A stretch of 64,000 nt of DNA from Sphaerodactylus townsendi. Taxonomy: Eukaryota. Under the pieces are notes generated by a model. It saw only the letters and a list, made by a program, of their open reading frames with translations, ran no database searches and had not been told where the DNA came from. The first letter of the stretch is position 1, and every line of letters begins with the position of its first letter. Below, piece by piece: positions 1 to 64,000 of the stretch. The position numbers and the translations under genes are program-made. The DNA lies in NCBI RefSeq assembly GCF_021028975.2, contig NC_059436.1:3100001-3164000 (forward strand), given 5' to 3'.

Positions 1-137
1 CACCCAGCAGGAAGGTAGAAGTGCAGAAACACATCTGGTTTACCAGATAAGCCTCTGCCACTCAGGTGGAGGAGTGCGGGATCAAACCCAGTTCTCCAGT
101 TTAGAATCCACCTGCTCTTAACCACTACACCAAGCTG
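1..137 (-). mobile_element. tRNA-derived squamate SINE (Squam3-like), partial
   Basis: Reverse complement of the head of the copy at 11041. Confidence 0.8.
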
Positions 138-857
138 CGTAGTAGTCTCCATTCTTGTTGAGACTGTGGGCACTCTTGGATTCTGAGGACAGATTATGTA
201 GCACCATCACAAAATGACTGCCATGGAGGCTGGGACCAGTTACAAATATTGGCTGTTTCCAAGCCAAGCACTCTCTTGTGTTTGAGGTGACTGTTTCCAA
301 TGAGGTGATTGTTTCCAATGCAGCAATACTCATTTGGCTGTGGTTTTTTTTTTTTTTTTGGTGATCTGCTCCTTGCAATCTGCTAATATTTGTCTAGATG
401 TTTTTACCCCATGTTTCCAAACCCATCTTCTTACCCATAAATTAAAACCAGCATCACTCCCTTCCAATTGTTTGGGTTCATATCCCTGGTTCACACAATG
501 TACCATTGATTATCTACTGCATAGGTTGGCTTTACAATTTAATGATGATATTTGCACGCCTGTGTAAGCGTATTAACATTACAATCGTATTCTTGGTCTG
601 ATGCCATTGAATCCATGCAAAACAATGAACTAGAAAATCCATACATGATTTCTGCTGTGGCATTTTTTTCTAGTACAAGAATTATTCTTAAGCTGCAGCC
701 AACTTTAATAAGGGCCTCTAATAATCCTGTTAGAGCTGCTGGGTTGTGGAATATATTACCACAATAGCCATAGTCCGTAGACATGAAAAATGGAGATTAA
801 CTTAGATCTTTACTTTTAAACATGAAATAAATATAACATCAAAGCTTATGTGGCAAG

Positions 858-1358
858 TAGGCTTGATCAATACCCTAGAAATTTGGTAAAGTTTGGATTC
901 AGATTTATTCGGGCCTAAAATTATCTGTATGCCCGAATAAGACAAATAACATAAATTTGGATATACCCGAAAAATTGGAGTCTGTCTGATTTTTAAAATA
1001 TTTTTGGTGTTTTTTTTTTTTTTGCATTTTGGTAGCCCCCATCTCCTGTTAACTCCCATTGGAAACAATGGGGGATGGGGCACCCAATTTGGGGGTCCAT
1101 AACTTTGGCCCCCCTTAACCAAACTTCACCAAACTCAGGTGGTATCATCAGGACAGTCTCCAGATGATATCCCGAAATTATGGTGCTGCTAGCTTTAAAA
1201 ATGTGCCCCTCTGCAGGCTGAAATGTGAAAAATACCAAAAAAGCCCAAATGCCTTGCATTCGGATTCACAAATATTCGGGCAGGACATATTCAACCAATT
1301 TAGTCCCGAATTTGCCGAGATTTGCCCGGTATTTGTTGCACCCAAATCTCCAAGCCTA
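858..1358. mobile_element. Non-autonomous hAT-type DNA transposon
   Basis: TIR taggcttg/caagccta; 8-bp TSD gtggcaag/atggcaag; internal module shared with 57985-58225. Confidence 0.7.
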
Positions 1359-1627
1359 ATGGCAAGCCATCTGAGTAAAGGATAGATAGGACCTTTCTTT
1401 CAACAATGTTTGAGTTATATGAGAGTGAACCTGCTGCAGGAATGCAAATAGAGATTGATGTTAGCTCGTGCCAGTACCAAAAACACTGATTGTCCCCTCT
1501 TCCCCAGAGACATTTGCAGAGACCATTTCCCTGCTCTACAGGCTGATCTCCTTCTATTGTCAGTTAAAGAAAATCTCAATTACTCTGTTCAAAGGCCAGT
1601 CAGGGTAGGAAGTATAGAACTGTACTG

Positions 1628-1921
1628 TGTCTCACAAAAAGATGTTAGTAGACTGGATATTCCTCCACCACAGACCTCAACATGCCAGATCTTATTTGTT
1701 GTAGAATTCTCCACTTGGGTTCTAGTGCCTACCTAGCCTGCTTCCCCCCATCTGTTTGAAAGTTTGATGGTATCAAAGGACCATGTTCAGTAATGCTAAA
1801 AATAATGGTTTTGACAAAGCCAGTGCATAAAAATGAACAATAATTCACATATTCGTTTAGGACTATATTCTAATGTGGAAGCATACAATTTTCTCAACTG
1901 CTGCACTTCAAACAGAGTATA
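1628..1921 (+). repeat. Diverged ~300-bp direct repeat, copy 1 (copy 2 at 5602-5950)
   Basis: Colinear shared blocks, e.g. aaaaagatgttag, ttgttgtagaattctc, cctacctagcc, aataatggttttgacaaag, gaagcatacaattttctc. Confidence 0.85.
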
Positions 1922-3366
1922 TATAGTTATGGCTGAGGACTTTGTATATGCTCTTCAAAGTTCACTCACCACCAGACACCCCATCCCCTCCATTTTTAAG
2001 CAGATGGTTATGCACCTATTAGAGCTGGATGAGATAATAGTGGGATGTATCTGTTATCTATTTGTTGATCATTGGTTCATTTTAAATTATATGCTGGGAT
2101 CTTATATGTTATATTTTTTCTGCTGCTTGTTGACTGCCCTGGACTCTCCTTGGGGGCAGGGTAGGATATAAAATAATATAAATACACCCCCCACACGCCC
2201 AATGGTCTTGCTGTATGTAAGGCAGCTCCGTGTGTTTATATGACATTCAGGGTTCTTTCTCTATGTTGGGGTTCCTGTTATTCTTTAGGGTGGGGTAATG
2301 TAAATGTGCAGGGTAGGAATTCATTCAATAAACATCCACCAAGATGTCTGACTCTGTAGCTGAAATCAAGCAGATTGGCTGGCATGAAATCATAATATAT
2401 ATTAGCAAGATGTGATCCAGCCAGTGGGGTTATTGAGTATCAGGCTGGAATCTGGGAGGTGCAGGTTTTGAAGCCTGACTCTGCTATGGAAGCGCTTTGG
2501 TTGACCTTGGGGCAGTCGTGCTCTCCCTCAGCCTAACTGACCTCTACATAGTTGTTGAAAGATGGTGAGGATGATGGTGTTAAGCCACTTTGGGACCCTG
2601 TTGGGGATAAAAACGGTATAATTACTTGAATGTAAGTGAGCCGGCAGTGATTGTTGCGGGAGGAGAATGCTAGAGAGCATGCTAGAGAGTGTGAAAATGG
2701 GCAGAGGGTACAGAAACCTCCTCCAGATGCCGGGGAAGGGTTCTTCTGATTCTTCAGCTTATGCCTCACACGCTGTTTGGGGTGGGGGTGGAGGAGTCAC
2801 ATTTCCAGCTTTACTGCAAAAAAATGCAACTAGCAGCATCAGAGATGAGCGGTGTCTCAAAGGGCAAATGGATTGCCTGTGCTTGTCTGACGTGACTTTC
2901 AATGAGTCTGTCAGCAGCTTGCTTTGACCTTCTCTTCCAAGGTGTGTCAGATGAGCGCACTGCTGGATGGCTGGGCGGGAGGAGTTTTTCTGTTCTGAGG
3001 CCCAGTGTGCTCTTCCTTGTGATCTTGGATGTTGTGCGAATGTTTGGGTCTGTTGTGGCAAACTCCCAAGGCTCCTTTGCTGCTCACGAGTGGCAGGGAT
3101 CATTTTGCAGGGCTACGGACTATTGCTGCGAGCAGCCTTATGCCTCTGCTAGCAAAGGCTCCCCACCTAGGGATCGGAGCAAAAAATAGCATGCTCCGAG
3201 GGGGAGGAGGCGCTAGGAAGAGGCACGTTCTCTGGATGCTCTATTGCCCGTTGCAGTGCCAGAGGACAAAAATAGCCTCCCGTGTAATTATTGCTGAGAT
3301 ACCAGTTTACCATTTCAAAGAAAGGACTCGCATTCATTTGGTTTGGCAGCAAGGGTGTTAACACAC

Positions 3367-3493
3367 ATGAAAATACACAAGCAAATCGGTGTCCTGCGGA
3401 AGATGAAATGCTTCCCTTGTCCGTTCTCAAACACAATTAAATCCGCTCAGTCCAACACCAGTGCCTTGATGTCTGCTTGTTTCTTTGACCAAG
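3367..3493 (+). CDS. PPP2R2A: Candidate alternative first coding exon of PPP2R2A (B-beta2-like N-terminus; in-frame ATGs at 3367 and 3403)
   Basis: Open frame MKIHKQIGVLRKMKCFPCPFSNTIKSAQSNTSALMSACFFDQ plus one G, then donor AAG|GTATGG (GT at 3494). Phase 1 joins exon 3 (G+CA GAT = A-D-IIST). In-frame stop upstream at 3295. MKCF start resembles the recalled PPP2R2B B-beta2 N-terminus. Confidence 0.7.
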
Positions 3494-5601
3494 GTATGGG
3501 AATGCGCTAATTTTAACGGTGAGTTCTTTGTTTTCCAATGTTTGCCTGGTTGCTTGGTTCTTGCCCGCTTCATTTTTATGTTTACGCAAAATTGCATTGA
3601 GTTGGCACTGTATTCGCAGTCATTAACAAAACAACCTTCGGTTAGCCTTGCATATATATTTCCTTTCTGAGGAACCAGCTGAAATCTCCGTCAAGGAGAA
3701 GCAGATTCCCTTTGGGACTTCTTTTATAAAGAACCTAAGTTTTTCCTGTGTGTTACTTAGCTGTGGCATAAAGGTTTTTTAAGCAAAAAAATTAATTGAA
3801 CCACATTTTTTTTAAATTGTCAGGGTTCCAGCAAAAAGAAAATGGTGTAAAGAGAAGCATGCTAATTTGTAAATTGAGGGTGTGGGGGTGCTAACTTGGG
3901 AGTTGTGGCTGATTTTGTAAATAATAAAGGAAATTGCATGTGCCTGTAAACTGCTTAAAAGTGCATACAAATCTTGAAGGTGGACATGGCATATTGAGCC
4001 CAAGGTTTGCAGGTTGAAGTGAATAATAGTGTTGAAGACTTAAGATATGCTCACAAATAGCTTTTTTGCCCCTGAGCAGAACATCAGAAGTGTCTGCAAG
4101 TGTTTAAGACTAAGTAGGTTACCTGCAAGTTCATGCTGCTTTTAAAAAATGTCTAGTTATGTGATGATGCATAAAATATGCATTTCTAATCTTCACTGAC
4201 TCAGATCTCCAGGTCAAATAAGCATTTTGGGTTGCTGAGGTGGTTTGTGTGTGTGTTTGTGCACTACAAGCATCTCCCCTCCCCAGTAAATCAGCATTAC
4301 AGAATCATACTATCTGCATTACTTTCCAAAGCCAATTCCTGTTCCTTTACAGTGAAATGCAAAGTGTCAGCTCTACATTGCAGCTTTTCCCCTCCTCCCC
4401 ACCCAAATTGGCTCAGCTCTTCCAATGCAGACAATTGCATAGCTCTGGGCTTCCAAGCTAGTTTTTTTATTGCATTCCCGGGTAGGTAGGACTTAAAAGG
4501 GTATAGTTTTATCTGTTTGCCAGCAGTTTGCAGCAGCCCCATGTAAGCTTGTTTTAAAGTTAACCTTTTAAAAAATTTGTTGTAAAGGCCATCACTTTGA
4601 GTGACTCTTAGTTTTCTGTATAGCTCTATTATATTTGGCATATCAGTTGGTACTCCTATTCCTGTTATCAGCTATATAGCTATTTCTTACACCTTGTGAC
4701 TGAACATGTGGTACCACTTAGTCTAGGAAAGGCAGAACCCTTTCCTAGTGCTGCTCTTTTCTCCTTTTAAAAAAATCTGCCAGTGCTGGGGGTGGGGTTG
4801 GAGAATTAGAAACTCTTTCCTACCTGTATATTAGAATTTAAAACTTCTGAGATCTTGTTCCAAATGTAGGAACATTTGCTGGTGGCAGGCTTGTGTGCAA
4901 ACATTTGATAAGAGGAGTCTGTGAGTCAGGAGGGTCCCACCCACTGTTGGTCAGCTGTTGTCCTGTCCCCTACCGGGGAGTCTTCCCAGGCCTCATACTG
5001 GGCAATGGAAGAGTTAAATGCACCCTGTTCTTCTCTTCTCCTGGCTAGGTGGCTCCAGCTATGAGCCCTCTAGCTTGTATTCTCCTTGGACTTTGGAGAA
5101 GCCTCCCATATCTAAAGGGATGTTGTGTATCCTTCCTGCCATTCTTCTGATTGACCCTTCTTAATTGCCCTCCCTCCGCTCCTGCTCTGACCCTCCCCAG
5201 TAATCACTTCAGGATGAGGAACCCATGGGCCTCCCCCCACCCCCATCAACCCGTGTCTGGCCAAGCTTGCCCTGATTTTGTCAGCTCCTGCCTCCTGGAA
5301 GAAGCTTTCTAGTGCAAGCTCAGCATGGCCACCACTACTTCCCCTTCAGGAGGAGTGGGGTCCATTTCTCCAGTCTCCAGACTTCCCTGCCCAGAATCTT
5401 CTTAAGATCTGTGGCTCAGCCGCTGGGTTGCTTTCCAGGCTCCATCAGTGTCAGATTCTCCCAACATAACTCCCCAACCTGACCCATCATTGGCTTCCTC
5501 ATGATGGGCAAATGAGTCATGGTTCAGAGCCCCGCCTGTGCTTGCTGCTCTGCTCCAGGTAGCTCCCATCCGTTCTGGCAGGGTTGAAGACAACTATAGT
5601 C

Positions 5602-5950
5602 TGTCTCAGAAAAAGATGTTAGAGGGTTGTATATTTCTCCACCATAGAACTCAACACGCTGGACTTCTTTGTTGTAGAATTCTCTGCCTGGGTTCTAGTT
5701 CCTACCTAGCCCTGTTCCCCCTGTCCATTTGAAAGTAAAAATACAGTGAACTATAAATGCTCTTGATCAAAGTACCATGTTCAATAATACACAAAATAAT
5801 GGTTTTGACAAAGGCAGTGTGTAAAAACGAATGGTAATTCTCATATTCAAGACTATATTTGGGGCTATATTCTAATGCTGAAGCATACAATTTTCTCGAC
5901 TGCTGTACTTCAACTGACTGTACTGACATTTTTTTCTTGGACAGAGTATA
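5602..5950 (+). repeat. Diverged ~300-bp direct repeat, copy 2
   Basis: Same colinear blocks as 1628-1921. Confidence 0.85.
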
Positions 5951-6169
5951 GAAAAAGTCTGAGGCTGCAGTTGAACATGGACATGCCTCATGGTAATAGT
6001 GCAGTCCTAAATAGATCTGCAGCCCTCTAAATCCAGTGAAGCCACTGGATGTGGAGAAGTGAAATTTGTTTAGGATTGCACCATGAGTTTTTTTTAACTC
6101 TCACTGAGTTATGATAGTGAGACAATATTGGGTTTCAAACTAGAATGTATAATTGATACTATTCACTCA

Positions 6170-6786
6170 ACCTGCATTGGCTTCCAGTTGAGTTTCAAAT
6201 CATCTTCAAGGTATGGGTGTTGACCTTTAAGGCCTTACGCGGCCTGGGACCCTCGTACCTTCGGGACTGCATTACCCCATATGTCTCTACAATTTGCTGG
6301 TGGTTCCTGGCCCCTCAATGATGCAACTGGCCTCCACTCGGGCCAGGGCCTTTTCAGCCCTGGCCCCTGCCTGGTGGAACACTCTCCCTCCAGCTGTCCG
6401 GGCCCTGCGGGACCTTGGTGAATTCCGCAGGGCCTGTAAGACTGAGTTGTTCCGCCGGGCTTTTGGAGTGTCCAGTTGCTGAGAGTGCCCCCCCCTTTTA
6501 TTCCTCCGGTCTGGAGTTCCCATTGTCATCTATGGGACCCACTTTTCTGTTTTGCTTCCCCCCTCTCTGGGAGGGTTTTAATTGAGGTTACTGCGTGACA
6601 CCATCTTTGTTAATCTTATCGCTGTGTTTTAATTTAATTTTAATCTTATTGCTATGCTTAATTTAATTTTAATGGGGTTGTTTGTATGGGTTGTTGTACA
6701 CTGTGTAGAGGAAGTTATGTTGTACACCACTCAAAGCCCTCCGGGGGTAGAGCGGTATATAAAACCCATAAATAAATAATAAATAA
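6170..6786 (+). mobile_element. 5'-truncated L2/CR1-group LINE 3' end
   Basis: Encodes LHWLPVEFQIIFKV...LGPSYLRD and RAFSALAPAWWNTLP...FRRACKTELFRRAF, typical of the L2 ORF2 C-terminus; (TAAA)n tail. Confidence 0.85.
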
Positions 6787-7606
6787 GGAGATTCCTGGGA
6801 GTGCTACTTGGTGGAACAAGGAAACATTTCAGATCCAAGAATATTCGTTTGATCATGCCAAACAATGGTTTGCTCTAGTTATAGGTTATACCTTCATAAG
6901 AGCAATGGTTCATTATCCTCTTCCATACTGTGGCCAGCCAGTATGGAACAGGCCTATAAACTGCTCAACAGGCCTATAAACAGCCTTTCTTTTATGTTGT
7001 CTCCCAGCACTGCTATTAAGAGGGTTACTGCTTTTTTAATATGGTGGTCCGTTTAGTCATCATGGCTGTTAATCATTGATGGGAACTATTCTCTATAAAT
7101 TTCCCTAGTCTCTTTTTTAATGCATACTAAAATAGTGGCTGCCACTACGACTACGGGCAACGAATCCCATAAGTTAATTGTTCTTAGTGAAGGACTACTT
7201 TCTTTTGGTGGCCACAGTCTTCTAATTGTTCTACCCAGCAACTTCACTGAGTGTCTGAAAGTTCATGTATTATATAAAAAAGAGAAAGAAGTTATCTTAG
7301 TCTTATCTACTTTCTCCACTGCCTTTGCAATTTTGCACACATCTGTCCCGTTCCCTGTTAGCAACTTTTTCCTTAATACAAAAAGCCTCAGACTCCTTTC
7401 CCTTTCCTCATAGTAAAGGTGTTAGTAAAGCCATGTTAGTTGTCATTTTTTTCTTCCATCTTTTACTGCTCTACAGTATCTTTTTAAATATTCAGCAACC
7501 AAAACCACGCTTAGTGTGGCTTATTGTAATGAAAAGATTGGTGTTCTGATTTTCATGAAAAAATGTGCACCATAATATTAATGTACATTTCCTTTTTATT
7601 ACACAG

Positions 7607-7704
7607 CAGATATAATTTCTACAGTAGAATTTAATCATTCTGGAGAATTGCTAGCAACTGGAGACAAGGGTGGCAGAGTGGTCATCTTTCAACAAGAGCA
7701 GGAG
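7607..7704 (+). CDS. PPP2R2A: PP2A B55-alpha coding exon 3 ([33 protein letters not shown])
   Basis: Translation matches B55-alpha; acceptor acacag|cag and donor GAG|gtgagt; 98 bp. Confidence 0.97.
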
Positions 7705-7860
7705 GTGAGTTTTGTGTTGATGTTCTGTGAGAAGTGGGGTTCAGTGGTCGCAAAATGTCCCAGATTCAGTTTCTAGCATCTCAATTTCAAAGGATCAGGG
7801 AGCATGTAATGTGAAGGACCTCTGTGTAAGACTCTGGAGAAGTGCCTTTTCTCACTAGAC

Positions 7861-8202
7861 CAGGGATCCTCAAACATTTTGAGCCCATGGGCATCTTTGG
7901 AATGCTGACACATTGTGGCTCAACCAGAAAATGGCTGCCACAAAATGTCTCCTGCAGGAGGCAGAGCCGGCCACAAAATGGCTGCCGTAACTTACTTTCA
8001 TTTACATAGTGAAGATCCTTGTCCTGTGGTTGCACCTGCTGCCAAAACAACTTTTTAAAAAATCTGCACAGCTAATCAGATCTTCCGTGGCATATCAGAA
8101 GCCTTGATGGGCATAAACCCCATTCAGCCACATTCACTTTCTAAAAAAAGTGTGGTGGACACCAAGAAAGGTGATGGTGGGCACCTTATTGGAGCACCCC
8201 TG
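7861..8202. mobile_element. Old hAT-type MITE nested in a SINE-like element
   Basis: Ends cagggatcctcaa / ggagcacccctg; degenerate TSD cactagac/cagtagat. Confidence 0.55.
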
Positions 8203-11040
8203 CAGTAGATAATACTAAGCTTTATGAGTTCAGTGGTTTGACACAGTATAAGGCAGCTTCATGTATTCCTTCCCACCTTCTTTACTGTCTTCAGCTGGAA
8301 GTTGTATATGAAAGCTGTGTCTGGTGTAGCTGGAATATGATCCATTTTTAAAAGTGCCAGTGAAAGACTATTTTTCATCATTGTGTGACCCAGGGATAGA
8401 CAGAACTACATTGCAAAAAAGTATTTGGGAGCACAGTATGACTGAAATATTGTTTTTCTGATGGGGATATCCTTCTGAACCAATGTTGTCTAAAGCCTGC
8501 TATGATTCTCAGAACAATGAAGCACAAGAAAGATGTATTCTCCTGGAGGCGACTGTGGGCATCTTGGATGGGTGATCTCCCAACCCTTTCTTAGGGAGGC
8601 AGGAACTGAAACTTGCTACTTCCTGTGGAAGGCTTGGGTGTCCATCTTGATCCCCAGTATTTTTCCTGCCTCAGCAGGGAGAGCAGGTTCCTTACTGGGC
8701 TCTAGAGCCAATATAGCCTGCTATGATTCTCAGAACAATGATGCCCAAGAAAGATATGTTTTCCCTGTTAGGGTTGATTTGTGGTAGATCAGCGTGAAAT
8801 TTTTTACAGTTAACTTTTTTTGTAATGCTCATTGGATTGTAAAAGCAGAAGAACTGATCTGAAGCAGTTCCTAGCAATCTATAAACAGGATGAATATGGC
8901 AAAGTTAGAGCTCCATGGTTCTTTTCATCTACAGTTGTGCTAATTATTGATTTTACCTACAAAATTTTCTTTGTCTGCAACAGATATTGGTTTGCCCATG
9001 TTATATTTGAGAGTTTTCACCCAGGTCTATCCTGGTATACATAGGTTATTGATCCCAGTTACTCCCTATCACTCTCTGCCTCCAGCTAATTCCCCCAAAT
9101 GAAGTGAAGACTGCCTACTTATGGAAATATCTAAGTACATTTATAAGTACAAATACAAACCTTCTCCAGTTAAAACACTGTGTTTCATAGAACAGGTATA
9201 TCATTGAAGATTTAATTCTTCTTGCCAAAACATTCTCATCTATTCAGTACTAAATTACATGTTTTCTTTGTGATTTGAGATTTTTGTAGAGCTGTTAACA
9301 GTAAGTGCATTTTGACCCAATAAACCAGTTTTATTTCTGTAGTTTCAACTTGGATTTCTAGACCTCAGTAGTGAAGCTGACCAGCAACACAGTTAACAAC
9401 CATTTCTCTAAAACATTTACTGCTTATATGGTGCTACCACATGTATAGTCAGCACTTGCTTGACTGCAGTATTAATACTGACTGGAATCATTTTTTAAAA
9501 AATCCTGGCAAGTATAGCAAGGGTGAAATGCCATCGATGTAATATTTTGCATACATTATCTCTAAAAAGAGTACACACAGAGAAAGAAAAACTAAATGAT
9601 AATAGATAGGATGAAATCCTATCATAATCCAAGAATTTCTTCCATTTTTCCTCCAAGTTCTGCTCTGATAACATAAAAACAAGCCTGGTTAGCAAAATAC
9701 ATAATCCTTTGGAGAACCAAATGGATCTGGTTTGCAACTACAGGTGCTCTGGGGGTGTCATCTTAGAATGATTTTTTCTTAAAGACATCCCCCCCCCTCT
9801 CTCTTTGTGGTGTTGGACTTAAAGGGTTAAATGTAAAGGATTAAGATTATTGCATTAGAAATACAAGTCACTCATATAGTTTGTAGTTTTGAAGTATAAA
9901 CAGTTGCTAGTTGTTACAGTTGAAATGTATCTCAGGGGAAGCTGGCAGTTAACCAAGGCCAGGCAGCAGTTCAACTGGGAAGCTCTTGATGCTAAAAGAA
10001 ACAAACGCTTCTAGTAAGAGGCCGCATGGAAGTACTGTAGCAATGTTTAGGTTTGATGTTTCTTAAATCTCTGCTTTTCTGTCAGCCAGGTGTCTTGATT
10101 AGAGTCAGACTGTTATATTAAGCACAACCATAAAATGTACAGTGCCTCTTGGGTTAGCATAACAATGTTGCAAAGCCAGACCTGTCGCCCAGGAAGGAGG
10201 CTAGTGCGAAACCTCACACTCAAGATTATCTTGAATGGGTAGTGGACACTCTGTCATGCAGTGCCTCCCTCCCCAGCTGACAGGCTGCTACGAAGTGCAT
10301 TTCTAGGGCGAGAAACCGTATATGTTTTTTTAAAAAACATCCTCCTGTCTCTGGAATAAACAATGTATCCCTTGGTGCCATGTTGACCCCTTGGGTTGAC
10401 CTAGGCTTCATTATAATATTAAATCACCCAGGGGAGGTACTAAAGTGTATCTTTTTGTACATACTGTTGTATGAAGTGGGCTTACATATGAGGGTTTGTT
10501 CCAGTTTGGCCTCCAAACCAGAGAATGTTTTCTTTAGGGCATCCACATGGCATTTACCTAATTGTCTCCTTCCTGGATTTTTTGCTGTATCCTCTCCCAA
10601 GATCACAAAGTTGGCGTGCTTGGACTGGAAACTTTTTAAGCATGCTGTGAACCCTCTAGCCATTTTTTCTTGTCTCAGTTCCTGGAACTTCCACCCTTCC
10701 CCACACGTATATGTCATAGCAACAGATAACTTTGAGAGGCTTTAAGAAACTCAGCAATTAGCATATCAGTATAGCACAATATACAGTGATCTGTTGCCAC
10801 AGTGGTCTGCTAGTTTCAAGAATTTTTGTTGTTGTTTTAAGTAAGTTTCTTGCCCTGTTTGTTGCAGAAATAAAAGTAAATAAATAAATAGTAAGTTAGT
10901 ACCTTAGCCTATGTAGAAATAAAATCAGTAGTCAACAATAAAGGCAACAACATTCTTGCAACAAGCAGGGACAGTTGAAAATGAATAGGTGAAAGCGACA
11001 AACTGCATCAGATCTAGAAATAAAAATACCAGATATAGAA

Positions 11041-11340
11041 GAGCCAGCGTGGTGTAGTGGTTAAGAGCAGGTGGATTCTAATCTGGAGAACCGGGTTTGA
11101 TTCCCCACTCCTCCACCTGAGTGGCAGAGGCTTATCTGGTGAACCAGATGTGTTTCCGCACTCCTACATTCCTGCTGAGTGACCTTGGGCTAGTCACAAT
11201 TCCTTGGAACTCTCTCAGCCCCACCTACCTCACAAGGTGTCTGTTGTGAGGAGAGGAAGGGAAAAGAGCTTGTAAGCCATCATTGAGTCTCCTGACAGGA
11301 GAGAAAGGTGGGGTATAAGTCCAAACTCTTCTTCTTCTTC
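11041..11340 (+). mobile_element. Full-length tRNA-derived SINE (Squam3-like)
   Basis: Box A tggtgtagtgg, box B ggtttgattcc, (CTT)n tail; several homologues in the window. Confidence 0.85.
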
Positions 11341-13072
11341 CACAATAAAATGGCTTTAGTAGGCAACTGGAACACCAGAACCAAGACGAACCTCTTGCAC
11401 CAGAGAGTCCCATAGTGTTCCGTAGCACAATTAAAAGAGCCTATGCATTTGTCAGCCTCATCTCAGTCATAGTGAACTCACTATTTAAATTTTTATGTCT
11501 AAGAAGGTGTTCTTGAGATCTGACCCTGCCAAATGAAGCCAGAAGGGTGTGGACGAGTAAGGTTGCCAGTCGTTACGGGTGCCTTGTTTGGCTTCCTTGC
11601 TTTTCCTCCAGACCAGCAAAACTGGAATAATGTAGGCATAATAAAGCAATTAAGCATATTAATTGAAACCTGCTGCTGTCCACAGTGTATAATTAGGATT
11701 GCCCGAAATAATAACTATTGATTTCATTGTTTACACTACCCCCCACTCCACTTAGGTAGGAAAGTATTTACGGTGCCTGCTGCATACGTTTGGGGCTTCT
11801 TGCAGGAATTTGAGCCTCCCCGAGCAATGGTTCAGCAAAATCATGTGATTTATAATACTCCATTTAATCTGTTATTCAGCATGAGGGTGACTGGCAAAAT
11901 GCTGAATAACTTTTTTTTTAAAAGCCCACATCAAAACATCAAATAACGTAAGGATGAAGACACAATTTGATAAGCATTTTTTTCATGATTTAGAGACAGA
12001 AGAAGTAGGTTGTCAGCTCTGAATAAAAAGATTGTAGCAAGATTATGGGAAATGAAGAATGAGGGAGTGAAACTGGTTTCTCTGGAGAAAAAGGAGCTTC
12101 CAGAGTTCATCTCTAATATTTTTGTTTCCCTACATCCTACATGTACAGATTTATGATTTTAGAAGCCCTTAAGCTCCTCTGTCTGCAGGTTCAAGTGGTA
12201 TGATGCAGGAAGTTCTTACCCATGTGACTAGCTTGAAATTCTTTTCCATGTGACTAGCCTGAGTATCTCCTGTGGGGTGAACAGTGATTTCTGGACAGCT
12301 GAGGTTTTATACCTGATCACAAAATTGTGAAAACTCAAAATTAAGATTGATATCAGTTATCTAATTAGGGACAGATGAATTCTATTCTAAAATGTGGTTG
12401 TTTTGCCTTTTGTCTTATACTTAACGCTTTTTATGCATTGATACAATAAAATGGTTAAATTTGGCATTGAATGCCTTGTGTACACTTTAAAACTGATGCA
12501 TAATGATAGTCCCGATATTTGTGGCTAACAATGATTTTCCGCTTCTTGAACAATTCTGGGGAGATGCATGTTCAACCAAATAATGTAGATGGTTCTGTTT
12601 CCATGGAAACCCATAGTCTGCTGTTATTTCTCTGTCAATCAAGTCCGCTGATTTAAAACATACACGGAAAAAGGTGTTTTTGCAGTGGAAGCAGAAAAAT
12701 CTAACTTTGTGTTATACCCAGTTCCACATAAAGGCCTAAGTAAAATTGTAACTTCATCTTCCATTTCCTCTTCCCTCCCATGTGCCCCCTGTCCCCCACT
12801 TGTCTAGGCCAGACCAGGCTGCAGTGAGTGAGGGGCAGGAAACACGGGGGGTGGGGTGGGAGGAAGTGGCGAATGAAGTTACAATTTTACTCAGGTCTTT
12901 GTGTGGAACAGGGTATAGGATAGGACAGAATGAGGAAAGCCTAACAGTCTTTCAGGTTTGTTAATATAGCAGCAAACTGCGGCTTGCTGGGACCTCTGGA
13001 ATGAATCTATTGTTAAGCATCACACTTGAGACTTCTTGAATGGGCTGTTGCTGCATAACGCACTTTGATCAT

Positions 13073-13110
13073 TTAGTGCCATCTAGTGGAGATACATTTG
13101 GAAACAGCAA
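13073..13110 (-). promoter_or_regulatory. Candidate CTCF site
   Basis: Minus strand reads TGCTGTTTCC-N10-CCACTAGATGGCACTAA, a strong core match with an upstream-motif-like element. Confidence 0.55.
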
Positions 13111-14999
13111 CCTGATTTTTTTAATTTTGTGGGTTTTTGTTGGCATGTATTATTATCGGAAGACAGGAAACTAAAATTCAGATGTGTTACTGCAAGCTGC
13201 TATTGATGAAAGCAGTGTTGTTTTTTCTTGCCCTCTTCTGCTGACTGGCAGGTCACTGGTAGAATCAAAGTAAGGCCTGTGTCACTGTTCAGGCTGCATT
13301 AAGTTAGTTTGGATTTTGTTAAATGGCCTACATTGCACAGGTTTGTTCTGTATAATTACATTTTTGGTGAAATCTCAAAATTATAAGCAAACGTGTATTT
13401 AAAGGTTGTTTATATTTGTAAGTTAGAAGTTCAGGAAAATCTCGCCATAGGGGCTAATTGGATCTTACCTATTTCAGTTCTTCCTTTTGTTGCTCAAAAG
13501 AACAACAGCAACCACAAACCTGCTTGACTTCTGTTGGTTTTGGTAGTCATTCCACTGCTTTGACATCCAGTATGCCACGATGGTTGGATCAGATTCAGAG
13601 AGCCCTGGGTTCAAATCTGCACTCATGCTTCAGAGTCACTGTCTGATCTCTCTGACTCCACAGTTTATCTTCTCACGGTGGCTTGATATAAAAAGAAATG
13701 GGAAGGAGGGAAAGATTACTGTGAGCCCCTTGGAGATATGGTAGGATAACCCTTTCTGTTTCCCTGAAACCAGAAGGGAACAGGAAATTACTCCTTCCAG
13801 AGCAATTCAGCAAATGGGGTCGGGGGGGCACCTTTGCCAACCCAGCAGAACACCAGATAATTTAAAGGGGTGGGGTTTAAATTTAAAGTCCAATCACCAG
13901 GCTTGCAAATGGGCTTTACATTAAAAAAAACCCACCTCTCTCTGCCCTTACATGGGCTGTGCAAAAGTTGAAAAATTGAAACTTTTTCAGATTGTAGATT
14001 TTCAGCTTCATCCGGATTTGCCTTTTTTTTCTGGTTCAGTGTATCCAAATACACACCCCTGTTGGGGACCTAGGGATCTGTTGCTTTCTGCTGCAGTGGA
14101 TAAAGGATTTCTAACACAATTATCTGTGTCCTTGCCAAACTATATGTACATGTCCTTGCCATCACCCTTTGAGAAGAAGTCACAGAGTAGCATAGCATCA
14201 AAATATGGCTGCAGAGAATATGTGCCTGGTAACAATGAAACAGGGCAACAGGCACAATTTTTTCTTGTCAGAATTATGGATGCCAACCTCCCTAGGTGCC
14301 ATCCCAAATTTTCAGGAGTTCCCCAATCTGAATCTGGCAATCTTATCTCCCCCCCCCCCCGCCCCAATACCTGACCGCTGGCCTGGTGGGGGAACTGGTA
14401 ACCCTAGTCATAGCCAATCACCTGTTAGTAATGTCCACCCCATTCGCCCCCCCCCCCCCCCCGGTTGAATACTTCTACATTGGTTTTGCTAAACTTCCCT
14501 ATACAACTGTATGGGGTGTTTTGGTTCCCTTTTTACCAAATGGGAATGTGGCAGAGGGTGAGGTCACACAGTCAGCTAGAACAATAGCTGTCATCTAATT
14601 GACTCATTTCCCTTAGGTGATCCTTGTATGATTAAGAGCCAATTGTGACTGTCCACTAGTCACGGGCAACTGAGATGTAATTTCCTAGCTAGTTTGAAAT
14701 AAGCCTGCATGTCCCATGTTCTGGTTCAATCGAAGCAAGTAGTTATGATCATATCACTAACATAAGTAGCAAATGGAGTCATAGGAAAAACCACAAGAAA
14801 TTTACAAAGGAAACTGGAGCTTTTATTTACATCAGCTTAGAAGCCTCTCCTAGTGTTCATTTCTGAGCCTTCAGAATGTGCCTCTAGATTTCCAAGCTTT
14901 CCTCCATAGTCATGAAGACTTGAATCCTGCTTTTTAAATAGTGCAAGTGTTTCCAAGAGTGTAAAATCTGTGTCCCACTCTGAATTTAAACCTAGACAA

Positions 15000-15248
15000 T
15001 AGTCAATTCCCCACCCACCATTAGATGCGCACTCCTCACGGCAAATACCCCGGGGTCCTGCAGCACACCCCACTACACCAGCAGTGACAACTCAGCGACA
15101 ACGCAGTCGCCCCGATTCTGCCGATCCTCCCACCCCTCAGCGCGCGTCATTTCGGATCCTGGTCGGTAGTACACCTTTTTGAAACCGCGCGCTGAACACG
15201 GAGCAGGGGTCCCCTCCACATTCACTTTTGAAGTGGGGAAAGAGCCAA
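15000..15248. mobile_element. CpG-rich MITE, possibly Harbinger-type
   Basis: Imperfect TIR (ttccccac / gtggggaa) around a CpG-rich interior in an AT-rich intron. Confidence 0.4.
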
Positions 15249-18079
15249 TGAAACTACAATAGTGGGGAGTTTAGGACTTGTTAATTAAAAGCATTGTCTC
15301 CTTTTGACCATTAGCAATTGAGAAGACTGGAACATAGACTTATACTTAACAGTCTACAAGGAGCCATCAAACATCAATAAAAGAGCAACTGGTCATTTTT
15401 TTTCACTGACAACAATGAAACATAATCTAAGTTACTTTGATGCCCATATGATATGCTGTAAACGGGGTAACTAATCTTGAAATGCTCTGCCTTGTTTTTG
15501 TTTTAACCTTTGTGTAAAAATAAGACTTGAAGCAGTATATGAAACTTAAGGAATATACAGTTGCACTTCAAATAACATCAAAATGATGGGCGCCACCATT
15601 AAAATGTATTTTTCAAGTGCCTCAGTGGGATACAGCAGTCACAGTGCAATCCTAAGGATACTTTCCTGGGAGTAAATCCTGTTGAATGACATGAGACTTA
15701 CAACTGAGTGGCCCTTGAAGCGGGAAGGACAGAGAGGATCGTCTTTTACTCTTCCAGGTCTTAGAACAGTCTCACGGTCTTTCTTGTAGGCTGGCTGGTT
15801 TTTTTGTGGTGATGCAGCTGCGGTAGATATTCAGAAGCTCTTCAGGTTCCTCATTGGGCTACCCAGTTCTCTGCCTAGGATACTCATTCTTTCATAGCTT
15901 TCTTTTTTCCCCTTTACCTGAGAACTCTCTTTTCTTCCTTTCCCTAAAAAACCTCCCTTCCCCTCTTCCTCAGTCAACCTGATAAATTCCACCAATGCAT
16001 ATGTATATATTTGAAAATAACCTGGCAGGAGAGAGTGTAATCCATATTACTGTTTGAGGGAACCTGTTGCATATATCCTGGCCACTTGACAGCAATTGAG
16101 AATAGATGCCTGTAGGATTCACTCAAGCTGTTTGTGACTCTGCATGTCTCGGTTCTTCTTTGAGAGCATTCAGGGTATGTCAAGTTGCCCACAGGATATG
16201 ATTTGCTGTATCTAGAGCATCTTCCAGATTAGCAGAGCCCTATCAAGTTTCACCTGCATGGGCTTAGTTCTAGCCATGCCGATAGAGGTTCAGGAACTAC
16301 AATTCCTGAACATCTGGAGAGCCGCAGGTTCCCTACCCCTGATCTAGAGCATCTCCATGCTCTGCAAGTACTGCCCTATTCCGCCTTCTGTATTGGGGAG
16401 AGTTCTCTGGGGCTGTGGTGTGTGGTTGCTTTGCTCATGAAGCGTGCCTTATCAACAGGCTGGCACCCATGTGTTCACTTCAATTGGCAGGCATGTTGTT
16501 TGAAACGTGATCGCTTGATAGAATTTCAGCAGGCTTTCTGCTTCACTCCCTGCTGAGATGCTGTCATCCCAGGGCTGGAATGTGGTAGTGGTTGAGCAGC
16601 GTGAAGCAACTTGGAGTGGTTTAAGAGGCGGCAGGAAGTGATCGCCAACTCAAGGAAGATTCATGCTGGCACAATGTTAATTACACTGGGCTGGGATTTA
16701 GCGTTAAAATTCCTGGCGTGGAAAAGTTCCATGAGATTTTTTTTTTTGTCAGCTTCATCCTGTCTCATGTGTGACACCTGCACATGCTGCATCACTGTGT
16801 CTTGGTTCCAGGTGTAAGCGGGCAAGTGTCAAGGTAACAGCTTGAAAGGAAGATGGGCTATGAGTCACATTCCTGCAGTGCATTAGCTGTTCCTGGAATG
16901 TTCTTTGGTATGGGTTGTACGCAACCTTGCTGTACTTGTTGAGTGGGAATGAGCAACTGCACAAGGTTCTTCCTTTCTAGGATTGAAGTGTCATAGCAAA
17001 GAGTGTGCAGTAAGGAGTTCCAGCTCTTAAAAGTTCAGCGTTGTTTCTGCCTTGCTTTCTTTCATAGCATTGAACAATGATGTGCCATGGGGTGGAGAGA
17101 TCAAAAAATTCACAGGGCAAGCTAGGTCCCTCCACATTTTACATCTAACCCTCTGCAACTGCCTTGTGGCCTCTACCCATCTGGCCACAGTCCATATTAG
17201 ACTGGGTCTTGGATGCATCCGTGTGGCACCTGCTAATACTTCTTATGGGGGATTGTTCTTTTTATAGCTTGGCTACTGGAGTCTACAGTTATTTCTTTAC
17301 AGATTGTTGACCTTCAGAGTTAAAAACTTAATCTGCTCAGAGTTAACTAAGTTTTGCTAAAGAAAACCTGTTTTAAAAGAGAGGGGTGTGTATATGAATC
17401 CAAAAACGGGCTGATTCAACATACATTCTTTTTAGGGGGCATTTTTAATTCATCTTGAGTAGTCTGAAATCAAGAATCCTTAAATGTCCTCTGATACACA
17501 TACATACACAAGAACTGTAAGGCTCTGTTAACGCAGTAGCAAACCAAGCCGTGTCACATCCTTATTGGATTTGTGGTATTTATTGTGTTTCTTTTCAAAT
17601 ACTAATTTGTTACATTAATGCCTCTTATTTTGAAGTGGGCCCTGAAGACATTTTAAGTATGTGCTTTGAAGAGAATTAAGGCTGAAATGCTTAGTCAATT
17701 TGCTTGATCACTTTCTAAAGTATCCCTGATTGAGGGGGGTAATGCTTTTTTTAAAAAAAGAAACTATAATTCAAATGCTTTGGAAAACTGGGCAGTAGGA
17801 ACCACGGGGTGGGGGATTCTTCCACAGGATGGAATTCCTCTTCTAAGCAAGCACCTGCTGTAATTTGTGTAAATCATCTGAAAGCAGTTTTTCTTTAGAA
17901 TTGTAATTTCAGATTGCACACAAATGCATAGTCAATTAAAGCCATAGGATTTAATTGCTGATTTATTTTGCTGAATGACAGCCCACAAATAGTGTCTTAA
18001 GTAAGTTGCGTTGCCCTGTTGTAAACCATACTCTGCACATACAACCGGGCTGCTCACCAGATCTTGTCCTCTCTTTCAG

Positions 18080-18245
18080 AACAAAACACAGTCTCACAGC
18101 AGAGGAGAATACAATGTTTNNNNNNNNNNNNNNNNNNNNNNNNNNNNNNNNNNNNNNNNNNNNNNNNNNNNNNNNNNNNNNNNNNNNNNNNNNNNNNNNN
18201 NNNNNNNNNNNNNNNNNNNNNNNNNNNNNNNNNNNNNNNNNNNNN
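18080..18245 (+). CDS. PPP2R2A: PPP2R2A exon 4 (NKTQSHSRGEYNV..., remainder inside N gap; end inferred)
   Basis: Acceptor tttcag|AAC; first 13 codons match B55-alpha. Ns span 18120-18251. End inferred from the 55 aa plus 1 nt needed to reach exon 5. Confidence 0.85.
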
Positions 18246-18251
18246 NNNNNN
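18120..18251. other. Assembly gap (132 N)
   Basis: Run of N. Confidence 1.
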
Positions 18252-19473
18252 CTGTCTAAATTCGGTATAGATTGTCACTTTATGGTACATAAGGTTGGAG
18301 GGTTTCCTGTAGTGCTCCACCCCCACCCCTCCAGATACTTAGCAGACTGTAGCACTAAGTGGCTGTATTACAAAGCATATCTTCTACCTTATGGGCTTGC
18401 TGGAGGCATCTGACTGGCCAGAGTTTGACACAAGGTGTTGTACTTGGACTTAGCCAGATCTCACCCAGTGGTCTGCTTTTCATTCTTATCCTCCTAAATA
18501 ATGTACAGATATTTTAATTTCATGCCAATTTAGGCATGATAGTGGTAGGGGTGTGTTTGCTAATTTCATACTGGCCTATAAAACAGGGTAGGCAGTGTGG
18601 TGGTGGTTGTATCTTCAACCATAAAAGTGAGCCGTTGTACATCCCTGTCTCCCCCACATCTGGTCTTCTTGTCTGTTGTTCCATCCACTTCTCTCAATTA
18701 CTGGCACACTATGTGTATAGGAATCTGGAAGGGAAAAGAGTGCTTGGAGCTTCCCACAGTGGGAGGTGAGGTGGCAGTGTGGGTGGGGTCAGTAGCCCAT
18801 GCATGCTTTTCACTGTTAAGACCCTTTCTTTTATATAAGAATGGGGCAAACAGTGTTATAACTCTTTGCCCTCAAAATGGGGCACAAAATTTATCTCTGA
18901 AAGTGCTTTTGTAAGTTGGGCTCATTTATATGTGGTCTTTATGAGTATCTAGGTTCTCCTTTTACTGGGAAGAAGACTTCCCTCTAATATCTATGTTGAT
19001 ATTGTAGACCATATTATTTGATTTGGAATCCCTCTTATTGCTAACCCTTAGGGCTATTCCACACATGTGTTGGACCCGTCCTAAGGCCAATACTATGTGT
19101 CATACTAGACATCCAGATGAGCATGCACGGGGAGCTACAGAAATGTTGGTGGTTCATGGATCCCAGCAAGGTCTAATGGGTTATGAGACATAGTTTTATT
19201 GCCTGTACTTAGTTTCAGTTCACAGCTGTTCACCTCTTCCTGAGCAAGAAGGCTATAGCTTAGTGGTAGAAAATATGGTTGTGCATGCTAAACAGTCCCA
19301 GGTTCTGTTTCCAGTTAAAGAGACCCCGAAGAGCCCCTGACAATCTGAGTAGATAACACTGACCTTGATAAATTAATGGCAAAAGGCAACTTCATATGAT
19401 TTATTGAGTGTATTGATGAAAATCTGAAGCATTCCCATAATGCCGCTTGTTTGATGGCTAAAATGTATTTCAG

Positions 19474-19586
19474 ACAAAACAATAAAATTGTGGAAAATCA
19501 GTGAAAGGGACAAAAGGCCTGAAGGCTATAACTTGAAGGAAGAAGATGGGCGGTACAGGGATCCCACTACAGTCACAACATTACGG
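19474..19586 (+). CDS. PPP2R2A: PPP2R2A exon 5 ([38 protein letters not shown])
   Basis: Translation; acceptor tttcag|, donor |gtgagt. Confidence 0.97.
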
Positions 19587-19986
19587 GTGAGTAGCTCCGT
19601 TGTTTGTCATGTTAGCCTTCCTGCTGCTGTGGCCACCAGCGGGCTGTTTGCTTACTACCAAGGCCTTTTGAACACGCAGCTAGAAGATTAGCATTCAGTC
19701 AGACTTACCTAGTTTTTCAAAGACTGGTGATTGATGGTGCTTTGCTTTCGAAGATCAAGATTTTTAGTGATTATGGTCACTGTGCCTGAATCAGCATTGA
19801 GTGACATGTGCTGGTCATTTCCCTACATGATCCTTTTTTTAATGCCTGTCATTCCTTGTCTCTTCTTGCTTGAAAAACAACTGGCTTCCCATCTCTGTTG
19901 CTGAATGATGCATGGGAAGAGATGTGTTGTCATCACTTGATCTTTCTGTGCAATTACACCTGTATCTATTCTCCTCTGTCTTGCAG

Positions 19987-20164
19987 GTACCAGTATTCCG
20001 GCCCATGGATCTCATGGTAGAAGCCAGTCCGCGAAGGATATTTGCCAATGCCCACACATATCACATCAATTCTATCTCCATCAATAGTGATTATGAAACG
20101 TACCTGTCTGCAGATGATCTGCGGATTAATTTGTGGCACCTAGAAATTACGGACAGAAGCTTTA
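19987..20164 (+). CDS. PPP2R2A: PPP2R2A exon 6 ([17 protein letters not shown]...EITDRSF)
   Basis: Translation; acceptor ttgcag|, donor |GTATCCTTT (U12 type). Confidence 0.97.
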
Positions 20165-20365
20165 GTATCCTTTTTCTCTCTTCTCCCTCTCCTTCAAAAA
20201 AAATGTTAAGATTCAGCATAACTGAATTGCTCCTGTTTCTCCGCCACCGAATGCTGTTACCTAATGTATGAGAGAGATTTTTGTTGCTGATTTATCAAAG
20301 AATTTGGCAAATTGTATATTACTGGAAAGGAACAAAACTGGCAAAAGGGTTTAGTTTGGGAGGGT

Positions 20366-20645
20366 ATTTATTATTATTATTATTTTAATTTTGTTTGATA
20401 TCACAACTGCCAGTTCTTTAACTGGTTGCTGGCCTTTCATTACAATTCGAGCCTCACTCAGAGGCCTAGGACATAACATATCAATGTAGTGTTTGTCCGA
20501 ATCCCAGCAGGGTTGCCTTTTGAATCTGACAAATGTTGATTTTGTTAATTTGAGGATGTTTCAAGAGCGGCCTTAGTATTTTTGGAATGGCGCCCAGGGT
20601 GTTGATTACCACTGGGATGACCTCATCTTGTTTGTGCCATAGTAA
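20366..20645 (-). mobile_element. R4/Dong-clade LINE 3' fragment, copy 1
   Basis: Minus strand encodes LLWHKQDEVIPVVINTLGAIPK...ICQIQKATLLG; 3' UTR ends in (TAA)n. Confidence 0.8.
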
Positions 20646-20894
20646 TTTATTATTGTTGTTATTGTAGATTTCACAGCTGCCAGATCTTTAGCTGGTTGTT
20701 GGCCTTCACTACAATTCGAGCCTCACCCAGAGGCCTAGGAAGTTATAATGTATGGGCTTAGTATTCGTGCGGAACCCAGCAGGGCTGCCTTCTGAATTTG
20801 ACAGATGTTAATTTTGTCAATTTGAAGTTGTTTCAAGTGCTGCCCTAGTGTTTTTGGGATGGCGCCCAGCATGCTGATTACCAGTGGGACGACC
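20646..20894 (-). mobile_element. R4/Dong-clade LINE 3' fragment, copy 2 (runs into gap)
   Basis: Minus strand encodes VVPLVISMLGAIPKTLGQHLKQLQIDKINICQIQKAALLGSARILSPYIITS*; TAA/CAA tail. Confidence 0.8.
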
Positions 20895-21033
20895 NNNNNN
20901 NNNNNNNNNNNNNNNNNNNNNNNNNNNNNNNNNNNNNNNNNNNNNNNNNNNNNNNNNNNNNNNNNNNNNNNNNNNNNNNNNNNNNNNNNNNNNNNNNNNN
21001 NNNNNNNNNNNNNNNNNNNNNNNNNNNNNNNNN
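20895..21033. other. Assembly gap (139 N)
   Basis: Run of N. Confidence 1.
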
Positions 21034-21880
21034 AAGAAGAACAACTCTGGCTATTTGGCCTTCTGTAGCTGCACCATCCAACTCATTATTGGTTCTTCAA
21101 CTTTTTAGCAAATTGACACATCTTGTCTGCATGTATTTTTATTTTATATTCTTATCTAGATGTTTATACCTGGTTTTTCTTTTCATTGAGGACCCAAAGC
21201 AGCTTGCAACCCTTTTCTCTCTTCCTCTTCCCAACACTGTTCTCCAGTCCTCCACTGTAACTTTACAAGGACAACTCAGTGAAGGTAGATGAGTTTGACA
21301 GTGACTGAACCAAGGTCACCAACCAAGCTTTTTTGACAGAGTGGCGATTTGAACCATGGTTCTTCAGATCCTGCTCCAACAGTACATGAATGGAGGCAAC
21401 GTTTGAATCTGCACAGTACTGACAAGTGGCTAAAGAAAAGATTTTCGCACAATTTATTGTTTAGAGTTTTGTAGGACAAAAGATCCATGAGCCACCATAC
21501 CTGCATCCAATGTGCTCCTTCCAGGACCATGTGGTGACATACGGCTATAGCAGGAGCAAGCAAAAGATCCTAAGATGGAAATGGTAAACCTGGAGGCTGG
21601 GGGTGTATCACTTCTGGGTGATAAGCAACATGGAGGAGGAACAGCAGTGTTTCCTGCCACACTCCCTCCAACCCCTGGCCAATCAAATTGATGAGATGGC
21701 ACTAAAGAATCCACTTCTGAAATGGCTGAGCAGCTGAAGATTAGCCTGATCCCATCTTGCTCCTACAGTGTTTTCTTCCAAAAATCCATTCTCCTCCTTA
21801 GGCTGTACAAGTTATGTCTTGTTCAAAACCATGCTGTGCAATTTGATGAAAATGGAGTCCTTAACATCAAAAATCTCTAG

Positions 21881-22045
21881 ATATTGTAGATATTAAGCCC
21901 GCCAACATGGAAGAATTAACTGAAGTGATAACAGCAGCAGAATTCCATCCAAACAGCTGTAGCACATTCGTATACAGCAGTAGTAAAGGAACAATCCGTC
22001 TGTGTGACATGAGGGCGTCAGCACTCTGTGATAGGCATTCAAAAC
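21881..22045 (+). CDS. PPP2R2A: PPP2R2A exon 7 ([55 protein letters not shown])
   Basis: Translation; acceptor ctctag|, donor |gtgagt. Confidence 0.97.
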
Positions 22046-22079
22046 GTGAGTAGTTGGTACAATCTGGATGAACCCATTT

Positions 22080-22305
22080 TTTTTTTGGGGGTGCTGTGTG
22101 GTTTCCGGGCTGTATGGCCGTGTTCTAGCAGCATTCTCTCCTGACGTTTCACCTGCATCTGTGGCTGGCATCAAGTGCAGAAGTTGATGCCAGCCACAGA
22201 TGCAGGCGAAACGTCAGGAGAGAATGCTGCTAGAACACGGCCATACAGTCCGGAAACCACACAGCACCCAAGTGATTCCGGCCGTGAAAGCCTTCGAAAA
22301 TACAT
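22080..22305 (+). mobile_element. Short Penelope-like element forming an 86-bp inverted repeat
   Basis: Arms 22089-22174 and 22184-22269 (2 mismatches), one-sided 3' extension, 11-bp TSD tgaacccattt (22069 and 22306). GATGCC..GGCGAAACGTC resembles lizard Penelope terminal repeats. Confidence 0.8.
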
Positions 22306-22642
22306 TGAACCCATTTCTGTTTGCTCAGGTAGGACAATGGTAATGCTAGAGGAGGGTGAGTTCTTAAACCTCACCCACCAAAAGAGAACCGTAAGCCTAC
22401 AGGAAGCAGCTTGGAGTTGTGAATGTTCTTGTCTGTTCTGCTCATTGTCATGCAACATGACGGGGCAGCAAAGTTGTATTGATTGTAATACAGTGGAATT
22501 GTTTAGCACAAGTCTATAATGTTGCCTGGCAATCAGGATCACACACCAGCTGCGCTGAGTGAGTGCATCAGAACTTTGTCCACTGTGACCTTATGTGGAA
22601 GGATTCTGTGAGTGACAAGCAAGTGCAGAAGTTGGTCTGGTA

Positions 22643-22929
22643 CAGGGGTAGGGAACCTGCGGCTCGAGAGCCGCATGCGGCTCTTCTGCCCTTACACTGC
22701 GGCTCCACGAGCCGAGCCGCCAGCCCCATCCTTGCCCGCCCTGCAGGCAGCAGGGCGGACGCATCCATGCGCTTCTGAGAATGAGCGGAGTAAAAGGTAA
22801 AAAACCCCAATATACACAGTGTTATCTTTATTTTAAATGTCAAAAATTATTTGCGGCTCCAAGTGTTTTCTTTTCCCGTGGAAAACGGGTCCAAATGGCT
22901 CTTTGAGTGTTAAAGGTTCCCTACCCCTG
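22643..22929. mobile_element. Young hAT (Charlie-like) MITE
   Basis: Perfect 16-bp TIR caggggtagggaacct; perfect 8-bp TSD gtctggta; CpGs retained. Confidence 0.92.
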
Positions 22930-23478
22930 GTCTGGTAGAAGAACTCTGTCCCCTGTGCTGGCTGCAACATTCATGACTTTTCTTTACAAAAGGTTTCTTA
23001 AATAAAGTGCACAAAATCTTGGAAGGGCAGAGTGAGATTTCTTAGTGGTTGAGAATGCAGGACTTCATTGCTGTGAATGGCTTGCTACTCTCCTCTATGA
23101 GAAATAAATGACGAGGTAAATTATGCAGATTAGAACATATTTTATGCAAGGTGGCAGGCATCTGTTTTTCTTGGCTCAAAAATTGTGTTGATGCTTTTGT
23201 TTATAAAAGTAATGTTATCTCAGAATGTACCCAGGCTCACTTACATGTCTTCTGGAAGCTGTCAGCAGGTCTGTAGGGAGATCAGCCCCTCTTCCTGTAG
23301 GAATATTGCTTCAGCCTCTTGGATGGCCTTAGAAAATGTTTCACGGGCAGCTGTGTTTTGCACCCAAGATTTTATGGGCCTCTCAGTAGACATTTTGCAG
23401 CTTTAATAGATGTGCATGAGGTTGTACTCCCTGAATGGATACAAATGGAAAATCGGCATGATTGTCTCACACTTGCAG

Positions 23479-23648
23479 TTTTTGAAGAACCGGAAGACCC
23501 CAGCAACCGGTCATTTTTCTCTGAAATCATCTCCTCCATATCGGATGTCAAATTCAGCCATAGTGGCCGATATATGATGACTAGGGACTACCTGTCTGTG
23601 AAAATCTGGGATTTAAATATGGAAAACAGACCTGTGGAAACATACCAG
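23479..23648 (+). CDS. PPP2R2A: PPP2R2A exon 8 ([20 protein letters not shown]...PVETYQ)
   Basis: Translation; acceptor ttgcag|, donor |gtatgc. Confidence 0.97.
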
Positions 23649-25601
23649 GTATGCACAGAAAATCTTCATCCATATGTACCCCCCTCTCTTTTTCGTAGCA
23701 ACACAGTGAACCCAAATAATATGTGTGGAGCTTTAAGTGTCCTTGTTTAACAAATCAACATTAAGTTCAGAAATTACCTTTTGGGTTTATCTATTATGAA
23801 GAAAATAAAAGACATTTTCTGCAAATAAGCTCAAGGCTGTCTTGGACATTGTGTTAAATCATTGTGTTAAACAATTTTGCTAAATCCTGCTTGGTTGAAA
23901 TCCCAAGACCTTCCTATCAAAGCCTCCTGTGGCTCAAAATCTGCTAAGGGCCTTTTCAGAGCAACATTTTAGTATGGCTTAAAGAGCAACAGATGCGAGA
24001 GGAAATGGAAGAATCATCTGTCACGTTTTTAAATGAACCAATTTATTGGAACCAGGTTTTTGTGGATCCGAACTCCAGCATCAGGTGCATAGAGTGTTAC
24101 CACCTTCCTTAAGTAGCATATCGTAGAATGGTAAACAGCAAGTCCCAAAGGCTATGAAATACAAGACGTGCCGTCTGCAAAACTGAAACGCGTACAGTGT
24201 CAGCACAGTGATAATTTACAACAGCAATAACGACACCTGGTTCCCTAGCTTTCCTTTGTGAATTTTTCAAACGGGCATAGGAAGGGAGGCAGAGAACCCT
24301 GGCCTTGACTGTGTCCTAAATAGAAGTAAACTGTACCAAATTGGTGGGTAGGGGGTTAGGGAACAGTCTGTACTTGCACACAAAGGTGTGACTTCAGCCC
24401 TTTAGATCTCAGCCTTTACTCAGCAGTAATAAGCTTCATTCATTCCAGTGGGGCTTGGTTCCTGGTAAGCATGTTTAAGATTGCAGCTCTACAGCCTCCA
24501 CTGTGGCATAATTATCTGGGAGATTCCCAGAGCAAGAAAAGGAACTATCTTGGTCCTTGCGGTGGACTTTTGAAAATCTCTGAGCTGATGTTTGTCAGCA
24601 GATGGGTCTCCCTCCAAAGGGGGCATAGAGGTGCTGTGCCCTCTTACAGTACAACAGCACATAAGCGTTCTGCTTCCCTTGCCGTAAGAATAACTACCTA
24701 AGTTAATAGAGAGTTGCTGTTAAGCATTTCAAACTGAAATCTGACCAGGGGTCGCCATGCAGCTAGTTCAAAAGGGCTTTGGGTTGTACATGTGTGTGTT
24801 AGTGGAAGTACAACCTCCAGTTCCACATAGGAAACTTTTTATAACTGGAAAGCGGTTGAGGCTAGTGTTCCAAAACTTGTTCAGTTTTGTACTGTTAACA
24901 AATGGGTATGGTAAGCGTGAGTGACAGTGATGTCTGTATTTAGAAATTTATGGCTTATGCTTTTCTCTCCAATGGGGACCTGATGGCTTCCCATATTGTT
25001 CTCCCCTCCTCCATTTTATTCTCACATCAATCATGTGAGGTAGGTTAGGCTGGTGGTGAATGGCTGACCTAAGGTCACTCCCAGCAGGTGTTATGGCGGC
25101 AACAGGGTGGATTAAACATAAATCTCTTAGTTCCTGGTGTCACTCTTAACTACAGTGTCACACTGATCAGTAACTTCCAGAAAGCTTCATCATAATACTT
25201 AGCATTTATGCATCACTTTCAGTGTCCAAAGTATTTCCTGTATGTTACCTTGTACTCCTTACAATAGTGCTTCCTGCTGGAAGGTAGGCCTGTATTACCC
25301 ACATCACAGACATGAGGGCTGAGGCTGAGAGAATCACCCGCCTAAAGCCAATTGGGGAGTTTGTGAGATGGGTGACATTTGAGGCAGAGACCCCAACTTG
25401 TTTTCGAAAACCACCGTTTTGCATCAGCTTGTGTGACTGAATAAAGTTTTGATTCTGGAATTCCCCAACCCATGGATATGCGTCTTGGGACAAAAGTACA
25501 GCAGATTCCCTTTATTCAGGATTCAAGTTCTGTTGGGTTAGTCTGTTGGCCTGTATTTCTTTTCTGTACTAAGTGGTGTCTCTCTCCCCGGCTGCTTGCA
25601 G

Positions 25602-25693
25602 GTACATGAATACCTCAGAAGTAAACTTTGTTCACTATATGAAAATGACTGCATTTTTGACAAATTTGAGTGCTGTTGGAATGGGTCAGACAG
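25602..25693 (+). CDS. PPP2R2A: PPP2R2A exon 9 ([30 protein letters not shown])
   Basis: Translation; acceptor ttgcag|, donor |gtaagt. Confidence 0.97.
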
Positions 25694-26207
25694 GTAAGTT
25701 TAATTTAGAGCCTGGTCAGAAGTTGAAAGGGTTCCTTCTTGGTTAAGTAACTTAGAAGCTTAGCGCAGCCCAAAGGTTTTATGCTGTCTTCTTCCCACTT
25801 TAGGCCTAAGCTAGAAGGTTTCTGTGGGTGTGGGGGGTGGGAAAGGGACAGAATAGACTTTAACCTTCCCTGAGTTTCCCCTGAGCTCAAGCAACCCATT
25901 GTTCCAACTTTCTCACACAAGGGGCACCAGAGAGGGAGAAGATATATCTGTAGAGATGTCAGTTTTCATGGTCCATATATATTACTGATTATTTACTGTC
26001 TGGGTAAATTTGTATAAGAATTCAGTGTGCGTATGAAGCATAGCTACAGAGATCTTTCAGTCAGCAGACAAGAACTTCTCTGCATCCCCATCCTGCTACA
26101 GCCCAAAGTGATCCCCAATATACTGCTTCTGGAGGGAAAGGAACAGCACAAGGGTGGAGTGGGAGATTTGGGGCTGCAGAGGGGAATTAATGAAAATCAG
26201 TTTCCCT

Positions 26208-26393
26208 CAGTGGTTCTCAACCTGGGGGTCGGGACCCCTTTGGGGGTCAAACGACCCTTTCACAGCGGTCGCCTAAGACACTCTGCATCAGTGTTTTCCA
26301 TCTGTAAAATGGATAAAAGTTAGGGTTGGGGGTCACAACAACATGAGGAACTGTATTAAAGGGTCGTGGCATTGGGAAGGTTGAGAACCACTG
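26208..26393 (+). mobile_element. SPIN/URR1-like hAT MITE
   Basis: TIR cagtggttctcaacct; internal gacccctttgggggtc and catgaggaactgtattaaagggtcg match the recalled SPIN/URR1 consensus. Confidence 0.85.
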
Positions 26394-26809
26394 AGCAGAG
26401 ACTTTCTGCTCAGAGACTTTCCTAGCCATTGAAGTGGAAATGCCCTGCCCAAAGTTCATTTCTTTATCTACACCTATTATGTACGCATGCACAAGTATAA
26501 CAGCTCACTCTTGCTGTGCTTGAAAAGGTTTAATATTTTACTAACGAAAGTGTTCAGGTTTTTTTATAATGGAAAACCTGTAAAATAGCTGGCTTTTAAC
26601 ATTCACATGATGCATTTTTTTGAAAAATGAGGACAGCTCTTTGACATACAGTTGGGATTTAAATGGTAGACATGTTTTTAACCTTTAATAAACAGTAACA
26701 ATGCTCAACCACGTGGGATAAAGCCCTGTTAGAGCAGCATAATGCTGGAAATGCATTCAGTAATGCTAAACAACTTCCATTTTGTTCTTCTCTCTCTCTT
26801 TGTGTCTAG

Positions 26810-27089
26810 TGTTGTAATGACGGGCTCCTATAACAATTTCTTCAGAATGTTCGATAGGAACACTAAGCGAGACATCACTTTAGAAGCATCCCGGGAAAAC
26901 AACAAGCCCCGCACCGTTTTGAAGCCCCGGAAAGTTTGTGCGAGCGGCAAGCGGAAGAAGGACGAGATTAGCGTTGACAGTCTAGATTTCAACAAGAAGA
27001 TTCTACACACAGCCTGGCACCCCAAGGAAAACATCATTGCTGTTGCCACAACAAACAACTTGTATATATTTCAAGACAAAGTGAATTAG
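26810..27089 (+). CDS. PPP2R2A: PPP2R2A last coding exon ([17 protein letters not shown]...IFQDKVN*)
   Basis: Translation ends QDKVN-TAG, the alpha-type C-terminus; acceptor tctag|. Confidence 0.98.
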
Positions 27090-27850
27090 GGCTAGCATTC
27101 CTAGCAGAGGAGTCCACTTCCTGCATAGTTCAGATAGATGAATCTAGCATTTGTAACTGTTAAACAATAGAGGGATGAAAATGGAGAGTGAGAGAGAAAA
27201 TGGAAGTCCATTGTGGTGATCCTTTTTTTCCCAGTGTTTTAAAAAAACAAAAACAAATGTGCCATATTGATAACACACTTTTATAGATAGCTACATGGAT
27301 GGTCTCTCTCTGTCCTGGGGAGTTCTCCCATGTCTGCTAGCCATTCTGATGAGGGTAGGGCACTTTTTAAATGACTTGTTCCACCATCTTGCCTAATGGA
27401 CTAGAGTTTGACTCTCAGTACTTGGTTCCTCCAGTTTTTATGCCTTCCATTGTGATGACGTCAACCACAAGGGGGGGAAAAGCCTTCAAGTCATGCTGTG
27501 GGATTTAATTGTGTAACCTCATTACTGTATTATTTGTGGCCCTGTTTTATTATTGAATTAACAGCTCATTCTTGCTGTGGCTTGTAGCATTCCTCCTCCA
27601 CCTCCTGGACTCATCCCTTCTCCTTTTAAGCCCCACTCCTAACCCCTTCCCTCAGCCCCGGTGGTGGTATATTGAGAAAAAAAAGCACATGAAATGGGTC
27701 AGTTATAAAGGGCGACTGTATTGCAAAGAGCAAAATGTTTTAATAAACCGTTTGGCTGTAATCACTCCTAGCCATGTCTGGCATTTAAAAAAATGAAAAA
27801 CTTTAGGGGAGAAGAAAAATCTACTGAATAAAAGTGACAAAGAATGGTGA
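27090..27850 (+). other. PPP2R2A: PPP2R2A 3' UTR with candidate polyA signals AATAAA at 27742 and 27827 (end approximate)
   Basis: Follows the stop codon; AATAAA hexamers, with a T-rich tract after the second. Confidence 0.65.
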
Positions 27851-29376
27851 ATTGTTTTTTTTCTTTTTAACCTACCTCTTCATATAAATTCTCATTTTTT
27901 AAAATAATTTAAATGCATGATGATAAAATGTTTTGTCAATGGTTTTAACCAGTATTATATTTCATAAAAGGAGAAGGGAAGGTTTTTTCATTCCTATATG
28001 AAAACTCTCAGATGTCACTTTAGTATTTATTAAGTGTTGGTTGAAAAGCTCTGAAGGATGCTTTTGAATTCTATTATAATATTGAACAGTAATTCATGCC
28101 ATCGCGATAGTCAACCTTCCTTTCTTCTCTTTCCCCTCCCATCTGTTAACATTCAGAATAGGAGTGCATTTGTAGACTACAAATAAGGTTTTATGGGACT
28201 AACCATTTTCCTGTGTTTAATCCCTTTGTTCTAATTTCATTTAATGCCTTGTTTAGGATACAGACTCTTCTCACATGCTTTTTGTTCTTTTTAAAATGTC
28301 GTTGAAATTTCCTGTTGCTAAACAGTATGTCATACAAAATTTAATATAAAACGATTTAAATAGAAAAAAAAATCTACTTTGCGTTCTGAGTGCCCCTATA
28401 TATATTTTTTGTATTTTTGTTGCTACCAGTGACTTGAATGGAAATGTAGTTTTACCTTTTTATGAGTGTTTCTTTCATTCGGCTTTTCAGAATTTGTTGC
28501 CATTAAAGATGAGTTTAAATTCATGGTGATCAGAAAATGTTTCAGGGTCAAAACTCACGTGAGAATATTTTAATAGTGGTTTGTGAGATGTACCACTCTT
28601 AAAGAGTAAAGGTCTTGCCCCTATATTTCACATTGTAGTCTTCATTAAGGCCCCTTTCCTGCATTCAGGCATCACAGTAAACTCCAGTTTGATTGAATCC
28701 TTGTTAATTGTGATGTGGAAATGCATCCCATCTTATCAATGGGTTTTTTGGAACCAAACTGATTTCCAGCTAGGTCTATGACTGCTTATGCAACTTTTGT
28801 ATTGCGTCCAGCCAGTCTTCCACGGGTGAAAAAAAGGAATGAGGAGATCTTAATCATGGGATCAGCATAGACAGAAGCCGTGTGGGAATGAGGCAGTAGT
28901 AGGAAAGAAGCAGTCAATGTAGTGATAGTATTTGGTTGCCGCAAGCTAAAATGTGTTGAGATATGTGGAGGCAGTTTTTGTAGGCAACACAGTTTCCACT
29001 CTGAATCCATGCCACATGACTATCCATCTGTGTGGCTAAACCTTTGTCTAAATTGGTGTCACTGTTTTAAGCCAAATATGCCCTCTGACTTCCTTCAGTG
29101 TTCAAAGGATTTTCTGTTTACCTGGGCTGCTTCTGTTGAGTCCACTACCTACCCGACATTTCCCCTACTGTATAGCATCCTGGAGGTCTTGCCACAGAGA
29201 TGGATGAAAAGTTTTATAATACCAATAACCCACAACAGCATAACAGTGCTTTCCACCTTTGGCAGGTTTACACTGATTGCAAGTTCATATACCGATTGAA
29301 TCTCCCAGACCAGGTTCCAGGAATCATGTTGGTCATAGCTGTAGCTTTTTGTGAAATGCTTGGAATTGCTCTATGT

Positions 29377-29562
29377 CAGTGGTTCTCAACCGTCCTAATG
29401 CCACGACCCTTTAATATAGTTCCTCATGTTGTGGTGACCCCCAATCATAAAATTGGTATATATAAAATATAAAAAGACCGTTTTCCAATGGTCTTAGGCG
29501 ACCTCTGTGAAAGGGCCGTTCGACCCCCAAAGGGGTCGCAACCCACAGGTTGAGAGCCGCTG
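29377..29562 (-). mobile_element. SPIN/URR1-like hAT MITE
   Basis: Same family on the opposite strand; TSD ctctatgt/ctctatgc. Confidence 0.85.
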
Positions 29563-29955
29563 CTCTATGCCAATCCTTGGAAGCACAGAGGACTCAAGAT
29601 GGAGTTTTTCAGAGAGGAGGCAGATCCAGATGCTTTACCCAGTTTCCAGAGGAACAGAATAAACCTTTAGCCCAGATAGCAGGTCAGAAAGTACACAATG
29701 TAGCAACCTTGCCTTATAAGTTGGTCTGATCAGTACTGGGACAAGAGATGTCCTGGGCGTGCTGTGTTTGCCACCTTGAGTTCCATGATGGAAAAAAGAT
29801 GTGATGAAAACATAATTTCTTGTTAGCCACCTTGAGACCTCCATATTGGGCAAGGTATGAATTAAATAATTTGCTTCAGTGATAAAAATGACTACATTGC
29901 AGCTAGATATCTCCTCACACACTTATTTGGGAGCTGGCTTCATTAATGGGGGCTC

Positions 29956-30533
29956 GTGAACAAAAAGAAACACAAACCCAACCTATAAAATAAGCTGGGA
30001 ACCAAAGGGTTGAGAGAAACTGAGGAAATACTAAAACCTTAAGTATATACAAAATATTTATTACACTGAACTAACAAGAATTCAAAACATTTACGACCAA
30101 AATTGTGGAAATTTAATGGAAATATAAATCCAGGAGTTGTATCTGCAATAATACCCCCCAAACACAATAATAGCACATCAACTTACAAATGCTGCCAAGA
30201 TTGACCTGATGCATTTTGACCCAAAGGTCTCCTTCAGAGTTCATAATTTATACACACACACAATTACAAATTTAGTTCAAAAATAACCAAACCAGTAGTC
30301 TCTAGTCAATGTTGGTCTTTATAATTGCTGCAAATAGCAATCTCCACCTGTTTAGGAGTTCATATTCTAAGTAGTGTCAGAGTACTACCAATCTGTCTAT
30401 ACCAGATCAACTTTCACAGTGTGTGGATCCTGTATGGACAGGTAAATAGTACAGTGTAAAAAAATATTTTGTATACATTTAAGATGTTAATATTCCTTGA
30501 GCTTTTCTCAACCCTTTGGTTCCTGGCTTGTTG
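29956..30533 (-). mobile_element. Old inverted-repeat element, probably Penelope-like
   Basis: Diverged inverted arms 29992-30068 and 30452-30529; 10-bp TSD atgggggctc (29946 and 30534); decayed hammerhead-like motif at 30205-30237. Confidence 0.6.
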
Positions 30534-31779
30534 ATGGGGGCTCCAAGAAGACATAGTTCAGAGCTGTAAGGCTGCCTTATTAAACCAGATCTTATTTTGA
30601 AAGTCATTGATAGTGGAATCACCAAGACTAGTGTGCAAAGAAATAAGACTACCCTCAGGGAACAAGGTCAACAATGGACAAGCCAGGTGATTGCAACATT
30701 TTAGGGATGGCACATAGCTAAGTGTTCACCTGAGATTGCCCTTGGGAAATTACAAATCTCTGCATGTGGAAAGCAGATTAGTTGATAAGAGTAGTGGAGT
30801 TTTTAGCCTTGGTGTTATACTGGCTTTGACCCAGTGTTAAGAGGAAAAATTATAATGCACAAAATCTCTGTGTGTCATCGGAGAGGGTAGAAAGGACGGG
30901 ATAAGCCTCAGTGTTCATTTAAGCAAGGTCAAAAACAATCCAAGGAAGGAATATTAACACGTGAAATATATGCAAAATATTTTCATTACACTGTACTATT
31001 AACCTGTCCATACCAGATCAACACACACTGAAAGTGTCGGAGCTGTGTCAATATAGCAATAAAAATGCCAAGTTTTTGGAAGGAGAACAGGGATACATGG
31101 GGTCCTGCATTGTTAAATAATGCAGCCACAAAGGAAGGTATGGCTTCCACATCAGCATTTATCGCTAGTTGGCAGGTGCTTGTCATAGTTGTGTCTATTT
31201 TGTGCATTAATAACAAGGGACTGAATTTGCATGTCTCTAGTCATAAAATGCTACAAGATTGCTGTCTGTTTCGCACAATAAAGGGTAGTTGCATGTTTAC
31301 AGTACTGTAAGCTAATCAGCTTGGAAGGGCTTGCCAATTTGATCCTTAAAACCAGCTATTCCTATGGATCTTGTTTTGTTATGTGATGAGAACTTTTTAG
31401 TTTGAAAGCACCCTGTTCTTCCCGCTCTCCACCCCCCGTTGTAGGCATGTTTGTCATATTACAAGTATCACCAGATTGACGGGCACCATCCCACTATGGC
31501 TGAAGGGTAATACTTCGTGTGTCCTAATCAACTGCCATTAAAATGCAATAAGGAAACACTAACCCAGTTAATTCTTTGCTGATTTATTAATGGCCTTATC
31601 TCAACCTCACCACGTGGTGTATAAGTGGTGCATAATTAGTGCCGAAACAAAAATAAACTGCTTGTTGGGGTAAAACCTCATGAAAAAGAAGACTTGTGGG
31701 AGGGAAGTTGATGGAAAAGCAAGTTTCCCAGCAGAAAGGTATGGGTTCGACCATCTTCCATAGGCAACAGGAAATCCTA

Positions 31780-32640
31780 TCACCTAGGCAACGTCCGCAC
31801 TGACCAAGCACCCTTTGGAACTCGCAACCTGCTTCTCGAATGTGCGCAGGCGTGACAAACCTTTTCTTTAAAAAAAACACCCTTGGCGCGTGCGCAGTAG
31901 GTTAGCAGGAACGCTCGGCGGCGCACGCTCGGCTTGTTGGTCCGCGCGTGCGCAGTATGCGTTGGCCAGCTCAGCCCTGGGGGCGTGTGTGAGAGATGGT
32001 GGGACGTGAGTGAGACATGCGCTTTTGCCGCCACCCCGCTTCCCCCTCTCCTTTTCTCGCGGACGTGAGAGGCGTCAGGGAGGAAAAAGAGGATTAGGGG
32101 GTTAAGGGGCGGTGCCTGCGCGCCGGCGCGTGGGCGTGCCCGTTGGGCGCGTGCGTACAGGAGACCCAGGGGCGGGGCGGTGTGGGGGCGGGGCTCTTCG
32201 CGCACATAGCTCGTCTTGTTTTGGTTGTTATCCTCCCTGCTGCTGTTGCCTCCGACCGGAGAGCTCCGCGGTCGCGACAAGACGCTTCCCTCCCCGCCCC
32301 TCCCGTCGCCATGTCCTCCCCTCAGGACTCGCCTCACCACAACAATAACAACAACCCGCCGCCTGAGGGGACGCCAGCCGAGCCGGGCCTTAACAGTGAG
32401 TGGGGCTTTCTGTTTCATCCCTTTCCTACTTCTGCTGCGTACCTTTCCCTTCAGAGTATGTTACCTCATGCGAGTGAATGGGCCAAAGTTGTATTCGGAG
32501 TTCGTTAATTTTCAAGCGGCCGCGAAGGTACCCCTCCCCCTCTATTCTCAACTTAGTGCGGATTGGTCGGTAGCCGAGCCGTGCGAGATGCTATTGGCCA
32601 ATGGGTAGTGGGAGGCGGTCTTAGTTTGCTTTGCTGGGGG
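31780..32640 (+). promoter_or_regulatory. BNIP3L: BNIP3L CpG-island promoter (NRF1-like, GC-box and HRE-like motifs)
   Basis: High CpG/GC around exon 1. GCGCGTGCGCA at 31886 and 31944; GGGGCGGGG near 32168; GGACGTGAG (ACGTG core at 32004 and 32063). Confidence 0.85.
32311..32395 (+). CDS. BNIP3L: BNIP3L/NIX exon 1 (MSSPQDSPHHNNNNNPPPEGTPAEPGLN)
   Basis: gtcgccATG Kozak context; poly-N tract and GLN|S junction typical of NIX; donor gtgagt. Confidence 0.93.
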
Positions 32641-35244
32641 GGGGGGTAGAATGTTGGAGGGGGGGATTAATTAACAGATCACTTTTTATGTCTCTTTTTT
32701 GTCCCAAGTTAAATGGACTTCAGGGTGAAATGTTACAATGCAGAAATGGGAGGGTGACAGGATAACAATGGGGATCTACAGTTGGGGAATATGATTTTCC
32801 CACTCCCTCCCAAAAGGGGAAGATGGGGATTTGGGATTGGAGTTTGGACCTGGGAGTGCCCTGTGCAGAACTGGACCACTGGTTACATTTTATTTTATTT
32901 GAAAGATTAGCATTTGGTCGTTTCACTTATGATTTCTGAGATAGTATTATTTTTTTAAAAAAAAGTAAAGGGAAGGAGAATTTTTTTTTGTTTTTTTGCC
33001 TTTTTATTGTTTGAAAGATGACCAAGACGATGCATAGGTCCAATGTAAAAGGTGTCCTTGTTCACAGTCTCCGTAAAGTTTTACCAGCTGCTAATAGTTC
33101 TGTTTTGTGATTAATTGTTTCATGGCAGCTGGATTCTCTAAACGTGTACACCATCTAGGCTAGGTTTTCTGGAATTTAGAAATGGAGAATTGCTGTTTAA
33201 GTGGTTGCTAGTTTTGAAAGCATTTGAATTAGGCACGGTAGTCTTGCTAGTGCGTTGCAGGGAAAAATAAAAATGAATCCCTGAAACCTGATGCTACGGT
33301 AAAAACTTGTTTGAATGCTACGAGACTGTTTTTGCTTAAATGTTTGTATGATAGCGATTAGGCAGTAATTTGAAATAACTTGAGTGGTGTAATGGTTTGA
33401 AGCAGTGGTACAAAGCTGCGGAATGTGATTGAGTGTTCAGAAAGTAAAGATAGAAATGAGGTGGGAGATGTGTTTGTATGAGAAGGGACAATTAAATGGT
33501 CTGAAGGTTTCTGTATGAAATAGGGCAGCGTTCCTAAGCATGCTTGAAAATATGGCTCATTGAAATTGACTTCTTAGTAAGCTTGGTTAGGGTTGGGCTT
33601 CTAATAGGTTTTAATACTTAAGGCAGGAATAAGGATCTGATAGATAGCGAGAAGTATTTGAAGCAGGTAAGCAAGACTGAGTGGAATGAGAGAGGAGTGA
33701 ATAGCTGACATGTCCATCGCTTGCAGCTTCTAATATCTGGTAGGTCAACAGCTGAGATGCTTGGGAGGAGCTACAGTGTTTGAGAGTTTATCCAGTGGCT
33801 GAGCAATATTACTGACATGTACTGTTTTCTGTTGTATTAGGGTCTGTCAGCTGGTCCAGGACAGCCTTTTGTTCCCAGAATCAGTTTGGAGGAGGATCCA
33901 GATAACTCTAGTTTGCATTTTGTAACTGTGAAATGATTTTCAGTCACCTCTCATGTTTAACTAGTTTACGTGCGCTGTTGTGCTTGAAAGATATGTAATG
34001 CTTACTTTTCTCCACCCAGTTAGGCATCACCTGATGCAGTGAGACAAATATTCTGGAAACTAGCTCTCAAAATATTTATCCATATAATGAGGCCACTATA
34101 CTTAGGAGATTATTTCACAGTGAAGCACTTGAAGAATGCTGTGTTGTGTTCTTTGAGTTTCCAGGCTAAATCAACTGCTATATTTTCTACACCAATATGA
34201 ACATTACTGTACAATGGCTAAGAAGAACATCATATTTGACTGACAGTCTGTGGGTGCTTAATTGATAGGAACTTTACCTCAACAGGAAGTATTAACTGCT
34301 TTTAAAAGGCGCAGACTGGCAAAGTTTTGTATTTCTAGCTTAAGAAATTTTTAGCCTGTTTTTCACCCATGTAGCACTTTAAATGGCTAACAGTGATAGT
34401 GAAAAAAAGAAATTCTCACCAATGTAAGCAAACAAAACAGCCACTACCAGAAAATATACAGCAGATCCTTCAGCTGAAAAATTCTATCATACGTGGTATC
34501 TTGAAACTTAAAAGAGCAGGCACATTGCTCACCCATGCTGGAACGTCATTCACGATGTGGGAACCCTTACTGAAAATGTTCTGTGTTGAGCAGTGGCAGT
34601 TTTTATGCATTCGTTACAGGGAACAAAATGAAGACTGATTAAAGGATCAAAGTCCCTCCACATAGGTTTGTACTGGGAGAGATGATTCGTTAAGTATGTG
34701 AATCCCAAGCTACAAATGGCTTTAAAAGAACCAGCACCTTGGATTTAGAAGCAAACAGGAAAGCAGTGCTTAAAACAAACCCAGTATGTGCATAGTGGTT
34801 CAGTTCCAACATTAATCAAGATCCTGCATTATTCACCACCTGAAGTTTTCAATTTGCCTTCAAATGCAGCATCACATAGAACATATTACTATAGCTTAGC
34901 CTTGAAGTCACTATAGCATCAACATGGTTAGGACAGCGTAATCTAGATAATATCCATACTAGATAAAGTTGGGAAAAAATGTGTTTTACCCTCCAGAAAA
35001 AGAAACAACATATCCAAAGGCTTAACTGAATCATACAAAGATGAACTAATCCCCTCAGATTTGAATCACTAAGTCCTGTAGATCTGGGGGGAAAAGCAAT
35101 ACACGTGCACATATATAACAGATATAATTCAAAACCTAACCCTTGCCAACTAGCAAGATCTCTGGAATTGGTTTGTTTATTTGTACAGCCTCTTGATTAT
35201 AGCCAGCGAATGCTGCTCTAGAGCAGAGATGGATGCTTCTAGAG

Positions 35245-35891
35245 CAGGGGTCCCCAAACTACGGCCCGGGGGCCAAATGTGGCCCCCTGAAGGCATTTAT
35301 CCGGCCCGCCAGGCATGGCGGCGATGGCTCCATTCATGTGCAGTGGGGGCTCGAGGGAGGGGAGGAACCGGCCCCAACGCCTGTTGATTGCAGTTACATG
35401 ATGGCACCCCCAAATCTCCATGAATTTTCTGACCCAGAGTTGGAAACCTTACATGTGGCAACGCTTCTTCGCTCCGCCTCTTCTTCCTCTTGGCTACTCC
35501 ATGTGTTGCTCTCAGGCTTTCTGTTCCGCCTCACTCCCATTGGCATCAGCCAGGCTGGCGAATCGCTCTCTGGCTGCTAGGGAGGAAAGAACCCAGGAAG
35601 ATACCTGATCCTGGGTTAGATGGAATACTTCATTGGGAAAGTTCTGCTTTTTTTTTTACAGGGGAAGGTATTCCACAGCCTCCCCAACAATATTTGGAGC
35701 CCACCCTGTACTTGACATACTTTGGTCACTGTTCTAAAAATAGACCATGACAGAAAGGCTGAAAGGTGAAATCAAACATTTTACAATCATTTGTGCATAG
35801 GAATTTGTTCATAGTTTTTTTTTAGTCCGGCCCTCCAACAGTCTGAGGGACAGTGAACTGGCCCCCTGTTTAAAAAGTTTGGGGACCCCTG
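35245..35891. mobile_element. Non-autonomous hAT (Charlie-like) element
   Basis: Perfect TIR caggggtccccaaact; perfect TSD ttctagag. Confidence 0.9.
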
Positions 35892-37079
35892 TTCTAGAGG
35901 CTTGAGGAAATGTATAGTTGGGTGTCTTCTGCCTATTGATGACACTGTGCTGCAAAACTTTAGATAATCTCATTCTATGTGGTCTTGCACAGAGATTAAA
36001 AAATGCAGGCAATGATAATGAATTTTGCAGATTAAGTCCCACACTACTGGCTTAGACTCATTGTGATGACTTTCTGTATGTAGTTGGTGAAGATAGGCTT
36101 AAATCTTTCTTGCACTTTTAAATTCCTACACACTATTGCAGATAACACAATAAAAGTGTGATCAGCTGTGTTGAAGCTTTCTGAAAGATCATGCTGAATA
36201 ATGATAATGTGCAGAAGTGTAGAATACATCAGGGAAACTTAGATAAATGTCTTTACAAAGCTCCTATAGCGGTGACAATGTAAACATATATTTCAGTGAA
36301 ACATATTTAGTTAAAGTTGTACATGAGAGAGCCATAGGTCTACCAAATCATACGAAGCCTGTATCTTGTTACTGGAGTCCAGTGCAAGCAACCAAGATGG
36401 ATAAAAATTGACTAGGAAATTTGAACTGAATAAAGTCTACATTGGTAATCTTTATTAATCATAAATAATTAAAAGCAATATTAAAAGCCACTTGTACATT
36501 AAAAAAGAAACATGGAAGAGGTCTGATTTTGTAGGATAAGGCTTAGTATTAAAAATGACATCAAGCTCACAAATTGAATGTATTTATTATGAAGGTTCTT
36601 AGTGGATTCAGGGACAAGAACACTAGGATCCAGAACTCATCATTTTGCTTTTATCATTTTGCTTGTTTCCTTTACTCCTGGTTTAAGCTCTCCTTAACAA
36701 GTGTCAACCATAGGCAGGTAAATAAGCCTTCTATTTAAAAAGTGGAGTTGAAAACTTTGCTTTTAGTCCACTCTAGATGCGGCACAGGACACTCTCTGGA
36801 AGCCTGTTGAGCAGAACACACTACTCAGCATATAAAGACAAAAGAGCTAATAAAATATGTGAACTGACATGGAAGAAGTTGAATGAAATTAGTCGAGTTT
36901 AATTCATAATGTTGTTCAGTTGTTCTCAGAATAAATGAAGAAATACTTTTTGTTGTCTTTGCATGTTTTCCTCCAGCTTATCTGACTTTGGTGTTGCTGC
37001 ATATTTCTGCAAGCAAGTGATAAACTTTATGCTAAGTTTAGTTTCAAAGTTTCTGATGTATCCTTTGACTGTTCACCAG

Positions 37080-37260
37080 GCTCCTGGGTAGAACTGCAAA
37101 TGAACGGAAATGGCAACGACAATGGCAATGCGAAAAATGGGGGGCTGGAACATGTTCCTTCTTCATCTTCCATTCATAATGGAGACATGGAGAAAATCCT
37201 TCTAGATGCTCAGCATGAATCAGGGCAGAGCAGTTCAAGGGGTAGTTCTCACTGTGACAG
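37080..37260 (+). CDS. BNIP3L: BNIP3L exon 2 ([14 protein letters not shown]...[26 protein letters not shown]), includes LIR motif WVEL
   Basis: Translation; acceptor caccag|, donor |gtaagg; WVEL at 37085-37096. Confidence 0.97.
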
Positions 37261-37535
37261 GTAAGGCCAAGCTTTGAGTTCTTTAAAGTGCGGTTGTCTT
37301 TTCTTGAATAAAGTGTTGCGAATTAAGTATTTAATTTTACACTACATTAAAATGCTGAGGGGTTTTTGTTGGTTTCTGCAGAAGATCAGAATTGATTTTC
37401 GGTGCAATCCTAAACCAAGTTACTCCATTCTAAGTCCACCGAAGTCATTGATCTTAGACTGGAGTAACACTGCTTAGGATTACCCTATTTGTCTGAATTG
37501 TTTGTGGTGTGTTGAGGATACTTTAGAGTCTAAAG

Positions 37536-37703
37536 CAGTGGTTCTCAACCTTCCTAACAGTTCCTCATGTTGTGGTGACCCCCAACCCTAACATTTATCC
37601 ATTTTACACATGGAGAATACTGATGCAGAGAGTCTTAGGTGACCCCTGTGAAAGGGTTGTTTGACCCCCAAAGGGGTCCCAACCCCCAGGTTGAGAACCA
37701 CTG
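37536..37703 (-). mobile_element. SPIN/URR1-like hAT MITE
   Basis: TIR cagtggttctcaacct; perfect TSD gtctaaag. Confidence 0.88.
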
Positions 37704-38279
37704 GTCTAAAGTTTAGACATTTAGTTGGATCCAGAAATCTTCTGCAGTATTGCAGATCATTGTCATAAAACAGAGTGGGTTGCTCTGTTAAGAAGGGGCC
37801 AAAATCACTCCAGTCAGTACATCTTTGCTGTTAAGACGGTGATTATATCCCTTTCCTCAATTCTGTCCACCAACTCACATGGCTGTTAAGCCAAGTGGAC
37901 CTTGTGACTCCAACAATCAGCTTGGAGGGCAGGGAAGGGGCATAAGTCTGCAACCTCAGTGCCTTCTACTCAGGGATCTCTGAATCCAGTTACACGAGCC
38001 TGGGATAAGGCTTTGTAAAGTTACTTAAAGATCAGCTAATTTAATGTTCTTTTCTTTAAAAATTGTAAAAAGGAGTTTTCTTGAAGCAGGTTCTTTATTT
38101 GAAAATATTAAAGGCAGCAAAACATTGTAGTAAACTAATATTTCACCTATTTATGCTCTGAAGAGGAGGGCATCTTGAAGCTTGGCTGTTCTCCCTAAAG
38201 ATTCCCAGCAGCCAAAATGTTTTGAGGACCACAGTTACCTTTTGAACAGAGACAAAAGCAGTCTCCTTCTGACTTTGAG

Positions 38280-39885
38280 TCTACAGAACCTAGGAGTTAT
38301 CATTGATTCTCAGGAAAACATGTAACCAAAAAGACCCAATTACAAGGTATATAATATTGTGTGTAGGATCAGCCCCATGTGCTCGTCTGCACTCTGGACC
38401 TCTCCAGTGATTCCTCTGTCCCTGCCTGTCAACAGTCATACAAAAAGAGGATAAGAAGTTGATCCTGACAATTTTGGTCAGGCACAGCATGATCTGGTGG
38501 ACCAGGCAGAGTCACTTGGCTCAGGGACAATCCTATATTTGGAATAATACAGTACAGTTTTTCGCAGATGCTAATTTGATCAGCTGGGGAACTTCCCTAT
38601 GAGAACAGCCAGCCCATGGTTTCTGGACAAAGGAAGAAAAGCAACTGAATGTCAATGTCTTGGAACTCAGGGCTATCAAGATGACACTTCTACACTTACA
38701 CTCAACAATCTGCAACCAGCACATTCTCGTCAGGACTGACAGCATTTCAGCTAAGGCCCATATCAACAAACGGGTGATCCAGGTCATTCCCCCTACATTG
38801 GGAAGTAAGGATTCTATTAAGGGCAGAAATGCATCTACAATCAATTTCTATAGAACACATTCAGGGATCACTCAACATGCAATTAGACTGGCTGAAAAGG
38901 TAAATCATGGTTGAGAACAAGTGGTCCTTCAAAAGGGAGACTAGCTGATCACAACAGATTTGGAATTCCAAGGGTGGATTTGTCACGTCAGCCTCCAGTC
39001 ATCTCATACCACAATTTTTAATAGGTATCGTCACCCAGGGGAAAAACTAGTGGATGCACTATGCTTCCCATGGCCACAGGGTCCACCTCTACCAGTTATG
39101 TCAAAGGCACATAAGAAGGTATACCAAAAATAGGCTCTGGTTATCTTTGTTGTCCTGTACTGGTGTCGCAGACCCTGGTTCCCATCTCTGGTGGAACTTT
39201 CAGTGCAATGGTCTTGATGTAATCCTATGAAGTCAGGACATGTTACGACAAGGTCTGGCCTGGCACCCAGAGCCAGAGGTTCCATCTGACCACATGGCTC
39301 TTTAAAAAAAGGGTTGTTGGAACACAATTATGCCCCAGAGGTGACTGAAACCATCATGGCCTCTAGGAAGCTGTCCATCCAATTCATACACAACTTTTGC
39401 AAGATAATGTCAGTACAAGCAGGTTGACTCATTAATGTGTGGTTGGGACAGATACTAGCCTGCCTTCAAGATTGGGTCTTCCAAAAATTGAAGGCATCCA
39501 CACTACTTTATCAGGTGGCGTATATAACGACCATAATTCCACAGGTAGCAGGGGTTCCGTTAATTAAACATCCTCACATGATCTTGTTCTTCAAAGGAAT
39601 GGCACAGACTGACACCCCCACCCCGATCATCCATTGTTTTCCCATCTGGAGACTCTATGTGGTGCATCTGTGCTAACCGATGTGCTAACCTTTCGAACCG
39701 CTAAGATATGGTGCAATTAAGTAGCTCCACACGAAGATTTTCTTGATGGTGGTAACTTCATCCTGAAGGGTTTCAGAGCTGGGAACTCTTTCAGCTAGGA
39801 AAGGTCTCTGTGTTTTCCACAATGATAAGGGGGTACTTTAATTGGACCCTACTTTCATGCCCAAAGTTTCCAAGATTCCATTTTA
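38280..39885 (+). mobile_element. Decayed DIRS1-like tyrosine-recombinase retrotransposon in BNIP3L intron 2 (boundaries approximate)
   Basis: Remnants in order: LGVIIDS (RT end); ADANLISWG...NVLELRAI...VRTDSISAKAHINKR (RNase H); DALCFPWP and YWCRRPWFPSL; HPHMILFFKGM; KIFLMVVTSS*RVSELGTL...FHNDKGVL*LDPTFMPKVS (recombinase). Confidence 0.8.
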
Positions 39886-41130
39886 TCATAGAGTTGGTAG
39901 ACTGCATAGAAGACTGCCTAGACCAACTGTTTATCTTTTCAGTCTGCAAAACTACATCTTTTTCAACTTTTGACCTTTCCCCCTCTTTTGATGAAAGTAA
40001 GCAAGAGGAAAATGTCTAACCTGTGTTTGCAGCGATTGTTCCCTAGATATAATCAGGACAGTTTAATCAAGTATTTGTGCAACAGGCTTGAGGGAAAGCC
40101 ATAAAGACTGTAGTTACAGCTTAGTATGACCTAGGGATAAATTCCTTCTTGATTTTGTATGTGGTGTGAAGCAGAACTCATCCATAACATTGAGTTAGCT
40201 ATCAATTCTGTGACATGCAGTATCTGTCCAAAATTTGTTTGTCATACTTCTAAATCAGAATGTGGTAGTCGAACTGCTTTTTCTATACCTCTTTCTTGTT
40301 AAGATCTTCTGAGCAAGGCATTTACATTTTATGATAATTTTGGAAATAGTTTTTCTGAAAAAGATCATACGTGGCCATGAAATTTCAAATCTGCTAACAT
40401 TATACATTTTAGTAGGGTTTATTTGAAGCTTTTTGGAAATGTCAATATTGACTTGTAAACTATTTTGGGTTAAGTAATTTGTAGGAATATGAAATGGACC
40501 CTTGTGAGGAAGTCAGAAAATACATTATGTCATTTTTTATCTCCTTTGCATCCCGCTTAATGTGCATCTGTTTAATCTAGCTCTTTTATTTCTTCACCTA
40601 ACTCAGAATTGGTTTTCTTAAACTTTTACTAAGGAGGAATGCCAGTAGACTGCCAGCCAGTAGAATTGTGTTTTTAGTTAGTTTACTTTTATACTTTTAT
40701 CCTGATAATGAAACAAAACCATCTCTTGGTGTTTTGTGCTGTTCTGCTTGCAGCAGTCACTGTCTGCGTAGCAGCCAGCCTACAACATTCCTGGGACCTT
40801 CTGATGTGATCTAATGTTTGGTTTGGCAACCTAAGAATGCAACTCTGAGCATTCTTTTCCTAGGAGTCTACCCCAATGTGTACAGTGGGACTGACTTAAG
40901 TAAATATGCATTGGTTTTGCCTATAAACCTAATATCTGCCTTCTTTTTAGCTTCTTCCTTCTATCTTAAAGTACGTACAGCTTTTGGGAGAAGTAGCTTC
41001 AGCAATTACTGAATTTCCTCACCCTTCTAAAATATTTCTCTTTTATAGTTTTTATAAAACTGTAATATACACAGTTTTATATAATCAAGTTGCTTGGTAA
41101 TAATGGTTATTTTAATCACCTTTCTCCTAG

Positions 41131-41203
41131 CCCATCTCCTCAAGAAGATGGACAGATAATGTTTGATGTGGAAATGCATACAAGTAAAGACAATAGTTCT
41201 CAG
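41131..41203 (+). CDS. BNIP3L: BNIP3L exon 3 ([24 protein letters not shown])
   Basis: Translation; acceptor tcctag|, donor |gtatgt. Confidence 0.97.
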
Positions 41204-42929
41204 GTATGTTATTTTTATTTATTTAAAAGAATTCTGTTTCAGTTAAAGATATTTGAATCTGTCCTAAATGTGAGAGTGATTGAAGTAAACGGCTGAACGG
41301 TCTTATCTGCAGAGAGCTGAAATAAGTGGTAAGCTTTTGTTTTAGTAGGTTAGCATAGTCCAGTTTAAAGGTTCTTCTACCTGTGTCCATTTGATCTTGA
41401 AAATGAAGGGTTGTGCATTTTAGAGCTTCTGAATGAATGAAGAGTCATTTTGAGTTGTATGTTTCTTTTTGAGAGATCCTTGTGCTCACATGAACTGGTC
41501 ATCTAAAAAAAAACTCACGAGTTGCCCTTTATAAGTGATGTTCATGCTGTTACCTTGTCAGTAGCTGCTTTAAATATTTTCATGCTTATGGTAGGGGGGA
41601 AATGCTGATGTTTTAGTACTAGCACATTACATTAGAAACTTTGGAGGAAACGAGAGATGTCTTTGTTTTTAAAGTGGTAATGCAAGGCCTTAGGAGCCCT
41701 GAGGTGCAAAGTGATAAGCTGCAGTACTGCAGTCAAAGCTCTGCTGACGACCTGAGTTTGATCCCGATGGAAGTCAGTTTTAGGAGCTGACTCGAGGTTG
41801 ATCTCAGGGGCCAAGTGACTGCCTGCAGCAGCATGTCCCTAGAGGCTTCCCGGCAGCGTGGGGAGACCTGAAAATTGAAAAAGCCTTTCCATCACTGAGG
41901 AGACTTAATAGACTTATGCCACCTTTTTGGTGGCATCAGTCTAAAGCCCCAGCCATGGGTGTAACAGGGCTAATGGCCAGGAGAAAACTAATGTCGGTTC
42001 TGCCCCCATCCTGTCCCCTGTACCCGGTGGCGGCAAGGGTGTGGCCACACATTGGCCGAATCGACCCTCCTCCAGGCCAGGTGCCCTGGGGAGGGCAAAT
42101 CACCAGCACCTCTTCCACAGGGCGATTCGCCCCCACCCTCTTTGGATGGGCCTGTAAGCCTTCCATCTTTCAGAGGTTGGGACCACCTCCAACCCTATCC
42201 GTCAATCCAAGACTTAAGGGTCTGTGATGCCTTCTTTCAGGAACAAGCCTCTACAGAGATTTGGCTGGTGGGAACCTAGGGCAGTCCTTTTTTGTTCTGT
42301 TTCTCTGTAATTTTGGGTTTCCTTCTCTCAGGACTTGAGAACTATTACTTCCCTTAAGACCTTCTGTAAAAGTTTTGAAACCTGTCTTTCCTCAAGGGCC
42401 TTTGATTTAGACTAGTCAATACAAAATAATGCAGTAAGGTAACAACAGGGTAAAGCAAGTATTTGAAGCTGGAATGTATGTGTTTAAATTAATCATGTAA
42501 GGTTGCTCTGAAAATTAGTGTTCAGCTTTTAAAGTATTTTACTTTTAGTGTAATGAATTGGGGGGTTGGGCTTTTGGGGGGGATTTTCAAATGGTTACAC
42601 CAGCTTAGTTTGATTACATTTTTTAGTGATCATGCCTGTTTATAAATATTTCAGTGTGTTTAAGTGATGCTTCTGTTAATCCTTGACATTTAGACACAGG
42701 TTGACCTCAGTAAGCCATGTAGATACACTCGCATCGCTTTCAAATAGATGATAAAATAATTGATGACAGTGGAGTATATTCATTTTGTTTCCCTTTCCTA
42801 TCCTTGACATTTACATCAGTAGCAAAAGTGTGTCAGAACTGTCATCATTCTTTGCTTATCTGCCTGTCAACGTAACTACAAGAAGGAATAGGACAAATGT
42901 TACAGATTGTGTCTCCTGTATATTTTTAG

Positions 42930-43033
42930 TCTGAAGAGGAAGCTGTAGAAGGAGAAAAGGAGGTGGAAGTCTTGAAGAAAAGTGCTGACTGGGTATCTGA
43001 CTGGTCAAGTCGTCCTGAAAACATTCCTCCCAA
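42930..43033 (+). CDS. BNIP3L: BNIP3L exon 4 ([35 protein letters not shown])
   Basis: Translation includes BH3-like LKKSADWV and WSSRPE; acceptor ttttag|, donor |gtgagt. Confidence 0.97.
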
Positions 43034-44269
43034 GTGAGTTGAAATTTGTTCTAATCAATATGCCTTCTCTTATAAGGATTTATATTAGATCATCAAACAT
43101 ACTTTTTGAAAAAGTATTGTTATAAAATGCACTTTTAAGACATGAGTTTTCTTTTTTAGGAAAACATCCTAAATAAGATCTATCTCATAATTGTAGGTGT
43201 TTGATAAAAGCTGATTGCAAGCAACCCTTCTTTTCCATTCTTCAGTCCTATGTATGGGCATCCACTTTCTTATTTGTCTTTTTTAGATTTACATTCATGA
43301 TTCATTTACAGATACTTTTACAAATCCATGAAACTTGGTCCATGAGTCTTAACAGTCTGAGTTACATGGTGGAAATGCTCCTTATAGAATTGCAGCAGAA
43401 CCCATTCTTTCTCTCTGTGCTGTCTGCAGGACAGCCACTGCTCTGTCTGAAACACTGCATTGTAGAAAGGCAGTTTTTTTTAGCAGAAGCCTTCCCTCAC
43501 AGCCCACTTATCCAACTACAGTGCTCCTGGTAAGTGACATCTCACCCAGTGATAGGATCCAGAGAGCACCTGGCATGAGTTTCGTCTGAGAAAGGAGGGA
43601 GACCTTATTTTCTTCAAAACTGCAGCCTGCTGTGACCCAGTCCATTCTATTCCTGAAGTTGTCTCAATCTCATGAGGCTTGCAAGAGGTCACCGGGTTCA
43701 AGGTATTAGGGATCTCAGTGAAAAGAGTTGGGAGGATAGTGCCATTGAAAAAGTGAAATTTCTCTGGATCTCATATGTGATCTGAGATGAGTGAGGCAGG
43801 GCGGGTGGCCTATGTTTGGGGGGAGATTCCTGGCTGTGTAGGAGCATGCACGGCAAGGAATTTTTTGTTCAGTGATAATATGGAATTAGTAGAAAACCGT
43901 GATGCTTGACTTGTTGTGAGCCTTTTTGCAGGGCAGTACTTGGGAAAGCATGTTTTAGCCAGACATACAGGATTTATTGTGGTTTGCCTACTTAACATTG
44001 AACATATAATGTATAAACTTTTATCTCCAAGGAGCTTAGAGTGCTAAAATACCACTGGTTTGCTGAGAGGAGCCAGATGAATAGTTTTGTTTTGAAAAGC
44101 AGCGTTCTCTTCTCAGACCTGCCTATCTTATCAGCTACAGCTGCATTGACATTTAAATGAATGGTCTTTCACTAATGCTCCACTTGCTTCCTAACCCTTA
44201 GCTTTTGGGGTGATTTTAATTATCTGAATTCAGTATCTTTTGAGTTGCCATCCATTTTGTTTTGTTCAG

Positions 44270-44419
44270 GGAGTTTCACTTCAGACATCCTAAACGAGCA
44301 GTATCTTTAAGTATGCGGAAGAGTGGAGCCATGAAGAAAGGTGGCATTTTCTCAGCTGAGTTCCTAAAGGTTTTCATACCATCTCTGTTCATATCTCATG
44401 TTTTGGCTTTGGGACTAGG
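44270..44419 (+). CDS. BNIP3L: BNIP3L exon 5 ([50 protein letters not shown])
   Basis: Translation includes the transmembrane SHxxAxxxG dimer motif; acceptor gttcag|, donor |gtaagt. Confidence 0.97.
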
Positions 44420-45314
44420 GTAAGTACCAGTACAAATATCAGTGGTTGGGTGAATGGGGATATTTCAACAGATCTTTGTGAATTAGGGAGTAAAAATCCC
44501 TTTTAATGTTTCCATGAAAAATCCAGTCAACTGTGTTGAAGGTTTGGTGAAACAATGTAATCGTGCAAGGCAGTGCTATAATTTCATACATAGTGTTCAA
44601 ATTCCAGAGTAAACACCTGGAATGATGATACCACCTAGACCGCCTGAAGGAAGGGTGAGATAAGATCAATAAAATTAGTGAAGTATAATGAAATCAAACC
44701 AGAATGGGGGGGGGGGGAGAACTGTCGCTGATATGTTTTCAGAACATGCTGTTGCTCAGCAGTATTATTCATCTCTTAATTAAAACTGTGTGTAAACAAA
44801 ATCTCAGGCATACATTGCTGATAATTAAGCAACTTGCAGACAATCTTGTGACCAGCTGGCTATCACTGCACCTTTGGGGATAATTTGACTCCTTTGAGTT
44901 GCTTTGAAAATCAGTGGTGTAATTGTACATTTTGTCTTAATAAAATTCTGAGTCTGATTATCTTTTATATATATATATCATGAATGGTGCTAATAAGGCC
45001 TTTGCATACTATCAGAAACCATGAACTGTGGACGTCAGTGGAACTTGGTTCAGACTATAGTTCCGCACTATGTAAATAAGCTGTGGTTTGTTTGCATAAT
45101 CCCCCACAACCTTTCACACAAGAGTTGTAATTAGTTGTAATCACATTTTGCTGTCATAATTGGCAAACCATGGTTTGGCCTTGCCCAGTTTACCAGGACT
45201 TAAAATTAAGAACTATCTGTGTTGGAAATGCTGATTTGTGGGTCAAGGATAAACTACTTTTATAGGTTAGTTATAATGGTAAATTGGTTTGCTGCAGGTG
45301 ACTAATTATATTAG

Positions 45315-45510
45315 TCTAATGGTTAAGAATAGCAGACTGTAATCTGGAGAACCAGGATCGAATTCCCACTCTTCCACATGAACTGTTGGGTGACCTTGAG
45401 CCAGTCACACTTCTCTCAAAACTCAGTCCACAGCGAGGCAGGCAGTGGCAAAGCACCTCTGAATGTCTCTTGTCTTGAAAGCCCTTATGGATCACCATAA
45501 GTCTTGATTT
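45315..45510 (+). mobile_element. tRNA-head SINE with Sauria/BovB-like tail
   Basis: Head similar to the 11041 SINE; tail gcagtggcaaagcacctctgaatgtctcttgtcttgaaa. Confidence 0.6.
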
Positions 45511-45728
45511 GATGGGGTGCACGCGCCGACCTGTGAGGAGAGAACTGATTGTTCAATTGAGTACTTGGCTTGTTCTAATAATGCCAGGTCATGGCATTGT
45601 GTCTGAACCATTCCCAAATACATTCTTTCTCATTGTTTGCTCTGTGTTCAGAGATGGGTTCCTAGTAGTTATACTGTTAACATGCTTTGTGTTTCTATGC
45701 TATTAACACGCTTTGTGTTTCTTTTCAG

Positions 45729-45777
45729 CATCTACATTGGAAAACGGCTGACTGCACCTTCAGCTAGCACATATTGA
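45729..45777 (+). CDS. BNIP3L: BNIP3L last coding exon (IYIGKRLTAPSASTY*)
   Basis: Translation; acceptor tttcag|. Six exons sum to 642 nt = 213 aa plus stop. Confidence 0.97.
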
Positions 45778-48295
45778 AAGAAGCAGTGCACAAACCCTGG
45801 AGATCCTTGTGATATGTGAAGGTGTTGATGTCACACTAGTACATTTGAACTTGACAATTTTGAGCATGACCCTTCCTAGCCTCCACCTTGTCTTTACATA
45901 TCCAGGTTCCAGTAACTCTTGGAATTCAGTATTGTATCAGAACTCTGTGGGGGGTATTTCACTAGTTTCCCCTCTCCCTTTTCCCAGCCCATTCCCCCAC
46001 CCTGCAAGACACATCAGAATTGCCTAACAGAGTTTACAAATGCCTATACGTTGCAAGGGCTTCTTTCAGTGCAAAATGCCACCAGCAAATTATAATTTTA
46101 TCAATGAAAGCTGTTGTCTCTTTACTGCAGCAAGGAGTAATCTGCACAGTGTATGAGTGAACTGTTTATAATAATCTTCTCTTTAAAAAAAACATTAAAA
46201 ATTAACTGAAGTTGGTTTTAAAACAAAGTTATTGGTAGTTTTAAAATGTAGCTTATTCTAAAACTTTTGGCTAAATGCCAAAAAAATGCCTCCTTCAAAC
46301 CTATGGAGGCAAAAACTGCATAAAAATCAAAGCAGAATAAACATGGATTCATCAGCAACTTTTAATACTGAATAATTGTCATTATCTTGTCTTTTCTATG
46401 AAGTAGTGAGTTTCTTTCAGGTTAAAAAAACCCCTTTCCAACATCTAGAGATTCTTTTAAAAAAGGATCACTTTCTTTGCATGTGAAGAAGCTTTTTATT
46501 ATTCCTTAGAATTTTATTTAATGAACGTTTTCCTTTTAAAAGTAGTTTGACTTGAAGTATTTCTTGAAGTATTTAGGCTCCATGTAAAAGGAGATTCTGC
46601 TTACTATGGAACCACATACAATTTATGAAGAGATGGTTGTTTCAGCAGCTACTGAGGGATCATTCCTGGAAATAGTCTTATAGTTATGTAAAACAATTGT
46701 ACAAAGCTCTGAAATGAGATTCATTATTGCCATTTTTCATGGTTCACTGTTGAATCTCCCTTGGAGATACCTTGAGATCCTAAGGTTCTTAGTGACATCT
46801 TGTATAGCTAGGTAGAAATTTCGCTAATGGGAACACTCAGCTTTGCCCCACCTTTCAGAGCCTTTTTTTTCCTCAGAATGTGATGGCTTTTGCTCCAAAT
46901 TGCTTCAGAGCAAATGGAGATCCCTAAGTAGATTTGTACTGGATTTTGAAACATGTAGCGTATCTCTAAAGGATTAGAATGATGTTTTATATATAAATAA
47001 TAGACTTTAATACTGCATATTTAGAGAACCATTATTAATATTAAAATTAGCACAATGCCATTGAACTAGAATGCATTAGACTTGCAGGTAAAAGGTGGCA
47101 TTCCAGTGGAAACAAATAACTAATGTTTCTGTTTTAATCAGATATCTGAAAGCTGTGGGGGGAGAGGGCTTGACAGTGTAAGCATAGTGGCTAACGGCTA
47201 GTTGAAACAGGTAAAGTTTGTAAAACAGAAGTCATAAACAGGAAATCCATTTCAAAAGTTTATGGGTGTGTTTAATCTTTGATTATGGCAACACTTAAAA
47301 GTCTAGTAACATCTGGGTTTTCCACCTTCTGTTTGGAACAGTAGCCTTTGTATTGCTTGCAGCTATGTATTTATTTTCTGTGTGGTTATTGGAATGGTTT
47401 TGAGGTGATTTCAACACAGTGAGGATGTGTTTTTAAAAAAGAAAATCAAACTATAGCAAACCCAAGTGAAGCTAAGAGTCTGATTTCTTATTCAACACTA
47501 TTGTACATCCTTTTGCAAAGAAAAAGTGGAATGTGGAAATGTATATGAAATTGGGAACATGGTTGTTAAAAAAATAAAACTTCACACCTTTCCAAATTAC
47601 TTGATTGACCTGCAAAATGCTGTGTGAGAACACTAATGTATCTACCTGCTTACGACTATACCTTAATATTTCGGATGGCAGTGAGATTGCAATTACTGGA
47701 GGGGGAAATGCCATTGGCCTTTGAATACCTGATCACTGTTGAGCATGTTGTCATGAAATAATACAAAACAGTATTTTCTGAGAAATGACCGTAAGCTTGG
47801 AATGAAAGACCATGACTTTTTGTAATACTATGAAATGGACCAGGTTGTTATGTAAACTTGAGCAGGGCAATCTACTATAAAGCTTTGTTAAGATAAACCT
47901 TGTTAAATAGCTTTATACCTGTTTACAGTTTTGGGTGGAAATGCAAGCCTTGTTTCGATATGTTGAGAGGTGGAGAAACTGGCTTGAAATATTTGTACAT
48001 AGGATCAAGCAATGCATAAACTCGCACATTAAGGAAAACAGCAGACTGAACTCGGGCGGGGGCAGGGGGAGGTAGTGGAATCCTTATTAACTTCTAAAAA
48101 GTGAAAACTGATACTCTGGATATCACTTTTTTTTCCAAAAAGAGACATTGCTGAAATTATTGGACTTAACTGAGCCAAAGTGATTATGCATTCTTCATAT
48201 TTAGTTAGCACTTTGTAACATTATATACAGTTTACAGTACATGTATAAGTTGTAGCTATGAACATTTTGTGCCATTAAAGCTGTCACAAAAACTG
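45778..48295 (+). other. BNIP3L: BNIP3L long 3' UTR; candidate polyA signals AATAAA 47573 and ATTAAA 48274 (end approximate)
   Basis: AT-rich stretch of about 2.5 kb with no recognisable repeats after the stop, ending near an ATTAAA. Confidence 0.65.
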
Positions 48296-48633
48296 GTTCT
48301 GCTGCCTTCTTATTGCCATTCACTTTACGGAGGATTTGCAGAAGAGCCCCTTCACATATTAAATTTTTGATGTGTCTAAAAATGTAAAAATTAGCTTATG
48401 TGACAAATATGTGAATACACCATATAGATACACCTCAGGGAGCAATCTCATACTGCTCCTTGTTTACTCTTAATGTTCACTGCTCCATAACGTATAAAAC
48501 CCTGGTATTCTGGGTTAAAGGAATCTGAAATCCAACTTGCAGTAGAATACATTAAATTAAATATATTGCATATGCGGATTGAGTTGATACAATTTTTTAA
48601 AAAGCATCACTAAATAATGTTCTTAAAAATTCA

Positions 48634-49165
48634 GGCCGTTTCTGCACGGCCACGCTTGGGTGCGTTGGCATATAAGACGCCAATGCGCCCCCCCCCCCCC
48701 CGGACCATTCGCACGAACAGTCCTGGGAGGGGCGGGGAAGACGGCGCAGCGCTGTGCCGTCGCCCGAACGCCTTACCTTCCCTCCAACCTTCTGGCGTGT
48801 CGCCCAGGCCAGGGGATACGCCCCCCCGCCCTGCACGACAGGGAGTCGACAGGGAGCGTGACGGAGTCGCAGGGCAGGGGGGCGTGTCCCCAGGCCTGGG
48901 CGACGCACTGGAAGGTCAGAGGGAAGGGAAGGCGTTTGGGAAGGGGGGGGGTAATGGCGCCTTCCAGCTGCTGCCATTCGCACGGCAGCATTTGGAAGCT
49001 GCTGTTTCTGAAAACCTCGCCCAGGGAGCGAGGTTCAGAAACAGCGGCTTCGCACCACTCAGGGGTTGCGAGGCCGCACAACAGCGGCGCCCATGCGAAC
49101 CCCTCCCCAGGGACGCTGTTTTTAGCATCCCTGGGTCGCTGTATTCCATCCGTGTGGAAACAGCC
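48634..49165. mobile_element. CpG-rich PIF/Harbinger-like MITE
   Basis: TIR ggccgtttctgcacgg / ccgtgtggaaacagcc (13/16); 3-bp flanks tca/tta; abrupt GC/CpG block. Confidence 0.7.
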
Positions 49166-52026
49166 TTAGTTTCAAAGGATTCTGAGAAGACTTTGCATCT
49201 AAAGTGCAGTGACTTGCATAGCCATTTAAAAGTAGGCTGCTTTATCTGGATTTCAGAATGTTAATAAATCTTGAGTTTCACATTAATAAAATCAAAGTGA
49301 AAGATTCTTGCGTCCAAAGAAGACAATACTGTGAGGTTTCATTATCCTTCCAAGTTACTTAACTTCTGTGTGCCACCTGCTTTATACAGGGTTAGATAAA
49401 TGTTGAGCAAACTCAATGTTGCCTGCTCTGAGGAGCAGCAATTATCTGTCACTTCAGATCTGCTGCCTGAGATTTTTAACTGGAGGTGCTGAGAATTAAA
49501 TCTGAAATATTTTGTGTGCAAAGCCATGTGGTGAAAGTGTTTCAGCAGAATCTCGGAGATCCAGGTTCAGTTTCCTGCTCTGTCATGAACATCAATGTGG
49601 GATCTCAGGCTAGTTAATCTCAGCCTAACCTACTTCACAGGTGCCTTTGAGGATAAATCAGAGAAGGTGATAGAACCATGTTCACGGTCTGAGCTCCTTG
49701 GAGAGATGATGGAACAGAAATGTGCTCCATAAATCTGGTGCTCGGCTATATTGTTTGGATGAAGAAATTAATCATAACCCAACGTTGTATTTCTCAACAG
49801 TAGTTAATATGGCAGATGTCCTGGTCCTTTTAGAGGAGGTATATACAGAGCTATCTTGAGGCAGAAGAGGTGATTTCATATATGCTGGTCACATGGGGAT
49901 CTCTGTATAAATGCAGGGTTGGGTTTATCATCATCTCATTCTGAAGGGTATCGGGCAGAGAGGTTGTTGCAAAGACCTGGATAGTGAGGGGACAATTTCA
50001 TGAAGCATTGCATAGACCATATGCTCATTTAATTTTTAGAACAAACCCCAGGTTCAGCTGGTGAAGAATCGGTGAAAGACTCTAAAAGGCCAAGCTGCAG
50101 AGTGCTTTTCTTACATGTCCACAAGGTTCAATCTGTTCAGGGTGGCTTAAAAAAACAAACACTGAACTATTTTCTGGGCTATGATTCAGACTTCCATCAG
50201 TTTTAAGGGCATGGGAGGGGTGAGGAAACTATCATTTGAGAAGCAAACCAAGGCCTCCTTTGGACAGGCAAACGAGATGCTGATTCAATGTATGTACTAA
50301 GGTGGACAAAGGTCATGTTCACAAAAGACCGTGTCAACATGGCCTTCAGTTTTAAAAATATACCCCTGAAGAGATACCTAATTCAATTCATAGGCAATTA
50401 GAAACGGTTGAATGTGTTAAGTATTTTGAAGAAAAAGAGTATATGACAATCTGTAAATATTGAGTAGGGCTGCAAGAAGATTTTCTGGAGTGTAGTGGTT
50501 AAGAACAGGTGGACTCTAATCTGGAGAACCTCTATATGAACCCTGCTGAGCCAGTCACAGTTCTCACAGAACTCTCTCAACCCAAGCAAAGGAAGGAAAT
50601 GGCAAATCAACTCAGAACGTCTCTTGCCTTGAAAACACAGAGTCCGCTGTCACTTGACAGCACACACACAATGGTTATATTGGCACACATGCAGATACAT
50701 TAAAACAATATTAGAATGTTGTCATTTATTTGTTTACATTAAAAGGTTTTCCTATGCTGCTGGGTTTCAGAAATGTGTATACTGAGGGCTTGTTTTCATA
50801 AAGACTTTGGTATAATCAGATGTGATATACCCAACTGAGAAGCACTGGGTGTTATAAGAGGGGCAAACAACCACAGTGTAAATAGCCACTGGTGAGTAAT
50901 GATTATGTGATCTGACCCCAAGCACTTTAAGCATGTTTTCCTGTAATCTGCAGATGAGTCTCCTTAAGTGGTTAGACAGAATCCCATTGTTCTGATAAGT
51001 GAGGATTTTTTGTATGGGGGGGAGGCTTAATCCTCTAATGAAAGGTTTCTCAGAACGCAAAGCATCAACTCCAATATTTCTTCCATGGTCTGTGATTTTG
51101 CTTAGAGCTTTAACAGCACAATCCCATGCAAACACTCCAACCCAAGCCCATTGAAATGAATGGACTTAGACTGGGGGAACTCACTTTAGGATTGCACTGT
51201 GAGTATAGCCCAAGACCAATGGCATTGCCAACCACTGTCAGAGGGCAGGAAGAGCAGAGTGAACAGCTTTGGTGTTTCTCTTCGGAACTGCCACCATCTT
51301 TTTAAAAAATCCCTTTTAAATTCTTTGCATATGCATTTTTAGTATGGTTTATCCTGTACCCTGTTGCGTGCATGATCTGTATGTTCCAGCTCAATCCCCT
51401 TTCATGTTAAAAATACCAATACAGATGTAAATTCATGTACAAATAGAAGCAAATTTATAATGAGTCAGACCTTTGGTCTAGGTCAGTAATGTGTGTTATG
51501 CACAGCTGCAGCTCTTCAGGAATTATTAGAAAATCTCAGGAAGCAGGAAAGAGCTTCCCCTAACACCAGATGTCAGACGTTAAAACTGTGTTCTTCCTCC
51601 AAACCACAGTCCCACATCAGTCAAGGCAGAGCCAATCTCAATCTGCGGTTGATTTATTACATACGCATCCTGCCTGTCTTTCACCAAGGAATGCACAACA
51701 GCGTACATGGGGTTTCAGGAAGTCTGGCTCTGACTAGACCTGGACCTGCTTAGCTTCATCATGGTTGCTATATCATGTGCCTCCCAACCATGCCCTGAAG
51801 CTCAAATAAATTATAGTTCGTAACTAAAGGAGCTGAGATGGCAATTCAGAGTTTATCACCCAGAGCACATTTTCTAGATTTGTCAAAACTGGCTTTCCCT
51901 GTTCCAATGGGTCAGATGAACAGGAAATGCCTGCCATTCTCTTTAGTTAATTTCATACAATTTGGTAGGTTTGGCAAATGCACAGGTGCTGCATTTCTTG
52001 AGCACAATGGTATATATATTTTACAG

Positions 52027-52161
52027 CATAGGTGTCAAACTCGCGGCCTGCCATATGTTATGGACTACAGTTCCCATCATCCCCCGTGAGCATCATACTG
52101 GCAGGGGGTGATGGGAACTGTAGTCCATAACATCTGGAGGGCCGAAAGTTTGACACCTGTG
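52027..52161. mobile_element. Palindromic hAT MITE
   Basis: TIR cataggtgtcaaact / agtttgacacctgtg; internal hairpin ggactacagttcccatca/tgatgggaactgtagtcc; TSD ttttacag/ttttacat. Confidence 0.85.
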
Positions 52162-54625
52162 TTTTACATGAATGACTTTCCAAAGAGTGTGTTCCCTGGC
52201 ATTTACCTGGAAAGGTTGAGGCTTTTAAAGAAATAATATACAATAGCTGAGTAGGAAGAGGACCATTTGATGCAGTATTTCTGTTGTGGGCGTGTCAAAT
52301 GCAAGGGGCCTGACCTAATTGGCTGGGTTTCGTGTAGTCTGACGTGTGATATCACTTAGCTCTTGCTTATTCACCAGATTTGTTTTCAAGCCCTTATGGC
52401 TCCATATTGAAACAGGGGGGAAAGGGTTGTGTACTGAAAGAGTGCCAGAGACACATTATAACTGAGGACAGGATCACTTATGAGCAGCAGGAATGAAATT
52501 ACAAATGTATGCCTGAGATTGACAACTGGAAATTATGTACCACTGCCTTGTTGGACAGCACCGGTGTTTCCCACAAGCTTTGCTGACAAAGATGTGGAGT
52601 TCTGCTGTTATAACAGATTACAACTGCCTTACTTAAACCCAGTGTCTCTGGATTAGATCCAGACTAAATTCTCCTTTTAACAGGGGAGATTAATTGCCAT
52701 CAATTCCCGCTTCCTGTTTCAGGAATTTGACCCTTGTGCCATTCGGTGCCCTTTTTCCTTCAGGAGCAGTGTATCAAGAAGAACAATGGGCTGCCTGCAA
52801 CAGGAGACAGAAGTAATGGAATTTCTTTTCTGAGGTGAAACTGTTTTCTGTTAGTGGAAATTGTAGTCTGGATCCAACCCTATCTCTGCGTTCCACCTCA
52901 TCCAGCAGGATCAGTGGATACAAGGCTGTATCCAAACCATGAAATTTGATCCAAAGGTACCCTTCTGCTCAAACGAAGAGTCTGTGTGGACATGCAAGTC
53001 CTTCCACGAACACATAGCTCCTTTGGATTCAGCTCTATGCTTTACATCCAGCCCCGTGTTCTTAGAGAAAGTGTATAAAATACTGTTTTCTAAGAATGCT
53101 GTCTGTTTACATTGTACACTTTCTCTGATGAGACTTCAGGTAAAATGTATACTTTCCATGCAAGTATGGTAGGTAGAGGGGCAAATGGCTGGCTAAAGTC
53201 ACTCAGTGAATTTCATAGACAGGGATCTGGGCTCTGAGCTAGGTTTCCACAGGCCAAGTCCAGTGTTTTATCTACTCAAATGTCATCTCAAATGTCTCAA
53301 AAAACAATAAATGACACAATCACCCCGAGAACTTTATGACAGAGTGAGGATTTCAATCCAGGTTTCAGGCCAACTAACCACTATGCCATGCAGGGATATA
53401 TTTACAGAAAATGGTTACTGAGGAAAACTCTGCCCCCCCCACCACTTCTTGTGATCTGGATGTTATGCCTCTATTAATGCACCCCAAGATGGCATAAGCC
53501 TTTTAAAATCTCATTTTTAATCATATTGACTGCTCATATTTAACTTACCGTCCATCTGAGGCCCTTGATTTTGCTCGCAGGAGTGTATCCTCCATCCAGA
53601 GAGAAAGGGGTGAAGAGAGAGAAATGGAACAGGAGGGAAAGGAAAGAAGAGAAAAATGGGAAAGGGGGAGAACTGGGGAAGAAAGAGAAAGTGAGGTGAT
53701 TATTCCTCCCACCCCCTTGCTGCCACCAACACAAAGTCTGTAATTGTTTTTTCCCTGGCCTTGTCCTCACCCACAGTCTCCTCCCAGCCATTGCTCACCT
53801 AGAAATAAGTTAATATTAATTTTAAAGTAACCAGAGGCTTTTTTCAGTGGCGCTGCTTCAGGGGAGGGGGGCATGGACCACTTTTTCTCCCCACTCCCTA
53901 CTGCTGCCATCCCCTTCTACTCAAAGGTCTGTGGTTGATTCAAAATTAAACTTAATTTCCTTCCAGGCAAGCAGCAGCTGTGAGGACAGTAAAGGTGGGG
54001 ACAGGCCCGGAAAGAGCACCTGTCCCTGCTCCCAGTCTCCTCCCAGCTACAAGTCAATTAAACTAATTTTAAAACAACCAGAGGCTTTTTTTGCTGCTGG
54101 GGGGGGGGAAACTGGTGCCCAGGGCAAGCGCCCTCCCTTGCCCTGCCCTCATTACACCCTTGATGTCATGTTGACTCTGTTTTGGATAAAACAGTGTTGA
54201 GTGCTTTTAGGTTAAGAAACTGTTTTTCCTTTCAGTTTTGAAGCAAATGACAATTCAAGCAGAGAACTAGTTGCACAGCAGTCTTGTGCCTCCTTTACAT
54301 GCCATTATCAGATTGGGCGAGGACAAATAAGGAAAGGGAAGTAACAGGATGTTGCTAGAGAGTAAATGCATGACTTTCCTTGATTTTTCAGTGTGATGTG
54401 CCCTAAGGCCATTCATTTAAATGGAAACCCAATGAGGTATAGGTTACCCACGAAGGTGCTTTCTACTAAGTCAAACAGTAGGACTATCAAGATCTATTCA
54501 AACTGGCCGCAGTTCTCCAGGGTCTCTTTCTGGCTATTCTTTTAACAGAAGATGCCAGGGCCTGATCCTAAAATCCTCTCCATACAAAGTAGGTGCTTCA
54601 TCCCTGAGTGCAAAGTCCCATCCGG

Positions 54626-54822
54626 AGGAGAAGGAGAAGGAGAAGGAGAAGGAGAAGGAGAAGGAGAAGGAGAAGGAGGAGGAGGAGGAGGAGGAGGAGG
54701 AGGAGGAGGAGGAGTTTGGATTTATATCCCCCCTTTCTCTCCTGCAGGAGACTCAAAGGGGCTTACAATCTCCTTGACCTTCACCCCTCACAACAAACAC
54801 CCTGTGAGGTAGGTGAGGCTGT
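54626..54822 (-). mobile_element. SINE 3' part with expanded (GAAGGA)n(GGA)n microsatellite tail
   Basis: Reverse complement of the Squam3-like 3' end; purine microsatellite at 54626-54713. Confidence 0.8.
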
Positions 54823-56542
54823 GGAGCTGTGGAGCTTGTCCAAAAAGCCAGAAATCCTGGAACAGTTGTGATCTCTTGTGGATCTGGCAAACAGTCTACA
54901 TAAGTATGTTCTGAAAACATGACCTGGGTGGAGTGCTGCATTTCCATGGTGCTCTCTAAACTGAAAAAGCCTATTTGTGATGTAACGAAGGTTGGGGCTG
55001 GGAGTGAAAAAGCCAGAAACTGCCAAGGCATGCACAATCCTAGGAATGTATGCAATGCAACTCACTGAAGTGGAGACTTCCTGTCCCCAGTTGCTCTTTC
55101 CAGTTCTTTTCTAGTTTGGTATTTTTCTCAATGTAGTTTTAAAGGTTGCTTTTCCATGGACGCACACTTGAAAAACAGCCTGATTACGGTACATTTAGTT
55201 GTGGGACTTTCTTCCTGATAAATATGGATAGGATCAGGCTGTCAGTGATTTCAATGAGTTCTGGTGATAAATTATTTTCATATTAGCTTTGGCTACTATG
55301 CACCTAATTAGGTACCTTAGATGGAATTTGTGTCTTACATGGAAGGAGGAGAAGTTTTCAGGAAACCAAATCATCTCTCTCTTCCTGATGGGGAGAGCGG
55401 TTCTTTCTTTGCTGCTTTGGCAAATGATCGGGTGAAGAACATAAGGCAGTTCTGCAGCAAGGGTAGCTACAGCATTCTTGAGGGATGGTAATTATTGGCA
55501 GCATCCTTTGACCTCCTGCAGAGAGCGATGAAAATATGATTGGCAGGTCACACATACCGTAACTAATATTTAATGTAGAGAGGCAGGGAGCCCAAAACCA
55601 TAATGATGGTCCCTGGAGGACCCACTGAGAGGTTAGAAGGCTGAACTGACAGAATAATTCATGCTTCTAAAGGTGTCCTCTTTTAAGGCTGTGGGTTAGT
55701 TGTACTGGCCTGCAGTTTGGAGTGAGCATCAGCATCCCTTTCCAGAGATCAAGTCTGCAACCCAAGGATACAAAGCCCCACCTATGTGCACCAAACAGTG
55801 CCAGCCGAGGACTGGTGGTTCTCCAGCCAAGTGCCTAAGATGCTGGAACAGAGAAGGGGGGAAAAACGGCCTTGAAGGAATCCAAACCCAGTGGTCCTTG
55901 CTGAGTTACAAGCCAGAGCTGCAGGGGCTTCTCAGCTGTAGCACCAGTGGAAGTTGGCTCACCCATTGCTGCCCCCTGCAAAATGGCAGCATGGGTGGGA
56001 GAAGTGGGGAAATGATATTTATCTATTGTTTACATTTGTATCTTTATTGTTTACATTTGTATTGTTTACATATGTATTGTCTACATTTGTATCTCCAAAG
56101 ACTCAAGGTGGCTCACAACAAGCATACATAATACACATAATAGACATATAAAACATTTTAAAACATCATAAATATCATAGTTTACAAACAACAATTATAA
56201 AACTGATGACATAACAACGAAGCCTAATGAGGTAGCACAGGAAGAAATGATATTGATCCTCATCTTCCCCAAAGACTGAATCTTGGCTCTGCTGGCTTCT
56301 GGCTGGCCCAGCAGGAAATTTCCCTCTAAGTTAAATGGCAAATCTGCCCCTGGGCAATGCTACTGGGTCCAACTGGGTGGGAGACGGCAGTGGCTTGATG
56401 ACATCATCACTTTTCAGACCTGTGTAGGCACCAACTGAATCCCAGGCAAGCTGAGTCCCGGGCAATCATTGTCAGCTTGATGTGTCTGGTTGAGTCCAGC
56501 TGTTATCTTTTCTGTGCTCTCCATTGATTATCAGCATCTCAC

Positions 56543-56753
56543 TTTTTTTGCTGTCAAGTCACAGCTGGCTTATGGTTACACTGTAGGGTTTTCAAGCCAA
56601 GAGCCATTCAGAGATGGTTTGCCATTCCCTGCTTCAGTGTCACGACTCTGGTATTCCTTGGAGGTTTCCCATTCAAACACCAGCCCAAGTCAACCCTGCT
56701 TAGTTTCTGAGATCTGGTGCAATTAGGGTAGTCTGGGGCTATCCAGGTCAGAG
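56543..56753 (-). mobile_element. 5S rRNA-derived SINE with Sauria/BovB-like tail
   Basis: Minus strand gatctcagaaactaagcagggt...tgaatgggaaacctccaaggaatacc aligns to 5S rRNA internal control region; tail as at 45440-45510. Confidence 0.7.
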
Positions 56754-56790
56754 CTCTTCTCCAGTGGACAGAACCTTTTTTAACCTATGC

Positions 56791-58652
56791 CAGTGATGGC
56801 GAACCTTTTCGAGACCAAGTGCCCAAATTGCAACCCAAAACCCACTTATTTATCGCAAAATGCCAACACTGTGATTTAACCTGAATACTGAGGTTTTAGT
56901 TTAGAAAAAAATGGTTGGCTCTGAGGCGTGCGTTACTCGGGAGTAAGCTTGGTGGTAGTCAGCAGTGGTGTAACTAGGCAAACTGGAGCCCTGGGCAAAA
57001 CCTGAGTTTGATCCCCCCCCCCCCAGGCTCATGCCCAATGCAACGCGTACCCCCCCTTGTAGCTACGCCCAGTGGCGTATCTAGGCAAACTGGAGTTTGA
57101 CGCCACCCTCCCCCACTGTGACCAAACAATGATTTTTTACACCAGGTTGTTTCAAAGTCACGATCACATTATAGAACATGCCCCAACTCACAAATCTGAG
57201 CACAGCAATAAGCCATGCCACACAGCAGAAATAATTTTTTGAAAACATTTTCAAAATGCTTTCAAAATGTTTTATTACTGCTATGAAAACATTTTATGGT
57301 GTTGTATCCAGTACCCCCAATTGGGGGAAACAGCATAACTTTCAATGTTTCAAAGGAGAATCTGGGCTCCCTAGTTTAAACAAGTGATGCTGGAATCCAC
57401 CCCCAAACAGCATCATTTTCAATGGTGTTTAAATTAGGGAGCCCAGATTCTCCTTTTAAATCTACCTTAAAGGGAGAATCTGGGGTTCCCAGTTTAAACA
57501 ACATTGGAAGTGATGCTATTTTGGGGTTGATTCTCCCTCACCCTAAAGCAGCATCACTTGCAATGTTTAAACTGGGGACCTCAGATTCTCCCTTTAAATC
57601 CATGTCAAAGGCGGGGGGATTTAAAAGGAAAATCTGGGGAAATTTGGGAGGTGCCTGCTGGCAGGGGTGCAATTGTTAAGCTAGCAGCACCAAACTTTCA
57701 GGGTATCTTTAGGAGACTCCCCTAATGATACCACCCAGGTTTGGTGAAGTTTGGTTCAGGGGGTCCAAAGTTATGAACTCTCAAAGGTATAGCCCCCATC
57801 TTCTGTTAGCTCCCATTGGAAACAATGGATGATGGGGCACCCTCTTTGGGAGTCCATAGCTTTGAACCCCCTGGACCAAACTTCACAAAGCCTGGGTGGT
57901 ATCAGTAAAACATTCTCCTGATGATACCTCCCAGGTTTGGTGAAGTTTGGTTCAGGGGGTCCAAAGTTATCGACCCTCAAAGGTGTAGCCTCATCTCCTA
58001 TTAGCTCCCATTGGAAACAATGGGAGATGGGGCACCCCCTTTGGGAGTCCATAACTTTGGACTCCCTGAACCAAACCTCACCTGAACCAAACCTCCCTGA
58101 ACCAAACCTGGGTGATAGCATCAGGAGAGTCTCCCAAAACATCCCTGAAATTTTGGTGCTGCTAGTCTAAAAGCTGCGCCCTCTGTAGGCCAAAAATGGA
58201 AAAACACTGAAAATACAAAAAATCCCACAAACTGCGCCCCCCACAGGGCTGCGCCCAGGGCAACTGCCCACTTTGCCCAATGGGAGGAACGCCTCTGGTA
58301 GTCAGTGGCTTTGCTTTGAAGCAACCGTGCAACTCTTCAAACGGTTGAATCACAACCCTAGGAGGATTTACTCAGAAGCAAGCCCCATTGCCAGCAACCG
58401 AGCTTACTCCCATGTAAAGGATCATGCTTTAGTTCTTCGCATGAAAATCAGTGGGGTTTAACAGCGCTTAATAGGGTTACCTACACTGCTTCCCCAAAAC
58501 TAGGTCTTAGGTTTAATGCTAATAACCGAGCCCAGCGGCCCAGGCCAGCCTAGATGTGTGGGGGGGGGGGGGGGCGACTCTGTTTGCACGTGCCCACAGA
58601 AAGGGCTCTGTGTGCCACCTCTGGCACCCGTGTCATAGGTTTGCCACCACTG
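56791..58652. mobile_element. hAT MITE (outer element) interrupted by a nested element
   Basis: TIR cagtgatggcgaacct / aggtttgccaccactg; TSD acctatgc/acctatac. Confidence 0.85.
56963..58297. mobile_element. Nested non-autonomous hAT element with internal tandem/inverted modules
   Basis: Perfect 8-bp TSD gtagtcag (56955 and 58298); ends cagtggtgta / aacgcctctg. Confidence 0.85.
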
Positions 58653-61600
58653 ACCTATACTCTGGCCACAAGGATTGCCACTTTCTGCTATAATCCTTAG
58701 CACATATCTACATCACATCTCCCCATACCTGATGTGTCTCATTTACACAGATGTAAATTCTATGAGCAGTCTATGCTAATGGTTCTTTCAAAGGGAGGAT
58801 TGCTTGAAGCCTCTGCCTTTGCATTCCAGTTTTTGAGTTATTGTGGGCTTGAGACCAAGCCAAAGGGCAGAGGCTAGGTCTGTAGTATCATAGGGGAGGA
58901 CCATATCCCAAACCAACTGTAGAATGGACAAGATGCAGGACAGACTAGAGACAACGATCAGAGACGCAATGCAAGCTGGATTTGGCAAGAGACGTGTTCT
59001 TCAAAGGTGAGAGGAGGTCAGGCAGAAGTCTCTGGACAGAGCAAAGTTACACGTACTGACAGCAGGCTGAAGATTCAGGCAGTGACTAAGCTGCATTTAG
59101 GGAGTATGCCTACAATGAAGCATTAGTCAGGCAAAATAAGTACACAGTAAGTCAGTAAATCTTGACCTACATAATTCACTAATGTCATCACGACGAGTCC
59201 CCAACCAATGGGTGTGCAGAACTGTCCTGCATGCCCGTTGGTTGGTTGGAAATTTATTCACGTGCTGAAGTGGAGCTTTGCCACTCACTGCTCCACTGGA
59301 CCCACCCCCCAGCATCCCAGTTTTCCCCACCCCCAAAAAACAAGCTGACCTACAGGGCAGCAGTGCCTTGCCACCTGCTGCTCCACTGAGCCTGGTCCCA
59401 GCGTCCCTGTTCCCCCCTGCCCTCATCCCCCACCCAACCTTTGCTGCTAATAAATAAATAAAAGGTTTCAGATTGCACAGGAAGTATTTATATAGCCAGC
59501 AGGGGTCAGCAAGGGCCAATAATCTATCTCAAAGGTGGAGCCATGCAAAACGGTCACATTGCTGTGTCAGAATCATCTGTTGGAGCTTAGGCTCTGCCAA
59601 GAGATTTCTAGTTCAAGTCCTAGCAGGGGTAAGTAAACATCACAAAATAGGAGAGCTTTCATATGAAGCAGAAAAACATAATATATCAGAGAGCTGATGT
59701 AGTCTGAAACCAAGGAGGGTGTTAATTAGTAGTAAGGACATGACTTTGGGTTGGCAGAAAAACAATACACTAGGGCTGTTATCCAATTAGAGAAATCATA
59801 ATTCATTATCTGTATAATTTTTATTTCCTCTATTATACCTATATGAATTTTCATATGAGGAAAAAAATAGTTCTACAGAAAAATGCATACTATATTTATA
59901 GATGATGCATACAGTATACTAGGAATGGCCTTGGAGGAGACATTCCCTGTTCTCTTTCACAAAGGAGGGGATGCTTCTACTAAGGCAGTGCTTGCTGTCT
60001 GCAGCTTTTGCTTGGATTTTTTTCTTTTTTGGAGTGGTTTTGTGGTTAGAGTGTCACACTATAATGTGGAGATGCAGGTTCAAATCCTCCCTTTGCCATG
60101 GAAACTTGCTTGATGATCTTGAACCAGTCACACATTCTCGGGTTCACCCTGTCCCACGTGGACCTACTTATACCCTCCAGTCATTTCCAGAGGCCCTGCT
60201 TCCATTGCCTCCAAACAGCTTTCTTGGTTGGAACACCAAAACTTTGGAACCTTTCCTAGGAAGATTCATCTGTCTCCCTCGATTTGTGCCTGTTGTCAGC
60301 ATGTGAAGACTTTTCACTTTTGTCTAGTATATCTCCAGTCCTGAGCAAGGCTCTTGATAGAACATTTTGGAAAACATTAGTTCATAAGCTCTCCAAAAGT
60401 CAGAACTGACTTGACAGCATTTAACACACATGTGCTTTGAAAAGTAAGCTCTGAATGGCCCTTATTTAAACTGGAGATTATAGGAATGCTGCTGAGAGCC
60501 CAACAAGTCAAGATTGTGCACATCTACAATAGGGTTAGTGCATTATTTACACAACTATTCCCCTTGTTAAAAATTTCTAAATAGATGTGAGTGCTGGGAG
60601 GGATTTGACTGTGACCACGGCAGCCCTGGATGGGAGGGAAGTCTCTTCCGCAATATAATCCGTCTTGTGCAGGTTCTGTTTGACCCCTTGTTAAAATGTA
60701 TGGTTTTCTTATTGAGTGAACAGCATTTATAGTGTGGGATGAATTCAGCCTTCCTTTTTCTCTTCCCAATTCAAGTCATATACCCTGTGGCTGCTGTTTA
60801 GATCTGTGAGAGATCTGGTCATCAATCTCTAAGGTCTTGTATGGTTCACTAGCAGTAAAATCATCAAGAATCTGGCACCCTGTTTGTTCCTGCAAATGGT
60901 AAGATGCCAGTGCAGTGTGAGACATAAGTGGGGCAAGATTTTTTGTTGCTCCATACCACTTTTACCACTGCTGCCCAGCTTGCATCTGGCTGGCCATGGT
61001 TTGAGCCTAGCAAGGGATACCAGTCACCTTCCATGCCCAGGATGGTGGGGAACAAGTTGAACTGTTGGGTGGCGTCATTATTATCAGTTGGGCGGCTGGG
61101 CCAGAGAACTAGTCTTTGAGTGGTGAGGAGGGCATCTTCTCTAGTACTTAGCCCAAATGGATTGGATTCAGATGAGAATTAAAAAAAATTGAACTTGACT
61201 CAAGGCAACTAGTGCGTAGGACAACGGCAAGCCAGCACTTCGGGTGTGGGCAATTGATTAATTCTCATTATATTAATGAGCATATTAAGTCAGGTTCAGT
61301 GCACTAAAACCTCATTAAGCAGGGCAATCAGGGACAGCTAACAGTGCTCTAATTCAACGGGTTTTTGTCAGGGACCTCAGCGTAGGTGCCTCAGACAGAC
61401 AGTCTCTAGTCACCTGATCTGGGCAGCATATAGCTCTGCAGGACCTGGCATCTTGGATGTTCTTTGCTCATTGTGACCTGACCCTGACCCTGCCAGAATT
61501 AAGCCCTCGTTGTTTTCTGCATATGCAGTGCAGGGTCTACCCTGACTCCATTAGTGCATTATTCAGGCAATTATTCAATGCCAAGAGACTGGTTGGTTAG

Positions 61601-61907
61601 TTCTCCCAATGGGCCTGCAATCAAAAGTTCTTACAACCTGGCCGGCTTTTAATCCAGACATCAACCAAATCACCTGACAAGGTTAGAGCGTTATCAGGCA
61701 GGGAGATGGGAATGCGTAACCCCCTACATGCACAAATAGGCGGCCCCCACCTACGGTGATGCAAACTCTTGGCATGAAGTGAAAGGCAGGTCCTTATGAG
61801 TAGTGGCAGGATTCTACTTCATGCAGTCCAAAGGAGAAGGTTAGTGGGTTCAAGCCCTCTCAAGGACAAACCCACATTGATTTCCTTCCTTTCTGATCTT
61901 CATGGGT

Positions 61908-62115
61908 TAGGGTTGCCAGGTAGAGTTGCCAGATCCAGATTGGGAAACTCTTGGAGATTTGGCAATGGAGCCTGAGGGACCTCGGTGGGGTGCAATGCCA
62001 TGGAGCGCACCCTCCAAAACATCAGTTTTTCCCCCAAGGAAAGTTATCTCTGTAGTCTGGGGAGTAGCTGTAATTCCAGGGATCTCCAGATCCCACCTGG
62101 AACCTGGCACCCCTA
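61908..62115. mobile_element. hAT-type MITE (tagggttgcca ends)
   Basis: TIR tagggttgccagg / cctggcaccccta; TSD tcatgggt/tcatggat. Confidence 0.75.
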
Positions 62116-62480
62116 TCATGGATGGGTAGTGGTGGTGGATCTCTACAGTAAGATCTCTTTTTTGGCATCAGACAAGAGATGTGTGCATGTCCTGAAATCC
62201 TTTCTTTTGAACCTTTGCACGTACAAGACAATTTGGGAAAAAAATAATTTGGCAATTGGCAATGTATGACTCAATTCAAACACAACCCCCATCATTATTA
62301 CTGATGCCACCTTGTGGCCATAGGGTGATGCCAAAAAGAGCAAGGTTCTCATTCTGAACTGCAAAGAATCATGGGATAGCATCTAGGTGGTGAGAGACCC
62401 ATGCGGGCAGGCACTCTAGTGAAGATGCTTGCTGGAAAAGTTACAGGTATAGAATAAATAATGGGAGGGGGAGGTACTAT

Positions 62481-62800
62481 GCAGTGGTGTAGTGGTTAAG
62501 AGCAGGTACACTCTAATCTGCAGAACCAGGTTTGATCCCCTGCTCTGCCACTTGAGCTGTGGAGGCTTATCTGGGGAACTAGATTAGCCTGTGCCCTCCA
62601 ACACACACCAGCTGGGTGACCTTGGGCAAGTCACAGCTCTTTGGAGCTCTCTCAGCCCCACCCACCTCACAGGGTGTTTGTTAGGGTGGGAAGGGAAAGG
62701 AGATTGTAAGCGCCTTTGAGTCTCCTTATGGAAGAAAAATGGGGAGGGGTATATAAATCCAAACTCCTCCTCCTCCTCCTCCTCCTCCTCCTTTTTCTTC
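62481..62800 (+). mobile_element. tRNA-derived SINE (Squam3-like) with (CTC)n tail
   Basis: Homologous to 11041-11340. Confidence 0.85.
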
Positions 62801-64000
62801 TATTTACAAAATATACTTTTTAAAAAGCAGAGGCTACTTAAAAGACCAGGGAGAACAAAAAGTAACTGTGAATTAATGTATGTGAATTAATGCTAGCAGA
62901 ACTCTGAATTTAGAGATAATGGTTTAAAAGAGATTGTGTATATAAGTATTGATAATTAGGTCATAAAATGAGAGTTATAAAGAATTTCTTATTTTAGTAA
63001 ATAGAAAGCTGGTATAAGATTTTGATTATTGGATATAGAATATGTGGTATTTGATGAAGGTGAGGTGGGAGTCACATAGTTAACTGTTTTTAAAATATAT
63101 TTATGTTCTTTTTACTATGGTCATAATTTGTATTGGGTTAAATGTATGGGGACTGAGGGTAACTCTCTTTTCTTATTTCTCTTTTTTTTCTTATTCTTTG
63201 TTTATAGTCTTGGTAGGGTGGCTGGTTCACCATCTGGTAGTTTTGTAGCTATATAAAAATTTAAAAAAAAACTTTGCATAGAAAATGCAAAGTTCGCACA
63301 ACAGCAAAGGAATGTGCCAATAGTTGCAAATGTGGCTGTAACAACCTGACTGTTATCTGCACAAAAAAAGGTACATGTGGCTCAAGGAAACATTAATTTG
63401 CATGAGGATAATGTCACATCTGGTTAGATCCCTTTATTTCCTTTCCTTCTCTCATGTTGGCTCAGTTTTCTTTTCTTCCTCTGCTATCTTGAAGCTTGTC
63501 CCTTTATATCCAGGCTCAGTTCTGTGAGTCCCATTCAAACACACATCCTTTTGGGTTGTCAACAGGTTTGAAGAAAAATGTCCTGTCTCTTTCACAGAGG
63601 CTCTGGGGGATGTTATTTACAAGGTGATGGTATTTACTTCCATGCTATGAAAAGCTTCAGTGGCAGTTTCCACACATTAAGCTTCTATTAAAGAGAGAGG
63701 ACACCCCCCTGGACTCTTAGGCTTGAAAACACAGTAGCTAGAATGGAGTATTTCCCTGACTTGTAAGTGTATTGCATGCAAGCCCTTGTTTGGAAATTAG
63801 AAGGGAAGGGAGGGGTGGTGGGTCTTTCAACGGATGAGAGCATCTGTTGTTTGAGTACGCTTGGATTCGCTGAATCCAGTGCAGATGGAGATCCTGGATT
63901 GGGTCAAAGGGAACTGGTGGGAGGGCTTTAGCTGCTTCAATTTGACTGTGTGGCAATGCAACCTACCTCATCTGTCAAAAGCCCAGGGGTGACTTTGGAG

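Follow-up and report, generated by a model that had tools for sequence, protein, structure and literature searches.

A probable conserved alternative first coding exon in PPP2R2A of Sphaerodactylus townsendi

The PPP2R2A locus and an upstream open frame

The 64-kb stretch of Sphaerodactylus townsendi DNA analyzed here (the window) contains PPP2R2A, which encodes B55-alpha, rather than its beta, gamma or delta paralogue. The final exon of the gene matches residues 355-447 of B55-alpha (PDB 3DW8_B) with 100% identity, the translations of the remaining exons read as B55-alpha, and BNIP3L lies downstream of PPP2R2A, as it does at the Naja locus. We used blastn to compare the window with a bird locus (L001), the Bambusicola locus, the Naja locus and a second bird contig (L007), yielding a set of five sequences that comprises the window, the snake Naja and three birds. 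Contig L007 was found by a metagenome scan with an invariant 20-mer; matches L004-L006 from the same scan were bacterial chance matches and were discarded.

Upstream of the exon that encodes the ADIIST segment of B55-alpha, a short open frame starting with MKCF ends in a splice donor and is flanked by conserved blocks:

3127..3342, + strand: moderately conserved upstream block, candidate promoter or distal 5' leader; it aligns to birds L001 and L007 and to Naja, and the flanking intron does not
3343..3402, + strand: strongly conserved, indel-free 5' leader that includes ATG 3367; pairwise divergence 0.10-0.25
3403..3493, + strand: coding part of the candidate alternative first exon (ATG, 30 codons MKCF...Q and base 1 of an Ala codon); ATG, A at -3 and open frame in 5/5 sequences
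3494..3535, + strand: donor and conserved intronic block; GTATG, TAA and GGTGAGTT invariant in five sequences
7607..7704, + strand: common PPP2R2A exon, (A)DIISTVEF...QQEQE, proposed splice partner of the MKCF exon; acceptor AG 7605-7606, donor GT 7705-7706

The frame is preceded by an in-frame TGA at 3295-3297, contains ATGs at 3367 and 3403 and runs to CAA 3490-3492, with G3493 as the final exon base before donor GT 3494-3495 (AAG|GTATGG, 7/9 consensus positions). This donor is in phase 1, matching the ADIIST exon, in which acceptor AG 7605-7606 is followed by first base C7607; joining G to CA across the 4,113-nt intron would give Ala and then DIISTVEF. MKCF occurs once in a six-frame translation of the whole 64 kb, and within positions 1-7600 no other frame that begins with ATG and spans at least 20 codons ends in a phase-1 AG|GTRNG donor. 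The stop at 3295, both ATGs, the open frame, the donor and its phase had been described in an earlier note on this DNA, and each was found as claimed.

Conservation and coding signature

Alignments to the other loci were confined to the constitutive exons and a single island extending from 3127-3331 to 3525-3562, with introns unaligned. The start of the island differed by partner (3127 for birds L001 and L007, 3185 for Naja), and exon distances place the window about equidistant from the snake and the birds. No other segment of the island is as conserved as the 90-nt ORF, which diverges no more than constitutive exons: 0.11-0.18 between deep lineages versus 0.12-0.15 in three constitutive exons and, among birds, 0.033-0.044 versus 0.058 in constitutive exons and ~0.22-0.28 in introns. 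The common exon at 7607..7704 is 87-90% identical to its counterparts in birds and snake. Invariant columns number 21-25 per 30 inside the exon versus 7-15 in the upstream block, no indels occur across 3343-3535, and ATG 3403, the preceding CTGCGGAAG, the open frame and the donor are unchanged in 5/5 sequences. At the protein level, the tail follows the pattern MKCFxCxFS.TIKSA..N.SALM, with K2, C3, F4, C6 and F8 identical in 5/5 sequences. Judged by these comparisons, the MKCF ORF is not a chance ORF, and positions 3403-3493 are supported as a genuine alternative exon at the 5' side of PPP2R2A with deep conservation.

These observations also bear on whether the island might instead be a conserved intronic enhancer or promoter and no exon, its ORF, ATG and GT being coincidental. 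Conserved non-coding elements are common in long introns of developmental and housekeeping genes, and the sequencing runs found to contain the stretch comprised four DNA-type runs from one study, with no RNA run among them. Yet such an element would require the coincidence of an invariant ATG in good context, an open frame and an invariant consensus donor in the sole fitting phase, and also a start identical by chance to that of B-beta2, a product of the paralogue PPP2R2B, and a conservation peak whose limits are the ATG and the donor. We therefore regard this reading as very unlikely.

The birds also bear on the choice of start codon. ATG 3367 is replaced in bird L007 by ATA followed by an in-frame TGA, with the MKCF frame there intact, and in all four sequences that keep it this ATG has C at -3. 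Because the upstream ATG is destroyed in one bird, we take ATG 3403 to be the likely start, and ATG 3367 is probably not functional. The 42-codon frame proposed as coding in the earlier note is present, but its start has to be moved to the second ATG; the 42-residue peptide itself (6 K/R, 1 acidic and 7 S/T residues) cannot be the conserved form, since one bird lacks ATG 3367.

We then looked for selection on the encoded peptide. Comparison of the window with birds over 30 codons gave NG86 dN/dS values of 0.12-0.24. Parsimony counts made without the snake branch revealed 11 synonymous and 9 nonsynonymous changes over 42 codons (P 0.001-0.007) and 8 of each over 30 codons (P 0.013-0.04), against an expected 22-27% synonymous. 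The snake branch looks neutral (1:8), and counting all branches gave 9 synonymous and 16 nonsynonymous changes (P 0.08-0.21); a synonymous excess was seen in 4/5 lineages. A shifted frame produced nearly as many 'synonymous' changes (13:22), and the probability that the frame would stay open by chance, given ~35 substitutions, is ~0.26, which is not significant alone. Of the conservation that the earlier note had put forward as a check, the invariant phase-1 donor and the low dN/dS versus birds were borne out, but the all-branch synonymous excess is weak. Overall, the counts suggest a modest synonymous excess in the MKCF exon outside the snake branch. The three birds show only 2 synonymous changes, while their introns differ by 22-28%. 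Since the non-coding flanks and synonymous sites are conserved as well, part of the constraint acts on the nucleotide sequence itself.

The flanks contain further candidate signals. The conserved intronic block carries a stop in frame (TAA 3514-3516) and another donor-like site, ACG|GTGAGT (GT 3519-3520). This second site is 25 nt downstream of the first, is stronger (8/9 consensus positions) and is equally conserved; its use would make the frame terminate at the TAA. On the 5' side, all sequences have an AG at 3352-3353 that follows a T-rich tract. A splice from exon 2 into CAG 3347-3349 would be in frame in the window and Naja, but that AG is missing in birds, and we accordingly rejected a 144-nt in-frame cassette through this site as the conserved mode. 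In birds the sequence fits a first coding exon only, upholding the earlier proposal of a first exon over a cassette. The upstream block 3127..3342 is not a CpG island and may serve as a promoter; an A-rich MEF2-like or TATA-like motif at 3266-3275 is not conserved across species, and we make no claim for it. Searching Rfam returned a sole match, a sub-threshold chance match outside the exon. Consensus folding gave a covariation term of -1.19 kcal/mol with 2 compensatory pairs, nothing above background, and a hairpin over the donor (z about -1) gave no sign of donor sequestering above background.

The conserved flanks and the second donor raise the possibility of an exon that is real but non-productive or regulatory, a 5'-UTR exon or a 'poison' exon that adds an in-frame stop and tunes B55-alpha output. 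The open frame would then be a by-product of nucleotide-level conservation, and inclusion would proceed via upstream exons or the second donor. Consistent with this, the leader and the first 40 intronic nt are nearly as conserved as the ORF, synonymous sites are constrained among the three birds, the TAA is invariant and accompanied by a consensus-like second donor, the AG at 3352-3353 is present throughout, and frame preservation is not significant by itself. Against it, the conservation maximum falls exactly on the ATG-to-donor segment, neither the ATG with its A at -3 nor the phase-1 donor varies, the synonymous excess recurs in 4/5 lineages, and a chance match to the start of the paralogue's proven coding exon at the same junction would be very unlikely. 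A non-productive exon thus seems distinctly improbable to us, and we consider it likely that 3403-3493 is the coding part of an alternative first exon of PPP2R2A that is conserved and is spliced from G3493 to C7607.

Two independent GenBank models already begin with the MKCF exon joined to ADIIST: POI31241.1 from Bambusicola thoracicus (P0003) and KAG8141335.1 from Naja naja (P0004). This answers the question, raised in the earlier note, of whether automated annotations of non-mammals predict the exon. From the translations, the window tail is identical to that of POI31241.1 at 24/30 positions and to that of KAG8141335.1 at 20/30. Both carry the orthologous exon and ADIIST as in the window, but the first model is partial, ending after 218 good residues, and the second omits one exon and translates another in the wrong frame. 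Residues 29-218 of POI31241.1 align to B55-alpha 26-215 in PDB, where the tail is without counterpart. Both models are automated, named only 'hypothetical' or 'putative' and have no study attached; among the papers searched, we found neither a description of the exon nor an occurrence of the tail peptides. Proteins of the window were searched exon by exon; the longest tail-bearing query had 247 residues and the length window was 0.55-1.75, so the search covered models shorter than the ~450 residues of a full-length protein. A search for homologous proteins returned no match to the 55-residue ORF. From the representatives search, P0001 was a real match but a mechanical read-through ORF with TGA translated as Trp, and P0002, a repetitive chance match, was discarded.

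Likeness to B-beta2 and mitochondrial targeting

The closest known parallel is B-beta2 of PPP2R2B. It too comes from a B55-family gene in which an alternative 5' coding exon starts with MKCF and is joined, in the same phase, to the same ADIIST exon. The common junction, phase and MKCF start had been asserted in the earlier note and are confirmed by the sequence and by the published B-beta2 N-terminus, of which the first 24 residues are as that note gave them (PMC2810296). Both tails are short, rich in Ser/Thr and nearly devoid of acidic residues; the PPP2R2A tail has 30 residues versus 26 given for B-beta2 in the earlier note, of which the first 24 are confirmed. Because the two exons share the junction, the phase and the first four residues, we infer a common ancestral exon. 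Beyond MKCF, similarity in a global alignment is not above that of shuffles (p 0.18-0.41), a signal that could have been erased as the exons diverged after an ancient duplication. The earlier note's expectation that the likeness would extend past the start fails here: 'NT' reads NI in the snake, and the Cys of the proposed 'S-x-C' pattern is absent from snake and birds.

B-beta2 is a mitochondria-targeted, neuron-specific form. In PPP2R2B, the alternative tail decides between cytosol and mitochondria, and the B-beta2 tail binds TOM under the control of Ser20-22 phosphorylation (PMC11780858). By analogy, a B-beta2-like tail might hold PP2A/B55-alpha at the outer mitochondrial membrane via TOM and promote Drp1-dependent fission. 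Favoring this, besides the identical first four residues, junction and phase and the TOM binding of the B-beta2 tail, the PPP2R2A tail is Ser/Thr-rich and has one acidic residue, close to its end, and K2 and K13 line up in an ungapped alignment with K2 and R13 of B-beta2. The counterpart of Arg6 in B-beta2 is a conserved Cys, and Arg5 occurs in the snake tail alone. Dagda et al. reportedly found, in work of 2005 and 2008, that R6A abolishes B-beta2 targeting, and K2, R6 and R13 are said to have been named in 2005 as its TOM-binding determinants. Of the Ser20-22 cluster, only Ser20 aligns without gaps, and the S/T-rich segment contains no Ser triplet.

The composition of the tail argues against targeting. 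Compared with B-beta2, it has fewer basic residues (2-3 K/R in 30) and lower amphipathicity: its maximum hydrophobic moment, a crude measure distinct from TargetP or MitoFates, is 0.45, a value reached by 419/2000 shuffles, versus 0.77 for B-beta2. The 42-residue version reaches 0.50, as do 1027/2000 shuffles (21-51% across the two versions), and this more basic peptide is excluded by the bird without ATG 3367. A classical amphipathic mitochondrial presequence is not supported by the 2-3 K/R or by a moment within the range of shuffles. Given also that alignment past MKCF stays within shuffle range, the mitochondrial targeting advanced in the earlier note is unsupported, and we view a TOM-tethered B55-alpha as unlikely.

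Expected effect on B55-alpha

What the exon would remove from the protein can be stated with more confidence than what it would add. Transcripts that start or enter just upstream would be translated from ATG 3403, and splicing of G3493 to C7607 would yield B55-alpha with a 30-residue tail in place of the first 26-27 residues, which are encoded by the canonical upstream exons. Transcription and splicing as drawn, and their effect on the protein, we infer from the sequence. Relative to canonical B55-alpha (PDB 3DW8 chain B and later entries), such an isoform would come from the same gene and have the same propeller from residue ~27 on, but it would carry the MKCF tail instead of the N-terminal strand. 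In the canonical protein, this segment pairs with the C-terminus to complete a propeller blade, and it keeps B55-alpha from being localized (PMC12675759). Loss of the strand that closes the blade against the C-terminus is the most secure functional prediction.

Experiments in mouse neurons provide a precedent. Ppp2r2a lacking residues 1-26, or bearing the N-terminus of Ppp2r2c, becomes enriched at the axon initial segment (PMC12675759). The MKCF tail would take the place of exactly the segment deleted in Ppp2r2a delta-N26; the same 26-27 residues would be gone, and the same 'notched' propeller is expected, although delta-N26 and the Ppp2r2a/2c swap are laboratory constructs and the MKCF form is a proposed natural isoform with a conserved tail. 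Because the strand would be lost, and deleting or swapping it relocalized mouse Ppp2r2a, the isoform should localize or bind differently from canonical B55-alpha.

How the tail itself might contribute is less certain. It could be a coding tail that is not a TOM ligand, serving either as a lipid anchor (S-acylation) or as a neutral spacer that opens the propeller 'notch', as in Ppp2r2b/c. The invariance of C3, C6, F4, F8 and K2 in five sequences and the exact replacement of the 1-26 segment, whose removal or exchange led to axon initial segment enrichment, are consistent with these roles. S-acylation, though, is suggested by the motif alone (Cys3 and Cys6 with basic and aromatic neighbors), and if removing the strand sufficed, the tail would not need such conservation. 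We hold this reading tentatively, as a possibility clearly below even.

Among PP2A regulatory subunits, B55-alpha is the principal one for mitotic exit and for dephosphorylating tau, AKT and pocket proteins, and the usual picture is of one protein spread diffusely through the cytosol. A natural, conserved isoform that swaps the N-terminal segment would amount to a built-in switch for its localization. One speculative scenario, which we think unlikely, is that an ancestral vertebrate B55 gene had two alternative first exons and that the MKCF exon survives in both PPP2R2A and PPP2R2B, at least in sauropsids; the PPP2R2A form would be a second, open-'notch' isoform of the ubiquitous B55-alpha, whose conserved, Cys-rich MKCF tail directs it to a membrane site such as the outer mitochondrial membrane or the axon initial segment. 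If true, a layer of B55-alpha regulation would be missing from the mammal-based picture. Such an isoform would place the origin of the MKCF exon earlier than the alpha/beta duplication, and it would already sit unnoticed in at least two genome annotations.

Exon structure, host gene and existing gene models

Sequence comparison shows that positions 3403-3493 are deeply conserved, and we conclude that they probably constitute a genuine alternative first coding exon of PPP2R2A (B55-alpha), of the same kind as the exon of B-beta2, the isoform of the paralogue PPP2R2B. Its landmarks, all read directly in the sequence, are as follows.

3295-3297 (+), in-frame stop TGA preceding the open frame
3367 and 3403 (+), in-frame ATGs, the second opening the MKCF tail
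3490-3493 (+), end of the open frame: CAA at 3490-3492 and last exon base G3493, then GTATGG
7605-7606 (+), AG acceptor of the ADIIST exon, which starts at C7607

Joining G3493 to the CA of the 7607 exon yields an Ala codon, and the protein therefore runs on as DIISTVEF. The earlier note had described the stop, both ATGs, the open frame, the donor and its phase, and re-reading found it accurate to the base. The GTATGG donor matches 7/9 consensus positions, MKCF occurs once in a six-frame translation of the whole window, and this is the sole ATG-started frame of at least 20 codons in positions 1-7600 that ends in a phase-1 AG|GTRNG donor. The host gene is identified by homology as PPP2R2A: its last exon, which ends at 27086, matches B55-alpha residues 355-447 (PDB 3DW8_B) at 100% identity, and other exon translations in the window read as B55-alpha. 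Canonical exon 2 was absent from the window and from 10 kb upstream in three fetched loci (L001-L003). Runs of N occupy 18120-18251 and 20895-21033, the first interrupting a PPP2R2A coding exon that begins near 18070.

A phmmer scan of 1.84 billion representative proteins with the 42-residue peptide returned one real match, P0001, an ORF called mechanically on a bird-derived Logan contig of 37 kb (L001). The exon part of P0001 retrieved a Bambusicola thoracicus protein (POI31241.1, locus L002), whose first 40 residues in turn retrieved a Naja naja protein (KAG8141335.1, locus L003). Both proteins are automated models that open with the orthologous MKCF sequence and run straight on into ADIISTVEF, which answers the question, left open in the earlier note, of whether non-mammal annotations already predict the exon. 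Residues 29-218 of POI31241.1 match B55-alpha residues 26-215 (PDB), where the MKCF tail has no counterpart. An invariant 20-mer, used to scan metagenomes, recovered one more bird contig, L007, the third bird sequence. No description of the PPP2R2A exon was found in the literature searched.

Two of these sequences have peculiarities of their own. P0001 (L001 10001-10480, 159 residues) is a read-through ORF with TGA translated as Trp, and automatic ORF calling in that collection can apply a non-standard code to vertebrate contigs; under the standard code, the first ATG in L001 is preceded, 19 codons earlier, by a TGA. The Naja model (L003 10001-37809) is faulty, with intron-derived residues in place of one propeller exon and the HEYLRSKL... 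exon read out of frame, and is reliable only in its first and last parts.

Conservation, start codon and coding signature

Using blastn, the window aligned to the comparison loci only in constitutive exons and one extra island (+), which runs from 3127, 3185 or 3331 to 3525, 3535 or 3562, depending on the locus; introns were unalignable. Within the island, conservation is highest over the 90-nt segment from ATG to donor, and exon distances place the window roughly equidistant from snake and birds.

Divergence by segment (deep lineages; among birds)
90 nt, ATG 3403 to donor: 0.11-0.18; 0.033-0.044
Three constitutive exons: 0.12-0.15; 0.058
Leader (first 68 alignment columns, 3335-3402): 0.15-0.25; 0.10-0.15
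45 nt after donor: 0.18-0.31; 0.067-0.089
Introns: not alignable; about 0.22-0.28

Across 3343-3535 the five sequences (window, snake and three birds) contain no indels, and ATG 3403, the nine bases preceding it (A at -3) and the donor GTATG are invariant. ATG 3367 has C at -3 in all four sequences that keep it; in L007 it is replaced by ATA, with TGA as the sixth codon after and the MKCF frame intact. Because of this loss and the C at -3, and because both protein models start at MKCF, the conserved product would be a 30-residue tail starting at ATG 3403 and not the 42-residue N-terminus proposed earlier.

Donor and phase, whose conservation the earlier note had proposed to test together with dN/dS, were kept in all five sequences. 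NG86 estimates of dN/dS over 30 codons were 0.12-0.24 for the window versus birds, 0.46 for two birds compared with each other and 0.49-0.72 wherever the snake was one of the pair. Parsimony over 42 codons in four sequences gave 14 synonymous and 21 nonsynonymous changes, or 11:9 without the snake branch (P 0.001-0.007 when the null synonymous fraction is set to 0.22 or 0.27; the expected synonymous share of random single substitutions is 19-25%, depending on transition bias). The snake branch itself looks neutral. Over 30 codons in five sequences the counts were 9:16, or 8:8 without the snake (P 0.013-0.04). One shifted frame yielded almost as many 'synonymous' changes (13:22), and the chance probability of the frame staying open through ~35 substitutions is about 0.26. 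The synonymous excess lends modest support to a coding role for the MKCF frame. Since synonymous sites and flanks are conserved too, part of the constraint acts on RNA or DNA itself. Nucleotide-level constraint beside coding constraint is usual in regulated alternative exons.

Possibly, the exon is instead non-productive or untranslated, a reading that fits three features conserved in all five sequences.

3352-3353 (+), AG behind a T-rich tract
3514-3516 (+), in-frame TAA after the donor
3519-3520 (+), GT of a second donor-like site, ACG|GTGAGT, matching 8/9 consensus positions

The TAA and second donor (3508-3524) may serve as an enhancer that binds U1 or as an alternative 5' splice site of a non-productive kind. 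At 3508-3510 the window carries a further TAA. Entry via CAG 3347-3349 would turn the exon into an in-frame cassette of 144 nt following exon 2; this is feasible in the window and Naja but not in the three birds, which have CAA there and so lack the AG. Rfam and RNA structure tests on the exon region were negative.

Relation to B-beta2 and predicted effect on B55-alpha

Taken as a first coding exon, the PPP2R2A sequence resembles that of B-beta2, which also begins MKCF (PMC2810296), in its first four residues, junction and phase. There is good evidence for common descent of the two exons, a coincidental MKCF at just this ATG being very improbable. Of the PPP2R2B isoforms, only B-beta1 and B-beta2 show conservation throughout vertebrates (PMC11780858). 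The B-beta2-like character proposed in the earlier note holds for MKCF, junction and phase but does not extend further: beyond residue 4, similarity was not above shuffles (p 0.18-0.41), and neither the 'NT' nor the 'S-x-C' resemblance is shared by all five tails. B-beta2 binds the TOM complex, switched by Ser20-22 phosphorylation (PMC11780858). Basic residues in the PPP2R2A tail number just 2-3, a conserved Cys occupies the place of B-beta2 Arg6, and the hydrophobic moment does not exceed that of shuffles; the mitochondrial targeting envisaged for this tail is therefore possible but unsupported.

In mouse Ppp2r2a, deletion of the N-terminal 26 residues (delta-N26) or N-terminal exchange confers axon-initial-segment enrichment, with the opening of a 'notch' in the propeller as the proposed mechanism (PMC12675759). 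The MKCF tail would take the place of exactly the residues removed or exchanged in those constructs. Five of its residues (K2, C3, F4, C6 and F8) are invariant in the five sequences, a pattern that may point to a lipid-anchoring or protein-binding motif.

Neighbouring features

BNIP3L follows PPP2R2A in the same orientation and is also its downstream neighbour at the Naja locus (Pfam BNIP3).

32140-45780 (+), BNIP3L (NIX), with exon-like frames at about 32.2-32.4 kb, 37100-37264, 41.1-41.2 kb, 44262-44423 and 45637-45777
802-1259 (-) and 57771-58142 (-), several frames sharing the peptide type GCPI.HCFQWEL
48600-49270, G+C-rich, with long ORFs of up to 215 codons in both orientations

The GCPI.HCFQWEL-type frames are interspersed repeat copies and may be informative about the host lineage. 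The G+C-rich segment, located between BNIP3L and the window end, could be a CpG-island promoter belonging to the gene that follows, or else repetitive sequence.
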